Of a stretch of DNA of 64,000 nt, positions 1 to 64,000 are shown one piece after another. The notes below the pieces were generated by a model. It was not told the DNA's origin, did no database searches, and saw nothing but the letters and a program-made list of their open reading frames with translations. Position numbers and translations under genes: made by a program. How positions within the stretch are numbered: the stretch's first letter is position 1; every line of letters starts with the position of its first letter. The stretch is from an uncultured Alphaproteobacteria bacterium (GTDB taxonomy: Bacteria > Pseudomonadota > Alphaproteobacteria > RF32 > CAG-239), in the NCBI GenBank assembly GCA_904501925.1, contig CAJGCO010000001.1, positions 58,485 through 122,484 on the forward strand, read 5' to 3'.

Positions 1-1
1 T

Positions 2-121
2 ATATTCTTTACATTTATGATGGGACATTTTGCATCTGGCTTGATAATATATTGGACATTGAGCAATATATTATCTATCATTCAACAAAAAGCTATTATG
101 AAAAAAAATGGAGTTAAATAA
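2..121 (+). CDS. yidC: YidC membrane insertase, C-terminal end only (gene begins upstream of the window)
   Basis: Frame 2 reads [39 protein letters not shown]. The GLxxYW..SN..S..QQ tail is typical of YidC/Oxa1. The TAA stop at 119-121 overlaps the next ATG (TAATG). Confidence 0.7.
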
Positions 122-762
122 TGGATAACAACATTCAAGAACAAGAAGCAATCCGATTGAAAGCTGGTGTTGAGCTTTTTAACAAACGCTGTGATTTTGT
201 ATTAAGTGTAGCGAATCTAAATCAACTACCACATGATGACAGAGTTGAAATCGCTTTTGCTGGTCGTTCGAATGTTGGTAAATCAAGTCTTATAAATGCT
301 CTGTTTGGGCAAAAGAAATTAGCAAAAACATCTGCTACGCCAGGAAGAACTCAACAATTAAATTATTTCAACTTAAATGACAAGTTATATGTTGTTGACC
401 TTCCTGGGTATGGATTTGCTAAAGCACCAAAAGATATTGTAAAAAGCTGGCAAAAATTAATTAACACTTATTTGGTTGGAAGAGCTAGTTTGAGAAGAGT
501 TTTTCTTTTAATTGATTCTAGACATGGTGTTAAAAAAATTGATGAAGAGATAATGGATATGTTAGATAAAGCTGCTGTAACATATCAAATTGTATTAACT
601 AAGATTGATAAAATTTCAGAGAGTGCATTAAATAGAGTATTAGACGAGACTAAAAAGGTTGTCGATAAACATACTGCGGCACATATTAACATTCTTAAGA
701 CAAGTTCTGAAAAGAATCTTTATTTAGATTATTTAAAAGCTGAAGTGGCTGAATTGCTTTAG
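121..762 (+). CDS. engB: Ribosome-biogenesis GTPase EngB/YihA/YsxC
   Basis: G1 motif GRSNVGKSSLINAL, DLPGYG (G3) and LTKIDK (G4). The 213-aa size fits the family. Confidence 0.9.
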   Translation: MDNNIQEQEAIRLKAGVELFNKRCDFVLSVANLNQLPHDDRVEIAFAGRSNVGKSSLINALFGQKKLAKTSATPGRTQQLNYFNLNDKLYVVDLPGYGFAKAPKDIVKSWQKLINTYLVGRASLRRVFLLIDSRHGVKKIDEEIMDMLDKAAVTYQIVLTKIDKISESALNRVLDETKKVVDKHTAAHINILKTSSEKNLYLDYLKAEVAELL

Positions 763-1754
763 GTTATCGCTGTTACGCCTCTTATATTACCATCACGAAC
801 AATTTGTACAACGTGAAGTTTTCTACGCATTTCTTCCATTGTTTTTTCTACATTAATATGTGGAGATTGCTCCATAATACATTTAATAAATGCTTCATAT
901 GCGGCTTCTGGACTTTCTGCGTGAATTGTAGCCATGCAGTTATCGTGACCTGACCCCATAAGAGCCCAGATTGCTGCTGCGTTTTTATTTGAAATCTCAC
1001 CACCGATAATAGCATCTGGCGTTATACGTTTAATTAGGTCAATAGCATCAGCATCACTCATACCTTCGGTATCTTTATTTTTACTTCCTTTTACACGGGA
1101 TAAAACAATATGAACTCTATTTGGATGAGGAACTTTCAGCTCTCTTGTATCTTCTAGTGTAACAACTCTTTTGTGAATATCTAAAACCTTAAGTAAATTA
1201 TTTAAGAATGTTGTCTTACCTGTACCTGTACCACCACTAACTAAAACATGGTCTCCTCTTCTTATTGCTAATAATAAGCGCTCATAAGCGTCTGATGGGG
1301 TATCAATAAATTTTAATGGATTTATTTCTTTTAACTCTTCACCTTGAGTTAAGCCATAATCACCAAAACCAAAAGCAACATCATCCGAATACAAACGAAT
1401 ACTTAATGCTACACCATCTTTGTCATCAAAATTATAGCGAATATTTCTTCCTGCAACGCCTGTAAAACGATGTCCACCAGGGATATCTGTATATACTGTT
1501 GGAACGCCTCCAACTGTGTGTGGATCAAACTCTTGATCATTTAGATTAGCGATTATGTACAACAAATTTACTAAATATTCTTTATTTAATTTAGGATCTT
1601 TATGCATAACCCAAGGATGCGCCCTTTTTCCACGTAAACGCAACCAAATTTCACCAGGATTATTTATAGCAACCTCTTCTATGTTCTCTTGTTCATACCA
1701 ATATGTAAGAGGTCTTAAAACAGAGGTAAGTACATTATCATCTTGCGTAGCCAT
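759..1754 (-). CDS. virB11: T4SS ATPase VirB11
   Basis: Walker A GGTGTGKTT, TLEDTRELK, GGEIS (Walker B region) and a His box ATIHA. It is the last gene of the virB8-B11 block. Its stop overlaps the engB stop convergently. Confidence 0.9.
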   Translation of the reverse strand: MATQDDNVLTSVLRPLTYWYEQENIEEVAINNPGEIWLRLRGKRAHPWVMHKDPKLNKEYLVNLLYIIANLNDQEFDPHTVGGVPTVYTDIPGGHRFTGVAGRNIRYNFDDKDGVALSIRLYSDDVAFGFGDYGLTQGEELKEINPLKFIDTPSDAYERLLLAIRRGDHVLVSGGTGTGKTTFLNNLLKVLDIHKRVVTLEDTRELKVPHPNRVHIVLSRVKGSKNKDTEGMSDADAIDLIKRITPDAIIGGEISNKNAAAIWALMGSGHDNCMATIHAESPEAAYEAFIKCIMEQSPHINVEKTMEEMRRKLHVVQIVRDGNIRGVTAIT

Positions 1755-1838
1755 AAAAAATCCCCTATATATAAAAATAATTCGCCTTTATTGTACCAAA
1801 TTCTTTTTATGTAGTCAATATATCATAAATAATTATAT

Positions 1839-4800
1839 CTAAATAGATAAATCCATTTCGCTTAAATCATCCTCATCATCTATTTGCATTATTTCTGATC
1901 CATCAGCTGATGGTGGTGGTAATCCTCCAGTGTATGCATTTTGTTTTTGTTCTGAGTATTGAGCTGGCTCACCATCCATTAATGATGGAGCTGGTTCATT
2001 ATTATTTACTGCTTGTTGATTTTGTCCGTTACCATTGGATACAGCTTCTGCTGTCTCTGGCTCACCATCCATAAGAACATTTTTAGCAACACCGCCACCA
2101 ATACTTTGCGCTCCTTCTTTTACATCCTTGGTTGTTCTTAACCACAAATCAGCCATTGGATAAATTATAATTCTTGTACCTGCTGGAACATATGTTACAG
2201 GTTCGATTAATTTCTTGCTTTCAATAATCTCATTTAATATTTCATCCATACGCTCTAAGAAATTTGTACGCGCATCAGTTGCTGCTTGCTGTTTTGAGGT
2301 TTCTACTTGAGAATTTGCTGCGGCATCTTCATTGGCTGCCATCATATATGAAATAGCTGAAGTTGCTACAGTACCAACTAAAGGTAAACCATATTTTTTA
2401 GTTAGTTGCTCATCAACATAACCTAAAGCACCACCGCCACGACCTTGAGCATCACCTGTTTGTGCTGAAGATATATCAAACGCTATTCCATCTGGACGAA
2501 TTATTCTTTCCCATTTGATTTCAATTTTTACACCACCACTAGTGCTATCAAATCTTTCATCTGTACCAAAATCTTGCAGACCACCTATGATACGACTACC
2601 AGCTGGAATAATTACATTACGCCCACTATCACCATATATATTTCGTTCTACAATTGCCGTTGCAGGTGCACCACCTAAAGATATTAAAGATCTTGCCATA
2701 ACTGCTGGAATTGGTTTATCTGCTGTCACAACATTACTCATATCAACTCGTAATGTTGATATAATTTTGTTTGGTGCAACAGAACCCCAATCATCTTGCC
2801 AACCTGTATACGCTTTAAAATCGCCACCAGAAGAAATAACTCCACCTGATAAAACATCTCTTCTCATTTTAAATTTTGCATCTAACATCTGAGCTCTTAA
2901 TGGATTATAGCGTCCACCAGGGCCTATTCCACCACCAGGGCCAACATTTGTAGCGTCAGGAGTTGGTGCATATGGAGTTGTGATTACATTTTGTGTTATT
3001 TGATTAAAATTTTTATCTATTTCTTGATTATCTAACTTATCTTGGACACGCTGATATTCACCAATTTCATTGCCGTTTTCATCAAAAACAGTTCCATTTT
3101 CATCAACTTCTCCTATAGTCTGACCAGATTGATCTATTACCTTACCAGTATTAGTGATATCTCCTATATAATTACCACCTGGAGTTATTGCGATACCTAT
3201 AATTTGATGATTTGCATGACTTTTTTTACCTTTATGGTTAGAAGCGCCCTTATCAACTGTTATATTTTCGCCAATATCTTCTATCTTTTCTTTATTTTCT
3301 TTATTTTCTATTTTGGTTTCTTGAGGTGTTTTCTCTTTTTTTTCTTTGGTTGTTATTATATTTTCCTCTTCTAACTTTTCTTCTTTTGGTTCTTTTTCAT
3401 CATTCTTGATTTCTTCTTTTTTTACATCAAATTCTTCTTTTGATGCTGGCTCATTATCTTGTTCTAAATTTTCACTTTCAGCTATATCTGGTGAGATATC
3501 TTGATTATCTGGCTGAGCAGGTACACGATAATATTGAAGAGGATCTGCTTGAGCTAAAACTGTATCATCAGAATTAACAACATTTCCGTCTTGACTTAAT
3601 TGACCTACTTTTATGTTTTTAGTATTTACAACACTTCCATCAAAATTTAAATAACCAATAACTTCTTTGTTATTATTTCTGATATAATAATCTCTTGAAC
3701 CTCTAGCGATAAGTTCTTTCTTTTTATTTAACACAAACCCTTCATAAATAGAACCAATCATCTCGCCCATTATACTATAAACATCACCATTTTTTGAAAT
3801 ATATCCAACAGTATTGTGGTCATTATCATATACGTATAAATCAAATAACGCGTATCCAGAACTTCCATCTGTTTTAACTACTTTACCATTATGTTGAACT
3901 TTACCTAAAATAGCTCCATTATCTGATAAAACATTACCATTAATATCAACACGTCCTAAATAAATATTATTATCATCAAAAGCGATTGTATACTTAAATA
4001 GAACACCTAAATTGCTTGATCCTTTTGATGAAATATTTCCATTTGTATTTATTCTTGCAACTTCTATGCCTTGGTTATCGATAACGCTTCCTGATATGTT
4101 TGTATATCCTATTATTTTATCATCAAAACCCATTATTGATGCTATAGTTATTTTTTGACCAACAATCTCTTTTTGAGAATTACGAATAAGGCCTAGAGTA
4201 TCTTGGCAACCTATTTTTTTATTTTGATAATCCAATGCAACACCTAAAGAGTTTTGAACACCAATTACATCGCCTTTTTCGCCAACAACAACACTAGGCT
4301 CCACAACATAACCTATAACTTCTTGGCTATCATTTAATACTTGATTATTTGCTAATACTGTACCGATATAAGCGCCTGAATAATTTCTTGCTTCACCTCT
4401 TTGTGATATGATACCTATATACTCACAATTTTTATTGATTACTACACCTTGAGGAGCACTCGCACCTAGTATTGCACCAGTATTATCTAAAGCATATTTA
4501 TCTGATGCTATCTTTCCTATTATTGAATTATCTTTTATAATGGAACCATCAATTAATATATTACCAATATAATCACCATTTATGCTTACGCTACTAATAG
4601 AGCTTAAAGCGTTCTGATTGCTATTTATTGTATTTGTGTTATAATTTGCAATATAACCTAATGGTAACACTTTACCGAAAATATTATTTTTACTTATAAC
4701 TAAATTTGTAGGATTTATATCTCCAATTTTTTTACCAAGTATATCTGTTAAAAAAACTTCTCCAATATTTTTTCCTAATATTTTATTATTTTTATCCCAT

Positions 4801-6248
4801 AAAATGCCTATACTATTTAGCTTTGAGATATCATTAATAGAATTATTATCACTATTTCCTGATGTTGTCATATAGGATAAAAATGTTCCACTATTAGTGT
4901 ATAAACCGGACAACAAGTAGTTATTTCCAACTACTTTATCTGTATTAAACACGTATCCATTAGGGCTAATTACATATAATTCATCTCCAATATTTAATTT
5001 ACTTGAGATACCATTTATACCTAAAAAATTGTTATTATTATCGTATATTAACCTTGTTTGTAGAACTTCACCAATATATTTTCCTGATTTGTCATATCCT
5101 TTATTTTTAAGCATTGCGCCTCTTTCTAAACCATCTAAAGATATAACTCGACCATCTATGCCTGCTAGTGCTATGTTTTCACCTAAATAATCAAACAAAG
5201 GACCTGTGTGATTTACATAACCTATAACGTCTCCCCTTGCATTAATAGCATTTCCTGAGATACCTATTTTACCAATTTCTTCTCTTGCTTTAACTACTTT
5301 TCCATTTGGCATTAAACGTCCAAGATATTTTCCATCTATTGTATTGAATGTTGCTGATATTGGTATACTATATCCTATTTGTTTTCCATTAGCATCTATT
5401 ATGCGTGCTCCATTTACAGCAATAGCTACAATCTTCTTTTTGTTTATTACATCACCATTATAGCTAATATGACCTAAATATTTACCATTATAATCAAACG
5501 CATATCCTCGATTAACTGCACTACCTACAACCTGCATTTTTTTATCGTAAACATAACCATTGGCATGAATATTTCCTATTGTTACATTTTTAGAATCTAT
5601 TACTTTTCCATCTGAGGCTACACCACCTAAAAACTTACCTTTTGAAGATACTATAAACTTTGAAGAAACTATTTTACCTGATAGGACAGGTTTTTTACTA
5701 TTTAACTCAAAAGTATAAACCTCACCTGTCGATGTTACAAAACCATTATTTCTACCTTGTAAATCATAAAAATAACCATCGCCAGATACTCGACCTATTA
5801 CAGTTCCTTTATCTGTATATACTAAGTTATCTCCAGAAACTACTGAACCTAAAACATCGTAATTATCATTTACAACAAGTCCACTTGGTAATACTTTTCC
5901 AACCAAGCTATTTGTCATTGATACAACAGATCCATCATTATTAACTTTACCAAGTACTGTATTTTTATTAGATATTACTACACCTTGAGGAACAACACCA
6001 CCGATTAACTCATCTTTACCATCAAAAACATACCCATCTGGGGTTATATACCCAATTAATTCATTATTAAAGTTTATAACATTACCATCAGGCACAACCT
6101 TTCCTATTAGGTCTCCATTAAAATCGATAGCGCTAATATCTGATGCTTGGGATTGCAAACTAAAGCTTAATAAAAACATTAAACTCAATATCATCCCATT
6201 TATTTTTGATATAGACTTTAACAACTTAATTCCTCCGATTTTGAGCAA
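1839..6248 (-). CDS. virB10: Giant VirB10/TrbI-family protein (up to 1469 aa): signal-anchor, about 860 aa repeat region, E/K-rich spacer, VirB10 core, C-terminal extension
   Basis: The core at about nt 2120-2790 reads ISTLRVDMSNVVTADKPIPAVMARSLIS..IIPAGSRIIGG..GVKIEIKWERIIRPDG..VTYVPAGTRIIIYPMADLWL, which is TrbI/VirB10-like. The track start at 6248 is a TTG. A GGAGGA at 6231-6236 favours the in-frame TTG at 6224, with an ATG at 6194 as the alternative. The N-terminus LKSISKINGMILSLMFLLSFSLQSQA looks like a signal or anchor. Confidence 0.85.
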   Translation of the reverse strand: MLKIGGIKLLKSISKINGMILSLMFLLSFSLQSQASDISAIDFNGDLIGKVVPDGNVINFNNELIGYITPDGYVFDGKDELIGGVVPQGVVISNKNTVLGKVNNDGSVVSMTNSLVGKVLPSGLVVNDNYDVLGSVVSGDNLVYTDKGTVIGRVSGDGYFYDLQGRNNGFVTSTGEVYTFELNSKKPVLSGKIVSSKFIVSSKGKFLGGVASDGKVIDSKNVTIGNIHANGYVYDKKMQVVGSAVNRGYAFDYNGKYLGHISYNGDVINKKKIVAIAVNGARIIDANGKQIGYSIPISATFNTIDGKYLGRLMPNGKVVKAREEIGKIGISGNAINARGDVIGYVNHTGPLFDYLGENIALAGIDGRVISLDGLERGAMLKNKGYDKSGKYIGEVLQTRLIYDNNNNFLGINGISSKLNIGDELYVISPNGYVFNTDKVVGNNYLLSGLYTNSGTFLSYMTTSGNSDNNSINDISKLNSIGILWDKNNKILGKNIGEVFLTDILGKKIGDINPTNLVISKNNIFGKVLPLGYIANYNTNTINSNQNALSSISSVSINGDYIGNILIDGSIIKDNSIIGKIASDKYALDNTGAILGASAPQGVVINKNCEYIGIISQRGEARNYSGAYIGTVLANNQVLNDSQEVIGYVVEPSVVVGEKGDVIGVQNSLGVALDYQNKKIGCQDTLGLIRNSQKEIVGQKITIASIMGFDDKIIGYTNISGSVIDNQGIEVARINTNGNISSKGSSNLGVLFKYTIAFDDNNIYLGRVDINGNVLSDNGAILGKVQHNGKVVKTDGSSGYALFDLYVYDNDHNTVGYISKNGDVYSIMGEMIGSIYEGFVLNKKKELIARGSRDYYIRNNNKEVIGYLNFDGSVVNTKNIKVGQLSQDGNVVNSDDTVLAQADPLQYYRVPAQPDNQDISPDIAESENLEQDNEPASKEEFDVKKEEIKNDEKEPKEEKLEEENIITTKEKKEKTPQETKIENKENKEKIEDIGENITVDKGASNHKGKKSHANHQIIGIAITPGGNYIGDITNTGKVIDQSGQTIGEVDENGTVFDENGNEIGEYQRVQDKLDNQEIDKNFNQITQNVITTPYAPTPDATNVGPGGGIGPGGRYNPLRAQMLDAKFKMRRDVLSGGVISSGGDFKAYTGWQDDWGSVAPNKIISTLRVDMSNVVTADKPIPAVMARSLISLGGAPATAIVERNIYGDSGRNVIIPAGSRIIGGLQDFGTDERFDSTSGGVKIEIKWERIIRPDGIAFDISSAQTGDAQGRGGGALGYVDEQLTKKYGLPLVGTVATSAISYMMAANEDAAANSQVETSKQQAATDARTNFLERMDEILNEIIESKKLIEPVTYVPAGTRIIIYPMADLWLRTTKDVKEGAQSIGGGVAKNVLMDGEPETAEAVSNGNGQNQQAVNNNEPAPSLMDGEPAQYSEQKQNAYTGGLPPPSADGSEIMQIDDEDDLSEMDLSI
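3545..6128 (-). repeat. Coding array of 10-11 aa G-x-(V/I)-x-x-(D/N)-G-x-(V/I) hairpin-like units inside virB10. It is a more degenerate version of the repeat in the adjacent giant ORF.
   Basis: Translation example: DLIGKVVPDGNVINFNNELIGYITPDGYVFDGKDELIGGVVPQGVVISNKNTVLGKVNNDGSVV, continuing to about aa 900. Four to five more units lie at about nt 3050-3215, after the E/K-rich spacer (about 3250-3520). Confidence 0.8.
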
Positions 6249-9200
6249 CTTCTTCTAGCACATATCCTGAAACTTTATTTTTTGTGTTTACATATGCACC
6301 ATTACTCTTTAGATAACCTATTTTGCCATTAGTAATACTTAGAACTTCACCTGTTGGAGATACTCGTCCAGAATACTTACCGTCATTGCTTAGTATATTA
6401 GCACCTATTTTATATGTATGTCCTATAATTTTTCCGTTATTATCAACAACTAAATTTGAAGATATTAGTTTTCCAATAATATTTTTATCATTATCTGTTA
6501 ATTTTCCTTCGCTATTAACATATCCAACGACTTTGTCTGATGTATTAACTACGATACCATCATCAATAAGTTCGCCAATAAGATTTCCTTTACTATCAAT
6601 TACTTTTGATGTATTTAATACTTTTCCAATTATTTCTTTGTTTTTAGAAATAACTCGTCCACTTGCATCAACAACACCAATTATACTTCCTGAAAAATCA
6701 ACAACAGTACCTCTTTTTAGTAAACTATAATTTTTATTTGAGCTACCACCTGGTAGAATTGTTGTTTCAACCTTATTTTCATCGTTTATTACATCGCCTA
6801 GAGAATTAACATAACCTTTTACATCTCCAAGAGTATCAATAACAAAATCCTCTTTTATTACTTCTCCGATTATTTTTTTGTTTAAATTTAATATATGGCC
6901 ATCAGAACTAACTATACCACTGATTTGACCATCAACATCTATAACTTTTCCTGATTTTGTTACATATCCTAAATAAGAACCGTCATACCCCATTCCAATA
7001 CCTGTTTTTACAACACTACCTTTGTAAAGACCTTTTTCATCAAACATTTGACCTAAAGCATCAATATGGCCTTTTATGTTACCCTTATAATCAATAACAT
7101 CTCCGTTATCATTTACAAAACCAATATAATCACCATAAAAGTCTACTACATTTCCTTTAGGGAGAATGTTACCTACTTTATTGGAATAAAAACCATTTAT
7201 ACCATATGATATTTTATCAACGGCTGCACCCTTTGAATTATATATATATCCGTCATAGAATAATCGACCTATGATATTACCATTTGCACCGATTACTGAT
7301 GTTTTTTCATTAAATAAATGAGCTACAATTTCTTTTTTGTTATTTACAATATAATCATTTAGCATAATTGTTGTGTTTGGCATTATACTTTGACTATCAT
7401 ATCCATAAGGAGATATATCTCCAAGATATTGTCCGTTATTATCAAATAATTGTTTTTTATCAATAACTTTACCAATAACAAATCCATCTATATTTGTAAC
7501 TTCTCCATCTATATTTGCACATCCGATTGTTTGCATTCCTGATTTGATTTTTCCATCACTACCAATAACACCTAAATTATCACCATTATAGTAAAGTGCA
7601 AATGATGGCTCATAAACGCGCCCAATTAATTCGCCTTTAGCATTAAGAACTTTTCCTTCTGGGTTTACGCATCCTACTCTTTGTCCGGCGCTATTAATAA
7701 CAAATCCATCACTTTTTGCTTGTCCAATTAGGTTACATTTATTATCTCTAACTGGCCCCATTAGAGCAACATCACCAACATATCGCCCTTTTTCATCAAC
7801 AATACTTCTATCAAAAAGCATTCTATATTGAGTGTCTTTACCATCTTTCTTGACTTTACCGTCTTTATCTACATATCCGAGATTTCTGCATCCCCAACTA
7901 ACGGCTAAACCACCCATAACGGCTTTTCCAATTATTACATTATTTTCTTTTGCTTTAATTAAATTATTTGGTAAAACTTGGCCTATTACTTCTTGTTTGG
8001 CATTTACTATTTCACCTTTGTTATTTATTGCACCAAGAGAGTATCCTGCAGGTGAAATTGCTATTAAATCCTTATTTACAACAGCGCCAATTTTTATACC
8101 CTTACTTGAGATTACATTACCATTTTCATCGATAAAACCGATGGAAATTCCATCAAAATTATATACCTTACCATTACTTGCAATGTATCCGATAACATTA
8201 CCATTCGCATCAACTGCAAGATTGGAATATCCACCAACAAGACCTTTTATATTACCTTTTGAATCTACTACAAATTCCATAATATCACCGGCTTTACCAA
8301 TAATATTACCATTTGCATCAACAATATTACCATTTTTATCTAATTTTCCAATGATATTACCATTGAAATCTCTAGCTATTCCATTTTCATCAATGTAACC
8401 AATTACGTTACCATTTGCATCTAATACTGCACGTCTTTTGGCTATATTTAGATCACCACTTGTTTTAGGTGAAACTCTACCAATTATTTCACCATTTACA
8501 CCTATAACATTACCGTTTTCATCAACTATGCCAATAATTTCACCATTTTTACCAATAACCTGACCTAGCTCATTAACATACCCTATAACATTACCATTTT
8601 CATCAAGAGCTACGGTTTGATAATCTCCGGCATAGCCGATTACATTTCCGTTTACATCGTGAATTACACCGTCTTCACCTAAATAACCGATTAAATTTCC
8701 TTCAAAATCCATTACGTTACCATTTTCATCAACGTAACCAATAACATTACCATCTTTATCATACGCTAGACGACGTGTTTCTTTTGCACTTCCAATTTTC
8801 TCGCCAGTTAAACCTATAATATTACCATTTTCGTCAACATATCCTATTAATTTACCATCTTGCGAATAAACTTTACCATCGTCATCAATATATCCTATTA
8901 CATTGCCATCTTTATCTAATGCTAAAGTTTTGGCTTCGCCTACTTTACCGATAACTTTACCATTTTTATCTGTTATTGTTCCGTCTGGATTAACTTGACC
9001 AATTACATTGCCATTAAAGTCATACACCTTTCCATCTTCGCCAACATAACCTATAACATTACCATTTTCATCATATGCAAGCCTTGCTTTCTTTCCGGCA
9101 GTTCCAATGATTTCATCTGTTTTACTGATAACATTTCCATTTTCATCAACAAACCCTATCTCTTCACCTTTTAGGTTTCTTACTATTCCGTTTTCATCAA

Positions 9201-12200
9201 CAAAACCTATAACATTACCATTTTCATCATAAACAAGATTTCTTGATTCACCTGCTTTACCAATAATATTGCCGTTTTTATCAACAATATTTCCATTTTC
9301 ATCAACTTTACCGATTATATTACCATTAGCATCTATTACATTGCCATTTTCATCTATGTAACCGATGACATTACCATCTTTATCATAGGCAATTCGAGCT
9401 GTTTTACAAGACGAACAAATTTTTTCGCCAACAGCAAATACTTCTTTTTTATTTGATATATGCCCGATAATTTTTCCATCTTTATTATAGGCGATTAAAC
9501 CATCTTTAGTATAACCAATATTTTCATTTATGTTATTTCTGATTGTTTTTCCATCTTGATCTAACTTACCTATCACATTGATTTTAGCAGATAAAACATT
9601 ACCTTTATCATCTAACACTCCTTTAACTTGTTTGTTTTGAGCATATACAATTTTATTATCAAAAACATATCCAATAACAGTGTTATCTTTATTTTGTGCA
9701 ACATTTGTTTCATAACCAATTTTTCCAATTAGATTGCCTCGTTTATCAATAACTTTATTTTTGTTATTAGTTCCAATTTCTTTTCCATTAAAGTTTTTTA
9801 CAATATTCTTTTTATCTAGATAACCAATCACATTGTTATTTTCATCAAGTGCTAGTTTTTTCTTAACGCAAGTTTTACCTAGTATTTTTTCACCTGATTT
9901 GATTATATTACCATTTGCATCAACATAACCTATAATTTTTCCAGTATGATCTCTAACTAGGCCATTTTCATCGATATAGCCAATTACGTTTCCATCTTTG
10001 TCTAGTGCTACTTTTTGAATATCGCCTGCTTTACCGATAACATTACCATTTTTATCTACAATGGTACCATCTGCTAGCATTTTACCGATTAAATTACCAT
10101 TAAAATCTTTTACCAAACCATTTTCATCAATATAACCAATTACATTACCATCTTTATCGTATGCTAAGCGACGTGTTGGTGCGGCCTTTCCTATAATTTC
10201 ACCACTTGTTCCAATAACATTACCTTGCTCGTCTACTATTCCAATAACTTTACCATTGGCGTCTATTACTTGTCCTTTTTCATTAACGTATCCGATAATA
10301 TTACCATTTTCATCAACGGCTAACATTCCGTAATCACCGGCTTTACCAATAATTTTTCCACTAGCATCTACAATATTACCATCTTTATCAACTTTACCGA
10401 TAACATTACCATTAAAGTCTTTAACAGTACCATCTTCATCTATATACCCGATTACATTACCATCTTTATCGTATGCTAAACGACGTGATAAATTAGCTTT
10501 TCCTAAAATTTTTCCATCTGTTCCAATAATATTACCATTTTCATCTACATAGCCTTTTATTTGACCATCTTTACCAATTATTCTACCTTTTTCATCTACA
10601 TACCCCATTACATTACCATCTTTATCAAATGCTAATGTTGCGTAGTCGCCAGCTTTTCCAATAATGTTACCATTTTTATCTATAATATTACCATCTTTAT
10701 CAACTTTACCTATTATATTACCTTCAAAATCAATAACATTACCATTTTCATCTATATAACCAATTGGTTTACCATCTTTTCCAAGAGCTAAACGGCGTTG
10801 TTGGGTTGTTGGTTCACCTGAAGTACTTACTATGTTTCCATTTTCATCAACTACGCCTATTTGTTTACCATTTTTATCAAAAACACGACCATTTTCATCT
10901 ATGTAACCAATTACATTTCCATCTTTATCTAATGCAAGTTTTCCATAAGCTCCAGCTTTACCAATAATATTGCCGTTTTTATCAACAATATTACCGTCTT
11001 TATCAACTTTACCTATTATGTTTCCATCAAAATCAATAACGTTACCATCTTTATCTACATAACCTATTACATTACCATCTTTATCGTATGCTAAACGACG
11101 AGATGCGCCTACTTTACCAATAATTTCTTTATCTTTTTCTAAATCATCAAATTTTACAATTTTTCCATTTTCATCAATATAGCCAATTGCCTTGCCATTT
11201 TCATCATATACAAGTTTTCGGCTATCACCATTGGAACCTATTTTTTCATTTGATGTTCTGTAAACATTGCCGTTCTCGTCAACATAACCGATAATATTAC
11301 CATCCTTATCAACGACACTATTATCAGGCATAACAACACCTATAACGTTACCATTTTCATCGACAACGACGTTACCTGAAGAGGTTACTCTTCCTATTAT
11401 ATTACCATTTGCATCAACAACTTCACCATTAGCATTAAGACGGCCAATAACTTTTTTGCTATCATTTATATCAACAACTGTACCATCTGGCAAAACACGA
11501 CCAATTATTCTACCGTTTTCATCATACACAAATCCAGCTTCAACAACATTTCCTATAACATTACCATCTTTATCGACTATCGTACCATCGGGAAGTGCTC
11601 GACCAATAACCTCGCCTTTAGAATTAACAACAGTTCCATCTGCTTGGACGTAACCAATGAAATTGCCATCTTTATCATAAGCTAAACGTAAATTTTGTGC
11701 TACACCAATGATTTCGCCGTTTTCATTTACAATCATACCATTTTCATCTACTCGGCCAATTATATTACCATTTTCATCAAATACTAAGCCGTTTTCATCA
11801 ATATAACCGATAATTTCGCCATTAGGACCAATAGCTAAACGACGAGATGAAGAGCCACCAGTTACATCAATAGAACAATCTTTTGAACCAGAACATTTTG
11901 ATGCAGCATCTTCTGGATATACAGCACTTCCCCTGATGCTTATAACTTTTGACTTGGCACTAGATTTATCTAATCTTGTTTCATACCAAGTTATCTTAAA
12001 GTTGTTTTGCATATTACCAGGTAGGTGTGGTGTCCAGCTTATTTCTATTTCGCAACTTTCGTCTCCTCGCAAATCGCGATTTTTACATTTATTTCTAAAA
12101 TCAAAACCATCTTCGGTTTCAGCAACTAATTCTACTTTATCTATGTGTATACTCTCAGAACCATCTGTGCTTATTGTTATAATACTTTGATTAATAGCAT

Positions 12201-12498
12201 CTACACCCAATGTAAATGTTCTCATATTTACTTCTTCTGGTGTTACAACGATGAGTTCTTTTCGATCTGTTATTAAACTATCTTCAGGAGTGATTTCAAC
12301 ATCACTTTCATTGTATATATTAGGAACAATGCTTTGATTTTCAACAAATTCAGGTTCTTCACTTTCTGGATCTTGTACCTCGTTGTTGATTGATATTACT
12401 AATAAGCCAAATAGGAATAATACAAATGCTATTATTCCCATAATGACAAATATCATACGTGTCTTTTTTTCATATTCCTCAAAACGCGTTTCGCTCAT
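6226..12498 (-). CDS. Giant (2090 aa) membrane-anchored repeat protein of unknown function, encoded between virB9 and virB10
   Basis: A single uninterrupted ORF. Its ATG overlaps the virB9 stop (ATGA at 12495-12498). Its stop at 6226-6228 lies between the virB10 RBS (GGAGGA) and the candidate TTG start at 6224. It has an N-terminal TM helix (MIFVIMGIIAFVLFLFGLLVISI), then an Ig-like-looking segment (aa about 85-195, with Cys residues), then repeats to the C-terminus. Confidence 0.85.
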   Translation of the reverse strand: MSETRFEEYEKKTRMIFVIMGIIAFVLFLFGLLVISINNEVQDPESEEPEFVENQSIVPNIYNESDVEITPEDSLITDRKELIVVTPEEVNMRTFTLGVDAINQSIITISTDGSESIHIDKVELVAETEDGFDFRNKCKNRDLRGDESCEIEISWTPHLPGNMQNNFKITWYETRLDKSSAKSKVISIRGSAVYPEDAASKCSGSKDCSIDVTGGSSSRRLAIGPNGEIIGYIDENGLVFDENGNIIGRVDENGMIVNENGEIIGVAQNLRLAYDKDGNFIGYVQADGTVVNSKGEVIGRALPDGTIVDKDGNVIGNVVEAGFVYDENGRIIGRVLPDGTVVDINDSKKVIGRLNANGEVVDANGNIIGRVTSSGNVVVDENGNVIGVVMPDNSVVDKDGNIIGYVDENGNVYRTSNEKIGSNGDSRKLVYDENGKAIGYIDENGKIVKFDDLEKDKEIIGKVGASRRLAYDKDGNVIGYVDKDGNVIDFDGNIIGKVDKDGNIVDKNGNIIGKAGAYGKLALDKDGNVIGYIDENGRVFDKNGKQIGVVDENGNIVSTSGEPTTQQRRLALGKDGKPIGYIDENGNVIDFEGNIIGKVDKDGNIIDKNGNIIGKAGDYATLAFDKDGNVMGYVDEKGRIIGKDGQIKGYVDENGNIIGTDGKILGKANLSRRLAYDKDGNVIGYIDEDGTVKDFNGNVIGKVDKDGNIVDASGKIIGKAGDYGMLAVDENGNIIGYVNEKGQVIDANGKVIGIVDEQGNVIGTSGEIIGKAAPTRRLAYDKDGNVIGYIDENGLVKDFNGNLIGKMLADGTIVDKNGNVIGKAGDIQKVALDKDGNVIGYIDENGLVRDHTGKIIGYVDANGNIIKSGEKILGKTCVKKKLALDENNNVIGYLDKKNIVKNFNGKEIGTNNKNKVIDKRGNLIGKIGYETNVAQNKDNTVIGYVFDNKIVYAQNKQVKGVLDDKGNVLSAKINVIGKLDQDGKTIRNNINENIGYTKDGLIAYNKDGKIIGHISNKKEVFAVGEKICSSCKTARIAYDKDGNVIGYIDENGNVIDANGNIIGKVDENGNIVDKNGNIIGKAGESRNLVYDENGNVIGFVDENGIVRNLKGEEIGFVDENGNVISKTDEIIGTAGKKARLAYDENGNVIGYVGEDGKVYDFNGNVIGQVNPDGTITDKNGKVIGKVGEAKTLALDKDGNVIGYIDDDGKVYSQDGKLIGYVDENGNIIGLTGEKIGSAKETRRLAYDKDGNVIGYVDENGNVMDFEGNLIGYLGEDGVIHDVNGNVIGYAGDYQTVALDENGNVIGYVNELGQVIGKNGEIIGIVDENGNVIGVNGEIIGRVSPKTSGDLNIAKRRAVLDANGNVIGYIDENGIARDFNGNIIGKLDKNGNIVDANGNIIGKAGDIMEFVVDSKGNIKGLVGGYSNLAVDANGNVIGYIASNGKVYNFDGISIGFIDENGNVISSKGIKIGAVVNKDLIAISPAGYSLGAINNKGEIVNAKQEVIGQVLPNNLIKAKENNVIIGKAVMGGLAVSWGCRNLGYVDKDGKVKKDGKDTQYRMLFDRSIVDEKGRYVGDVALMGPVRDNKCNLIGQAKSDGFVINSAGQRVGCVNPEGKVLNAKGELIGRVYEPSFALYYNGDNLGVIGSDGKIKSGMQTIGCANIDGEVTNIDGFVIGKVIDKKQLFDNNGQYLGDISPYGYDSQSIMPNTTIMLNDYIVNNKKEIVAHLFNEKTSVIGANGNIIGRLFYDGYIYNSKGAAVDKISYGINGFYSNKVGNILPKGNVVDFYGDYIGFVNDNGDVIDYKGNIKGHIDALGQMFDEKGLYKGSVVKTGIGMGYDGSYLGYVTKSGKVIDVDGQISGIVSSDGHILNLNKKIIGEVIKEDFVIDTLGDVKGYVNSLGDVINDENKVETTILPGGSSNKNYSLLKRGTVVDFSGSIIGVVDASGRVISKNKEIIGKVLNTSKVIDSKGNLIGELIDDGIVVNTSDKVVGYVNSEGKLTDNDKNIIGKLISSNLVVDNNGKIIGHTYKIGANILSNDGKYSGRVSPTGEVLSITNGKIGYLKSNGAYVNTKNKVSGYVLEEVAQNRRN
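6229..11847 (-). repeat. Coding array, roughly 150-180 units by eye, of a 10-11 aa motif (D/N)-x-(D/N)-G-x-(I/V)-(I/L)-G-x-(V/I)
   Basis: Example: RRLAYDKDGNVIGYVDKDGNVIDFDGNIIGKVDKDGNIVDKNGNIIGKAG. The array runs from RRLAIGPNGEIIGYIDENG (aa about 219) to the stop. The C-terminal half is more degenerate. Confidence 0.85.
8400..11110 (-). repeat. Higher-order tandem super-repeat of about 305-315 bp (about 100-105 aa, about 9 short units each), 9-10 copies
   Basis: The (R/K)RLAYDKDGNVIGY landmark recurs on the DNA near 11095, 10790, 10480, 10165, 9860, 9385, 9075, 8770 and 8440. Copies share long near-identical stretches such as attaccatctttatcgtatgctaaacgacg. Confidence 0.7.
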
Positions 12499-14351
12499 CG
12501 TATCCTAACCACACTACAAATAATACCATTTACCCCTAATTGACTACATATTCTATCTCCGTCTTCTATTGTACGAATTGGGCCTACTCTTAAATGAAAC
12601 ACCTCTCTACCTTGACCATCAGCAGGTGTGTCTACAGAATAGAATGGTTCATATTTTCCTATAACTGCAGGATAGTTTTTAGAGATATCAGACCATAATC
12701 TCTCTAAATTATTTATATTTTGATCAGTACCTAACTCTATTGATATTGAACTATTATCTTGAACTGATTGTTTTACTTTGTTTTGTTTAAAAGATGATAA
12801 TATATCTCTTGTTTTTGGTGTCATTAGTATATCATCATCAGGTATTGTATTATTTTGTATTGTGTTTTTGTTTGTTAAATTAGATGAATTAATGTTTTCA
12901 ACTTCATGATTTATAATATCTGCTCCATTTTTTACATCATCTTGAAGACTTTCTATACTTTCTGAAGATGTGTATTCTGGAACTATGATTACTCCATCTC
13001 CAACATTTAATTTAACTTGTTCTACAGGGGCTTTTTCTGGACTGATTGATTCACCTACAATTGGAACAACCTTTGGAATATCATTCACATTGGGAACATT
13101 TTTAGTTATTTTGCTATATTCCTCCAATATTTCTTCAACATTCTTCATTTCATTGCTGTCATTTTTCTTATTTTTATTATCTTTTTTGAAAAAGGAATCG
13201 AACCAACCTTCTTCTTCCTCTGTATCTGCTACACCTTCTGAATAATAAACATCATTTATATCTTTTTCAGAGATGTTTTCATTAGATGTTTTTTCGTTTG
13301 TATCTCTTTGAGAGGCGTATCTATTTTGTACATCCCATTCATTACTTGGAGCATAAACAGCATTTTCTAAACCATCTGTGTCTGCTCTGCGTAATTTTAA
13401 GCAAACCATACGTTTTCCTGAACGTAATACCATATCACCCATTCCCTCAACAATAATCAATCTATTGTTTGGGCCAGCTGCTCTAAAACCAACTGGGGTT
13501 TCTGAACGTTCTACAATTAGAGTAACAATAGGACGTTGAACTGCTGTTAGTGATTTTTCTCCTAAATCAATATATGTAAATATATTATCACGCCATACAC
13601 GCTCTGGAGCAATAATAATATCATCTGGATTTGGAACATATACTTCAATATCAAATCTAAATTGTGTTGGGTCTACTGGTATCTTTTGTATCCAATCTTC
13701 CTTTTGCAAATTACTTGTGTATGTCATTGCTCCACTATTTGTAGAACCACCATTTCCACCTTGATAGCCTGAAGATAAATTATTACCTGATGCGCCACCC
13801 TTGTTATTTTCTAATACTTCAATATCGATAATTGCATTGGTAATTCTATCTGTGTTAAATGTTTCACTTTGCATATAAAATACATACTTATTGCCTGAAC
13901 GACCAAAAACAATCATATTAGTATCTACACCAACAAAACTAGACGCATTTGGATATACTAAAAGGCTAGTTGGACCATTAATTTCTGCTTGAAAAGACTT
14001 TGTATCACCGATGTAAACATTTTCGATTATTTCCCAATTTGGAAAATTAATAAGTGTATACATACCTTCACGCACTCTTAATGGTAAAACTAAATCAGGT
14101 GTCCAATAATATTTAGTATAGCCAGGACGAGTTTGACCTTCACCCATATGTTGAAGAGGATCTTTCCACGCACTTTGTATCATACCTAAAGATCCACCAC
14201 CACCTAAGTAATTTAGGTTTGTAGATGCATAATTGCCTTGACTTTGGTCAGCACTCTGATCAAGTGTATCTTTGGTTACTTGAGCATTTACGGCAGTAGC
14301 AACCACTGACATAAGTAAAACAACTGATAGTATTTTATACATTTTAATCAT
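12495..14351 (-). CDS. virB9: VirB9/TrbG/CagX-family outer-membrane core protein (618 aa) with a long low-complexity linker and a C-terminal SPOR-like domain
   Basis: Signal peptide MIKMYKILSVVLLMSVVATAVNA. The VirB9-like N- and C-domains include YYWTPDLVLPLRVREGMYTLINFP, MIVFGRSGNKYVFYM, RFDIEVYV and PIVTLIVERSETPVGFR..MVLRSGKRMVCLKLRR. The last 84 aa (nt 12498-12749) read SISIELGTDQNINNLERLWSDISKNYPAVIGKYEPFYSVDTPADGQGREVFHLRVGPIRTIEDGDRICSQLGVNGIICSVVRIR, which fits the SPOR pattern. Confidence 0.85.
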   Translation of the reverse strand: MIKMYKILSVVLLMSVVATAVNAQVTKDTLDQSADQSQGNYASTNLNYLGGGGSLGMIQSAWKDPLQHMGEGQTRPGYTKYYWTPDLVLPLRVREGMYTLINFPNWEIIENVYIGDTKSFQAEINGPTSLLVYPNASSFVGVDTNMIVFGRSGNKYVFYMQSETFNTDRITNAIIDIEVLENNKGGASGNNLSSGYQGGNGGSTNSGAMTYTSNLQKEDWIQKIPVDPTQFRFDIEVYVPNPDDIIIAPERVWRDNIFTYIDLGEKSLTAVQRPIVTLIVERSETPVGFRAAGPNNRLIIVEGMGDMVLRSGKRMVCLKLRRADTDGLENAVYAPSNEWDVQNRYASQRDTNEKTSNENISEKDINDVYYSEGVADTEEEEGWFDSFFKKDNKNKKNDSNEMKNVEEILEEYSKITKNVPNVNDIPKVVPIVGESISPEKAPVEQVKLNVGDGVIIVPEYTSSESIESLQDDVKNGADIINHEVENINSSNLTNKNTIQNNTIPDDDILMTPKTRDILSSFKQNKVKQSVQDNSSISIELGTDQNINNLERLWSDISKNYPAVIGKYEPFYSVDTPADGQGREVFHLRVGPIRTIEDGDRICSQLGVNGIICSVVRIR

Positions 14352-14368
14352 AACGCTAACCCTAACCT

Positions 14369-15127
14369 TTAGTTATTAACTCTTTTCTCTTGTTTATAAT
14401 CAACAACAGTAAACCCTAATGGATTTTTTAACCTCTCACCGAATCTAACCTTTTTAGATCTATATTGAATTCTAACGTTTGCGACCCAAACACTTACTCT
14501 TGGGCTTTCATAACTTGGAGCCATATCTTCTACACGAAATTCTATTTGCCACCAAGGAGCACCTTCACCGCCAACCTCTGTAACTGATGCAATTTTTATA
14601 CTACGGGTAATATTATACTGACGTATTAATTTTAGAGTTGGTTCTGCAAAACCTTCTCTAAAACGCTTAAACACTGCAGGAGAAGATAATTCTCTAATTT
14701 TACCTTCTGCACCCCAACGACGCTCCATTTCATCAATATCCCCAACAAATGTGTTGTATAACAAAATATATTCTCTAACAAAAAGCTCTGTTAAATATTT
14801 TTGATTATACAAATCTTTAATTGGAATTATATTATACACTTGCTCACCTTTATCAGCAAATGTGAACAAATATGGAGCCACTCTATATAGTGGTGTTATA
14901 GCAACCATAACATATAACAGCATGAGATTACAACACATGCTAACGGCAAAAATTATAGCAAATGCACGAGCTGTCCATAAATATCTTTTTTCTGTTGCGT
15001 TTTCAACAACAACATCAGCTCTAGATGCTTTACGTCTAGCAGGCTGAGGCTCGGGAGCTCTTTTTACTCCACCTCTACCTTCTATAAGTAATTGCTTTGT
15101 ATTTTCTGCTGATATTTGCTCTGTCAT
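14369..15127 (-). CDS. virB8: T4SS protein VirB8 (copy 1)
   Basis: Bitopic: an N-terminal cytoplasmic tail and a single TM (AFAIIFAVSMCCNLMLLYVMVAI). The periplasmic NTF2-like part ends in the typical RLKNPLGFTVVDYK. Confidence 0.85.
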   Translation of the reverse strand: MTEQISAENTKQLLIEGRGGVKRAPEPQPARRKASRADVVVENATEKRYLWTARAFAIIFAVSMCCNLMLLYVMVAITPLYRVAPYLFTFADKGEQVYNIIPIKDLYNQKYLTELFVREYILLYNTFVGDIDEMERRWGAEGKIRELSSPAVFKRFREGFAEPTLKLIRQYNITRSIKIASVTEVGGEGAPWWQIEFRVEDMAPSYESPRVSVWVANVRIQYRSKKVRFGERLKNPLGFTVVDYKQEKRVNN

Positions 15128-15143
15128 AAATTACCCCTACACT

Positions 15144-15332
15144 TTAAACAGATGCATTAAACCAATCTGGCAATGTCTTAGGTAATTCTACTTCAATACA
15201 TGCACAAGGTGAAAGTTTTAATTCATATACGTCTTTACCTACGCCAACTGGCTCTGGCTCATAGTAGCTACCCAACATGTTACAAGCAGCCAAAACAGCT
15301 ATTATCATAAATAGAAATATCTTTTTTAACAT
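15144..15332 (-). CDS. virB7: Small lipoprotein in the VirB7 position
   Basis: 62 aa with a lipobox (AVLAAC). It sits between two virB8 paralogs, as RvhB7 does in Rickettsiales. There is no family-specific sequence motif beyond size, lipobox and position. Confidence 0.55.
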   Translation of the reverse strand: MLKKIFLFMIIAVLAACNMLGSYYEPEPVGVGKDVYELKLSPCACIEVELPKTLPDWFNASV

Positions 15333-15478
15333 ACGACCTCACTAAAAATTGTAGATACTATGATTTTATATTTAAAACTTTTATTTTTAAAAGTCTAACG
15401 AGAAAATCAAATGCACCTACTTATCAACAGGCTAAATCGAGTTATATGCATTTTAACATTAAAATATTTAATTTTTTT

Positions 15479-16234
15479 TTAATATTCCCCTTCAACTTCA
15501 CTTTGGAAATATTTATGAACAACAAAGCCTAAAGGATTTATTAAACGACGAAAAGAGGTTCTTCTATTTACATCAATATAGCTACGAACGTTTGCTGTCC
15601 AATAACGCTCTTTTACTATTGGTTCCACTGTAGTTTTAACAGCATAGTCTTTATTATAAAATGTGTATTCATATGTTTTAAACTCTACTTTCCAGGTATT
15701 ACTTTTACTACCACCGGTTCTTTCTACTGATAATATTTCAACGGAACGGCTTGATTGGTTATCTTCCATCTCTTGTTTTAACTTTGGATACTCTTGAGCA
15801 AATTCTTTATATACCTTATAAGATGAAAGATAGGAAACTAAACCACCCCACTCCCAGCGATTTGTCATTTCTTTATCGTCTCTAATATATGTATTTCTCA
15901 TTTCAACATATTGTTTCATGAAGTTAATCATCATATTTTCTCGCGACTCCATATATCTATCAATATGTTCTTTTTTAACTAAAGAATTAGAATCATACAT
16001 TGGAGTAAAAACCTGTGCGTCAACCAAAATCTCAGGAGCTAGCTTGGTTATGGATAATGTTAAACAAACCATAGCTAAAATAGAAATTGTTGCTAAGAAA
16101 GTCATAAAAACACTTACACATTTGTAATATATAACTTTTATGTTCTGAACTGATACAACTTCTTGGGTTATGAAATCAGGTGTTTTATTATTTGATGTTA
16201 TTTTAAGTATTTTCTGATTTTCAAGGTTCTCCAT
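15479..16234 (-). CDS. virB8: T4SS protein VirB8 (copy 2, divergent paralog)
   Basis: Same architecture as copy 1. One TM (VFMTFLATISILAMVCLTLSI) and a C-terminal RLINPLGFVVHKYFQSE. Confidence 0.8.
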   Translation of the reverse strand: MENLENQKILKITSNNKTPDFITQEVVSVQNIKVIYYKCVSVFMTFLATISILAMVCLTLSITKLAPEILVDAQVFTPMYDSNSLVKKEHIDRYMESRENMMINFMKQYVEMRNTYIRDDKEMTNRWEWGGLVSYLSSYKVYKEFAQEYPKLKQEMEDNQSSRSVEILSVERTGGSKSNTWKVEFKTYEYTFYNKDYAVKTTVEPIVKERYWTANVRSYIDVNRRTSFRRLINPLGFVVHKYFQSEVEGEY

Positions 16235-16246
16235 TTATAACAACTC

Positions 16247-19200
16247 CTAATATACTGGACAATATGGGGCAACTTTGGATTGGTTATCCATTGCTACAAG
16301 AGCTTCTTCTACCATTTCAAGACTTGCTTTCCTATCTATTGCAGACTTGTAAATTGCCTCTTTTGTTACAACATCAGCACCATCACCTGGTTTTATTTCT
16401 AACTCCTCATTGCTATCAGCTTCAAGAGCTTTTATTAAACTTTCTAATTCTTCAATACGATCTTTAACCATATTTTTCTCTTTTCTTTTGAGACCATCTA
16501 AAGCATTAGCTAATGCTTTTTTAGCTTCATTTAATTTTTGAGCTTTTGCAGTATTTAGAGTACAGAATATTGTTTCATAAGTGCTCTTTTTAGTTGATGA
16601 ACGATTACAAATGCTTTCTTTTACTTCTTTTTTATCAGAAGAATTAGATGCTAACCCATTTGTATCCATAATATGGTCTAGACATGCTTGTGTTTTTTCA
16701 TCACCTTCTAGCTCTTGTTCTATATCGCTAACCACTAAATCATTTTCATGTATTGTAGAACATAGTTGTTTTACTTTTTCCTCTATGGATAGTCTACTCT
16801 GATTCATGTTCTTTCTAGTATTGTTTTCCATATCTAGAACATTTAGGAAGCGTCCCATAACATTGTTTGTATACATAATACTTAAAGCCATTTGGTTTTC
16901 AATGTTATTTTTGGTATCCTTAGAAGTTAAGCGTTTACCACTGGTATGTATTGGTCTACGATATGCAATTTTCTTATTATGTTTTTTTACGAATTGTGTT
17001 AATTCGCTGATATTTTTATATATTGGTCTATTTTGAGCTTTCTTAAACTCTTTAATATACCCTTTGTTTTTATTTTTACTGATACTCTTATTTGAGTTGT
17101 AATCAGATAAATTATGCTTTATGTATTGATTTGATAAGCTTACATCATAACAATTATTATTTACAGTTCCTGCAAGGACATTATTTTTAATATAATCTAA
17201 ATTACCAACTTTATCTGCGTCTTCAACGTCAACTATAGTATTTCCAATTTTACATGGATATACGCCTGCACGATTTATTGTTACGTGTACTTCATCTTCG
17301 TCAAATTTATCAAGATATTTTAACAAACGAGTTGAATCATAAGATCTCTCTGTAAATGTTTGTTGATATTTACCATCATTTCTTAAATTTGGTCTAGCCA
17401 ATAGATAACGCCATACCTCTGGTAAAATTTCAATATCTTCACCTGGATATTTTTCTTCTAGTAAAACAGAGATGGCTGGGATTGCATCTGAGACTGCTTT
17501 TTTAGATGGGATATTATCATAATCAACAGATGAGAAATAGAACGCTTCACGAAGTGGTGGAATGTTTGCCAAAGGCGCTTTTGGAGCCTTATAATCACAT
17601 CCATCGTGTTTATTTGCATCTTGACCGTATACGCAATGATCAAAACTTGCTTGTTTGAATAATCCTCGGGCTGGAATTGATGCAAAGTATTCTGTATCTG
17701 TTGTTATTAAACTATCATCAATAACACCAAATACTTTGCGCAAATCTATACCTGCTTCAGATAGTTTTTGTTTATTGGCTGCTTTTGGTGTTATGATATC
17801 ATTTATCATCTTTTTGTGACCCATGGTAATTTTAGCATTTTCATCATTATCACCATATAGTGTCATATCCATATAATCTATGCTACATCCACCAGGAATG
17901 TGCTCACCACCTTCGCCAAGTACGCATAATTTGTTTTCTGCCCAATTATTTACTATATCATTTGCTTTTTCTACTTCTGAAGCTGCTATTTTATCAGCAT
18001 CCTCAATTTTATCGGCAATTCTTGCTGTGGCAATTTTTATGATATTGTCTTTTACCTTTTCAATTATCTTATTAGCAGAGTAAAGACTTGGATCTAAGTA
18101 TTTTCCATCACCAATATCAAGTCTTTCGCTAATATATATTTTATCTGGCAATCCTAATGAGTTCTTAAAATTATTACCCAGTGATGTTAGTTTACTATTA
18201 GTAAACCAAGTACTTTCGATACTTTCTTTAATGAAATCACTATCGCTTAATTTTGTTGAACTATCAATTTTTCTTCTATTTTCTAGAACAAGTAAAATTG
18301 TTGATGATAAATCATTTGTAGTATGAGAACCTCTTTTTCCCTTCATTCTTTTTACATCATCATCATCTGAATATTCAACAAACTCTTCAAACTTCTTGTT
18401 TGATTTTTCAATATTGTCTTGTGCCTCTTCTGCTACATCAACATAATCTTCTGCAAATTTTTCGGCTAATTGTTTTAATCTTTCTTCTAATTTAAGAAGA
18501 TCATCCCTACTGCTCTTTAATAAACTATCGTAGCTTTTTATTTGAGAACCATAACTTTTGATTTTTGAATTAGCATAGTCAATAGTTATATATTTCTCGC
18601 TTTCGGTATCTTCTTTAATACAGATTTTCTTACCCAAACGCCCACTTTCTAGTTTAGTACATAAACTATTCTCTTGTTGTGAGGATTTAGTAATTCTATC
18701 TATATTGAATTTGTTAAGTGATATTTTTCTATTATTACCATTTATGTCTTGAATTACACCCAATCTGCCTTTTAATATTTCTTTTTGTAGTTTTTTATTA
18801 CTATCTTCAAGCATATCATTATCTTTACCAAGTTTTTCTACCATACTTTTAGATTTGGATAGTCTTGATATTATATCATTTTTCTTAGTGGTCAAACTAT
18901 CAACTGTTTTCGACCAACTTTTTCTATTTTTAGCAATTTTTTCTTTCTTATTTTCTGCAGCCGTTTTATTATTTAAGTAGTTATTTATCACTTTTGTTAT
19001 TTTTTTGTTTTCTTTAACTCTTTTTGTCTTCACGTCTTCTAGTTTATCAAGAGCTATTATTCTTCCCTTTGATTGGCCAAATGAATACATGTTTCTAGCT
19101 TGAGCATCTGTTGAGCCACCACATCTACCTAAAACAGTTGGGAAGAATTTTCGTACAAGGAAATTAACAGTAAAGTTCCAAGTTCCGGCACAACTCTCTG

Positions 19201-21670
19201 TTGTTCCTTCAGAACCAGAATTAATTAAGTTTTGGATATCTTTTGGCTCTTTATAGAATTTAGTAACATAGTTTTGACCATACTTATTGATATATGAATC
19301 TTTGCTATTTCTAATTCTTAAATCTATTTCATTTTTTAGAGTTTTTGTATCTTTTCTTTTTGTTCCTTCAATATATTCTTCATATTTTATATCAACGAAA
19401 TTAGCATCTGATGATGCAACTGCATAACAAGCTAGTTCCATTTTAGAATATTTTTCAACAGATTTAATCTTATGGCCTTTTACAACTCTTTCACGCCAAC
19501 TAGCAACAACCTCTTTGGTATATTGTTTTTTAGTTGCATCATATTTATTATATGAACTACACAATCCTTTAGATTTTGCATATGTTATTGCACTACCATC
19601 ATTAACAGCCTCTTGTGGGGTTTTTAATGAAGTTAATTTATTAACAAGTTTTTGTATTGGCTCTTTTTCATCATCATAACTTTGTTTATCAGAATATTTT
19701 GCTGTTTGCGATTTAGCTATTCTGTATGATGCATCTGCAAGGTCTATAGAATTTATAACCATACGAATGTTGCGATATTTATTGAATAAATATTCTTTTT
19801 GAAGAGCTTGTTGGTCAACCCATTTATCAAATTTAAATTTATCTAGATTTTCCATAATTATGTTATGACCAAGGCGCCATTTATTTTCGCCTTTTTTTCT
19901 ATTTTCGTTTTCAATTTTTTCAGAATCTGACATATTTATAAATCCATCAGATGTATGCATATCTTCTGTATCTACACTATCTTCTGAATCGACTGATACA
20001 CTTTGATGTCCATTTAATCCAGATTCCATATCAGCAGTTATTGTTTCAACGCTACATGCAAATAAACTACTATCATTCTCACAAGCATTATTTTTATCAG
20101 AAACATATCCATCTGGACAAGCTCCTTCTTCGTAATAACCTCTACAATCAGATGTTGTTCCAATAAATTTATCTGTTGCATCTTCTTGGTATCTTATAAT
20201 TAACTCTCTTGATAAACCTTTACGTTTTTCATGATTATTAATTTGATAAAAACGATCCCAGTCATCACTTCCTAACCATATTGCCTTACCACTCTCATTT
20301 GGATCTTTTTTATGTCTTTCAATAAAGCTTATAACACAATTATCACTTTGAGACAAACCATCTAATGCACGTTTGTGTACCTCTACTGATTTTAAGTATT
20401 TACGATATTCAGTGTTGTATTCTGGTAATTCGTATTTTATGTTATGTATCAAGCGAGCTTCTTCAATAAGATCTCCTACAGGAGATAGTTTACTTAAAAT
20501 TTCACTATTATCACCAGCGTTTGTTTTACGGGGTGTTTTGTTTATAAATGGACAGAATGGTGACTTAGTTTTTTCGCATAAACCTTTTCCTAGTTTACCA
20601 AGTCCAAACATTTTTGCATTACTATGTTCTTGGCTATTAACATATGCAAATTGATAATTTTGCTCTATATATTTCGAGGCATTGCTTTCTTTAATTGGTT
20701 CTGCATAATCTAATTGTGCTGCGGCTCTGTATATTGCTTCCATAGTTGTTAAATCTTCAACAATGCGCAATAATCTATCATATATAGTTGTTACAATATA
20801 TGAGTTCATATAATCGCCTTGTTTTCCACCTTCTTCTTCGCCTTCGCCCTCTCCTTCGCTTTCTTGGCCATCGCCACCATCAAAACTTGGATCTGAATAA
20901 ACTATTTGCATGCCAAAAAATACACAATCTTCACCTTGTTTATTTCCTAAAATACATTCGTCTACGTTGTTTAATGTTTTTTCAACTTCATTTAAATAAA
21001 ACTCATTTAATCTGCTAACAAGATATGTTTCTACAAATACGTCTTGTTTATATTCCTCTCGTTTACTTCTATAAATACTCTTTACAATTGAGAATTTGTC
21101 TTCTCCTACTTCGCTTTCGCTTGGTAAATACATAAACAATGTTTTGTATGCTTGTTCATATTCGTTTTCATCAATAGAATTTTCTGAAATACCTAAGTCG
21201 CTATCTGCTTTATTGCCACCTCTACCTGGAACTTTACTTTGGCCTGGAGTATCGCTTGAAGCGCTAGTACCTCCACCGGTCAATCCTGACAAAGCACCGG
21301 AACCTCCGGTTATACCTGATAAACCACCAGAACCTCCGGTTATACCTGATAAACCATTAGATAAACCACCAGTTATACCAGATAGACCATTGGATAATCC
21401 ACCAGTTAATCCTGATAAACTTGATGCTCCTGGTATCATACCTGCAACACCACTAACTTTGATGCTTTGAATTTTTTGGTACACAGCCTGCACTTTTGCA
21501 ACTTGATTTTGCACGTTCACAATCAATTTTTGAACATTACTTGGTAAGCCAGCAATTGGTTCACCAGGCATAGGAGGAATAGGTAGGAAAGCATATACAT
21601 TATTTGATGTTGCGCATAATAGAGCAGCGCACACCACTAACACTCTTACCTTTTTTAACAAACTAATCAT
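16247..21670 (-). CDS. Giant secreted Cys-containing coiled-coil protein (about 1807 aa) with a VirB5/TrbJ-like N-terminus and a Gly-rich repeat
   Basis: The likely start is the ATG at 21670 (MISLLKKVRVLVVCAALLCATSNNVYA signal), which overlaps the upstream stop (ATGATTAG). The mature N-terminus is FLPIPPMPGEPIAGLPSNVQKLIVNVQNQVAKVQAVYQKIQ, followed by (GLSGITGG)n. The remainder is K/E-rich with many Cys and no TM helices. Confidence 0.7.
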   Translation of the reverse strand: MISLLKKVRVLVVCAALLCATSNNVYAFLPIPPMPGEPIAGLPSNVQKLIVNVQNQVAKVQAVYQKIQSIKVSGVAGMIPGASSLSGLTGGLSNGLSGITGGLSNGLSGITGGSGGLSGITGGSGALSGLTGGGTSASSDTPGQSKVPGRGGNKADSDLGISENSIDENEYEQAYKTLFMYLPSESEVGEDKFSIVKSIYRSKREEYKQDVFVETYLVSRLNEFYLNEVEKTLNNVDECILGNKQGEDCVFFGMQIVYSDPSFDGGDGQESEGEGEGEEEGGKQGDYMNSYIVTTIYDRLLRIVEDLTTMEAIYRAAAQLDYAEPIKESNASKYIEQNYQFAYVNSQEHSNAKMFGLGKLGKGLCEKTKSPFCPFINKTPRKTNAGDNSEILSKLSPVGDLIEEARLIHNIKYELPEYNTEYRKYLKSVEVHKRALDGLSQSDNCVISFIERHKKDPNESGKAIWLGSDDWDRFYQINNHEKRKGLSRELIIRYQEDATDKFIGTTSDCRGYYEEGACPDGYVSDKNNACENDSSLFACSVETITADMESGLNGHQSVSVDSEDSVDTEDMHTSDGFINMSDSEKIENENRKKGENKWRLGHNIIMENLDKFKFDKWVDQQALQKEYLFNKYRNIRMVINSIDLADASYRIAKSQTAKYSDKQSYDDEKEPIQKLVNKLTSLKTPQEAVNDGSAITYAKSKGLCSSYNKYDATKKQYTKEVVASWRERVVKGHKIKSVEKYSKMELACYAVASSDANFVDIKYEEYIEGTKRKDTKTLKNEIDLRIRNSKDSYINKYGQNYVTKFYKEPKDIQNLINSGSEGTTESCAGTWNFTVNFLVRKFFPTVLGRCGGSTDAQARNMYSFGQSKGRIIALDKLEDVKTKRVKENKKITKVINNYLNNKTAAENKKEKIAKNRKSWSKTVDSLTTKKNDIISRLSKSKSMVEKLGKDNDMLEDSNKKLQKEILKGRLGVIQDINGNNRKISLNKFNIDRITKSSQQENSLCTKLESGRLGKKICIKEDTESEKYITIDYANSKIKSYGSQIKSYDSLLKSSRDDLLKLEERLKQLAEKFAEDYVDVAEEAQDNIEKSNKKFEEFVEYSDDDDVKRMKGKRGSHTTNDLSSTILLVLENRRKIDSSTKLSDSDFIKESIESTWFTNSKLTSLGNNFKNSLGLPDKIYISERLDIGDGKYLDPSLYSANKIIEKVKDNIIKIATARIADKIEDADKIAASEVEKANDIVNNWAENKLCVLGEGGEHIPGGCSIDYMDMTLYGDNDENAKITMGHKKMINDIITPKAANKQKLSEAGIDLRKVFGVIDDSLITTDTEYFASIPARGLFKQASFDHCVYGQDANKHDGCDYKAPKAPLANIPPLREAFYFSSVDYDNIPSKKAVSDAIPAISVLLEEKYPGEDIEILPEVWRYLLARPNLRNDGKYQQTFTERSYDSTRLLKYLDKFDEDEVHVTINRAGVYPCKIGNTIVDVEDADKVGNLDYIKNNVLAGTVNNNCYDVSLSNQYIKHNLSDYNSNKSISKNKNKGYIKEFKKAQNRPIYKNISELTQFVKKHNKKIAYRRPIHTSGKRLTSKDTKNNIENQMALSIMYTNNVMGRFLNVLDMENNTRKNMNQSRLSIEEKVKQLCSTIHENDLVVSDIEQELEGDEKTQACLDHIMDTNGLASNSSDKKEVKESICNRSSTKKSTYETIFCTLNTAKAQKLNEAKKALANALDGLKRKEKNMVKDRIEELESLIKALEADSNEELEIKPGDGADVVTKEAIYKSAIDRKASLEMVEEALVAMDNQSKVAPYCPVY

Positions 21671-22997
21671 TTTTGCCTCCTTCCATTCCAGCATGCAAAT
21701 CGACTCGGTCTTTCTTCATATCTTCTATTGTACTATCAATAAGTTGACTATCAACTTTATAATTTTTTAATTCTACTGGTCCATAGTAGTCTTTTTTACC
21801 AACTTTTTCTAAATCTGTTTCATTGATTTCTTTTGCTGCTAAAAATTGTAATTTTGCAGCTTGCAATTTTGCATATAAAACTAGAGCTCTAGCATTTTCT
21901 AATCTAGTTTTGGTATAAGTTGTTATGGCCTGAACTTCACCTTCTGATTGAGCTGCTTCCTCATAATATGTTTTAGCTTTTTCTGTTCGCTCTGGAAGCT
22001 CTCTCTTTATTGTAGCAGATACCTGCAACAAATGTATTACAGTATTTAAATATAAGAATTTTCTTTCTCTTATAACTCTATCTGTAACTGTGGTACTTAC
22101 TGCTGCTTGATTATAACCATTTTTTTCACCGGTTATTCTTTTATTTATTTCTTCTTGATCATAAAAATATGTTTTTACAAAAGTTTTGTAATTTTCTTCA
22201 GTTAATCCAAATTCTCCTGTTATATCATTTTTTCCACCCCAAGTTTTATCACCATTATCCTTATCTTCACTTATCATTTGGGCTTTTTCTTCTGTTTCTT
22301 CTAGAAGTTTCTTTTGTTTTTCAAATTCTTGATATGTATCATCTTCTTCAGTTCCGATTTTAGATTTTTCTTTTTCTAATTCCTCTTTATTGCTTTCTTC
22401 TTTAGTCTTACGTGCAGAAATTTCATCGAGCAGTAAGCTTAATTCTTCATATTCGGATAATTTTTTTTGATACTCAGTCTCTGCTCTTACTATTTCTATA
22501 GCTGATTTATTTGATGAAACTAATCTATCATATTTAGCTTTTGCTTGCTCTACTTCACTTTTCTTTCGCTTTTGTTCATTTTTCTTGTTTTGTTCTTCTT
22601 TTTTTAATTCTTTAATATTTTCTTCTGATATTTTTATTTTTGCCTCAGCTAATTCGGTTAAGGCTTGTTGATGTAATGCTTGTTGTGCATTTACTTTTTT
22701 TCCAGTTATTTCTTTTGTTCCTTTAATTATACCTTCTTCATTAGAGGATAATTTAAATTTAGGCATTTTAGGTAAATATTTAAGTAAATCTTCTTTACCA
22801 AAACCGATACTTTTCATTTTGGTAATAAGATCTGTTGCTTTTTGGATTTTTTGAGCAATTTCATTAATGATTTCTACCATATCATTAACTTTTGCTGCTG
22901 TTTGGCTAAAGTCAAGGGTTATTGACGCCTCAACTTGTTTTAGAGGAGCAAATACTATGAGTGTGCTTAAAATTATTATTGATATAAAATTTCTCAT
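21663..22997 (-). CDS. Secreted coiled-coil protein (444 aa), VirB5/TrbJ-like N-terminal helix
   Basis: Signal MRNFISIIILSTLIVFAPLKQVEA, then SITLDFSQTAAKVNDMVEIINEIAQKIQKATDLI. The rest is K/E-rich coiled coil. Confidence 0.55.
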   Translation of the reverse strand: MRNFISIIILSTLIVFAPLKQVEASITLDFSQTAAKVNDMVEIINEIAQKIQKATDLITKMKSIGFGKEDLLKYLPKMPKFKLSSNEEGIIKGTKEITGKKVNAQQALHQQALTELAEAKIKISEENIKELKKEEQNKKNEQKRKKSEVEQAKAKYDRLVSSNKSAIEIVRAETEYQKKLSEYEELSLLLDEISARKTKEESNKEELEKEKSKIGTEEDDTYQEFEKQKKLLEETEEKAQMISEDKDNGDKTWGGKNDITGEFGLTEENYKTFVKTYFYDQEEINKRITGEKNGYNQAAVSTTVTDRVIRERKFLYLNTVIHLLQVSATIKRELPERTEKAKTYYEEAAQSEGEVQAITTYTKTRLENARALVLYAKLQAAKLQFLAAKEINETDLEKVGKKDYYGPVELKNYKVDSQLIDSTIEDMKKDRVDLHAGMEGGKND

Positions 22998-23000
22998 AAT

Positions 23001-23687
23001 TTATTCCTCCACATCATTTTTTATTTTATTTTTAAGTTCAAGAGAATCTACGGCTGTAATCATATATGCTCTAATTTCAAGAATACGTGATAGACGCTTT
23101 TGACTGTTTAATACAACTTTATTTTGAGATGATAAAATAGTTTCAGATGATTGTGTTGCATTCTCGTATGGATATAATTCTTGGCTATCTTCATCTATAA
23201 TACTTTGGTGTGTGGCCATTGCTTTGGCAAATAATACGGAAATATCTTTTACAATTGTTGCATTGATATTTTCTGCTAAACTTTTCTGAACATCAAGAGA
23301 TTTATCTTGTCCTTTTTTGTATATGTAAGTATCTGATATTTTTTTTGCTAAATCTGTAGGATCTTCAGCTGCAATATCACCTTCATCTAAACCAGAACCC
23401 TCTAGGGCAACCACACCTGTTATTGGTGTTATCTGAGAACCTCCACTTCCACAAAGCTCTGGTAAATAATTACATATCTCACCTAAAAAACCTTGTTTAA
23501 GTTTTTCTTTTGCATCTTCAATTGAGTTTTTAACTTCTTCTACTTGTTTTTTTACTTCATCAACATGTTTCATTACTGTTTGAAGTAAAGCTACAAAATC
23601 AAACACAGCATGAGCTTCTCTTGCAAAGAGCATAAATGATAAAAACACAGCTATTAATAATCTACTCTTCATCTCGAATCTCCCCAA
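23001..23687 (-). CDS. VirB5/TrbJ-like minor pilin/adhesin candidate (about 223 aa from the internal ATG at 23672)
   Basis: Signal MKSRLLIAVFLSFMLFAREAHA, then VFDFVALLQTVMKHVDEVKKQVEEVKNSIEDAKEKL. Compare the (I)PVFD start of mature TrbJ/VirB5. The size matches canonical VirB5. Confidence 0.55.
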   Translation of the reverse strand: MGRFEMKSRLLIAVFLSFMLFAREAHAVFDFVALLQTVMKHVDEVKKQVEEVKNSIEDAKEKLKQGFLGEICNYLPELCGSGGSQITPITGVVALEGSGLDEGDIAAEDPTDLAKKISDTYIYKKGQDKSLDVQKSLAENINATIVKDISVLFAKAMATHQSIIDEDSQELYPYENATQSSETILSSQNKVVLNSQKRLSRILEIRAYMITAVDSLELKNKIKNDVEE

Positions 23688-25899
23688 AATAGCTATAATC
23701 TAGACTGTTTATATCTTTTAGAATTTCTGCTTGCAAATTTGTTGCATCTGCATCTACAATATTTAACAACTGAAGCGTTGAATAATAATTAATTTGAGCT
23801 CCTGATGCATAATAATCTTTATTTGTTGCTGCTTCATTTAATTTACTTTGAAGTGATGCGATATTCATATCGTCCTCAGGTTCATTATAATACTCTATTC
23901 CTGAATTATAATTTGCAATTAGAGCCATTAATAATTTATCGAAATTTGAATTTTGTGATACTTTTCTTTGATTTTCTCTCCAAATATCTTTTATTTCTTG
24001 AGCATTCTCTGCTTTTTCTTCTGGAGAATTTGGATCTAAGCCTAATGTTGACGTTAAAGCATATAAAGTTAAACAGCCATTTATATTATTTTCAGCACTT
24101 TTTATTTTATCAGCATCATATTTATCATCAGATGAAACAGATATGTCTTCAGCTTTTAATCCACAGTGTTCTAAGATTAGATTGGGAAAAACATGCTTAT
24201 CCTCTATAAAACCTGGACTATTTTGAATTGAACTTTTTACATCATCTGTGTTTAACAATAACTCTTTTTCAGAACTTAATAATTGAACAACTCTTTTAGC
24301 AGAATCTACTGCATCTACACGTCTTATATGGTTCCATAAAATTGGTGCGTGAATATCTATATTACATATTTGGCTGATACTATCTTGGATACTTTGCGCG
24401 TCTTTTATGCTATCATTTAACTCTTTATATGTTGATGAGTTTTCATCAACATCCCCACGCCATGATTGAGCTTTTTGGATTGCTGCACCTGTTGTTATTT
24501 TATTGGCTGCATTATAATCTTCTAAGATATGATAGAATATACCATTTCTTTCAATATCATCAAGGTTTTCATTGGATGAATCGTCAACTATTTTCTTTAG
24601 AAGATCATTTTGTCCATCTTCTTTACCTTTAATCATTTGCACACATTGTCTTAACCACCCTGGGTTTGTCTTTAAATCTTTTATATCGTCTAGTGTTTTA
24701 TCATAACAAACCAATTCTGATGATGTTAAAAAGCTTTTAATACCACTTTCTGAATTTATTGTGATAATTTTAGCGTTTAAGTTGTCTATATTATTTTTAT
24801 ATAAAAATGCATATTTAAGATTTTGTTTTAATTCATCTACTGATGAGGTTTTTTTTTCATCTCCTGTTTTTTTTTCATCTGAGGTTTCTGGGGTTGTTAC
24901 TTCTTCCTCGTCAGAATATTCTTTGCTATTACTTATGGCATTAAGAGCATCATCTTTAATTAAATCAATTTGTTTTATGATTTCTTCTGATTTTTGGTTT
25001 ATTGTATTTAGCACATCGTCTTCTACGGTTGCTTTGGCTGATGCAATACTATTTGTTAATTCTTCACCAGCTTTGGCTAAATCCTCTTGGCTTATTTCTC
25101 CTCTATTAAATGCTGCAACTGCCTCACTATATTGATCATATGCAGCTATAATCTTTTCTTTATATTCTGTATCAAGATTTTCTTTGATTTCATCTAAAGC
25201 TTGACTAACTTCAGCGCTTAATTCATCTAATTGCTGTTTTAAATTATCAATTTTTTCTAACAATTCAGCTTTAGTCTCGCTATCAACACTTTCATCTTTT
25301 TCTACTTTCTCTTGAATACCTTCTAAAGCATCTTTTGATAATTGAATACCTGCTAAAGCTTGCTCTTTTGCATTATCTATAAATTCTTTAACGTCATTTA
25401 AGTTAGCTTCTGCGTTAGCTCTGTTTTCATTTAATATTTCTTCATCAACATTACCATCTTTGCTATCTTCTTGAACTTGAGCTACAGTTTCTGTTGCCCT
25501 TTGCTGTTCTACGCCTAGGACAGATTGAGCTAAATTACTTATATTTTGCACATTTTCAGTTAATGTTGATATTGTTGAATTAACTGCTTCACATAATCCT
25601 TCTATGCCTTCTTTGATACTTGTTATTGCATTCTTTAATGTATCTATATATTTTAGCATAGTTGATAATTGATCTCCTAATGCATTGATTTGTTGTACAG
25701 TCGCTGTTATACCACTAACAAATGATGTTGCCTTGGAAATGTTTTTAGTAATTGATGTTATGAATTGTGTTATTTGAACAGCATCAATAACTGGCCAAAC
25801 AAATGCATGTGATGGACGTGCAAACAAAGAAAACCAACAGCAAAATATTACTGTTATAATCTTCCTATTTATAATATTTTTCTTCATTTCTTCCTCCAT
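23662..25899 (-). CDS. Secreted coiled-coil protein (745 aa) with a VirB5/TrbJ-like N-terminus
   Basis: The signal ends ..FARPSHA, then FVWPVIDAVQITQFITSITKNISKATSF. The protein is long, acidic and helical. The ATG at 25887 (MKKNI), preceded by GGAGGA, is an alternative start. Confidence 0.6.
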   Translation of the reverse strand: MEEEMKKNIINRKIITVIFCCWFSLFARPSHAFVWPVIDAVQITQFITSITKNISKATSFVSGITATVQQINALGDQLSTMLKYIDTLKNAITSIKEGIEGLCEAVNSTISTLTENVQNISNLAQSVLGVEQQRATETVAQVQEDSKDGNVDEEILNENRANAEANLNDVKEFIDNAKEQALAGIQLSKDALEGIQEKVEKDESVDSETKAELLEKIDNLKQQLDELSAEVSQALDEIKENLDTEYKEKIIAAYDQYSEAVAAFNRGEISQEDLAKAGEELTNSIASAKATVEDDVLNTINQKSEEIIKQIDLIKDDALNAISNSKEYSDEEEVTTPETSDEKKTGDEKKTSSVDELKQNLKYAFLYKNNIDNLNAKIITINSESGIKSFLTSSELVCYDKTLDDIKDLKTNPGWLRQCVQMIKGKEDGQNDLLKKIVDDSSNENLDDIERNGIFYHILEDYNAANKITTGAAIQKAQSWRGDVDENSSTYKELNDSIKDAQSIQDSISQICNIDIHAPILWNHIRRVDAVDSAKRVVQLLSSEKELLLNTDDVKSSIQNSPGFIEDKHVFPNLILEHCGLKAEDISVSSDDKYDADKIKSAENNINGCLTLYALTSTLGLDPNSPEEKAENAQEIKDIWRENQRKVSQNSNFDKLLMALIANYNSGIEYYNEPEDDMNIASLQSKLNEAATNKDYYASGAQINYYSTLQLLNIVDADATNLQAEILKDINSLDYSYFGEIRDEE

Positions 25900-25929
25900 A
25901 CTACATAATACTATATATCATATACTAAA

Positions 25930-27105
25930 TTAATTCGCCTTAGATTTATCACCCATATTGATTATTTTATTGCTTACTTCTTTTAATTTATCTTTTATTG
26001 AGGTTGAGGCTAATGCAAACTCTTGATTATTATTACCTTTTAGAGATAAAACAACTGAATTAACTTTTTTCTTAAACTCTTTACCACTATTTAGAAATCT
26101 ATCTTTTGATATATCTCCATAAATATAGGCCTCAACTATTTTTTCATAATTATTAAAACCTTCTTTGATTTTTGCATCATATTCTCTATTATAGCTATAC
26201 TTTTTGCTCTCTGCTGATGCTATTATCTTTGAATATAATTGATCGTTTTCTTCTTTTATGATTTCTAATTCTTCTGATATTTGAGCTTTTTTATCATCTG
26301 CAATATCTGCACTACTATCAACACGTTTTTGAATTTCATCTATTTGAGCTGATGTAATTTTATGATTTTCGCTCAATTTATTTATTGCAACATCAAGATA
26401 ATCATTTAACATTATATGAGATTTTTCAATTTCAGCTTCTGTCAATGCTATAACTTGTTTTGCTTTTGATAACTGCTCATTATCATCAATTTCTTCCTCT
26501 TCTTCCTCTTCTTCAATAACTTCTAATTTAAGAGGAGTATCTTTTATTAGTAAACCTTCTGGAGTTTCTAGTTTAATAGGTTCTTTGGGCTCGATATCTT
26601 CAGGAATTTTTAATTCAAGAGGTTTATCTGTTTTTGTATCATTTACCTTATCAGCCATTTGTTCTACATCATTAGTTAGATTTTCAACATCTGTAGTAAT
26701 GTTTTCAATTTCATCAATAGCACTTTCTATACAATCTACTTGTCCTTGTGCTATTTCAGACATTTTACTATTAATTTCATCTTCAATATTAGCAATACGA
26801 TCTAAATTTTCAGAGATTTTATCATTTATAGATGTCATAAACTCATCTATTGCTGAAGGGTCAAAACCTAAAATAGCAGCAAAAGAAGCAAGAGATGCCA
26901 CGGAAGCTTTTAGGGTTTCAAGGGATTTTTTTAAATCTGCTAATGACTGCTGAACAGTTTTCAACTGTTTACCAGACTCAACAACACCTTTTATCGTTGG
27001 AACAATCTCACCCATATCAAAAACAGGCCAAAAAGCCTTTGTTTGATTAGAAATAAGCATTAAACTAAACAAAGATCCAAAAAATAAATGCTTATACTTC
27101 ATCAT
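25930..27105 (-). CDS. Secreted coiled-coil protein (391 aa) with a VirB5/TrbJ-like N-terminus
   Basis: Signal MMKYKHLFFGSLFSLMLISNQTKA, then FWPVFDMGEIVPTIKGVVESGKQLKTVQQSL. Compare RP4 TrbJ, whose mature end reads GIPVFD......I...ES (recalled from memory). It also carries a poly-Glu run. Confidence 0.6.
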   Translation of the reverse strand: MMKYKHLFFGSLFSLMLISNQTKAFWPVFDMGEIVPTIKGVVESGKQLKTVQQSLADLKKSLETLKASVASLASFAAILGFDPSAIDEFMTSINDKISENLDRIANIEDEINSKMSEIAQGQVDCIESAIDEIENITTDVENLTNDVEQMADKVNDTKTDKPLELKIPEDIEPKEPIKLETPEGLLIKDTPLKLEVIEEEEEEEEIDDNEQLSKAKQVIALTEAEIEKSHIMLNDYLDVAINKLSENHKITSAQIDEIQKRVDSSADIADDKKAQISEELEIIKEENDQLYSKIIASAESKKYSYNREYDAKIKEGFNNYEKIVEAYIYGDISKDRFLNSGKEFKKKVNSVVLSLKGNNNQEFALASTSIKDKLKEVSNKIINMGDKSKAN

Positions 27106-27137
27106 AATATCCCTTCACTCCTACTTTCCTGCGTGTA

Positions 27138-27166
27138 ATGGTATCACATTTTCCTTGTTTTGTCAA
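27138..27166 (-). promoter_or_regulatory. Candidate sigma70-type promoter upstream of the first VirB5-like gene
   Basis: The minus strand reads TTGACA-17 nt-TACCAT (TTGACA = 27166..27161; TACCAT = 27143..27138). It lies in the 68-bp virB4/next-gene gap and is followed by an AGGAG RBS. This is an AT-rich context, so a chance match is possible. Confidence 0.3.
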
Positions 27167-27173
27167 GTATTTT

Positions 27174-29621
27174 TTAGATTCCGTTGAGATACTTTGTAAC
27201 AAAGCCATCCTCGCCATATTCTTTTACCAAGCTCTCAACTAGCAACACATTCTTAATACCTGAGTTATATAATTTAAGATATGGGCCTAAACCACTTAAA
27301 TTTACATCTAAAATAACTGATTCACCTTCTCCATTTTCACCAGCATCTGCTCTCTTTACTAAAATAGCATATGGGCAATCACGATAACTCTTACCACTTA
27401 TAAAATCGTATTCACTATCTGTTAAATTCCATTTTTCATAAGATTCAGGAGTTGCTTGAGTATTTCTAAAGAAGATAAGAGTTTTACACTGACCACGCAC
27501 AGCGTCACCTACACCTAATGCATCAACAATATTTGGTTGTTGGAACGCACATAAATATGCTTGTCGTTTTTTACGTCCCTCTTGCAAACCTTTGATAAAT
27601 GAATCTCTAAACATTTCGTGCTTCAACATAGGAGCAGTCTCGTCTATCATAATTAATGCAGGGCTACCTGTTTCTGTACTTTCTGCCTGTATTCTATGCA
27701 TGATATAACTAATTGACGCTGCTGCTAAAACTTCATCATCAAAGATATCAGTAAAATCAAATGCTACAAAACGATTTGAACTTAAATCTAAGCTATCATG
27801 ATCCGCATTGAATATATTACCGTATTGTTCAGGATTTATCCAACGATATAATTCTCTTCGCATACTACCTGTTGGAGAGAAACAGCTCTTATATAAATTA
27901 CTTAATTTTCTTTCATCTGATTTCAAATAATCAAACGCTGTTGTAACTGCTCGGCTTGCCTCTCTATCAGATAAGGCATCTTTTGCCATAGTTATCGCTT
28001 TTAACCAGTTACGTAAAAATGCTCTATTACCTGATGTATCTCTTGTATCAAAAGGATTTAACGACACATTTTTACGCTCACCACTAAATCCAACGTATGC
28101 ACCTTTTACTGTATGAGTAAAAATCTCGGCACCTCTATGACGGTCAAAGAAATATACTTTTAAATCACTATGACGCATTGCCTGACCAGCTAAGAAGGTT
28201 AAAAGAGTTGTTTTACCTTGACCTGTTGGACCAACAATACAGCAGTGCGCAACAGCTGATTCAGCTGCTGAAACGTGGAACTGGAACTGATATGGAGAAC
28301 CACTCATTGTTCTAAATACACTAATTGCCCCCTCACCCCAGTCACTTCTTGATAATCCAGTTGGATATTGATCAAATGAAACAGCTAAAGCAACAATACG
28401 TGACAGATAAAAATAAGAACGCCCACAAACATCATATCCTGGAAATTGATTAAAAAATGTAGCTTGAGTAATCCAATTTTCTCTAACAGGTGTTACACTA
28501 AATAAACGACATATTCTTTGAATTTCGCTTTCTCCAAATAATATTTCATCAATACTATCGCCTTTTAATATGAAACTCATTGAATATTGAACTAATGATT
28601 GATGATCTGCATCGCTATCTTCTATTGCACCAAGAGCTTCACTGTATTGCATAACAACATCTGATGAAAAACTGGTAGCTTCTGCCATTTTTTGTTGTTG
28701 TACTAAAACCATTCGTGCTTTAGGTTTGTAAAAAGGATTTATATTATGCAATATTGTTAATTCGCAATCAATAGACATTAACGCTGATAACATATTTTCA
28801 TCCATATAGTCACCAGATGTTCTAATCCCCATTGCTATGGCAAATTTTTCTTTTTCTCCAGAAAAGAATTTTATAACACCTTCTTCTCCTGTAAAATGTA
28901 TTCCATCTGAGCTTAAAAGTTCTTTTAATTGAAATCCTTCAGCGCCTCTTGCTTTAGGCTTTGGTTTACTAATTGGATTTAACACTCTAACAAATGGATA
29001 AAACGGGCTCATTTCTGCAGGACTAGTTTCATCCTCATACATAACCTTAACCCCGTAATCATTTAAGTTTGCAAGTACAGATTGTGATGCATAGTTTAAA
29101 TCTTTAATTGCATCTTTAGTATCTGCTATTGACAATATGATATAGTGGTCATTTTTGTATACTCTACTTAAATTTTCACGCCATTTTTCATCGACCACTT
29201 CTAGCCACTTATTACCAAAATCAACTTTATTTTTTGCGACTTCTGAACGTTCTCTTATTGTAAAAACTCGACATTTAATTTGAAGATCGGCCATATTATC
29301 TATCCAAGCCTTTCTAGCTTCAAACATAGATACTATTGTTTCTTCTGTTGCTGCAGATAAATCTAAACCACTAACTTTAAAAACCCTTACATATGAACCA
29401 TTTGAACATCTAATAGTTGTACCATCTGAAAGTAATCTATCAAAAGGCAAAAAATCAGCAACCCTTGTTTCGTTTGGTTGTGGCAAAATGATTGCCCCTA
29501 ACTTTGTTACCATTGATACAGCTATAGCGATAGCTGCTATAATACCAATAACAGATACTACAACCTCTGCACTTTGCAAACCTGATATAAACAGAGTATA
29601 AAAATCAAAATTAAGGTTCAA
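27174..29621 (-). CDS. virB4: T4SS ATPase VirB4
   Basis: 815 aa. Walker A GPTGQGKTTLL and Walker B region LIMIDE. The N-terminal hydrophobic segment is atypical. It overlaps virB3 by 11 nt. Confidence 0.92.
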   Translation of the reverse strand: MNLNFDFYTLFISGLQSAEVVVSVIGIIAAIAIAVSMVTKLGAIILPQPNETRVADFLPFDRLLSDGTTIRCSNGSYVRVFKVSGLDLSAATEETIVSMFEARKAWIDNMADLQIKCRVFTIRERSEVAKNKVDFGNKWLEVVDEKWRENLSRVYKNDHYIILSIADTKDAIKDLNYASQSVLANLNDYGVKVMYEDETSPAEMSPFYPFVRVLNPISKPKPKARGAEGFQLKELLSSDGIHFTGEEGVIKFFSGEKEKFAIAMGIRTSGDYMDENMLSALMSIDCELTILHNINPFYKPKARMVLVQQQKMAEATSFSSDVVMQYSEALGAIEDSDADHQSLVQYSMSFILKGDSIDEILFGESEIQRICRLFSVTPVRENWITQATFFNQFPGYDVCGRSYFYLSRIVALAVSFDQYPTGLSRSDWGEGAISVFRTMSGSPYQFQFHVSAAESAVAHCCIVGPTGQGKTTLLTFLAGQAMRHSDLKVYFFDRHRGAEIFTHTVKGAYVGFSGERKNVSLNPFDTRDTSGNRAFLRNWLKAITMAKDALSDREASRAVTTAFDYLKSDERKLSNLYKSCFSPTGSMRRELYRWINPEQYGNIFNADHDSLDLSSNRFVAFDFTDIFDDEVLAAASISYIMHRIQAESTETGSPALIMIDETAPMLKHEMFRDSFIKGLQEGRKKRQAYLCAFQQPNIVDALGVGDAVRGQCKTLIFFRNTQATPESYEKWNLTDSEYDFISGKSYRDCPYAILVKRADAGENGEGESVILDVNLSGLGPYLKLYNSGIKNVLLVESLVKEYGEDGFVTKYLNGI

Positions 29622-29901
29622 ATTTATGTCCTTTCACTTTATATAAGTTATTTGGAACAACATTTGTCATACCAAATGCTTGTATCATATTAGATAAATG
29701 AGGATCTTTTGAACTTAACGCCACAACAATTACATGTCCAACTAAAATACTTACAATAAATATTAAAGGGTTGGCTTGCCAAATACCGATCGCCATAAAC
29801 ATAAAAGGAACTTGCAATCCAAAATTTAATGCTGCAGGCAAAACAGCCCCCCAAAAAATCTTAGGAGGATTAGCAACAGCTTTTAATATCATTTCTCTCA
29901 T
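29611..29901 (-). CDS. virB3: T4SS protein VirB3
   Basis: 96 aa with two TM helices. It sits immediately upstream of virB4 and overlaps it. Confidence 0.8.
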   Translation of the reverse strand: MREMILKAVANPPKIFWGAVLPAALNFGLQVPFMFMAIGIWQANPLIFIVSILVGHVIVVALSSKDPHLSNMIQAFGMTNVVPNNLYKVKGHKFEP

Positions 29902-29989
29902 AGCACGACTTCCTTTTATATAGAAGCAAATTATAAGACTTTATTTATTATAAAATGATTAATATTTAAGATAATTTTATAAATAAATT

Positions 29990-30358
29990 CTATCCTCTAC
30001 ATAAACTACTACTACAAACAGCACCTTTATAAGTATCTTTAAACTTGCTCTCTAAGTTCATTTGACTATCACCTGTAACATAATCAATTAGAGAACCTAC
30101 ACCTGACATAAAAAACAAGCTTATTGCTATGTAAGAAAGGTGCTTAAAGTTTATTTTTCCTCCGATTGCTAAAAAAGTAAACATCACGATACCAAAACTT
30201 GAGATTACATATGCAAATGTACGTAACCCTACAGCAAATTCAATTGTTTTACCAGAAAGAAGATCAAAGATATTACCAGCATAAGCCTCTGAGCATACAC
30301 ATAAAGATAAAATCAATACATTTACTATTAATGTAGATATTTTCCTAAATATTCTCAT
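29990..30358 (-). CDS. virB2: VirB2/TrbC-like pilin paralog 4
   Basis: Signal peptide plus two TM helices. It aligns by eye to paralogs 1 and 2: GGKINFKHL versus FGKVKWTWF, and LIDYVTGDS versus IINYATGDS. The C-terminal tail is Cys-rich. Confidence 0.65.
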   Translation of the reverse strand: MRIFRKISTLIVNVLILSLCVCSEAYAGNIFDLLSGKTIEFAVGLRTFAYVISSFGIVMFTFLAIGGKINFKHLSYIAISLFFMSGVGSLIDYVTGDSQMNLESKFKDTYKGAVCSSSLCRG

Positions 30359-30368
30359 AGCACCCTCC

Positions 30369-30680
30369 TTAACCTAAATCTGGCTTTGTATTATCTGGAG
30401 AAAACAATACAATAAACTCTGAACAAAGTGAAATAACTAGCAAACCTATGGCAATAGCAGTCAACCACTTCCAATTTATACTACCAAACGCACCAGCAAT
30501 ACACACACAAATAATTCCAACTGCAGATGCTGGATAAATAATTTTTCTTAATCCCTGAAAAATTTGTTTACCTGAGTTTGTCAAGCTATCAAACGTACCA
30601 GCCAATGCTACATCAGGAAGAAGCAGCACAGCTAAAACCAGCACCAATACTAAAATATGTGTTTTATTTAAGTTTAACAT
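30369..30680 (-). CDS. virB2: VirB2/TrbC-like pilin paralog 3
   Basis: 103 aa. The signal ends DVALA. Two TM helices with GAFGSINWKWLTAIAIGL, matching the FGKVKWTWFAGLAVGL core of paralogs 1 and 2. Confidence 0.65.
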   Translation of the reverse strand: MLNLNKTHILVLVLVLAVLLLPDVALAGTFDSLTNSGKQIFQGLRKIIYPASAVGIICVCIAGAFGSINWKWLTAIAIGLLVISLCSEFIVLFSPDNTKPDLG

Positions 30681-30797
30681 AATAAACCTCCCTCCCGAGC
30701 GTTTTCTTTTATTGTATCATAAAAAAAATGTTTTTTCCAGCAAAAAAAAATATCTAAAAATACATCCATCTTATTGTTTTATATACTTTTTTACCTT

Positions 30798-30816
30798 TTG
30801 TAACAAAAATTTAATA
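30798..30816 (-). promoter_or_regulatory. Copy 1 of the conserved 19-bp motif TTGTAACAAAAnnTTAACA
   Basis: TTGTAACAAAAATTTAATA, located 118 nt upstream of the pilin paralog 3 start. Confidence 0.4.
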
Positions 30817-30835
30817 TTATTATTTATTAGTAAAC

Positions 30836-30865
30836 AAAAAAGTGGCTGCAAAGCAACCACTTTTT
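30836..30865 (-). terminator. Rho-independent terminator after virB2 paralog 2
   Basis: GTGGCTGC-AAA-GCAACCAC hairpin (one mismatch) flanked by A6 and T5 runs, so it gives a T-run on either strand. Confidence 0.6.
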
Positions 30866-30887
30866 CATTTTATTAGCACTTAGGTAC

Positions 30888-31253
30888 TTATTTACCACTA
30901 CCGATACCACCTTGACCTGAAGCCATAAATGTATCACCCAAGTTTGAACCACCGGCAGTTGAATCACCTGTTGCGTAGTTAATAATAGCTGATGCAGCAG
31001 CCAAGATACCAAGACCTACAGCAAGACCAGCAAACCATGTCCATTTTACCTTACCAAAGATAGCTTGGAAAGCAATACCTACTAAACCAAAACCACCTAC
31101 TACGAAGATAATTGTTTTAACGTGTTTAAATAAACCCACTGCTTTGTTTGTTGCTACTTCCATAACGCCATCAGCAAATGATGCATTTACAAACAATACT
31201 GTAAACATCAAAACTAAGGAGCAAAGCACCATAATTTTCTTTAAATTTTTCAT
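30888..31253 (-). CDS. virB2: VirB2/TrbC-like pilin paralog 2 (121 aa from the ATG at 31253)
   Basis: An AGGAG RBS precedes the ATG at 31253, so the track start at 31298 is probably too long. The central 81 residues are identical to paralog 1 (SFADGVM-VATNKAVGLFKHVKTIIFVVGGFGLVGIAFQAIFGKVKWTWFAGLAVGLGILAAASAIINYATGDSTAGG, with only D/E at position 8). Confidence 0.75.
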   Translation of the reverse strand: MKNLKKIMVLCSLVLMFTVLFVNASFADGVMEVATNKAVGLFKHVKTIIFVVGGFGLVGIAFQAIFGKVKWTWFAGLAVGLGILAAASAIINYATGDSTAGGSNLGDTFMASGQGGIGSGK

Positions 31254-31372
31254 TTTATTTCTCCTAAAATAGAATTTCACACTTATAATACTACACAATT
31301 TTAAAAAAAAATCAAGTACCTATACTTGCAAAGCAATCGATATAACACATTGTTTTTATTTATATTTTAAAG

Positions 31373-31391
31373 TTGTAACAAAACTTTAACA
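31373..31391 (-). promoter_or_regulatory. Copy 2 of the conserved 19-bp motif
   Basis: TTGTAACAAAACTTTAACA, located 120 nt upstream of the pilin paralog 2 start. The flanking DNA is not otherwise similar to the other copies. Confidence 0.4.
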
Positions 31392-31402
31392 TTTAACCAA
31401 AC

Positions 31403-31433
31403 AAAAAAGTGGATGCAAAGCAACCACTTTTTT
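31403..31433 (-). terminator. Rho-independent terminator after virB2 paralog 1
   Basis: GTGGATGC-AAA-GCAACCAC hairpin with A6 and T6 flanks. It is a duplicate of the element at 30836-30865. Confidence 0.6.
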
Positions 31434-31454
31434 GTTTTATTAGCACTTAGGTAT

Positions 31455-31826
31455 TTATTTAGCACCACCACTACCGATACTACCTTCACCTGAAGACGTA
31501 AATGTATCACCCAATTGTGTACCACCGGCAGTTGAATCACCTGTTGCGTAGTTAATAATAGCTGATGCAGCAGCCAAGATACCAAGACCTACAGCAAGAC
31601 CAGCAAACCATGTCCATTTTACCTTACCAAAGATAGCTTGGAAAGCAATACCCACTAAACCAAAACCACCTACTACAAAGATAATTGTTTTAACATGTTT
31701 AAATAAACCCACTGCTTTGTTTGTTGCTACATCCATAACGCCATCAGCAAATGATGCATCTGCAAATACAACTGTAAAAACGAGCGCCAAAGAGCAAAGC
31801 ATCATAATTTTATTTAATTTTCTCAT
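31455..31826 (-). CDS. virB2: VirB2/TrbC-like pilin paralog 1
   Basis: 123 aa. RBS AAGGAGAGG. Signal peptide MRKLNKIMMLCSLALVFTVVFADASFA, two TM helices and a Gly/Ser tail. Confidence 0.75.
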   Translation of the reverse strand: MRKLNKIMMLCSLALVFTVVFADASFADGVMDVATNKAVGLFKHVKTIIFVVGGFGLVGIAFQAIFGKVKWTWFAGLAVGLGILAAASAIINYATGDSTAGGTQLGDTFTSSGEGSIGSGGAK

Positions 31827-31954
31827 TGTTCCTCTCCTTAAAAAATATAATTTTATTACACATTATTATTATTGCATATTTTCCCAAAAAAAGCAATAAT
31901 ACAGACTTTGAGTAAAACAACACTAACAATCTGTTTTAACAACAAAAAACACTT

Positions 31955-31973
31955 CTGTAACAAAAAATTAACA
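31955..31973 (-). promoter_or_regulatory. Copy 3 of the conserved 19-bp motif
   Basis: CTGTAACAAAAAATTAACA, located 129 nt upstream of the pilin paralog 1 start, in the divergent T4SS/T4P intergenic region. Confidence 0.4.
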
Positions 31974-32009
31974 CCACATAAAACGCCATTTTAAGCTAAA
32001 AAAATCACC

Positions 32010-32028
32010 TTGTAACAAAACCTTAACA
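32010..32028 (-). promoter_or_regulatory. Copy 4 of the conserved 19-bp motif
   Basis: TTGTAACAAAACCTTAACA, located 184 nt upstream of pilin paralog 1 and 144 nt upstream of the plus-strand ORF at 32172. Confidence 0.4.
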
Positions 32029-32171
32029 CAAATAAGCACTTAAAAAAGAATCGGCAAAAGATAAGAAAATTATTTTATTGTTATTAGTTACATAAATAAT
32101 ATTGCAATCTATTTTAATAAATGTTTAAAATATGGTTAATATTGGGTCAACGCGTTTAGTATCGAAATAAA

Positions 32172-33398
32172 ATGCACAATACAAAGTGGTTTATAACAGG
32201 TTTTTGCCTATCTTTTTTCACCATATTAACTATGGCATACACTAGTAATACCCAAAAAAACAAAGAAAAACCATATACTTCTGCAAAAATTGAGCTATAC
32301 AAGAAAAACGCTCCAGCTGTTACATATTTAACAGCCAGCAATACAATAAAGAAGAATACGATATTTAAAACACCAACTGCTTTTTCACAAGAAACTGCAG
32401 ATGAAGAAATATTGAGCATTAATATTAATAACGAAATCCCTATAGATTTTAACAACACACTATCAGATAACAAAAAAGCTCTAATAACAACAAATATAAA
32501 CAACAATCTATCTGCATCACTACCTAGTGAGATAAACACAAATACAACTCAAAACGCCACAAATACAAATAACGAAACAATAAACAGTGACGATGTTTTA
32601 GAACTTGTAAACAGCAATAAACACAAACTTTCTTTACCAGGTGATAACATCATTGACAGCCAAGCATCATTTATGGTCGCAGAAAGAATTAAAGAAAGCG
32701 TACTATTCCCAATATCAGAAGAAATATTGAACGATGAAAATCTAACACCCACTTTTATTAACACAAAAAACAAAAATAAATCTAAAACCAAAGAAAACAA
32801 AAAACCAAACATAACAAAAAAAGAAACAACATCACAAACCACAAAAACAACACAAACAGCAACACACCAGGACAAGCAAAAGAAAAACTCTAATTTTCTT
32901 TTAGACAATTTATCCTCTCTTTTCCAAAAGAAAGAAGAGACAACTTCTAATACACATAAAAGCAAAAAAGTTGCACCAACATATAGCAACAACACAACAC
33001 AACAAACCAATCTAAACAAAATACAAAAAAACACTCCAAAAAATCAGCAAATAGGTTCGTTTTACGAAGCACTAAAAGAAACAAAACACAATCACGAAGT
33101 AAAGAACATCATTCCAAAGGAACTATCTTTACACTTTAGCCCTAACAAAGCTGAAATAACAGGAAAAACTCTTAAATGGATCAAAGCTCTTAGCAACGAA
33201 ACAATAAAAAACAACAAAAGACTAGAAATAACTTTAGCTAACACAACAGACACACCACTACAAGAAAAAAGATTAAATCTTCTATACAACATATTAACAA
33301 GCACAGATATCGACTTTTCTAAAATCGACATATCAACTGCTAATATCAATGAAGACACATTTATTATTATGATAAAAAACAACAATCAAGAAATGTAA
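32172..33398 (+). CDS. Hypothetical membrane-anchored low-complexity (T/N/K/Q-rich) protein, first ORF of the plus-strand pilus cluster
   Basis: A continuous 408-aa ORF with an N-terminal hydrophobic helix (WFITGFCLSFFTILTMAY). The last 100 aa or so look structured. There is no clear RBS and the A-rich composition weakens the call. Confidence 0.45.
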   Translation: MHNTKWFITGFCLSFFTILTMAYTSNTQKNKEKPYTSAKIELYKKNAPAVTYLTASNTIKKNTIFKTPTAFSQETADEEILSININNEIPIDFNNTLSDNKKALITTNINNNLSASLPSEINTNTTQNATNTNNETINSDDVLELVNSNKHKLSLPGDNIIDSQASFMVAERIKESVLFPISEEILNDENLTPTFINTKNKNKSKTKENKKPNITKKETTSQTTKTTQTATHQDKQKKNSNFLLDNLSSLFQKKEETTSNTHKSKKVAPTYSNNTTQQTNLNKIQKNTPKNQQIGSFYEALKETKHNHEVKNIIPKELSLHFSPNKAEITGKTLKWIKALSNETIKNNKRLEITLANTTDTPLQEKRLNLLYNILTSTDIDFSKIDISTANINEDTFIIMIKNNNQEM

Positions 33399-33504
33399 AA
33401 AAAATATATCAATAAAGAGTTTATAAGTAATTCGTCACGCTTGATAAATTATTTTTTAACATTTATTCTTGTTTTAAGATTGTATTTAAATGACAGGTTG
33501 AGAT

Positions 33505-34608
33505 ATGAAAAAAGTTATTATATTATCAGTTTCATTATTGTGCTTAGGAGGAATTTCTTCTTGCAGCACATTAAACGCAAAACAAGTAAGCAATAACGAT
33601 GAGTTATTTATAGAAGAAGTGTATACTAGCGATAATTCTGCTAATAATGTACAATGTGCAAATGGCGAGAGTTGTAATGATAGCGCTTTAATTAATTATA
33701 CAAAAACAGAAACAGATTTTAGAGAATATGGCGAAAGAACCAAAAGAGATCATTTATATACACAATCCGGAACTGGAAACAATTTAACTGCTTCTATCCA
33801 ACCTTCTGTTGAAGATGATATAGTAATATCAAACAGCTTTAATGATGAAATAAATTCACTTAAAACAGCTGAACAAACAATAAATAACGAAATTATAGAT
33901 AATGATTTCAGCCAAACAGATGATTTTACTTTAAGCAACGAAGCTGAAGATGATGATTTCAGTAAAACAGCTTCTTTTATTTTAGAGACATCTCCTGTTG
34001 ATGCTGATATTGCTAAGGATGATAACAACCAAAGTACAGAAAACAAAGTTACAAGAACTGTTAGCGTTGTTGAAGAAATTATTGAAGAAAATAGAGAAAA
34101 TGAAGAAATAAAAGTAGCATCTGCCGATGCTGAATTTAGTGTAATCTGCGAGGAAGATTGCGAAGATTTATTCTTAGAAGGAGACAACAATATTTCTTCA
34201 GAATTCACAGAAGAATCGTTTGATATTGAAGAATTCGTTAATAATGACAATGAAGATATAAACATAGAACAAGATACAGATAAAGAAACTTTAATTGCTG
34301 AACTTGAAACTGAAATTAAAGAAGTAAAAGTTACTGACGATACAGTTCTTATTTGGGAAGCAAAAGAAGGCGATAATTTAAGAGAATTACTAACAAAATG
34401 GAGTGGAATGTCTGGATGGAAATTACTTTGGAATACAAACAGAAACTACATTCTTAGCGCAGGTGTTACATTTAAGGGTAAATTTGCAGATGTTAGCTCT
34501 GCTTTAATAAGAGCGTTTGCAAGAGCGAGACCAGCACCTATTGCTACTTACTATAAAGGAAACCGTGTAATCGTTGTTGAAACAATGGAGAATGAGAATG
34601 CGTACTAA
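33505..34608 (+). CDS. pilL: PilL/TcpQ-like type IVb pilus lipoprotein with a long acidic linker
   Basis: Lipobox LGGISSC. About 250 aa are D/E-rich. The C-terminus, LIWEAKEGDNLRELLTKWSGMSGWKLLWNTNRNYILSAGVTFKGKFADVSSALIRAFARARPAPIATYYKGNRVIVVE, fits the TcpQ/PilL C-terminal domain pattern. Confidence 0.65.
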   Translation: MKKVIILSVSLLCLGGISSCSTLNAKQVSNNDELFIEEVYTSDNSANNVQCANGESCNDSALINYTKTETDFREYGERTKRDHLYTQSGTGNNLTASIQPSVEDDIVISNSFNDEINSLKTAEQTINNEIIDNDFSQTDDFTLSNEAEDDDFSKTASFILETSPVDADIAKDDNNQSTENKVTRTVSVVEEIIEENRENEEIKVASADAEFSVICEEDCEDLFLEGDNNISSEFTEESFDIEEFVNNDNEDINIEQDTDKETLIAELETEIKEVKVTDDTVLIWEAKEGDNLRELLTKWSGMSGWKLLWNTNRNYILSAGVTFKGKFADVSSALIRAFARARPAPIATYYKGNRVIVVETMENENAY

Positions 34609-36199
34609 TGATAAATATATAATAGGATTGGCTAGTCTATTGTTGCTAGGAGTAACATCTTGTTCTCTACCAACCGATTATGATGCAAGTATTGAAAGAG
34701 ATGTTGATGCGACTATTCAATATAAAGAGGACGCAAAAGCTCCTCAAAAGCCAACTGATACTGATGTAATCAGAATAAAAGATGATATTTGGCTTGGTAA
34801 TACTAGCGAAATTGAATATGAAGGCGACAAACCATTACCTAGCTATTTAGAAACAGCTGACGGCGTTACATTAGTTAGCAATAGACCTATTACATTATAT
34901 GAAATAGGTAACATGATTAACCAAATGACTTCTATTAAAATGCGTTTTGCACCACAATTGGAAGGACCTGCAAAAGCTGCAGCAGACAAAAACGCTCCAT
35001 CAGTTCAAAAAGTTGGAAATAAATGGTCTGATACATCTAGAATGCTTGTTTCATATAAAGGCTCATTAAGTGGATTATTAGATGAAGTTTGTTCTTATTT
35101 TGGTGTTTGGTGGAAATATGAACATGGTGAAATTTATATCTATAAATATACAACAAAAACATTTACATTATATACTCTTCCAACAACACCATCTATGACC
35201 TCTAGTGTAAGCAGCTCTTCTGGTGGTGGAAGTATTACAAGTGGTGTGTCTAGTATTGATTTATGGGGCAATATTGTTACAGCAGTTAGATCAATGCTTG
35301 GCGCTGGTTCTAGTATTGTAACAGATTCATCTAGTGGTACGTTAACAATCACCGCAACACCTACTGAAATAAAGAAAGTTGCAAAATTTGTTCATGAACA
35401 AAATGTTAGACTATCTCGTCAAGTTGCAATTAGTGTGAAAGTGTTGCAAGTTGAAGTAAGTGAAAATAATGGATTTGGTTTTGACTTAGATTTTGTATTT
35501 AAAGATAGAACTCAAAGTGGTGGTAATATTTCATTAGGTAGTGTTACAACACCTTCGGGAATGACTGACAATAATGCAGGTATTTCTATGAAAATTTTGA
35601 GTGGGGATGTTTCTGTTACTGCTGCGATGCAAGCTCTTGCAAAACAAGGTTCTACAACACTTGTAACTAGTGGTACTGTTACAACTATGAACAACAAACC
35701 TGCACCTATTCAGGTTGTTAAAACTCAAAACTATATCTCTGAATACACCAAAACTAATAATGGTACAGTAAGTGGAGAAGCATCTTGGGATACGACTGTT
35801 AGTACAGAAGAAATTGAAACTGGTTTCACTCTTGATGTATTACCAAGAATTATGGATCATGGTAGATTAATGATGTTATTTAGTTTAAATCTATCTGATT
35901 TATTATCTTTAGAAAAAGTTGAGTTAGATAATTCTGGAGAATCCGGATACATTCAAAACCCAATTATTGAAGAAAGAGGTTTCTCTCAAGAAGTTGCATT
36001 AAAATCAGGTGAAACATTGGTATTATCTGGTTATGAAAGAGTTGAAACTGCTAGCCAAAAAACTGGTTTAGGAGCTGTAAACAATAATGTATTGGGTGGA
36101 ACACAAGAAGTTAATAAAACAAGAAGTATTGTTGTGATTTTATTAACACCTGTTGTGTTAGAATCTCCATTATTACCAGAATCTCGTATGAATTATTAA
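34598..36199 (+). CDS. pilN: Secretin, R64 PilN-type lipoprotein (type IVb pilus outer-membrane channel)
   Basis: The ATG at 34598 follows GGAG (the track start at 34574 is upstream). Lipobox LLGVTSC. Secretin C-domain: TLVTSGTVTTMNNKPAPIQVVKTQNYISEY, GFTLDVLPRI, GETLVLSGYER and SIVVILLTPVVL. Confidence 0.85.
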   Translation: MRTNDKYIIGLASLLLLGVTSCSLPTDYDASIERDVDATIQYKEDAKAPQKPTDTDVIRIKDDIWLGNTSEIEYEGDKPLPSYLETADGVTLVSNRPITLYEIGNMINQMTSIKMRFAPQLEGPAKAAADKNAPSVQKVGNKWSDTSRMLVSYKGSLSGLLDEVCSYFGVWWKYEHGEIYIYKYTTKTFTLYTLPTTPSMTSSVSSSSGGGSITSGVSSIDLWGNIVTAVRSMLGAGSSIVTDSSSGTLTITATPTEIKKVAKFVHEQNVRLSRQVAISVKVLQVEVSENNGFGFDLDFVFKDRTQSGGNISLGSVTTPSGMTDNNAGISMKILSGDVSVTAAMQALAKQGSTTLVTSGTVTTMNNKPAPIQVVKTQNYISEYTKTNNGTVSGEASWDTTVSTEEIETGFTLDVLPRIMDHGRLMMLFSLNLSDLLSLEKVELDNSGESGYIQNPIIEERGFSQEVALKSGETLVLSGYERVETASQKTGLGAVNNNVLGGTQEVNKTRSIVVILLTPVVLESPLLPESRMNY

Positions 36200-36209
36200 G
36201 GAGCGTATA

Positions 36210-45346: not shown

Positions 45347-45646
45347 CTATTTATCCTCCTTATTATAGTTTGAACTCTTTATGTATCTTGCAATATTTAA
45401 CAAACCGGCCAAGCCTCCTATAATGGTAAATATTATCAAAAAAACAGAATCAAAGTCAAATAATTCATCTAATATATACCCGATAGACATACCTACAAAT
45501 GTCCCAGAAACAAGCTCTATAGCGGCATTCAACCCTATTGAGCCTTGTGATAAATTGGTATGTTTTTTTATTTCTGTATTTTGTTTTTCTTTTAATACAG
45601 ATATTTTTTTTTCAATTTCCTCTATGTCTCTTGGGGTTTTGCGCAT
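45347..45646 (-). CDS. atpI: ATP synthase protein I (AtpI/AtpZ-like)
   Basis: 99 aa with two TM helices (ELVSGTFVGMSIGYILD, IIFTIIGGLAGLLNIARY). It sits directly upstream of atpB. Confidence 0.65.
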   Translation of the reverse strand: MRKTPRDIEEIEKKISVLKEKQNTEIKKHTNLSQGSIGLNAAIELVSGTFVGMSIGYILDELFDFDSVFLIIFTIIGGLAGLLNIARYIKSSNYNKEDK

Positions 45647-46371
45647 TATCTATTCTCTTTTATTCTCTTTTCTAGATACTCTTTAATATCTTCATATTTG
45701 CGTGCACCAACAATAAGTTCTTTGCCTGATTTCCCTTCGATTATAAATGATGGCGTACTTTTAATACCTATTTCATTAATCGCATTTTCACGCATTAACA
45801 AAATATCACTTGTTAGCTTCTTATCATTATTACATTTGATTATATCATTTTCGCTCATTCCAATTAAAGATGCTTCTTTATTTAACAATTTATTATCTGA
45901 GGCAAAGCGCCAATTTTTCTTTTGAAATAATTGATTTACAAAATCATGGTATTTATCACTAGGTGCGCAATATAAAAGCTTTGTAGCTTGCATTGATATT
46001 GGTGTTGATGGTAAAGATATAAAAACAAAACGAAGCTTATTTGTCTTTACAAAATCACGTTCAATTTTGGGATAAATAAAACGGTGAAAGTCCTCACAAT
46101 GAGAACAATCAAATGATGAATATGAGTACATTGTAAGAGGAGCTTGCTCGCTTCCAAACGCTCTATTTAATTGCGAACTAATTTTTATTTGAGCATCTAC
46201 TGGAATAGAGAAACTTGTTGAAGTTGATGCATTTGCTACATTGGAAAGTTCAAACCTTTCTCCATTGTATACAAAGCCTTTTGCAAACATATAGCTATAT
46301 GCACTCAAAATATAAACACCTATAAGAGCCAATAATCGAATAATTCTTTTTATTTTTCTCATCTTCAACAT
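45646..46371 (-). CDS. DsbA-family periplasmic thiol:disulfide oxidoreductase
   Basis: Signal/anchor, a CSHC active site (FDCSHCEDFH), and a thioredoxin fold with a cis-Pro region (STPSFII). Confidence 0.7.
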   Translation of the reverse strand: MLKMRKIKRIIRLLALIGVYILSAYSYMFAKGFVYNGERFELSNVANASTSTSFSIPVDAQIKISSQLNRAFGSEQAPLTMYSYSSFDCSHCEDFHRFIYPKIERDFVKTNKLRFVFISLPSTPISMQATKLLYCAPSDKYHDFVNQLFQKKNWRFASDNKLLNKEASLIGMSENDIIKCNNDKKLTSDILLMRENAINEIGIKSTPSFIIEGKSGKELIVGARKYEDIKEYLEKRIKENR

Positions 46372-46892
46372 TCCTTTTTATTTGATTTAATAATACTTTC
46401 ACCTAATTTCGTTAATATTTCCTTTAATTTCTCATTTTTTATTGAATCTGTTATTTCTGATAAATATTTTTGCTCATTTTCATCTAATTCAACAACAGTT
46501 TCTTGGCGATTATTTTTTACTATTTGCTTTATATTAAAGTTAGCATTTTGATTAAACTTTAGACTATGTATTGCATTGTAGCCGAAATAGTTATTTATTT
46601 TATCTATTAAATATTTCTCTTTATGAGCTAATTCTAATGCAAAACCACCAATTGGCACATCGATATAAATAGTTCTTTTATTTTGTTTTATATCATACTT
46701 TACTTTGGTTGGATTTGTATATGTGGCAATGGTATCTCCTACAATATCATACCAGTTAAAAATAACATCAGATTGCACTAAATCTTCTGCGCTTATCATA
46801 TCTTTTACCATAGGCATAAATATACTACCTATACTCTCTAACTCTTTATCGTGACGATCTTGAGATATATTTATATGGGCTTTTTTACTCAT
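46365..46892 (-). CDS. DUF721 (DciA-like) domain protein
   Basis: The pattern WYDIVGDTIATYTNPTKV...RTIYIDVPIGGFALELAHKEKYLIDKINNYFGYNAIHSLKF matches my recollection of DUF721. Confidence 0.5.
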   Translation of the reverse strand: MSKKAHINISQDRHDKELESIGSIFMPMVKDMISAEDLVQSDVIFNWYDIVGDTIATYTNPTKVKYDIKQNKRTIYIDVPIGGFALELAHKEKYLIDKINNYFGYNAIHSLKFNQNANFNIKQIVKNNRQETVVELDENEQKYLSEITDSIKNEKLKEILTKLGESIIKSNKKEC

Positions 46893-46900
46893 TTACGACC

Positions 46901-47794
46901 TCATCTATTAGCCAATGGATGCTTAGTTTTCACCTCTTGGGCTAGTTTTGTTGTTGTTATATGTGTATAAATTTCAGTTGTAACAATATTCTCATGACCT
47001 AACATTTTTTGAATCGAACGCAAATCTGCATTATTATTTACTAAATGTGTTGCAAATGTATGTCTTAAGGTATGTGGATGAATTTTTGCAGGCGAAATAC
47101 CTGCCTTTATTGCTATTTTTTTTAGACTTTTAAAGAAGCCATCTCGTGTTATATGTCCTGACAATGATTTTAATGAGGGAAACAACCACGAACTTCCTTT
47201 TGCTCCAACAAATTCATCTCTATATTGCAAATAATCCTTTAACTCTTTTAAAACATCATTACTAATAGGAACGACTCTCTCTTTGGCCCCCTTTCCTAAT
47301 ATTAAAATTTGGTGCATTGTATAATTTATGGCATTTTCAGGGAGGCAAACAAGTTCAGAAACTCTTAGACCTGATGTATACATAAGTTTTATCATCAAAG
47401 CCATTCTCCTCATTGAGTAACTATTTTCTAGAATAGCTACTTTACAAATATCTTCTATTTCTTGAGGAGTTAAAAAAGATGGAAGGGATTTACCTATTTT
47501 GGGATTTTTTATTTTGCTTGATGGATTGTGTTTTATGTATTTCTCACCTATTAAAAACTTAAAAAACTCTCGTATACATGAAATTTTTCTTGATATTGTT
47601 TTAGGTTTACAACCTTCTTTATACAAAAACTTTAAATATTCTTCGATTTGTGTTTCTGTAATTTTTAGAACTTCTTCACATTTGATGTATTCTGAAAATT
47701 GCTCAATATCACAACGATATGCCTGCAAGGTATTTACAGATACCCCGCCTTCAACTGACTTAACATCTAAAAACTCATCTATATACTTTTTCAT
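46901..47794 (-). CDS. xerD: Tyrosine recombinase XerD (XerC/D family)
   Basis: Catalytic region GLRVSE...HTLRHTFATHL...LGHENIVTTEIYTHI. It is divergent from aroK, as in many alphaproteobacteria. Confidence 0.8.
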   Translation of the reverse strand: MKKYIDEFLDVKSVEGGVSVNTLQAYRCDIEQFSEYIKCEEVLKITETQIEEYLKFLYKEGCKPKTISRKISCIREFFKFLIGEKYIKHNPSSKIKNPKIGKSLPSFLTPQEIEDICKVAILENSYSMRRMALMIKLMYTSGLRVSELVCLPENAINYTMHQILILGKGAKERVVPISNDVLKELKDYLQYRDEFVGAKGSSWLFPSLKSLSGHITRDGFFKSLKKIAIKAGISPAKIHPHTLRHTFATHLVNNNADLRSIQKMLGHENIVTTEIYTHITTTKLAQEVKTKHPLANR

Positions 47795-47931
47795 TTATTA
47801 AGTTTTAATTCTACATTAATTTCTTTTCTTGTTTGCTCTGGAACAATTTCTTTACACAAAGCATAGATAACACTTAGAGATACAGCCAATATAAGCACAT
47901 AATATAAAACCTTGTGATTATTTTTCTTCAT
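47791..47931 (-). CDS. Small (46 aa) predicted membrane protein, not in the ORF track
   Basis: Hand translation gives MKKNNHKVLYYVLILAVSLSVIYALCKEIVPEQTRKEINVELKLNK*. A GGAG lies 6 nt upstream of the ATG. Its TGA stop overlaps the xerD ATG (ATGA at 47791-47794). Confidence 0.35.
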   Translation of the reverse strand: MKKNNHKVLYYVLILAVSLSVIYALCKEIVPEQTRKEINVELKLNK

Positions 47932-48038
47932 ACTCTTCTCCTACATATAATAAATCAACTTTTTTAACATTTAAGTATTGATTATTATTATTATCATTAT
48001 ATCCTTTATTGTAAAGAAAATAATAAACTGAAGGTGCA

Positions 48039-48578
48039 ATGATAAACTGTAATAAAATAATTTTATTGGTAGGATTAATTGGTAGTGGCAAAACAAGTGT
48101 TGGTAAACGTTTAGCCAAAAGGTTTAATATGCCATTTATTGATAGCGATCAAGAAATAGAAAAAGCATCTGGTTTGTCTGTGATTGATGTTTTTAAGTGT
48201 TTTGGTGTTGATGAATATAGGGCTGGAGAGGCTCGTATTATGAAAAGATTGTTATCTGGAACCCCATGCGTATTGGCTTCTGGTGGTGGGGCATTTGTCG
48301 CAAAACAAACTAGAGAATTAGCAAAAAAAAATGCAATTACTGTTTGGTTAAAAGCTGATATTGATATTTTATATGATCGAACAAATGGCCGTAACAGAAG
48401 ACCCTTTTTACAATGTTGTGATTCAAAAATTAAACATAAATTACAATCATACATTGATGAGGAATACCCATATTATAATGAAGCAGATATTATTGTTGAA
48501 ACAAAAAATGAAGTTGTAGAAAATACTGTAGATAGAGTTGTACATTCTATTGAGGAATTTTTAGCCTCTAGGAGTTAA
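48039..48578 (+). CDS. aroK: Shikimate kinase
   Basis: Walker A GLIGSGKTSVGKRLA, then DSD and GGG motifs. 179 aa. Confidence 0.85.
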   Translation: MINCNKIILLVGLIGSGKTSVGKRLAKRFNMPFIDSDQEIEKASGLSVIDVFKCFGVDEYRAGEARIMKRLLSGTPCVLASGGGAFVAKQTRELAKKNAITVWLKADIDILYDRTNGRNRRPFLQCCDSKIKHKLQSYIDEEYPYYNEADIIVETKNEVVENTVDRVVHSIEEFLASRS

Positions 48579-48580
48579 AT

Positions 48581-49300
48581 ATGAGAAGTGAAAATAGAAA
48601 TTTTAATGAATTGAGAAGTATTGAAATAATACCTGATGTTAATATTTATGCAGAAGGATCTTGCTTAATTAAGTGTGGTAACACTCATGTATTGTGTACA
48701 GCCTCTGTTGATGACAAAATTCCTTCTTGGTTAAAAGACCAGAATCGTGGATGGATTACGGCTGAATATAGTTTACTTCCACGAGCTACTTCAACTAGAG
48801 TTAACAGGGAAACACATGGTGTTGGCGGTAGAACCCATGAAATTCAACGTTTAATCGGCAGAGCACTTCGTTCTGTGGTTGACTTAAATATACTAAACGG
48901 ATATAGCATACACATTGATTGTGATGTTATTCAAGCTGATGGAGGCACTCGAACTGCATCTATTACAGGTAGTTTTGTTGCTCTTTCTATTGCTATAAAT
49001 AAAATGTTAAAAAATAACAAATTAATACAGAATCCTATTAAGGAAGCTATTAGTGCTGTTTCTGTTGGTATATGTAACAACGAAGCTTTATTAGATTTAG
49101 ACTATAACGAAGATTCAAGCGCTCAAGTTGATGCAAATTTTGTTTTAACTGAAAGTGGTAAAATTGTTGAAATACAAGGAACAGCTGAAGGTAATCCTTT
49201 TTCAAGAGAAGAATATTTAGCTCTTATGGATCTTGCATATATTGGAACAAATCAATTAATTAATTATCAGAAAGAGGCGATAAAAAATGCTAAAATCTAA
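48581..49300 (+). CDS. rph: Ribonuclease PH
   Basis: RNase PH signatures: TAEYSLLPRAT, GRTHEIQRLIGRALR and DCDVIQADGGTRTASITG. Confidence 0.92.
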   Translation: MRSENRNFNELRSIEIIPDVNIYAEGSCLIKCGNTHVLCTASVDDKIPSWLKDQNRGWITAEYSLLPRATSTRVNRETHGVGGRTHEIQRLIGRALRSVVDLNILNGYSIHIDCDVIQADGGTRTASITGSFVALSIAINKMLKNNKLIQNPIKEAISAVSVGICNNEALLDLDYNEDSSAQVDANFVLTESGKIVEIQGTAEGNPFSREEYLALMDLAYIGTNQLINYQKEAIKNAKI

Positions 49301-49889
49301 GGAATTTATTTTTGCTACTCACAATAAGGGTAAAATTGAAGAAATCAGAAAAATTTTAAAACCTTTAGGAATTAAAGTTTTATCTGGAAATGATGTTAAT
49401 TTACCTGATGTTGAAGAAACTGGTAAAACTTTTGAAGAAAATGCTTATATTAAAGCATTGGCTGCGGCTAAAGAAAAAAACATTCCATGTATTGCTGATG
49501 ATTCTGGTTTGTGTGTTGATGCAATTGGAGGTAGACCTGGTGTTTATTCTGCTAGATATGCTCCTGATAGAGATTTTGATAAAGGCATGGATAAACTACT
49601 AGATGAAATTGCTCAATCAAATTCGAATAATCGTTCGGCTCACTTTGCTTGTGTAATTGTTTTAGCTTTTCCAAATGGCACTTATAGAGCGTTTGAAGGA
49701 CGTGTTGATGGAAGTATTGCTACTAAGAAAACCGGAAGCGCTGGGTTTGGATATGATCCAATATTTATTCCTACAGGGTATAATAGATCTTTTGCTGAAT
49801 TTACTAGTGATGAAAAAAACAAAATTTCCCACAGAGGAAGAGCTTTGCAAAAGTTTGTAAAATATCTTTCTGAAAATGAAGATTTATAA
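49287..49889 (+). CDS. rdgB: dITP/XTP pyrophosphatase (RdgB/HAM1 family)
   Basis: FATHNKGK, ETGKTFEENA, ADDSGL, GFGYDPIF and ISHRG motifs. The rph-rdgB pairing is common. Confidence 0.9.
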   Translation: MLKSKEFIFATHNKGKIEEIRKILKPLGIKVLSGNDVNLPDVEETGKTFEENAYIKALAAAKEKNIPCIADDSGLCVDAIGGRPGVYSARYAPDRDFDKGMDKLLDEIAQSNSNNRSAHFACVIVLAFPNGTYRAFEGRVDGSIATKKTGSAGFGYDPIFIPTGYNRSFAEFTSDEKNKISHRGRALQKFVKYLSENEDL

Positions 49890-49903
49890 TTAGAGGTCGT
49901 CTA

Positions 49904-52792
49904 ATGGGGAAAGTATTTAATATCCGAAGTAGTTGTTCTTTTTGGGATAGTATTGCTTTAGAATATTCAAAAAAATATAGTAACGATGAATTGGCTCTTG
50001 CTGATGTATTATTTTTAACCCCGAATAGACGTGCTTGTAGAGCTTTATTAGATGCTTTTTTACGAATAAAAGGTAGAAAACCAACCATTTTACCTATGGT
50101 TGTTCCTATTATGGAAATTGATGATGATGAGTTATTTTTTAATGAATTTACATTAAAAAATAATCAGGAAACATCTAAAAGACCAATAGAAAATGAGGAA
50201 AGAATTTTTCTTTTTACAAGAATGATAATGTCTAAACCTAAGGATTTTGGGTTAGAACAAATATCTCTTGCTCAAGCGCTTAATTTAGCAACTGATTTAG
50301 CGAAAATGATGGATATTGCATATAATAAAGGACTATCTTTTGATAAATTAAAAGATTTGGTTCCTGAAAAATATGCGTCTCACTGGCAAGAAACACTAAA
50401 ATTACTTAATATTATAACCAACTTTTGGCCTCAAATATTACAAGAAAGAGATGCTATAGATATTTGTGATATGAAAAAAACACTTTTAATTCGCCAGGCT
50501 GAAATTTGGGAAAAAGAAGATTCTAAAAAAAATATTGTAATTGCAGGTGTTACAGCTAGCTTTCCAGCAATAGTTAAAGTGTTAAGTGTAGTAAAAAATT
50601 TAGAAAATGGTGAAATATATTTTGCAGGTATTGATAAGTTTGCAGATTTTGAATACTGGAACACCATTGACGAATCGCACCCACAATTTGAGTTAAAAGA
50701 ACTGCTAGATTTATTGGGATTAGATTATAGAAATATTTTAGATTTAGAGGCTCCCAAAAATAAGGAGAGAGAGCATTTAATATCTGAAGTTATGCGCCCA
50801 GCAAAAGTTACTGATAAGTGGCTAAAAATTAAAAATAGTATTGATGTAAAAAAAGCAACCGAAGGATTAATTTTAATAAACTCTAAATCACAAAGAGATG
50901 AAGCTTTGGCTATTGCATTAAAAATGCGTGAAGTTTTATTTTATGAAGAAAAAACTGTAGCCCTTATTACATATGATAGGAATCTAGCTAGAAGAGTATC
51001 AGTTGAATTAGAACGCTTTGATATAAAAGTTGATGATTCTGCAGGTCTACCTTTTAACTTAAGCTCTCTTGGAATATTTTTATTATTAACACTTGAAGTT
51101 GCCTCTAATATAAATTCAGATACTGCACTAATTGATTTAATGAAGAATCCTTTTACGTTTGCAAAAATGGATAAAGCAACTTTTAGAAAAAATGTTTATG
51201 ATTTCGAGTTAGGTTTAAGAAAAAATAAACACATCGATGAAGAAAAAATATGTTTTATTGATAACATTAAAGACATTATGAAAAATCTTATTGATGCAAT
51301 AAATTTGGATGAAATTGAATTTACTGAATTATTAAAAATACATATACAAACCGTTGAAGCGTTAGCTTCTTCTTGTGAGTGTGATGGCAAAAATAATTTA
51401 TGGCGTGGCGAAGCTGGAAAAGTTGCTGTTAAATTTATATCAAAACTCTTAAACCATGGTGAAATTTTAGGAAAAATATCAGGAAAAGATTATTTAGCAC
51501 TATTTAGAGAATTAATGAAATCTAATACTATACGAACAGCCTATGGTACACATCCTAGAATTAGTATTTTAGGTGCAATAGAAGCTAGATTACATCATTT
51601 TGATTATGTTATTTTAGGCGAAATGAGTGAAGGAGTTTGGCCAAAACAGGCTAATGCAGATATGTGGATGTCAAGACCGATGAAAAAAGATTTTGGCTTT
51701 AGCTTACCAGAAAAAGATATTGGGATTTTGGCTGCTGATTTATCTATATTTATGATGGCTGATAATGTTATTATGACTAGAGCTGATAGAGTTGACGGCG
51801 TTCCGATGAAAAAATCTAGATGGTTGTTGAGATTAGAAACGGTATTAAAGGCATTAGGTAGTAGCATTGATGAGATTGTTTGCAATGATTTATCTGAAAT
51901 CTCTATCCATGCTGATATGCCTGATAAATATATACAAATTTCATCACCTCAACCTAAACCACCATTTTATGCTAGACCTAGAAAATTATCAGCAAGTGCG
52001 ATTGATTTGCTTATACATGATCCTTATAGTGTTTTTGCTAGATATATATTAAAATTATATCATCTTGACGACTTAGATATTCCTCTTGATCAACGAGATT
52101 ATGGAACACTAATTCATGGAATTATTGAAGAATTTAATAATACATATCCAAGTGATTTGCCTGAAAATGCTTTAGATATTTTAATTGATATTGGAAAAAA
52201 ACACTTTGAAAAAGAGCAGATTGACAAAGAACTTGAAGCTTTTTGGTTTCCAAAATTTGTTAGTACAGCTGAATGGGTTATAAAACAAGAAAGAGAATAT
52301 CGAAAAGATGTTAAATGCGTAAGAAATGAAATATCTGGAGAGGCTATTTATTCTTTGAGCAGTGGTGATTTTTGTTTTACAGCAAAAGCTGATAGAATCG
52401 ATGAATTAAAAGATGGATCATTAAATATATTAGATTATAAAACAGGAAAAATACCTTCAAAAAAACAAGTTGATACGGGACATGCTTTACAATTATTATT
52501 GGAAGCATTAATTGCTAGAAAAGGTGGATTTTCAAATTTAAGTACAAAAGATTTAAATGATTTAATTTATTGGCAACTTGGTAGCGATAAACTTGTTATA
52601 CCTAGTAAAAATAATGATTTATTAGATAAGGCTGAAGAATTTTTATTAAAATTGATTTCAACATTTGATTTTGAAACAACCCCCTACTGCTCTCGTCCAA
52701 TTCCTAAATATATTCCTAAAAATAGAGATTATGAACATTTAGCTAGAATTAAAGAATGGTCAGTTGTCGATGATGGAGAAGGTAATGAGTAA
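49904..52792 (+). CDS. addB: Double-strand break repair protein AddB (alphaproteobacterial type)
   Basis: 962 aa. The C-terminal PD-(D/E)xK nuclease motif is ADRIDELKDGSLNILDYKTGK. It sits directly upstream of addA and overlaps it. Confidence 0.8.
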   Translation: MGKVFNIRSSCSFWDSIALEYSKKYSNDELALADVLFLTPNRRACRALLDAFLRIKGRKPTILPMVVPIMEIDDDELFFNEFTLKNNQETSKRPIENEERIFLFTRMIMSKPKDFGLEQISLAQALNLATDLAKMMDIAYNKGLSFDKLKDLVPEKYASHWQETLKLLNIITNFWPQILQERDAIDICDMKKTLLIRQAEIWEKEDSKKNIVIAGVTASFPAIVKVLSVVKNLENGEIYFAGIDKFADFEYWNTIDESHPQFELKELLDLLGLDYRNILDLEAPKNKEREHLISEVMRPAKVTDKWLKIKNSIDVKKATEGLILINSKSQRDEALAIALKMREVLFYEEKTVALITYDRNLARRVSVELERFDIKVDDSAGLPFNLSSLGIFLLLTLEVASNINSDTALIDLMKNPFTFAKMDKATFRKNVYDFELGLRKNKHIDEEKICFIDNIKDIMKNLIDAINLDEIEFTELLKIHIQTVEALASSCECDGKNNLWRGEAGKVAVKFISKLLNHGEILGKISGKDYLALFRELMKSNTIRTAYGTHPRISILGAIEARLHHFDYVILGEMSEGVWPKQANADMWMSRPMKKDFGFSLPEKDIGILAADLSIFMMADNVIMTRADRVDGVPMKKSRWLLRLETVLKALGSSIDEIVCNDLSEISIHADMPDKYIQISSPQPKPPFYARPRKLSASAIDLLIHDPYSVFARYILKLYHLDDLDIPLDQRDYGTLIHGIIEEFNNTYPSDLPENALDILIDIGKKHFEKEQIDKELEAFWFPKFVSTAEWVIKQEREYRKDVKCVRNEISGEAIYSLSSGDFCFTAKADRIDELKDGSLNILDYKTGKIPSKKQVDTGHALQLLLEALIARKGGFSNLSTKDLNDLIYWQLGSDKLVIPSKNNDLLDKAEEFLLKLISTFDFETTPYCSRPIPKYIPKNRDYEHLARIKEWSVVDDGEGNE

Positions 52793-55700
52793 TCCACATT
52801 TAACAAAAAGAGAAGAACTTATAGCTATAGCAACTAAGCAACAGATGTCAGCTTCTAATCCGAAACAATCTGTTTGGGTTGAAGCTTCTGCTGGTACTGG
52901 TAAAACAAAGGTTCTATCTGATAGAGTTTTGAGATTACTATTATCAAAAGTTAGTCCTCAAAAGATATTGTGTTTAACATATACAAAGGCAGCAGCTGTT
53001 GAAATGAATGAGCGTATTGCCAAGCGCTTAAGTTTATGGGCTGTTATTGATGAAAAAGAATTAGAAGAAGAATTAAAAAATCTGCTAGGCTGTGATTTTA
53101 TTGAAGCTAAAAAAGATGAAATTTTAAACTTTGCTAGAACTCTTTTTGCTCAACTATTAGATGCTCCTGGTGGGATGAAGATTCAAACAATTCATAGTTT
53201 TTGCCAAGACATATTAAAAAGATTTCCTTTAGAAGCTGGTATTTCACCTTATTTTGATGTTTTAGACGATAGAAATGCAAAAGAGATTTTACAGGAAATA
53301 AAATTAGATTTATTAAAAAGTACTTTTTTTTGTGATGATAGCCAACTAAAAGATGCTGTGAAACATTTAACGCAAACTGTTAGCGAGTTTAAGTTTCCAG
53401 AAATCATGAATATGATTACACAAAATAGAACAAAAATTGGAAATTTAATAGAAAAATATAATGGTGATTTATCTAAAATTTTTGAAAAACTTGAAGAACA
53501 TTTGAATGTTAAAAGAACTGAAACAGAAGATGATATAAAAATAGAAGCACTCTCAAATATAAATAAAATAGAACTAAAAAATGTTATATCTGCTCTTCTT
53601 AAAGGTGGAAAAACTGATATCAAAAACTCTCAATGTTTGTGTTTAATTGGTGAAGGTGAAATAAGTTCTGAAATTTATAGTGAATATCGTTCAATATTTT
53701 TAACTGCAGACAAACAAATTAGATCAAGACTTGCAAGTAAAGATGCCATTAAAGAATATCCTGAAATATTAGATTTTATGACAAATGAAGCTCAAAAAAT
53801 TCTTTATACAGAAAATAGGCTTGCATCTCTTAGTATATTAAAATCAACCTCTTCTGTTTTGTATATAGCAAAAAATATTATTGATAAATATAATCAATAC
53901 AAGAAAATATATTCTACACTTGATTATGAAGATTTGATTATTATTACTAAGAATCTTTTAGAAAATAAAGATGTTACTGATTGGGTTTTATTTAAACTTG
54001 ATGGAGGAATTGAGCATATTCTAATTGATGAAGCACAAGATACCTCTCCAAATCAATGGGCTATTATTAGAGCTATTACACAAGAGTTTTTTGCAGGGCT
54101 TGGACAATATGACAACGAAATAAATAGAAGTGTTTTTGTTGTGGGTGATAGAAAACAATCTATTTATAGTTTCCAAGGAGCCGACCCTAATGAATTTGAT
54201 AAAATGTATAATTACTTCAAACAAAAATCTGAGCAATTTTTAAAAGTGCATTTAGATGTTTCGTTTAGATCTACCAAAGCTATTATGGATTGCGTTAATG
54301 TATTGTTTGAAAATGAAGAAGCTAAAAAAGGTGTTGTGGCAAAAGGTGAACATATTAATCACTTACCTTTTAGGCTTGGAGATGGTGGTAAAGTTGAAAT
54401 TTTTCCCTTAGTTAAAATAAACAAGGATGATAAAAGTGAAGAATATAATTGGAGAATCCCTGTTGGAAGAATAAAAAAACAATCTGTTTCTGATATGCTT
54501 GCAAAACAAATTGCATTAAACATTAAAAACATGGTTGAAAATAAAGACATTTTAGAATCTCAAAACAGACCTGTAAGATATGGTGATTTTATGTTTTTAG
54601 TTCAACAACGAAAAAGTTTTGTTGAAGAATTTGTTAGAGCTTGTAAAGAAATTGGGGTTAATGTTGCAGGAGTTGATAAATTAAAACTCTTAGAACAGAT
54701 AGCTGTTTTAGACTTAATTTCTTTGGGTAAATTTTTATTATTGCCTAGTGATGATTTATCGTTGGCTGAAGTTTTAAAATCTCCTATATTTGGACTTAAT
54801 GATGATGATTTATTTGAACTTTGCTATAATAGAAAAGGCACTCTTTTTGAAAGAATCCTAAAAAATGAGAAATATGGTTCAGTTGCAGTTAAATTAAAAG
54901 AGTGGTTAAATCTTGTTGGGTATATTAGACCTTTTGAATTATATAGCCAAGTTTTAATCAATGGAAAAGCAAGACAAAATTATATATCTAGAATGGGATG
55001 TGAAGTTGAAGATGTTTTAGATGAATTTCTAAATCTTACTATAATATTTGAACAAAAACATAATCCAACTTTAGAATCTTTTATAAACTGGATTGTAAAA
55101 GATGAAGTAGTTATTCAAAAAGAAATGGAACAAGGGGATAGTGATACAGTTAAAATAATGACTGTACATGGTTCAAAAGGTTTACAGGCTCCAATTGTTA
55201 TTTTAGCTGATACTACAAAAATAAAAAATAAATCAAATAAAAGCGAACTATTATGGCAAGATGATATTGTATTCTTTCCGCAATCAGCTAGTTGCTATGA
55301 TAATAATTGTAAAGCAATAAAGAATAAAAATTTGGAAGCAGATTTTGATGAATATAGGCGCTTACTATATGTAGCATTAACTAGAGCTGAAGATAGATTA
55401 TATATTGCTGGCTTTACAAAAGATGACGACGCAAAAGAAGAATCTTGGTATAAACTTTTACAAAACAACATTAAATCAAATATATCTCAAAGCGATGATG
55501 ATAAAAAAATTGTTTATCAGATACCGCAAGAAAATGAATTTAAGAAAACTGCAAAAATAGAAACAATAAAAAAAGAAAAATGCGATTATAGTTATTTATT
55601 TGAGAAAGCGCCAATTGAGAATCCTTTGGCAAAACCATATACACCTTCTAAAGGAAATGAGGATGAAGTTGAAATTGTTTCTTCTCCTTTAGATGAAAAT

Positions 55701-64000: not shown

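What the first reader, a model, noticed from the sequence alone, without database searches (positions are those of the whole stretch)
1839..6248. VirB10 is enlarged to about 1460 aa by the same repeat type, a DotG-like architecture in a type IVA system
The VirB10/TrbI core (about nt 2120-2790) is preceded by a signal-anchor, about 860 aa of G-x-V-x-x-D/N-G hairpin-like units and an E/K-rich spacer of about 100 aa. Four to five further units follow the spacer. Canonical VirB10 has only a short Pro-rich linker that spans the periplasm. The known precedent for a repeat-expanded VirB10 homolog is DotG/IcmE of type IVB systems, which carries pentapeptide-type repeats. Here a different repeat is used, and it is shared with the neighbouring 2090-aa gene. 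That implies domain exchange between the two genes and probably a physical association between the proteins.
Basis: partly seen in the sequence, partly recalled or inferred. Interest (0 to 1): 0.8.

Follow-up and report, generated by a model that had tools for sequence, protein, structure and literature searches.

The report
Split, repeat-expanded VirB10 secretion protein
The giant VirB10 gene is real, but it is only the outer half of an even larger type IV secretion protein that gut Alphaproteobacteria have split into two adjacent genes, so a subunit that normally bridges both membranes as one chain is made here in two pieces.

Summary
One intact ORF (nt 1839-6224, minus strand, 1461 aa) joins about 870 aa of 17-residue beta-hairpin repeats, a 106-aa charged disordered spacer, three more hairpins and a canonical VirB10/TrbI core. 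The repeats belong to a known type (Pfam beta-flower/DUF3659, YD-like) and are shared with the upstream 2090-aa gene.

The interpretation needs revision. The N-terminus is a cleavable Sec signal peptide, not an anchor: 69 of 69 relatives have small residues at -3/-1. The 2090-aa neighbour carries the cytoplasmic tail, membrane helix and first periplasmic domain that single-gene VirB10s have at their N-terminus (hhalign 98.5%, E 2e-15). Related lineages encode one 1930-2406-aa VirB10 directly between virB9 and virB11. In the core tree the two-gene form nests inside these.

The two genes are therefore halves of one repeat-expanded VirB10 that split once. That explains the shared repeats. A test for recent exchange between the genes was negative.

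The junction is conserved in 69 loci: GGAGG inside the last codons, a stop, 1-4 nt, then a start. At least 146 species-level genomes, all uncultured gut or rumen Alphaproteobacteria, encode a relative. I found no published description.

The parts
1839..6224 (-). VirB10-C gene: the C-terminal, outer-membrane half of a split VirB10 (1461 aa, TTG start, stop at 1839-1841)
   Evidence: The ORF is intact. The start was placed from the SD and stop geometry, which is conserved in 69 loci. More than 100 clusters of 1380-1770 aa share the same architecture.
6232..6236 (-). GGAGG Shine-Dalgarno for VirB10-C, inside the last Arg-Arg codons of the upstream gene. TAA at 6226-6228, one nt, then TTG at 6222-6224.
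   Evidence: The sequence reads CGGAGGAATTAAGTTG. An SD-like GGAG/AGGA, then a stop, 1-4 nt and a start, is present in 69/69 related loci.
6144..6224 (-). Predicted cleavable Sec signal peptide (LLKSISKINGMILSLMFLLSFSLQSQA | SD)
   Evidence: It has an n-h-c layout. In 69 relatives the -3/-1 residues are AxA 43, VxA 14, AxS 5 and other small pairs 7, and the uncharged run is 8-18 aa. Cleavage itself is inferred.
3528..6143 (-). Array of about 50 beta-hairpins with a 17-aa period (consensus x-I-G-x-V-x-P-D/N-G-x-V-I/V-N/D-x-N/K-G-x), ending in the conserved PLQYY
   Evidence: Pfam Bflower_2 E 2e-43. Lag-17 autocorrelation. AF2 pLDDT 92.2, pTM 0.89, 101 strands of mean length 4.4, modal hairpin spacing 17. 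Positions are conserved across 73 homologues.
3210..3527 (-). Charged spacer (106 aa, 40% E+K); hypervariable across the family
   Evidence: AF2 pLDDT is about 33. In relatives it is 37-201 aa and is charged low-complexity sequence, Ala/Glu/Lys-rich sequence, or 3-9 regular YD-like hairpins.
3045..3209 (-). Three conserved hairpins after the spacer (IIGIAITPGGNYIGD...ENGNEIG)
   Evidence: AF2 gives six strands at pLDDT 84-91. The GIA[LI]TPGG motif is conserved across the family.
2730..3044 (-). Linker with the invariant Gly-rich motif NVGPGGGxGPGGRYNPxRA
   Evidence: Invariant columns in alignments A1 and A2.
2139..2729 (-). VirB10/TrbI beta-barrel core. The helix-loop-helix antenna lies at about nt 2208-2426.
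   Evidence: Pfam TrbI E 7e-27. PDB ComB10 2bhv E 4.5e-17 and TrwE 7o3j. NCBIfam ComB10 and VirB10 domain hits. AF2 gives two long helices at fragment residues 397-431 and 439-469.
1842..2138 (-). Low-complexity C-terminal tail ending in the conserved PPP(S/A)ADG...acidic...(L)F/I
   Evidence: Alignment A1. AF2 predicts disorder.
6226..12498 (-). VirB10-N gene (the '2090-aa neighbour'): a cytoplasmic tail with an EYxKKxR motif, a TM helix (nt 12388-12456), an Ig-like gN domain (nt 11914-12279), about 110 hairpins with a 52/104-aa super-repeat, and an invariant C-terminus GYxLxEVAxNRRN
   Evidence: Pfam Bflower_2 E 1e-141 and TIGR01643 YD repeat E 1e-29. The N-terminus is homologous to the N-terminus of single-gene VirB10s: BLASTP E 8e-11, HMM 33-102 bits in 17/17, hhalign 98.5% against canonical-size VirB10s. 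C-terminal conservation.
12495..14351 (-). VirB9 (618 aa, enlarged, weak C-terminal SPOR match), directly upstream
   Evidence: Pfam CagX E 3e-15 and SPOR E 0.0025. It is syntenic in all loci.
759..1754 (-). VirB11 ATPase, directly downstream
   Evidence: Pfam T2SSE. It is syntenic in all loci.

Best explanation
ORF 1839-6224 encodes the outer half of a VirB10 that first grew by beta-hairpin (beta-flower/YD-like) repeats and then split into two translationally coupled genes. The upstream 2090-aa gene keeps the ancestral N-terminus: a short cytoplasmic tail, the inner-membrane helix, an Ig-like periplasmic domain and about 110 hairpins. The downstream gene gained a Sec signal peptide. After export and cleavage it would consist of a rigid array of about 50 hairpins, a flexible charged tether, three more hairpins and the canonical TrbI barrel with its antenna. 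The barrel would sit with VirB9 and VirB7 in the outer-membrane core complex.

Shown here: the anatomy, the homology of each half, the nesting of the two-gene form inside single-gene forms, and the conserved junction. Inferred: signal-peptide cleavage, a periplasmic location for both arrays, and that the two halves re-associate non-covalently to restore the bridge from inner to outer membrane that VirB10 normally provides as one chain. The most probable contact is between the near-invariant C-terminus of the N-half and the most conserved first ~100 residues of the C-half. The arrays would then build an enlarged periplasmic scaffold, in the way the repeat regions of DotG and CagY are proposed to form a collar.
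For: - The ORF is intact, and repeats and core lie in one ORF in all 69 loci where it was recognised.
- The core is a VirB10: TrbI Pfam E 7e-27 and ComB10 in the PDB at E 4.5e-17.
- 69/69 relatives have the -3/-1 pattern of a signal peptide.
- Three sister loci carry one 1930-2363-aa VirB10 directly between virB9 and virB11, with no extra gene.
- All 17 single-gene long VirB10s begin with a tail, a TM helix and a domain that matches the neighbour's N-terminus at 33-102 bits. BLASTP gives E 8e-11.
- The same domain occurs in canonical-size VirB10s, for example in Microvirga: hhalign probability 98.5%, E 2e-15.
- In the NJ tree of the core the split class is monophyletic in 84/100 bootstraps, the split plus single-gene classes together in 93/100, and the single-gene class alone in only 3/100.
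- The junction (GGAGG, stop, 1-4 nt, start) is conserved in 69/69 loci. The gap varies from 1 to 4 nt in most loci, so the reading frames differ between lineages.
- The two array segments flanking the junction are among the most conserved parts of each array.
- AF2 models the array at pLDDT 92 and pTM 0.89, and the spacer as disordered.
- At least 146 species-level genomes encode a relative.
Against: - No interaction between the two halves was computed or measured.
- Signal-peptide cleavage is judged from sequence rules, not from a dedicated predictor or an experiment.
- The fission point cannot be mapped onto single-gene relatives, because repeats make the alignment register ambiguous.
- The tree is neighbour-joining on 215 columns, and support for the exact sister group is low (12/100).
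- The three-dimensional shape of the array is unknown.
- No VirD4 coupling protein lies in the window, so the system's substrate is unknown.
Confidence: 0.7

Rival explanations
1. The ORF is a complete, self-sufficient VirB10 anchored in the inner membrane by an uncleaved signal-anchor. The 2090-aa neighbour is a separate accessory protein that shares repeats with it through domain exchange.
For: There is a hydrophobic N-terminal segment. The repeats of the two genes are significantly similar. In some relatives the spacer holds regular repeats like those of the neighbour.
Against: The hydrophobic core is only 8-18 residues and is followed by AxA-type sites in 69/69 relatives. The neighbour's N-terminus is homologous to VirB10 N-termini. 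Single-gene forms exist. The own neighbour is never the best match of the spacer repeats; it ranks 2-55 of 66.
Confidence: 0.12
2. The genes did arise by fission, but the halves no longer work together. VirB10-C acts as an outer-membrane core subunit with no link to the inner membrane. The N-half has taken on another role, for example an inner-membrane-anchored periplasmic scaffold, a peptidoglycan spacer, or an exported or surface adhesin.
For: The N-half varies widely in length, 1107-3153 aa. A flexible spacer decouples the array from the core. The enlarged VirB9 with a SPOR-like end suggests a remodelled envelope complex.
Against: Adjacency and translational coupling are strict in 69/69 loci. 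The C-terminus of the N-half is near-invariant and the N-terminus of the C-half is strongly conserved. The cytoplasmic tail motif is retained.
Confidence: 0.17
3. The split is an assembly or sequencing artefact, or a pseudogene-like frameshift, in a single 3550-aa gene.
For: The two ORFs are adjacent, 1 nt apart and in different frames.
Against: The same junction occurs in 69 independent genomes, with 1-4 nt gaps in most, an embedded SD, and a full signal peptide at the start of the second ORF.
Confidence: 0.01

Closest known systems
Canonical VirB10/TrbI (A. tumefaciens VirB10, R388 TrwE, H. pylori ComB10)
   Same: The C-terminal TrbI beta-barrel with a helix-loop-helix antenna. The position between virB9 and virB11. 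A VirB-type operon with VirB2, B4, B7, B8, B9 and B11.
   Different: There is no TM anchor and no Pro-rich linker in this polypeptide. Instead it has a signal peptide and about 870 aa of beta-hairpins. The anchor is on a separate gene product. The two products total about 3550 aa, against 380-600 aa for a canonical VirB10. NCBIfam scores (105 and 83 bits) fall below the equivalog cut-offs of 300 and 220.
DotG/IcmE (type IVB Dot/Icm)
   Same: A VirB10-family core preceded by a long repeat region of variable copy number. That region is proposed to form a periplasmic collar and to reach the inner membrane (bioRxiv 10.1101/2023.03.22.533729).
   Different: DotG repeats are 10-residue [KR]xAG[FY]... 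units of pentapeptide type, not 17-residue hairpins. DotG is a single polypeptide that the cited model has penetrating the inner membrane. Its gene context is dot/icm, not virB.
CagY (H. pylori Cag, type IVA)
   Same: A type IVA VirB10 homologue expanded to about 1900 aa by repeats, with a variable repeat module that tolerates gain and loss of units (PMC2581425). The hypervariable spacer here is a loose parallel.
   Different: CagY repeats are alpha-helical, whereas these are all-beta. CagY is one polypeptide. CagY variation occurs within a species, whereas the variation seen here is between species.
Beta-flower (PF21784/PF21785) and DUF3659 repeats; YD/Rhs repeats
   Same: The sequence models match: Bflower_2 at 147 bits in VirB10-C and 463 bits in the neighbour, and YD repeat E 1e-29 in the neighbour. 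The [DNEQ]xxG hairpin tip is present (PMC10584680). Foldseek's best local matches are Rhs and teneurin YD shells.
   Different: Described beta-flowers are small closed barrels of 8-12 strands. Here about 100 strands form one confidently packed array. There is no Rhs cocoon (TM 0.09), and no toxin or protease end was seen. The 17-aa period appears shorter than that of classical YD repeats.
Rickettsiales vir homologue (rvh) T4SS
   Same: A chromosomal system with no adjacent relaxase, duplicated VirB8 flanking a VirB7 lipoprotein, and several VirB2 copies (PMC2653234).
   Different: From my own knowledge of the family, rvh VirB10 is of ordinary size and is not split. The relationship to rvh was not tested phylogenetically here.

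Membership tests
VirB10/TrbI | C-terminal TrbI beta-barrel domain | tested here: met
   Pfam PF03743 at 94.8 bits against a cut-off of 35. PDB ComB10 E 4.5e-17 and TrwE E 2.8e-5.
VirB10/TrbI | Helix-loop-helix antenna inside the barrel domain | tested here: inconclusive
   AF2 shows two long helices (fragment residues 397-431 and 439-469), but the local pLDDT is only about 45-75. The HMMER alignment to ComB10 spans this region.
VirB10/TrbI | N-terminal cytoplasmic tail and inner-membrane helix in the same polypeptide | tested here: not met
   The N-terminus is a signal peptide with AxA-type sites in 69/69 relatives. The tail and TM helix are on the upstream gene product.
VirB10/TrbI | Pro-rich periplasmic linker | tested here: not met
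   It is replaced by an 872-aa hairpin array and a charged spacer that is 6% Pro.
VirB10/TrbI | Gene position between virB9 and virB11 | tested here: met
   the N-half gene lies between virB9 and this ORF.
VirB10/TrbI (NCBIfam equivalogs ComB10, VirB10) | Score above the curated equivalog cut-off | tested here: not met
   105.3 bits against 300, and 83.3 bits against 220. It is a member at domain level only.
DotG/IcmE | 10-residue pentapeptide-type repeats and a dot/icm (type IVB) gene context | tested here: not met
   The period is 17 and the structure is beta-hairpin. The operon is virB-like. The DotG repeat definition is taken from bioRxiv 10.1101/2023.03.22.533729.
CagY | Alpha-helical repeat modules | tested here: not met
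   The array is all-beta in AF2. The CagY repeat structure is taken from PMC2581425.
Beta-flower (Pfam clan CL0395) | Match to PF21784/PF21785 above the gathering score | tested here: met
   Bflower_2 at 147.3 bits against 38, and Bflower at 42.5 bits against 25.
Beta-flower (Pfam clan CL0395) | Closed shallow barrel of 8, 10 or 12 strands with 4-, 5- or 6-fold symmetry | not testable with these tools
Only a continuous run of 101 strands with pTM 0.89 is known.
Beta-flower (Pfam clan CL0395) | [DNEQ]xxG at the hairpin tip | tested here: met
   The unit consensus has P/x-D/N-G and N/K-G turns. The motif definition is from PMC10584680.
YD/Rhs repeat proteins | Match to the YD-repeat models (TIGR01643, PF05593) | tested here: inconclusive
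   Met by the upstream N-half (E 1e-29 and E 9e-32). Not met by VirB10-C itself, which has no hit.
YD/Rhs repeat proteins | Hollow cocoon shell fold | tested here: not met
   Foldseek against RhsA, teneurin and Tc toxins gives E down to 4e-24 but TM 0.06-0.10 and rmsd about 29 A.

The most novel reading that the evidence does not exclude
This would be a natural two-piece VirB10. The inner-membrane, energy-sensing half and the outer-membrane pore half would be separate polypeptides of 2090 and 1461 aa. They would be held together only by docking of their beta-hairpin arrays, which together (about 160 hairpins per pair of protomers) would build a new kind of rigid all-beta periplasmic conduit or collar. 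That would show that covalent continuity from inner to outer membrane is not needed for VirB10 function. It would also define a new structural class of T4SS core, conserved across an entire order of uncultured gut Alphaproteobacteria.
Probability: 0.3. Interest if true: 0.85.

Novelty: new variant of a known kind. Interest (0 to 1): 0.72.

Why it matters
VirB10 is the one T4SS subunit thought to span both membranes as a single chain. It is thought to pass ATP-driven conformational signals from the inner-membrane ATPases to the outer-membrane pore. A lineage in which that chain has been split, and has stayed split in at least 69 sequenced genomes with tight translational coupling, offers a natural test of whether covalent continuity is required.

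It also adds a third and structurally different solution to repeat expansion of VirB10: 17-residue beta-hairpins, next to the DotG repeats and the alpha-helical repeats of CagY. It gives the recently named beta-flower/DUF3659 repeat its first clear cellular context, as a structural element of a secretion machine.

The carriers are common but uncultured Alphaproteobacteria of human, mouse and ruminant guts. Their conserved chromosomal T4SS has not been described in the literature I could search.

Tried and rejected
- A 15-residue unit HMM built from strictly selected repeats of the neighbour was too low in information to count units in VirB10-C: 5 hits of at least 3 bits. I used the Pfam, BLASTP, autocorrelation and AF2 strand counts instead.
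- The first bootstrap run timed out. I repeated it with a faster distance routine.
- Mapping the fission point onto single-gene relatives failed. BLASTP gives many equally good registers within the repeats.
- The test for intragenomic exchange was negative: the own neighbour is never the best match of the spacer repeats.
- Foldseek of the array against the PDB gave only local Rhs, teneurin and propeller matches, with TM about 0.1 or lower for the best-ranked hits, so no global analogue was found.
- AF2 of the spacer-plus-core fragment had low overall confidence (pLDDT 53). I did not use it for a fold search, and drew only on its disorder, hairpin and helix pattern.
- Sequence search of the PDB found nothing for the repeats.
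- Literature searches found no description of this system. The queries were VirB10+DUF3659, RF32+type IV secretion, YD repeat+VirB10, and VirB10+fission+signal peptide.
- Rfam found nothing in the window.
- tblastn of the Microvirga VirB10 against plasmids showed that only one other Microvirga plasmid shares its N-terminal domain.
- The artefact reading (a frameshift in one gene) was rejected on conservation of the junction.

Full report
**What is in the sequence**

The minus strand of the window carries a VirB-type type IV secretion operon. In order it holds:
- three VirB2/TrbC paralogues and VirB4, then several secreted proteins with no family match;
- VirB8, a 62-aa lipoprotein (VirB7-like, nt 15144-15332) and a second VirB8;
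- a 618-aa VirB9 and a 2090-aa repeat protein (nt 6226-12498);
- the ORF of the finding, then VirB11.

The ORF is open from nt 6248 to 1839 (1469 codons). The start that is probably used is the TTG at nt 6224. The sequence there reads CGG AGG AAT TAA G TTG, so a GGAGG lies 7 nt upstream and the stop of the upstream gene lies one nucleotide before the start. This gives 1461 aa, the length of the identical database entry P0001.

**Anatomy of the protein**

All coordinates were checked.

| Part | nt (minus strand) | Main evidence |
|---|---|---|
| 27-residue n-h-c signal sequence ending SQA\|SD | 6144-6224 | |
| 872-aa hairpin array | 3528-6143 | |
| 106-aa spacer, 40% Glu+Lys | 3210-3527 | |
| Three further hairpins | 3045-3209 | |
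| Linker with invariant NVGPGGGxGPGGRYNP | 2730-3044 | |
| TrbI domain | 2139-2729 | |
| Low-complexity tail | 1842-2138 | |

- **Array.** It has a 17-residue period: identity at lag 17 is 0.18 against a mean of 0.08.
- **Array model.** With an alignment of 73 homologues, AlphaFold2 models it at mean pLDDT 92.2 and pTM 0.89. The model has 101 short strands of mean length 4.4 residues, and the modal hairpin spacing is 17.
- **Spacer.** AlphaFold2 leaves it disordered, with pLDDT about 33.
- **Post-spacer hairpins.** These are modelled at pLDDT 84-91.
- **Core.** Pfam TrbI scores E 7e-27. The best solved relative is ComB10 (2bhv, E 4.5e-17), followed by TrwE. Two long helices sit where the VirB10 antenna is expected.

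**The repeat is a known type**

The array matches Pfam Bflower_2 (147 bits against a gathering score of 38), Bflower and DUF3659. The neighbour matches the same families far more strongly (463 bits), and also matches RHS/YD-repeat models: PF05593 at E 9e-32 and TIGR01643 at E 1e-29. The beta-flower families were defined in 2023 from AlphaFold models as small closed barrels of 8-12 short strands with a [DNEQ]xxG hairpin tip (PMC10584680).

The two proteins align with E 6e-59 under composition-adjusted BLASTP. Their 17-residue unit profiles align in register, with hhalign score 28 against 5 for a reversed control.

A Foldseek search of the array model against the PDB ranks Rhs effectors, teneurin YD shells and Tc toxins first, with E down to 4e-24. 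TM-scores for these are only 0.06-0.10. The hairpins are locally Rhs-like, but the overall shape is not a cocoon, and no solved structure resembles it globally. I could not read the model's coordinates, so I do not know whether it is a chain of closed flowers or one continuous ribbon.

**The family**

A search of 5.8 billion proteins found more than 100 clusters of 1380-1770 aa with the same Bflower-plus-TrbI architecture. The closest is 87% identical, and the next group about 50%.

A scan of one genome per GTDB species found 146 genomes that encode a relative, of which 79 loci were fetched. All are metagenome-assembled genomes from human, mouse, deer, buffalo and other guts or rumens. They are labelled Alphaproteobacteria bacterium, Acetobacter sp., Azospirillum sp. 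or Rickettsiales bacterium.

The order VirB8-VirB9-giant repeat protein-VirB10-VirB11 holds in every locus with enough flank. The giant protein ranges from 1107 to 3153 aa and VirB10 from about 1380 to 1590 aa. Repeats and core lie in one ORF in all 69 loci where the VirB10 ORF was recognised by its motifs. In the closer clade the operon is followed by engB, yidC, rnpA, rpmH, dnaN and dnaA, so it is chromosomal and lies near the replication origin. This excludes a hidden frameshift between repeats and core.

**The N-terminus is a signal peptide**

In 69 VirB10 ORFs from these loci, the residues at -3/-1 before the conserved mature start (x-[DE]-I-[ST]-A-I-D-F-N-G) are AxA in 43, VxA in 14, AxS in 5 and other small pairs in 7. 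The uncharged core is 8-18 residues long and is preceded by Lys/Arg. This is the signature of signal peptidase I substrates, not of a 20-residue membrane anchor. Cleavage is inferred and has not been shown.

**The neighbour is the missing N-terminal half of VirB10**

A full HMMER scan with the core alone returned a second class of relatives of 1930-2406 aa, plus one of 1498 aa. These are also Bflower plus TrbI. In three of their loci the order is VirB8, a small ORF, VirB8, VirB9, VirB10 (1930-2363 aa), VirB11, with no extra gene.

All 17 of these single-gene proteins begin with a cytoplasmic tail carrying an S-E-Q-Y-x-K-K-S-N-R-like motif, one membrane helix, and a domain of about 120 residues. 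A profile built from the N-termini of the giant neighbours matches that domain at 33-102 bits. The window's giant against P0154 gives BLASTP E 8e-11.

The same domain is present after the membrane helix of a subset of canonical-size VirB10s (560-660 aa). One example is WP_152714064 of Microvirga tunisiensis. Profile-profile comparison gives probability 98.5% and E 2e-15 over 120 columns.

In a neighbour-joining tree of the core, the canonical-size proteins form the outgroup, the single-gene long proteins form a grade, and the signal-peptide-bearing proteins form a nested clade. Bootstrap support out of 100 replicates:

| Grouping | Support |
|---|---|
| Two-gene clade monophyletic | 84 |
| Long forms together (single-gene plus two-gene) | 93 |
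| Single-gene class alone monophyletic | 3 |

The simplest history is in three steps. A VirB10 with a tail, membrane helix, Ig-like domain and core first expanded by hairpin repeats. It then split once within the array. The downstream piece acquired a signal peptide.

**The junction**

In 69 of 69 loci the upstream gene ends ...G-Y-x-L-x-E-V-A-x-N-R-R-N. The two Arg codons (CGG AGG) form a GGAGG. The stop is followed in most loci by 1-4 nt and then TTG, GTG or ATG. Because the gap length varies, the reading-frame relation differs among lineages. The ORFs are therefore truly separate and translationally coupled, not a frameshifted single gene.

The last 20 residues of the N-half (mean identity 0.69) and residues 31-120 of VirB10-C (0.60-0.70) are among the most conserved parts of the two arrays. 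Part of the C-terminal conservation must reflect the embedded ribosome-binding site.

**Exchange between the genes**

The spacer of VirB10-C is hypervariable across the family, at 37-201 aa. Depending on the lineage it is charged low-complexity sequence, Ala/Glu/Lys-rich sequence, or 3-9 regular YD-like hairpins. If these repeats were being copied from the adjacent gene, each genome's own neighbour should be their best match. It never is: it ranks 2-55 of 66. Shared ancestry explains the shared repeat type, and I found no sign of recent exchange.

**How it most likely works**

Shown: the anatomy, the homologies, the phylogenetic nesting and the conserved coupling.

Inferred: VirB10-C is exported by Sec and cleaved. 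Its barrel joins VirB9 and VirB7 in the outer-membrane complex. Its rigid array hangs from the barrel on a flexible tether in the periplasm. The N-half sits in the inner membrane with its tail in the cytoplasm and its own array in the periplasm. The two halves then re-associate, probably through the conserved ends that were once contiguous. This would restore the bridge between the membranes and build an enlarged periplasmic scaffold.

That scaffold would be comparable to the collar proposed for the repeat regions of DotG and CagY (bioRxiv 10.1101/2023.03.22.533729). I put the fission history at about 0.85 and the re-association model at about 0.55.

The main rival accepts the fission but holds that the halves now act independently.

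**Comparison with known systems**

The protein is a member of the VirB10/TrbI family at the level of the core domain and by gene position. It lacks two features that define a canonical VirB10 polypeptide, the membrane anchor and the Pro-rich linker, and it scores below NCBIfam's equivalog cut-offs.

It resembles DotG in having a repeat region before the core, but it is not DotG: the repeat and the gene context differ. I know of no VirB10 split into two genes, and four literature searches found none.

**Verdict**

The feature is real and conserved, and it is a new variant of a known machine. The proposed explanation for the shared repeats should be replaced by gene fission.

Noticed in passing
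window 16247-27105 (-): Five ORFs of 1815, 444, 228, 745 and 391 aa each begin with a signal peptide. At least four of them then share a motif right after the predicted cleavage site (A|F/V-x-P-V/I-x-D, e.g. HA|FVWPVIDAV and KA|FWPVFDMGEIV) followed by coiled-coil-like sequence. They look like a set of VirB5/TrbJ-like paralogues of very different size. None has a meaningful Pfam or NCBIfam match, and no recognisable VirB6 was found.
   Followed up: partly
window 12495-14351 (-): VirB9 is 618 aa, about twice the canonical size, and has a weak C-terminal SPOR (peptidoglycan-binding) match at E 0.0025. Relatives range from 520 to 760 aa, so the whole outer-membrane complex appears enlarged.
   Followed up: partly
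window 15144-15332 (-): A 62-aa ORF with a lipobox (LAAC) lies between the two VirB8 genes and is a likely VirB7. Single-gene relatives have a 58-65-aa ORF at the same place.
   Followed up: partly
window 29990-31826 (-): Three tandem VirB2/TrbC pilin paralogues lie here, plus a 122-aa two-TM ORF (29990-30358) with no family match.
   Followed up: no
window 33505-43328: A second envelope machine sits next to the T4SS. It is a type IVb-pilus/T2SS-like cluster (TcpQ, secretin, PilO-like, T2SSE ATPase, T2SSF) on the plus strand, with a PilT-like ATPase on the minus strand.
   Followed up: no
window 121-762 (+) and loci L001/L002: No VirD4 coupling protein follows VirB11. The operon ends at engB, and in relatives it is followed by yidC, rnpA, rpmH, dnaN and dnaA. 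It is therefore a chromosomal system close to the replication origin, with no relaxase nearby.
   Followed up: partly
P0084 versus P0105 (homologues; variable region before the core): Two near-identical VirB10-C proteins (1711 and 1569 aa) differ by a tandem duplication of about 140 aa in the variable region between the array and the core. This suggests ongoing gain and loss of repeat units there.
   Followed up: no
window 6226-12498 (-), about aa 230-1500: The N-half has a very regular 52/104-aa super-repeat made of three or six 17-aa hairpins (identity at lag 52 is 0.31). Its last ~590 aa are degenerate, like the VirB10-C array. Its length varies from 1107 to 3153 aa between species.
   Followed up: partly

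What the first reader, a model, noticed from the sequence alone, without database searches (positions are those of the whole stretch)
6226..12498. A 2090-aa membrane-anchored protein made almost entirely of DxxGxxIGxV units is embedded between virB9 and virB10
The gene is translationally coupled to virB9 (ATGA overlap), and its stop lies between the virB10 RBS and the candidate virB10 start. It is therefore expressed as part of the T4SS core operon, at a position that is empty in canonical virB operons. Its architecture is one TM helix, an Ig-like-looking beta segment, and then about 1870 aa of 10-11-residue units such as VDKDGNIVDKNGNIIGKAG. The strict Gly spacing and alternating hydrophobics suggest stacked beta-hairpins forming a fibre, solenoid or propeller. 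The D-x-D/N-G-N signature invites a test for Ca2+ binding. I know of no described T4SS component of this kind. From memory the unit resembles RHS/YD hairpins and the GKV-type repeat of the DUF3659 family, but that needs checking.
Basis: partly seen in the sequence, partly recalled or inferred. Interest (0 to 1): 0.85.

Follow-up and report, generated by a model that had tools for sequence, protein, structure and literature searches.

The report
Detached inner-membrane half of giant VirB10
The 2090-residue repeat protein between virB9 and virB10 is real, and it is best read as the inner-membrane half of an oversized VirB10 secretion-channel protein that has been split into two genes in a group of uncultured gut bacteria.

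Summary
The ORF at 6226-12498 (-) is real, and intact collinear orthologs occur in at least 24 species-level MAGs of uncultured gut and rumen Alphaproteobacteria. It always lies between virB9 and virB10. It always has an ATGA overlap with virB9, and the virB10 start always comes 1-2 nt after its stop. Its repeat belongs to the known beta-flower/DUF3659 family (Pfam PF21785, 1.5e-141). The true periods are a 17-aa hairpin, a 52-aa module and a 104-aa super-repeat, not 10-11 aa. The downstream VirB10 carries the same repeat and starts with a Sec signal peptide instead of the canonical membrane anchor. In sister lineages a single 1500-2350-aa protein directly after virB9 combines this protein's N-terminus with beta-flower repeats and the C-terminal TrbI/VirB10 barrel. 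That N-terminus comprises a conserved cytoplasmic motif, a TM helix and an ASH/PapD-like Ig domain. A TrbI tree places all split forms in one clade. So this is not a new component in an empty slot. It is the detached inner-membrane half of a giant, repeat-expanded VirB10. It parallels CagY and DotG but uses a different repeat, and the gene fission has no described precedent that I found. How the two halves associate, and what the beta-flower array does, is inferred rather than shown.

The parts
6226..12498 (-). Gene X: 2090-aa bitopic beta-flower repeat protein, read here as the detached N-terminal half of a giant VirB10
   Evidence: ORF and translation. Pfam Bflower_2 1.5e-141, Bflower 1.4e-94, DUF3659 1.6e-67. 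Intact orthologs in at least 24 genomes.
12457..12498 (-). Cytoplasmic tail, aa 1-14 (MSETRFEEYEKKTR), with the conserved juxtamembrane motif [ED]xYx[KR]K[ST][NR]R
   Evidence: T4, F6, E7, E8, Y9, E10, K12 and T13 are invariant in 14 sequences. The motif is shared with fused giant VirB10s.
12388..12456 (-). Single transmembrane helix, aa ~15-37. Predicted orientation is N-terminus in, C-terminus in the periplasm.
   Evidence: It is the only Kyte-Doolittle segment above 1.6. AF2 helix 5-37 with pLDDT 85-91. The orientation is inferred from the Lys/Arg residues placed before the helix.
12199..12387 (-). Acidic, poorly conserved linker, aa ~38-100
   Evidence: AF2 pLDDT below 50 over 54-103. The columns are variable in A1.
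11899..12198 (-). ASH/PapD-like Ig domain, aa ~101-200, with invariant Cys138 and Cys149
   Evidence: AF2 beta-sandwich with pLDDT 70-80. Foldseek top hits are 6fvi (CEP192 ASH), HYDIN PapD-like and MSP domains. Pfam ASH is weak at 0.0037, below cut-off. This is among the most conserved parts across orthologs, 0.79-0.86 mean pairwise identity.
11095..11838 (-). Repeat zone 1, aa 221-468: five less regular 40-54-aa modules, highly conserved between species
   Evidence: Module parsing. Mean pairwise identity 0.75-0.89 between species.
8275..11094 (-). Repeat zone 2, aa 469-1408: regular 52-aa modules in alternating A/B pairs that form 104-aa super-repeats. This zone expands and contracts between species.
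   Evidence: Ortholog lengths differ mostly by even numbers of 52-aa modules (-2, +2, +4, +6, +8, +20), and the span of strong modules grows with total length. The AF2 model of aa 570-881 has 12 short strands per 104 aa and pLDDT 79.8.
6268..8274 (-). Repeat zone 3, aa 1409-2077: degenerate hairpin repeats. The C-terminal ~490 aa tested (aa 1601-2090) is well conserved even in the distant split clade.
   Evidence: X aa 1601-2090 aligns at 56-63% in all window-clade orthologs and at 44% (1e-119) with the 1102-aa clade-B protein P0068.
6229..6267 (-). Conserved C-terminal tail GYVLEEVAQNRRN. Its last codons encode the Shine-Dalgarno sequence of the next gene.
   Evidence: The tail ...YVLDEVAQNRRN* or a close variant occurs in all 24 complete orthologs parsed, and in clade B.
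6231..6236 (-). GGAGGA ribosome-binding site for the downstream VirB10 gene, lying inside gene X
   Evidence: CGGAGGAA is conserved at the nucleotide level in orthologs.
1839..6224 (-). VirB10' (1461 aa from TTG 6224): signal peptide, ~1000 aa of degenerate beta-flower repeats, a Lys/Glu-rich linker, and the TrbI barrel
   Evidence: Pfam TrbI 7.4e-27 and Bflower_2 1.9e-43. NCBIfam VirB10/ComB10 domain hits. A TTG or GTG start 1 nt after the X stop occurs in nearly all orthologs.
6144..6224 (-). Predicted Sec signal peptide of VirB10' (MLKSISKINGMILSLMFLLSFSLQSQA | SD), in place of the canonical VirB10 cytoplasmic tail and TM anchor
   Evidence: The same layout occurs in 23 orthologs and in clade B: a K/R n-region, a 12-16-aa h-region, AxA, then the conserved mature N-terminus DISA(L/I)(N/D)FNGDLIGKVIPDG. 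No signal-peptide predictor was available, so this was judged by the -3/-1 rule.
2139..2729 (-). TrbI/VirB10 C-terminal barrel domain of VirB10'
   Evidence: Pfam PF03743 at aa 1174-1370 of the ORF as listed from 6248.
12495..14351 (-). VirB9/CagX-family gene (618 aa), whose stop overlaps the start of gene X
   Evidence: Pfam CagX 3e-15. The ATGA overlap is conserved in all loci of the window clade.

Best explanation
Gene X encodes the inner-membrane half of a giant, repeat-expanded VirB10 that has been split into two genes.

Ancestral form. A single polypeptide sat directly after virB9. It had a short conserved cytoplasmic tail, one TM helix, a periplasmic ASH/PapD-like Ig domain, more than 1000 aa of beta-flower hairpin repeats and the C-terminal TrbI barrel of the outer-membrane core complex.

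The split. In the common ancestor of the window's clade and one sister clade the gene was cut inside the repeat array.
- The upstream product (X) kept the tail, the anchor, the Ig domain and the repeats.
- The downstream product (VirB10') acquired a Sec signal peptide and kept repeats plus the TrbI barrel.
- The two are translated in tandem. The ribosome-binding site sits in the last codons of X, and the VirB10' start comes 1 nt after the X stop.

Inferred mechanism.
- X sits N-in/C-out in the inner membrane.
- Its tail contacts the T4SS ATPases or inner-membrane complex, as the N-terminus of canonical VirB10 does.
- Its conserved C-terminal repeat zone binds the repeat region of the periplasmic VirB10' non-covalently.
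- Together they rebuild an envelope-spanning VirB10.
- The variable central array of ~104-aa beta-flower units forms a large periplasmic scaffold around the channel.

Shown: the homology, the architecture, the synteny, the coupling signals, the conservation and the single origin of the split.
Inferred: the topology, signal-peptide cleavage, the X-VirB10' association and the role of the array.
For: - Same repeat in both genes. The module profile gives 41 hits in X, 19 in VirB10' and none elsewhere in the window. Pfam Bflower_2 hits both proteins.
- Fused homologs. A profile of X aa 1-208 matches the N-terminal ~200 aa of P0110 (1930 aa), P0149 (2201), P0163 (2350), P0161, P0171, P0184 and P0193. 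Pfam shows Bflower repeats plus a C-terminal TrbI domain in P0110, P0149 and P0163. BLAST to the window's TrbI region confirms that domain in the others.
- Position of the fused genes. P0149 and P0110 lie directly between virB9 and virB11, and the start of each overlaps the virB9 stop (ATGA in L037, TAATG in L038).
- The cytoplasmic motif before the TM helix is shared by split and fused forms.
- VirB10' starts with a signal-peptide-like sequence in all orthologs, in place of the anchor.
- The NJ tree of TrbI domains puts both split clades in one clade, with the fused forms outside. The fission junction (...EVA[Q/K]N[R/Q]RN*, start 1-2 nt later, mature N-terminus ...ITAI(N/D)FNG...) is the same in both split clades.
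- The order virB8-virB8-virB9-X-virB10-virB11 is strictly conserved in 31 genome loci. X is an intact ORF of 1990-3151 aa in 24 of them. Eleven ~2090-aa orthologs align almost without gaps at 52-89% identity per module.
- Invariant Cys pairs in the Ig domain fit a periplasmic location.
- From established knowledge, not tested here: canonical VirB10 is a bitopic inner-membrane protein whose C-terminal barrel is part of the outer-membrane core complex. It needs its N-terminal anchor to sense the VirD4/VirB11 ATPases.
Against: - No direct evidence that X and VirB10' bind each other. No multimer modelling was available.
- X length varies three-fold across species (1102-3151 aa) while VirB10' stays at ~1385-1446 aa in the window clade and 1411-1586 aa in clade B. 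X is therefore not a simple fixed-length ruler across the periplasm. Fully extended, the array would exceed the periplasmic width.
- The C-terminal zone of X has no specific collinear counterpart in the fused proteins beyond generic repeat similarity.
- Signal-peptide cleavage of VirB10' is predicted only from sequence rules. If uncleaved, VirB10' would have its own anchor and X would be an extra subunit.
- The tree is NJ, midpoint-rooted, and has no canonical VirB10 outgroup.
Confidence: 0.7

Rival explanations
1. X shares ancestry with the VirB10 N-terminus but now acts as an independent accessory subunit. For example, it could be a periplasmic scaffold or cell-wall-binding spacer that positions the machine, without pairing specifically with VirB10'.
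For: [quoted passage not shown]
- Foldseek finds local hairpin likeness to choline-binding and CROP carbohydrate-binding repeats.
- VirB9 here has a weak SPOR-like C-terminus.
- X length varies while VirB10' does not.
Against: - The tight stop/start coupling to VirB10' is conserved in both split clades.
- VirB10' lacks an anchor of its own.
- The structural matches are local only, with TM about 0.1.
- The SPOR hit is below Pfam's cut-off.
Confidence: 0.15
2. The repeat array is displayed on or beyond the cell surface as a fibre or adhesin of the T4SS, as was proposed for the CagY repeats. It would mediate contact with host cells or other bacteria in the gut.
For: - The protein is a very long modular array in gut and rumen commensals.
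- Copy number differs between species in 104-aa steps.
- CagY and DotG offer a precedent (PMC2194252; PMC6761968).
Against: - The N-terminal TM anchor is uncleaved and carries a conserved cytoplasmic tail.
- Purifying selection acts on each module, and alignments across 11 species are nearly gap-free.
- Clusters at 90% identity have invariant length, for example the 15 listed members of the 141-member P0149 cluster are all 2201-2202 aa.
- The DNA repeats are only 60-83% identical, a poor substrate for CagY-like recombination.
Confidence: 0.1
3. X is an RHS/YD-repeat polymorphic toxin or other cargo that happens to be encoded in the operon.
For: - Pfam RHS_repeat sum score of 109 bits and NCBIfam YD_repeat_2x at 101.8 bits.
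- Weak PDB sequence hits to the Rhs effector Tse15, 4e-5.
Against: - No individually significant RHS stretch.
- No Rhs core or C-terminal toxin domain; the protein ends in hairpin repeats and the NRRN tail.
- Foldseek TM to Rhs cocoons is 0.10.
- Fused homologs end in TrbI.
Confidence: 0.02
4. The ORF is an assembly artefact or a decaying pseudogene made of collapsed or expanded repeats.
For: - Short-read metagenome contigs of relatives are often broken or frameshifted here. L001 has a 65-nt deletion relative to the otherwise 100%-identical L010. L002 contains Ns. L003 is chimeric.
Against: - Twenty-four independent MAGs give intact ORFs with conserved start, end and module order.
- The repeats are diverged at the DNA level.
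Confidence: 0.02

Closest known systems
Canonical VirB10 / TrbI family (A. tumefaciens VirB10, pKM101 TraF, R388 TrwE)
   Same: X has the N-terminal layout of VirB10: a short cytoplasmic tail, one TM helix and a periplasmic extension. Its gene sits directly after virB9. Fused homologs carry the TrbI barrel.
   Different: X has no TrbI domain; that domain is on the next gene, which starts with a signal peptide. The Pro-rich linker of ~100 aa is replaced by an Ig domain plus more than 1800 aa of beta-flower repeats.
Helicobacter pylori CagY
   Same: CagY is a VirB10 ortholog enlarged to ~1900 aa by internal repeats ahead of a conserved C-terminal VirB10 domain (PMC5954226, PMC2581425).
   Different: CagY repeats are alpha-helical modules encoded by near-identical DNA repeats that recombine in frame within a host. 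Here the repeats are beta-hairpins, the DNA copies are 60-83% identical, and length is invariant among the listed members of 90% clusters. CagY is one polypeptide; here the protein is split.
Legionella DotG (IcmE)
   Same: DotG is a VirB10 homolog of ~1000 aa with an N-terminal anchor, a variable repeat-containing middle and a conserved C-terminal TrbI domain. A separate inner-membrane partner (DotF) acts with it (PMC6761968).
   Different: The DotG repeats are pentapeptide repeats in a type IVB system. X belongs to a virB-type operon and uses beta-flower repeats. DotF is not derived from DotG, whereas X is the detached N-terminus itself.
Beta-flower proteins (Pfam PF21784/PF21785/PF21786, clan CL0395) and DUF3659 (PF12396)
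   Same: Strong profile matches and the [DNEQ]xxG hairpin-tip motif. One Bflower_2 match (aa 1142-1242) covers almost exactly one 104-aa super-repeat.
   Different: The described examples are small proteins of ~100 aa, single-domain, some lipoproteins, many with a C-terminal helix, and of unknown function. Here the repeat region runs to ~1870 aa (about 36 of the 52-aa modules) without helices, inside a T4SS core subunit.
RHS/YD-repeat proteins
   Same: Local beta-hairpin sequence pattern (x-Y-D-x-x-G-N) and local 3Di similarity.
   Different: No cocoon fold, no Rhs core and no toxin tip. There are no individually significant repeat matches.

Membership tests
Beta-flower (Pfam PF21785 Bflower_2 / PF21784 Bflower) | Profile match above the curated gathering score | tested here: met
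   Bflower_2 scores 463.2 bits against a cut-off of 38, in 22 stretches. Bflower scores 312.9 bits against 25, in 13 stretches.
Beta-flower (Pfam PF21785 Bflower_2 / PF21784 Bflower) | Semiconserved [DNEQ]xxG motif at the hairpin tips | tested here: met
   185 [DNEQ]xxG occurrences. The module consensus is LAYDKDGNVIGYVDxDGNVxDxxGNIIGKVDKDGNIVDxNGNIIGKA. The motif definition comes from PMC10584680.
Beta-flower (Pfam PF21785 Bflower_2 / PF21784 Bflower) | Shallow closed beta-barrel of 8, 10 or 12 short antiparallel strands (4-, 5- or 6-fold) | tested here: inconclusive
   The AF2 model of aa 570-881 is all-beta with 12 strands of 3-6 residues per 104 aa, pLDDT 79.8 and pTM 0.37. As reported for the family, there is no global PDB match.
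DUF3659 (PF12396) | Profile match above the gathering score | tested here: met
   223.7 bits against a cut-off of 24.8, in 7 stretches. Public records name orthologs 'DUF3659 domain-containing protein'.
RHS/YD repeat proteins | Individually significant YD/RHS repeats | tested here: not met
   PF05593 and TIGR01643 pass only on summed score, with 0 stretches passing on their own.
RHS/YD repeat proteins | Rhs cocoon fold with a core domain and a C-terminal toxin | tested here: not met
   Foldseek TM to Rhs structures is 0.10. The C-terminus is hairpin repeats plus the NRRN tail, and no other domain was hit.
VirB10 / TrbI family (PF03743) | C-terminal TrbI beta-barrel domain | tested here: not met
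   X has no TrbI hit. The domain is in the next gene, aa 1174-1370.
VirB10 / TrbI family (PF03743) | Bitopic N-terminal anchor (short cytoplasmic tail plus one TM helix) and a gene position directly after virB9 | tested here: met
   Single TM helix at aa 15-37 preceded by KKTR. ATGA overlap with virB9. The same N-terminus occurs in seven fused proteins that do carry a TrbI domain.
CagY-type repeat VirB10 | Alpha-helical repeat modules encoded by near-identical, recombining DNA repeats | tested here: not met
   The repeat model contains no helix. DNA copies are 60-83% identical. Length is invariant among the listed members of 90% clusters.
ASH / PapD-like / MSP Ig domains (the N-terminal domain only) | Seven- or eight-stranded Ig-like sandwich with a profile or fold match | tested here: inconclusive
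   Foldseek's top hit is 6fvi (CEP192 ASH domain), E 5e-4 and TM 0.32-0.44, followed by HYDIN and MSP domains. Pfam ASH scores 17.9 bits, below the cut-off of 27. Model pLDDT is only 70-80.

The most novel reading that the evidence does not exclude
This may be a naturally split VirB10. The inner-membrane, ATPase-facing anchor and the outer-membrane gate would lie on separate polypeptides held together only by non-covalent contacts between beta-flower arrays. With about 14 copies of each, these arrays would build a multi-megadalton periplasmic (or partly extracellular) scaffold unlike anything in solved T4SS structures. That would show that covalent continuity of VirB10 is not needed for signalling across the envelope. 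It would also give the beta-flower fold its first functional context.
Probability: 0.35. Interest if true: 0.8.

Novelty: new variant of a known kind. Interest (0 to 1): 0.62.

Why it matters
VirB10 is the one T4SS subunit thought to span both membranes as a single chain and to carry an energy-dependent signal from the inner-membrane ATPases to the outer-membrane gate. This lineage has cut that chain in two and kept both halves under purifying selection in dozens of species. That makes it a natural experiment on whether covalent continuity is required.

The finding also adds a third, independent kind of repeat expansion in VirB10, after the helical repeats of CagY and the pentapeptide repeats of DotG. 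It places the recently named beta-flower fold, which has no known function, inside a defined machine.

The hosts are widespread uncultured Alphaproteobacteria of human and ruminant guts. Their chromosomal T4SS is undescribed, and in public records this protein is named only 'DUF3659 domain-containing protein'.

Tried and rejected
- Exact look-up of X in the contig index found nothing on record.
These were useful for an MSA and for finding clade B, but not for a census.
- The first MAFFT alignments of repeat windows (A3, A4) were out of register, because overlapping windows aligned by identity. I rebuilt the alignment with non-overlapping paralogous windows (A5).
- Foldseek of the repeat model against the PDB gave only local hairpin matches with TM about 0.1. 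The PDB sequence search gave weak WD40 and Rhs hits. Neither is informative beyond excluding a known solved fold.
- Programmed frameshift or readthrough joining X to VirB10' was rejected. The stop codon (TAA, TGA or TAG), the spacer (1, 2 or 7 nt) and the start codon (TTG, GTG or ATG) all vary. The downstream N-terminus is a signal peptide.
- A recurrent frameshift near aa 230 in ENA contigs turned out to be a 65-nt deletion relative to an otherwise identical MAG. I read it as an assembly collapse.
- An early working label of 'VirB6' for the upstream 1815-aa gene was dropped. The protein has only an N-terminal hydrophobic segment and no family hit.
- A search for a collinear counterpart of the X C-terminal zone in fused proteins gave only generic repeat similarity.
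- tblastn of the X N-terminus against the plasmid collection found no match.
- Literature searches for RF32 plus type IV secretion, and for VirB10 plus Bflower, returned nothing.
Full report
**Observation.** The window has a 2090-codon ATG ORF at 6226..12498 on the minus strand.
- Upstream lies a CagX/VirB9-family gene (12495..14351, Pfam 3e-15). Its TGA stop overlaps the ORF's ATG as ATGA.
- Downstream lies a gene with a TrbI/VirB10 domain (Pfam 7.4e-27).
- The ORF's TAA stop (6228-6226) sits between a GGAGGA (6236-6231) and a TTG at 6224 that opens the VirB10 gene.
- The protein has a single hydrophobic segment at aa ~15-37 and then an acidic linker.
- A beta-sandwich follows at aa ~104-195. 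AF2 gives it pLDDT 70-80, and its best PDB fold matches are ASH/PapD-like/MSP Ig domains.
- About 1870 aa of Gly-spaced hairpins follow.

**Repeat anatomy.** The unit length needs correcting.
- Autocorrelation peaks at 17, 52 and 104 residues, not 10-11.
- A 17-aa hairpin consists of a 10-residue and a 7-residue half, each ending in a D/N-x-x-G turn.
- Three hairpins form a 52-aa module that starts with L-A-Y/L-D.
- Alternating A and B modules form 104-aa super-repeats.

I distinguish three zones.
- Zone 1 (aa 221-468) has five irregular but highly conserved modules.
- Zone 2 (aa 469-1408) is the regular array.
- Zone 3 (aa 1409-2077) is degenerate.

A profile built from 11 of the protein's own modules finds 41 hits in this protein and 19 in the downstream VirB10. 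It finds none in any other six-frame ORF of the window. At the DNA level the copies are only 60-83% identical.

**Family of the repeat.** Pfam assigns the repeat to three families.
- Bflower_2 (PF21785): 1.5e-141, 22 stretches.
- Bflower (PF21784): 1.4e-94.
- DUF3659 (PF12396): 1.6e-67.

These are the beta-flower families defined from AlphaFold models by Durairaj et al. (Nature 2023, PMC10584680). They are shallow barrels of four to six hairpins with a [DNEQ]xxG tip motif. They have no PDB relative and no known function. One Bflower_2 match (aa 1142-1242) covers almost exactly one A+B super-repeat.

The RHS/YD hits are summed scores with no individually significant stretch.

An AF2 model of aa 570-881 is all-beta, with 12 short strands per 104 aa and no helices. 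Its mean pLDDT is 79.8 but its pTM is only 0.37. I read this as several small domains with undefined mutual orientation. I could not inspect coordinates, so barrel closure is unverified. Foldseek against the PDB gives only local hairpin likeness to Rhs proteins, toxin CROPs and choline-binding repeats, with TM about 0.1.

**Relatives and synteny.** The non-repeat N-terminus (aa 1-233) has 17 database relatives.
- A pattern scan of GTDB species representatives returned 31 loci. All are uncultured Alphaproteobacteria MAGs from human gut, rumen and other animal guts.
- Wherever the contigs allow, the order is an 1815-aa secreted protein, virB8, virB8, virB9, X, virB10, virB11.
- X is an intact ORF in 24 of these loci, with lengths between 1990 and 3151 aa.
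- In all 24 it starts with the ATGA overlap on virB9 and ends in ...YVLDEVAQNRRN or a close variant.
- Where the downstream sequence could be read (23 of the 24), the next gene starts 1 nt after the stop, or 7 nt in L032.
- Length classes differ mostly by even numbers of 52-aa modules, that is by whole 104-aa super-repeats, and the change lies in zone 2.
- Eleven species with ~2090-aa proteins align over 2096 columns almost without gaps, at 52-89% mean pairwise identity per module.
- Clusters at 90% identity have invariant length.

This is purifying selection on each module, not a hypervariable array.

Broken versions in short-read contigs are assembly problems. L001 equals L010 except for a 65-nt deletion, L002 has Ns, and L003 is chimeric.

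**The key result.** A profile of the N-terminus was searched against 1.84 billion representative proteins. It found two groups.
- The first group is more X-type proteins from a second, more distant clade: P0064 (1361 aa) and P0068 (1102 aa). Both end in ...EVAKNRRN. The clade-B contigs L035 and L036 show the same gene order, with X between virB9 and virB10.
- The second group has the same N-terminus at the start of a protein that ends in a TrbI domain: P0110 (1930 aa), P0149 (2201), P0163 (2350), P0161, P0171, P0184 and P0193.

P0149 and P0110 lie directly between virB9 and virB11, with no separate gene in between. Split and fused forms share the cytoplasmic juxtamembrane motif [ED]xYx[KR]K[ST][NR]R.

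In every split-type genome, VirB10' begins with a signal-peptide-like sequence. This has a K/R n-region, a 12-16-aa hydrophobic core and an AxA site. The conserved mature N-terminus that follows is DISA(L/I)(N/D)FNGDLIGKVIPDG, itself a hairpin repeat. This replaces the cytoplasmic tail and TM anchor that define canonical VirB10.

An NJ tree of TrbI domains places the two split clades together, with the fused forms outside. The junction is the same in both split clades. All other known VirB10s are single chains (established knowledge). Parsimony therefore makes the fused state ancestral and the split a single fission inside the repeat array.

**Mechanism.**
Shown:
- X is homologous to the N-terminal half of giant beta-flower VirB10 proteins.
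- X is translationally coupled on both sides.
- VirB10' lacks the canonical anchor.
- Both halves are conserved.

Inferred:
- X sits N-in/C-out in the inner membrane. This rests on the positive residues before the helix and on the invariant Cys pairs in the Ig domain.
- Its tail takes over the contact with the ATPases or inner-membrane complex.
- VirB10' is exported by Sec and cleaved.
- The two halves associate through their repeat regions. The most likely site is the constant zone 3 of X, whose C-terminal ~490 aa stay 44% identical even in clade B.
- Together they rebuild an envelope-spanning VirB10.
- The variable zone 2 is probably a bulky periplasmic scaffold rather than a ruler. X varies three-fold in length while VirB10' stays at ~1385-1446 aa in the window clade and 1411-1586 aa in clade B.

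I put 0.7 on this overall: about 0.9 for the homology and fission part, and about 0.5-0.6 for the reconstitution mechanism.

**Rivals.**
- An accessory or cell-wall-binding subunit that does not pair with VirB10' (0.15).
- A surface fibre or adhesin as proposed for CagY (0.10). The uncleaved anchor, the per-module conservation, the invariant within-cluster length and the diverged DNA repeats argue against it.
- An RHS toxin (0.02). It fails the defining features.
- An assembly artefact or pseudogene (0.02). Twenty-four intact orthologs contradict it.
- A programmed frameshift joining the two genes. This is rejected because the stop codon, spacer and start codon all vary.

**Comparison with known systems.** The closest functional analogs are two other repeat-enlarged VirB10 homologs.
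- CagY has alpha-helical repeats that recombine within a host (PMC2581425, PMC5954226, PMC2194252).
- DotG has a variable pentapeptide-repeat middle region and a separate inner-membrane partner, DotF (PMC6761968).

The present case differs in three ways: the repeat type is beta-flower, the repeats are stable, and the gene has undergone fission. X itself is a beta-flower/DUF3659 family member by profile, but it lacks the TrbI domain and so is not a Pfam VirB10 member.

I found no paper linking beta-flower or DUF3659 to T4SS, or describing the T4SS of these gut Alphaproteobacteria. Public records call the orthologs only 'DUF3659 domain-containing protein'. There was no match among 72,556 plasmids.

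**Verdict.** The interpretation as a new T4SS component in an empty slot is replaced by a better-supported one: a split, beta-flower-expanded VirB10. I rate it a new variant of a known kind, with interest 0.62.

Noticed in passing
window 29990-31826 (-): Four tandem small genes (122, 103, 136 and 123 aa), each with a signal sequence and hydrophobic segments, lie upstream of a 96-aa VirB3-like gene (29611-29901) and VirB4 (27174-29621). They look like VirB2 pilin paralogs. From memory, multiple VirB2 copies also occur in Rickettsiales and in the Bartonella Trw system.
   Followed up: partly
window 15144-15332 (-): A 62-aa ORF between the two virB8 copies starts MLKKIFLFMIIAVLAAC, which has a lipobox-like L-A-A-C. 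It is probably a VirB7-like lipoprotein. A 62-65-aa gene occupies the same position in L001, L003 and L035-L037, and lies just upstream of the single virB8 in L038.
   Followed up: partly
window 16247-21694 (-): An 1815-aa protein with only an N-terminal signal-like hydrophobic segment has no Pfam or NCBIfam hit. It is conserved (28-39% identity) immediately upstream of virB8 in all related loci. No polytopic VirB6 and no VirD4 or relaxase was recognised in the window.
   Followed up: partly
window 21663-27105 (-): Four consecutive signal-peptide proteins (444, 228, 745 and 391 aa) lie between VirB4 and the 1815-aa gene. Two of them have weak VirB5-type matches to PF07996 (0.0035-0.0047, below the cut-off).
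   Followed up: no
window 12495-14351 (-): VirB9 is 618 aa, about twice the usual size. It has a C-terminal extension with a weak SPOR (peptidoglycan-binding) hit at aa 544-616, E 0.0025 and below Pfam's cut-off.
   Followed up: no
window 33505-42377 (+): A type IVb-pilus or T2SS-like operon lies next to the T4SS. It encodes a TcpQ-domain protein, a secretin, a PilO-like protein, a T2SSE ATPase and a T2SSF platform protein. A further T2SSE-family gene lies on the other strand at 42378-43328.
   Followed up: no
window 121-762 (+) and 43329-63922: The T4SS is flanked by housekeeping genes: an EngB-like GTPase, ATP synthase a and b subunits, a XerC/D-type recombinase, shikimate kinase, RNase PH, AddAB-like helicase-nucleases, a two-component system and UvrC. 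This indicates a chromosomal rather than a plasmid or ICE location.
   Followed up: partly
window 1839-6224 (-), VirB10' aa ~1000-1090: A Lys/Glu-rich low-complexity linker (…KEEFDVKKEEIKNDEKEPKEEKLEEE…) separates the long degenerate repeat region from a last short beta-flower stretch and the TrbI domain.
   Followed up: no
L001 4858-4874, L003 5402-6049, L002: Short-read ENA contigs of relatives are damaged inside this gene. L001 has a 65-nt deletion relative to the otherwise 100%-identical MAG contig L010. L003 is a chimera that joins the X N-terminus to IreB/RuvX/YceG genes. L002 has Ns and frame changes.
   Followed up: yes
window 6001-12000: GC skew on the plus strand is very negative across the gene (-0.36 to -0.44). 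I take this to reflect the Gly/Asp/Asn-rich codon usage of the repeats on the minus strand. Plus-strand ORFs inside it (6323-6730, 7832-8398, 11936-12190) are most likely by-products.
   Followed up: no

Follow-up and report, generated by a model that had tools for sequence, protein, structure and literature searches.

A conserved module of putatively exported proteins, two with a VirB5-type N-terminus, between virB4 and virB8 of an rvh-like type IV secretion operon

The five genes that lie between virB4 and virB8 of a type IV secretion system (T4SS) operon of an uncultured gut alphaproteobacterium, in the 64,000-nucleotide (64-kb) stretch of DNA analysed here (the window), form a conserved four-gene module in which one gene is duplicated, and not a recently diversified array of paralogues. 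We favour, at a probability of roughly 0.55, the reading that these genes encode Sec-exported, disulfide-containing and mostly alpha-helical extracytoplasmic parts, in the periplasm or at the surface, of a distinct rvh-like P-type T4SS lineage of host-gut Alphaproteobacteria, built round a divergent VirB5. In hand are export signals, a lack of transmembrane (TM) helices, a VirB5-type N-terminus in two of the proteins (A and A'), synteny, fast divergence and conserved cysteines.

The five-gene block and its operon

The five ORFs are present on the minus strand with the coordinates and sizes given by an initial annotation made from the sequence alone, and the junctions within the block are tight or overlapping. 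The operon, listed from its pilin genes to its end, is as follows.

29990-30358, 30369-30680, 30888-31298 and 31455-31826, minus strand, four VirB2-like pilin genes (PF04956 in three of the four; the fourth by topology and paralogy)
29611..29901, minus strand, virB3-like gene for a 96-aa membrane protein (by position, size and hydrophobic segments; no family match)
27174..29621, minus strand, virB4 (PF03135; TIGR00929, E 3.5e-111), upstream boundary of the block
25930..27105, minus strand, protein A (p391), 391 aa
23662..25899, minus strand, protein A' (p745), 745 aa
23001..23687, minus strand, protein B (p228), 228-aa ORF
21663..22997, minus strand, protein C (p444), 444 aa
16247..21694, minus strand, protein D (p1815), 1815-aa ORF
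15479-16234, minus strand, virB8 (PF04335), downstream boundary of the block
15144-15332, minus strand, virB7-like gene for a 62-aa lipoprotein with the lipobox LAAC
14369-15127, minus strand, second virB8 (PF04335)
12495-14351, minus strand, virB9 (CagX/VirB9) with a C-terminal SPOR domain
6226-12498, minus strand, 2090-aa beta-flower repeat protein with one N-terminal TM helix
1839-6248, minus strand, virB10, 1469 aa, with a TrbI domain and beta-flower repeats
759-1754, minus strand, virB11, last gene of the operon

Alignments of orthologues place the probable starts of the p228 and p1815 ORFs at Met6 and Met9, giving proteins of 223 and 1807 aa, respectively. A signal-peptide-like N-terminus, with a basic n-region, a hydrophobic core and an A-x-A-type site, was read from the sequence in all five proteins, in agreement with the initial annotation; the putative cleavage sites are TKA/FWPV in p391 (after Ala24), SHA/FVWPV in p745, AHA/VFDF in p228, VEA/SITLD in p444 and VYA/FLPIPP in p1815. 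A Kyte-Doolittle scan found no segment with a hydrophobicity of 1.6 or more past the signal peptide in any of the five. Since the maximum outside the signal peptide is only 0.9-1.4, the VirB6-type topology, with its five or more hydrophobic helices, is absent from all of them, as had been claimed, and none matched TrbL (PF04610) at E values up to 1. The operon and the 64-kb window likewise contained no TrbL/VirB6 match and no unassigned polytopic ORF, and no VirB6 was seen in the examined parts of related operons. No virD4 was found after virB11, elsewhere in the operon or in the remainder of the window; the operon end is convergent with a GTPase gene. Among the pilin genes, the two at 30888-31298 and 31455-31826 are 87% identical.

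The arrangement resembles that of the rvh systems, in which virB3, virB4 and five large genes likewise precede virB8-virB7-virB8-virB9-virB10-virB11, with a duplicated VirB8 flanking virB7, in an alphaproteobacterial and host-associated setting; multiple VirB2 genes are also found in the Anaplasmataceae. The downstream order is that of rvh islet C (PMC2653234), which upholds the earlier assignment of the block to the rvh virB6a-e slot. In Rickettsia the vir genes are spread over five islets, of which islet A carries the VirB6 slot (PMC2653234), and the hallmarks of rvh include a multicopy VirB6 and no VirB5 analogue (PMC11077975). The differences are considerable. The five rvh genes encode polytopic VirB6 paralogues of 674-1154 aa, whereas the proteins here have no TM helices and two of the five are VirB5-like; rvh has virD4 after virB11, duplicated VirB4 and VirB9, and scattered islets, whereas here virD4 is missing from that place, one virB4 and one virB9 lie within the window, and the genes form a single operon.

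The N-terminus of proteins A and A'

VirB5/TrbJ-like mature N-termini had been proposed for all five proteins. This stands for p391 and p745, which reach hhalign probabilities of 75-95% against VirB5, and finds no support for p228, p444 and p1815, which remain at background (1.5-9%). Signal peptides were removed for these comparisons, and reversed targets and internal helices served as controls (scores 12-24). Against eight plasmid VirB5 proteins, p391 gave probabilities of 93-95% (E 2e-7) and p745 of 75-87% (E 2.6e-5), both aligned from positions 1-42 to positions 1-42, with scores of 46.2 and 36.1 compared with 16.6 and 12.2 for the reversed targets and an internal-helix background of at most 24. 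The matching stretch of p391, the only one in this protein that aligns significantly with TrwJ/VirB5, is given here.

26908..27033, minus strand, VirB5-type N-terminal motif of p391, ~42 residues (residues 25-66), by hhalign and a PDB profile match

The mature p391 protein begins with the VirB5-like sequence FWPVFDMGEIVP followed by a helix, and p745 with FVWPVIDAVQI. The element common to both consists of a hydrophobic residue, Trp/Ile, Pro, two variable residues and Asp, then an amphipathic helix of ~35 residues and a conserved Gly. In a PDB profile search the p391-family profile matched TrwJ (7o3v_A) with E 0.007. PF07996 was the commonest Pfam match among p391 orthologues (6 of 28, best E 3.9e-5) and was also matched in 5 of 21 p745 orthologues; p391 and p745 themselves score 18.2 bits (E 3.5e-3) and 17.8 bits (E 4.7e-3), under the gathering threshold of 24.7 bits. 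Part of the gene context also agrees: p391 follows virB4 after a gap of 68 bp, trwJ likewise comes after virB4 in R388, and virB5 directly follows virB4 in R388 and seven other plasmids. The genes that come next are those for p745, p228, p444 and p1815, not virB6.

Beyond the N-terminal helix, p391 has a variable insert, a near-invariant poly-Glu run (E199-E205) and, at the C-terminus, a conserved helical domain that it has in common with p745, so that its extra length is not an addition to a whole VirB5, in contrast to the C-terminal extension that had been described. The two proteins are true paralogues (hhalign 99.9%, E 2e-36, across the first ~290 mature residues of p745) and old ones, with ~25% identity. 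To this common part p745 adds a C-terminal extension of ~420 aa with conserved cysteines at 398/419 and 579/609, in which searches recognised no domain. Compared with VirB5/TrbJ (TrwJ of R388, TraC of pKM101, VirB5 of Agrobacterium; PF07996), the likenesses are a Sec signal peptide, a gene directly after virB4, an all-helical architecture and, for p391 and p745 only, the mature N-terminus (G/F)(I/W)PV(F/I)D with its long amphipathic helix and Gly. The likeness of A and A' is confined to ~42 residues with unrelated domains downstream, their lengths are 1.7 to 3.3 times that of VirB5, and there is no adjacent virB6 or EexN/virB7-type gene. Based on these comparisons, A and A' are probably highly divergent VirB5 homologues that keep only the N-terminal element.

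There is a parallel for such reduction. [quoted passage not shown] TraH, recently proposed as a VirB5, and IcmX of Dot/Icm are likewise exported and larger than canonical VirB5, and their VirB5 identity is hidden from sequence and fold searches except in this helix-loop-helix. They were identified via a modelled or observed interface with VirB6 (TraG and DotA), whereas the 64-kb window holds no VirB6.

Proteins B, C and D and the conservation of the module

On sequence grounds, p228, p444 and p1815 are three separate families, new and conserved. None of the three matched PF07996 in the Pfam search, nor did any of 107 p228-family members. Protein B (p228) is exported and all-helical with a conserved Cys72-Cys79 pair, and is a member of an unannotated family with about 150 representative clusters and no Pfam model. 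Its AlphaFold2 (AF2) model (pLDDT 81.2; helices 31-74, 110-121, 130-165 and 181-220) predicts a helical bundle of VirB5 size, with a loop and the short helix between the long helices 31-74, 130-165 and 181-220. In a Foldseek search of the PDB this model had no match below E 2; CagL (3zci) ranked 25th with a TM score of 0.31, and TraC and TrwJ were not among the 50 matches listed. The fold of TraC (1R8I), TrwJ and CagL is a three-helix bundle that bears an appendage. By sequence p228, which had been singled out as the one protein of canonical VirB5 size, is not among the proteins that match VirB5.

After its signal peptide, protein C (p444) has an (I/L)-x-(I/L)-D motif and a helix ending in Q-G-F; the remainder comprises a long coiled coil rich in Glu and Lys and, at the C-terminus, a conserved helical domain (HLLQV..RRE.P), and its orthologues are recognised in distant loci (hhalign 99.1%). 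In protein D (p1815) the signal peptide is followed by an invariant PP.P motif, a short N-terminal helix and a Gly/Ser-rich linker; beyond these lie large regions in which at least five cysteine pairs are conserved, and no known domain was matched. With this linker and its long Cys-containing regions p1815 is not mainly coiled coil, contrary to the long helical region that had been described in each protein. Conserved cysteine pairs are present in A', B and D. The N-termini of B and C are built similarly to the A/A' element, and those of p444, p228 and p391/p745 have only a marginal mutual resemblance by hhalign (A-C and B-C scores of 25-28, narrowly above the controls of 12-24), while the p1815 N-terminus gave background scores against all compared families.

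About 25 related loci that are complete, and additional incomplete ones, have the same five genes in the same order, and this arrangement is therefore not due to chance. All related operons that were examined contain the A-B-C-D module, in each case between virB4 and virB8-virB7-virB8-virB9; six loci found via distant B-family members (L027, L089, L090, L093, L097 and L099) have the four-gene form. Only A varies in copy number, being duplicated (A') in this clade, and the orthologues of B, C and D occur once each, in an unchanging order. The module proteins are 26-32% identical among relatives, compared with 83% for VirB4, 76% for VirB3 (the 96-aa virB3-like protein) and 54-68% for VirB2; in deeper comparisons they fall to 26% or less, compared with 60-65% for VirB4 and VirB9. 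Fast divergence could also reflect low constraint on coiled coils, without surface exposure.

Competing readings and a proposed architecture

The initial annotation took the five proteins for a diversified VirB5 family. This would make all of them alternative tip adhesins, like the amplified TrwJ of Bartonella, each capping the pilus alone. Features common to all five are consistent with it (the signal peptide, then a short hydrophobic-Asp/Pro motif and a helix, and a Gly conserved at position ~39-47 of the mature protein), as are the best hhalign alignments, co-linear at the mature N-terminus for most family pairs, the slight excess of the A-C and B-C scores, the capacity of VirB5 to diverge past detection, the multi-copy VirB2 and the Trw precedent. 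In Bartonella Trw, too, there are several VirB2 genes and two or more VirB5-type genes, the locus encodes no coupling protein, and these components diverge much faster than the remaining machine; a role in adhesion or as a variable pilus has been proposed. Trw, however, consists of recent tandem duplicates of canonical trwL and trwJ-trwI-trwH in variable copy number and retains VirB6, whereas here the duplicates are A/A' and two VirB2 genes only, virB6-virB7 are not co-amplified, and B, C and D are distinct conserved families. Paralogy is demonstrable for A/A' alone, B, C and D stay at or below 9% against VirB5, and D is at background against everything. One-to-one orthology of A, B, C and D across a wide and deep lineage argues against a recent variable amplification of the Trw kind, and its fixed order fits distinct subunits and not interchangeable variable copies. 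We therefore consider this reading unlikely. Quite unlikely, too, is that the five are secreted toxins or effector-like modules, exported first by Sec and then by a VirD4-less T4SS, as pertussis toxin (PT) is by Ptl. Ptl also combines Sec-exported proteins with a VirD4-less system, and PT has been proposed as a VirB5 mimic or structural stand-in (PMC12857230). All five proteins here have Sec signals, the operon stops at virB11 without virD4, A' and D have large C-terminal regions with conserved cysteines, and evolution is very fast. Yet the genes are strictly co-linear within the structural operon, from virB4 to virB8, throughout a deep lineage; genes for cargo tend to be variable and to lie at the periphery. 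Furthermore, A/A' carry the VirB5 N-terminal motif, domain searches detected no catalytic or toxin domain, and VirD4 could lie elsewhere in the genome. The ptx genes, by comparison, are placed outside the structural genes of ptl and code for an AB5 toxin of known folds, and Ptl keeps a VirB6 (PtlD).

That at least one of the five, especially the 1807-aa protein D, replaces VirB6 as stalk base or pilus-assembly platform without membrane helices, in a truly VirB6-less system, we regard as improbable. The genes do occupy the very position of VirB6 in rvh islet A (PMC2653234), and no VirB6 candidate was seen in the operon, the window or the examined parts of related operons. But R388 VirB6 is anchored by hydrophobic helices (PMC9259494), and no TM or strongly hydrophobic helix exists in any of the five. 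The T4SS genes of relatives are moreover scattered, as in the five Rickettsia islets and in Enterousia-type loci, where lpxK, lpxC and pilus genes come after virB4, so that a virB6 elsewhere in the genome is quite possible. It is very improbable that the five are generic coiled-coil proteins of the periplasm that play no specific part in the T4SS, their VirB5-like N-termini having arisen by convergence among exported amphipathic helices. Most database matches were indeed to coiled coils and designed helical bundles, and the VirB5 match is short and under the Pfam threshold; this reading is opposed by the invariant place in a T4SS operon with its tight or overlapping junctions, by an A-VirB5 score far above both kinds of control, and by the recurrence of PF07996 across orthologues.

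In the reading that we prefer, of exported parts built round a divergent VirB5, the ancestral unit would be the A-B-C-D module fixed between virB4 and virB8-virB7-virB8, with A' a clade-specific duplicate of A and with B, C and D as lineage-specific partners. VirB5 forms a pentamer on VirB6, and its N-terminus projects (PMC9259494). Once exported, A/A' may use their VirB5-type N-terminal helix to dock in the middle of the machine, in the place that VirB5 has in the R388 stalk, and the VirB2 pilus would then carry them outward. B, C and D would assemble with A/A' as accessory stalk or tip subunits, and the variable coiled-coil and Cys-rich parts would form an exposed surface that contacts the target; co-assembly, the tip location and the adhesin role are what we infer. 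The model presumes VirB6, the known VirB5 partner and docking site, which was not found in the operon or the 64-kb window. We also entertain, as a doubtful possibility, that this widespread T4SS lineage of gut Alphaproteobacteria lacks any VirB6, in which case its central stalk and pilus tip would be a hetero-oligomer of a minimal VirB5 (A/A') and soluble B, C and D joined via their similar N-terminal helices. Pilus nucleation would then differ from that in R388, where a VirB5 pentamer stands on a VirB6 pentamer.

VirB5 and VirB6 make up the least understood and least conserved part of the T4SS, the stalk that nucleates the pilus and ends at its tip. In the conserved operon described here, common in human and ruminant gut Alphaproteobacteria, the VirB6 slot holds a VirB5-like protein and three unannotated exported families. 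If these are ordinary accessory proteins and virB6 lies elsewhere, the result amounts to no more than a useful annotation of new T4SS-associated families. Should they be stalk or tip subunits, they would reveal the part of VirB5 that cannot be dispensed with, and would offer a natural test of T4SS function with a non-canonical or elsewhere-encoded VirB6. Given how rapidly they diverge, they are candidates for the surface with which poorly known gut symbionts make host- or target-specific contacts.

Layout of the operon and its surroundings

[quoted passage not shown]

Features of the T4SS region (positions in the window)
31826 down to 759, minus strand: T4SS operon, a single operon in the window
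Operon start, minus strand: four VirB2-like pilin genes, then a VirB3-like gene (96 aa)
27174–29621, minus strand: virB4, 3′ of the VirB3-like gene
25930–27105, minus strand: p391, 391 aa, first of the five ORFs after virB4
23662–25899, minus strand: p745, 745 aa
23001–23687, minus strand: p228, 228 aa
21663–22997, minus strand: p444, 444 aa
16247–21694, minus strand: p1815, 1815 aa
After p1815, minus strand: virB8, a virB7-like gene (62-aa lipoprotein, lipobox LAAC), a second virB8
12495–14351, minus strand: virB9 (618 aa, CagX domain)
6226–12498, minus strand: giant beta-flower repeat protein (2090 aa), between virB9 and VirB10
1839–6248, minus strand: VirB10 (1469 aa), beta-flower repeats ahead of the TrbI domain
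Last gene of the operon, minus strand: virB11
32172–42377, plus strand: type IVb pilus cluster, divergent from the T4SS operon
45646–46371 (minus), 46901–47794 (minus) and 49904–56162 (plus): chromosomal housekeeping neighbours

At its end the operon converges on a GTPase gene, and virB11 is therefore not followed by virD4. Two VirB2 genes (30888–31298 and 31455–31826, minus strand) share 87% identity and arose by recent duplication; the remaining two VirB2-like genes have 26–31% identity to this pair, and the fourth (29990–30358) corresponds at distant loci to a 333–375-aa pilin with a long C-terminal extension. The VirB9 C-terminus has a match to the SPOR peptidoglycan-binding domain (PF05036, E 2.5e-3) that falls under the Pfam cut-off. 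The VirB10 region is unusually expanded. The 5-fold beta-flower repeat (PF21785, E 1.5e-141) matches 22 stretches of the 2090-aa protein, which also has one strong transmembrane segment at its N-terminus; distant operons likewise carry a giant protein (1404–1580 aa) 3′ of virB9.

The pilus cluster opens with a conserved 408-aa gene and also contains TcpQ, a secretin, PilO, a T2SSE ATPase and T2SSF, and its position beside the T4SS recalls the thin-pilus/T4SS pairing of IncI plasmids. TcpQ and secretin genes occur on the opposite strand again upstream of two distant operons (L089 and L090). The neighbours further out encode a DsbA-like thioredoxin, a XerC/D-type recombinase, an AddAB-type helicase-nuclease pair, ATP synthase subunit a, UvrC and a two-component system; these neighbours place the T4SS in the chromosome, not obviously within a mobile element.

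All five ORFs open with a basic n-region, then a hydrophobic core and a cleavage site of the A-x-A type. In a Kyte-Doolittle scan of all five, no window reached 1.6 outside the signal peptide, the maxima elsewhere being 0.9–1.4. Alignment of orthologues suggests that translation of the third ORF begins at Met6 and that of the fifth at Met9, which gives lengths of 223 and 1807 aa, the figures of the initial annotation. That annotation is thus borne out on the ORFs and their signal peptides, and its statement that none of the five has the multiple transmembrane helices of VirB6 holds.

The N-termini of the five proteins

Evidence for a VirB5 relationship was found in A and A′. The Pfam family PF07996 (VirB5/TrbJ) scored 18.2 bits against p391 and 17.8 against p745, both below the cut-off of 24.7; among orthologues it is the commonest Pfam match of p391 (6/28, best E 3.9e-5) and was found in 5 of 21 p745 proteins. 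The p391 family profile matched TrwJ, the VirB5 of R388 (7o3v_A, E 0.007), in an alignment spanning the signal peptide and the ~45 mature residues that come first after it. We then compared mature sequences, all signal peptides having been removed, with a reference set made of eight plasmid proteins annotated as VirB5, using hhalign. Residues 1–42 of p391 (93–95% probability, E 2e-7, score 46.2) and of p745 (75–87%, E 2.6e-5, score 36.1) aligned to residues 1–42 of the reference, with no alignment past ~42 residues in either. Controls that keep helical periodicity scored 12–17 (reversed target) and at most 24 (22 internal helical windows); these replaced a column-shuffle null, under which all pairs appeared significant because shuffling destroys that periodicity. 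Based on these alignments we consider the VirB5-type N-terminus of p391 and p745 to be real. The two are also paralogous over essentially all of p391 (hhalign 99.9%, E 2e-36), so that p745 amounts to a p391-like protein with ~420 extra C-terminal residues. Single-sequence phmmer searches of the PDB with p391, p745 and p1815 returned coiled-coil noise or no match. Residues 199–205 of p391 (26491–26511, minus strand) form a run of seven to eight Glu that is near-invariant in orthologues, in surroundings highly variable in both length and content.

The same comparison gave 1.5–9% probability, which is not significant, for p228, p444 and p1815, and none of 107 p228-family members matched PF07996. 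An AF2 model of p228 built from this 107-sequence alignment (pLDDT 81.2) is elongated and helical, with helices at 31–74, 130–165 and 181–220 and a loop and short helix between the first two, a predicted topology compatible with VirB5. The best Foldseek match to this model was no better than E 2; CagL appeared at rank 22 and below (TM ~0.3), and TraC and TrwJ were absent among the 50 matches listed. CagL had been the top match (E 2.4) of a 17-sequence AF2 model with a pLDDT of 47, a likeness we rejected as meaningless. Family profiles of p228, p444, p745 and p1815 (N-terminal 700 aa) found no T4SS match in the PDB, the top matches being influenza HA2 (E 0.08), SMC, designed bundles and sorting nexin (E 0.7); the HA2 likeness of p228 residues ~30–85 lies in a long helix and the CxxxxxxC loop after it, lacks significance and probably arose by chance. 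NCBIfam gave no match for any of the five. Conserved cysteine pairs in p745, p228 and p1815 would fit an oxidising extracytoplasmic location.

Conservation of the module

With VirB4 as probe we obtained 80 loci in MAGs of uncultured Alphaproteobacteria, most of them originating from human, mouse and ruminant gut. At 30 loci with VirB4 79–85% identical, the five genes follow virB4 in unchanged order as far as contigs extend. In more distant operons (L027, L089, L090, L093, L097 and L099, all but L027 reached via remote p228-family members), four genes fill the slot, encoding p391-like (283–569 aa), p228-like (220–402), p444-like (404–423) and p1815-like (1318–1484) proteins whose orthology is upheld by profile searches; virB8-virB7-virB8-virB9 and the giant protein gene lie 3′. 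The ancestral unit is therefore A-B-C-D, with A duplicated in the window's clade. The lineage carrying the module is broad: the p228 family comprises 151 representative clusters at E ≤1e-3 among the 1.84 billion proteins searched. In homologue searches that scored 8000 candidates each, at least two proteins were found with p391 and at least one with the p1815 alignment; low-complexity words probably account for the size of the candidate sets.

The five proteins are 26–32% identical where VirB4 is 83%, VirB3 76% and the VirB2s 54–68% identical. At greater depth VirB4 retains ~65%, VirB9 ~60% and VirB8 40–45% identity, and A–D are at most 26% identical or undetectable by BLAST.

Candidate roles of A–D

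Our best-supported reading is that A and A′ are minimal, divergent VirB5 proteins and B, C and D lineage-specific extracytoplasmic partners. The initial annotation had instead taken all five N-termini as VirB5-like and the set as a diversified VirB5 family. The likeness stands for p391 and p745, at the N-terminus only, and is not significant for the other three; p391 and p745 are also the only paralogues, so the five do not form a family of paralogues. All five do have in common a loose pattern of cleavage site, short hydrophobic-Asp or PP.P motif, helix and conserved Gly (mature position ~39–47), which is only suggestive of kinship. The N-terminal pairs p391-p444, p745-p444 and p228-p444 scored 25.5–28.3 (19–51% probability), slightly above controls, and the p1815 N-terminus gave background scores against all families compared. 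The VirB5 of the F plasmid, TraH, is reported to keep only an N-terminal helix-loop-helix and to escape sequence and fold searches (2026 preprint, bioRxiv 10.64898/2026.07.31.741991); undetected homology therefore leaves room for B and C to act like VirB5, without establishing that they do. At the other extreme, it is unlikely that the five are unrelated coiled coils: most database matches are to coiled coils and designed helical bundles, but the fixed place of the genes in the operon and the VirB5 score of A, far above the controls, speak against it. A role as cargo of a Ptl-like two-step route, also unlikely, would accord with the signal peptides; Pfam, NCBIfam and PDB profile searches found no catalytic, toxin or adhesin domain in any extension.

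It is likewise unlikely that one or more of the five, above all D, stand in for VirB6. No TrbL/VirB6 match or unassigned polytopic ORF was found in the operon or the rest of the 64 kb, and related operons have no VirB6 within the region covered; the five themselves have no hydrophobic segment beyond the signal peptide. ORFs at 32156–33034 (minus strand), with 3–4 hydrophobic segments each, were rejected as a split VirB6 because they shadow a plus-strand gene that is strongly conserved. The 333–375-aa gene 5′ of virB3 at distant loci was also discarded as VirB6, since it encodes the extended VirB2-like pilin. In Enterousia-type MAGs (L032–L080), VirB4 is 40% identical to that of the window, and the ORF after it, ~205 aa long and lipoprotein-like, lacks a Pfam match and was discarded as a VirB5 reference. 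Further downstream lie lpxK, lpxC and type IV pilus genes and no rest of the T4SS, so these T4SS genes seem scattered; the absence of VirB6 therefore applies to the window.

The gene order resembles that of the Rickettsiales vir homolog (rvh) T4SS, virB3-virB4-[five genes] plus virB8-virB7-virB8-virB9-virB10-virB11 (PMC2653234), but two rvh hallmarks set the systems apart, several copies of VirB6 and the lack of a VirB5 analogue (PMC11077975). In Bartonella Trw, canonical trwL and trwJ-I-H units were amplified recently and variably (PMC2883598), whereas the present system involves four separate families, each single-copy and deeply conserved. The VirB5 pentamer of R388 rests on VirB6 with N-termini projecting (PMC9259494) and is thought to be carried outward on the growing pilus (PMC9259494; PMC12857230). 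By analogy, A and A′ would dock through their conserved N-terminal element, and those parts of A′, C and D that are variable, coiled-coil or cysteine-rich, may form an exposed, fast-evolving contact surface. Export signals, the absence of transmembrane helices, the VirB5 motif, synteny and divergence rest on direct observation; assembly of A–D into the system, their location and an adhesin function are our inference. With B, C and D, the system adds three protein families without prior annotation.
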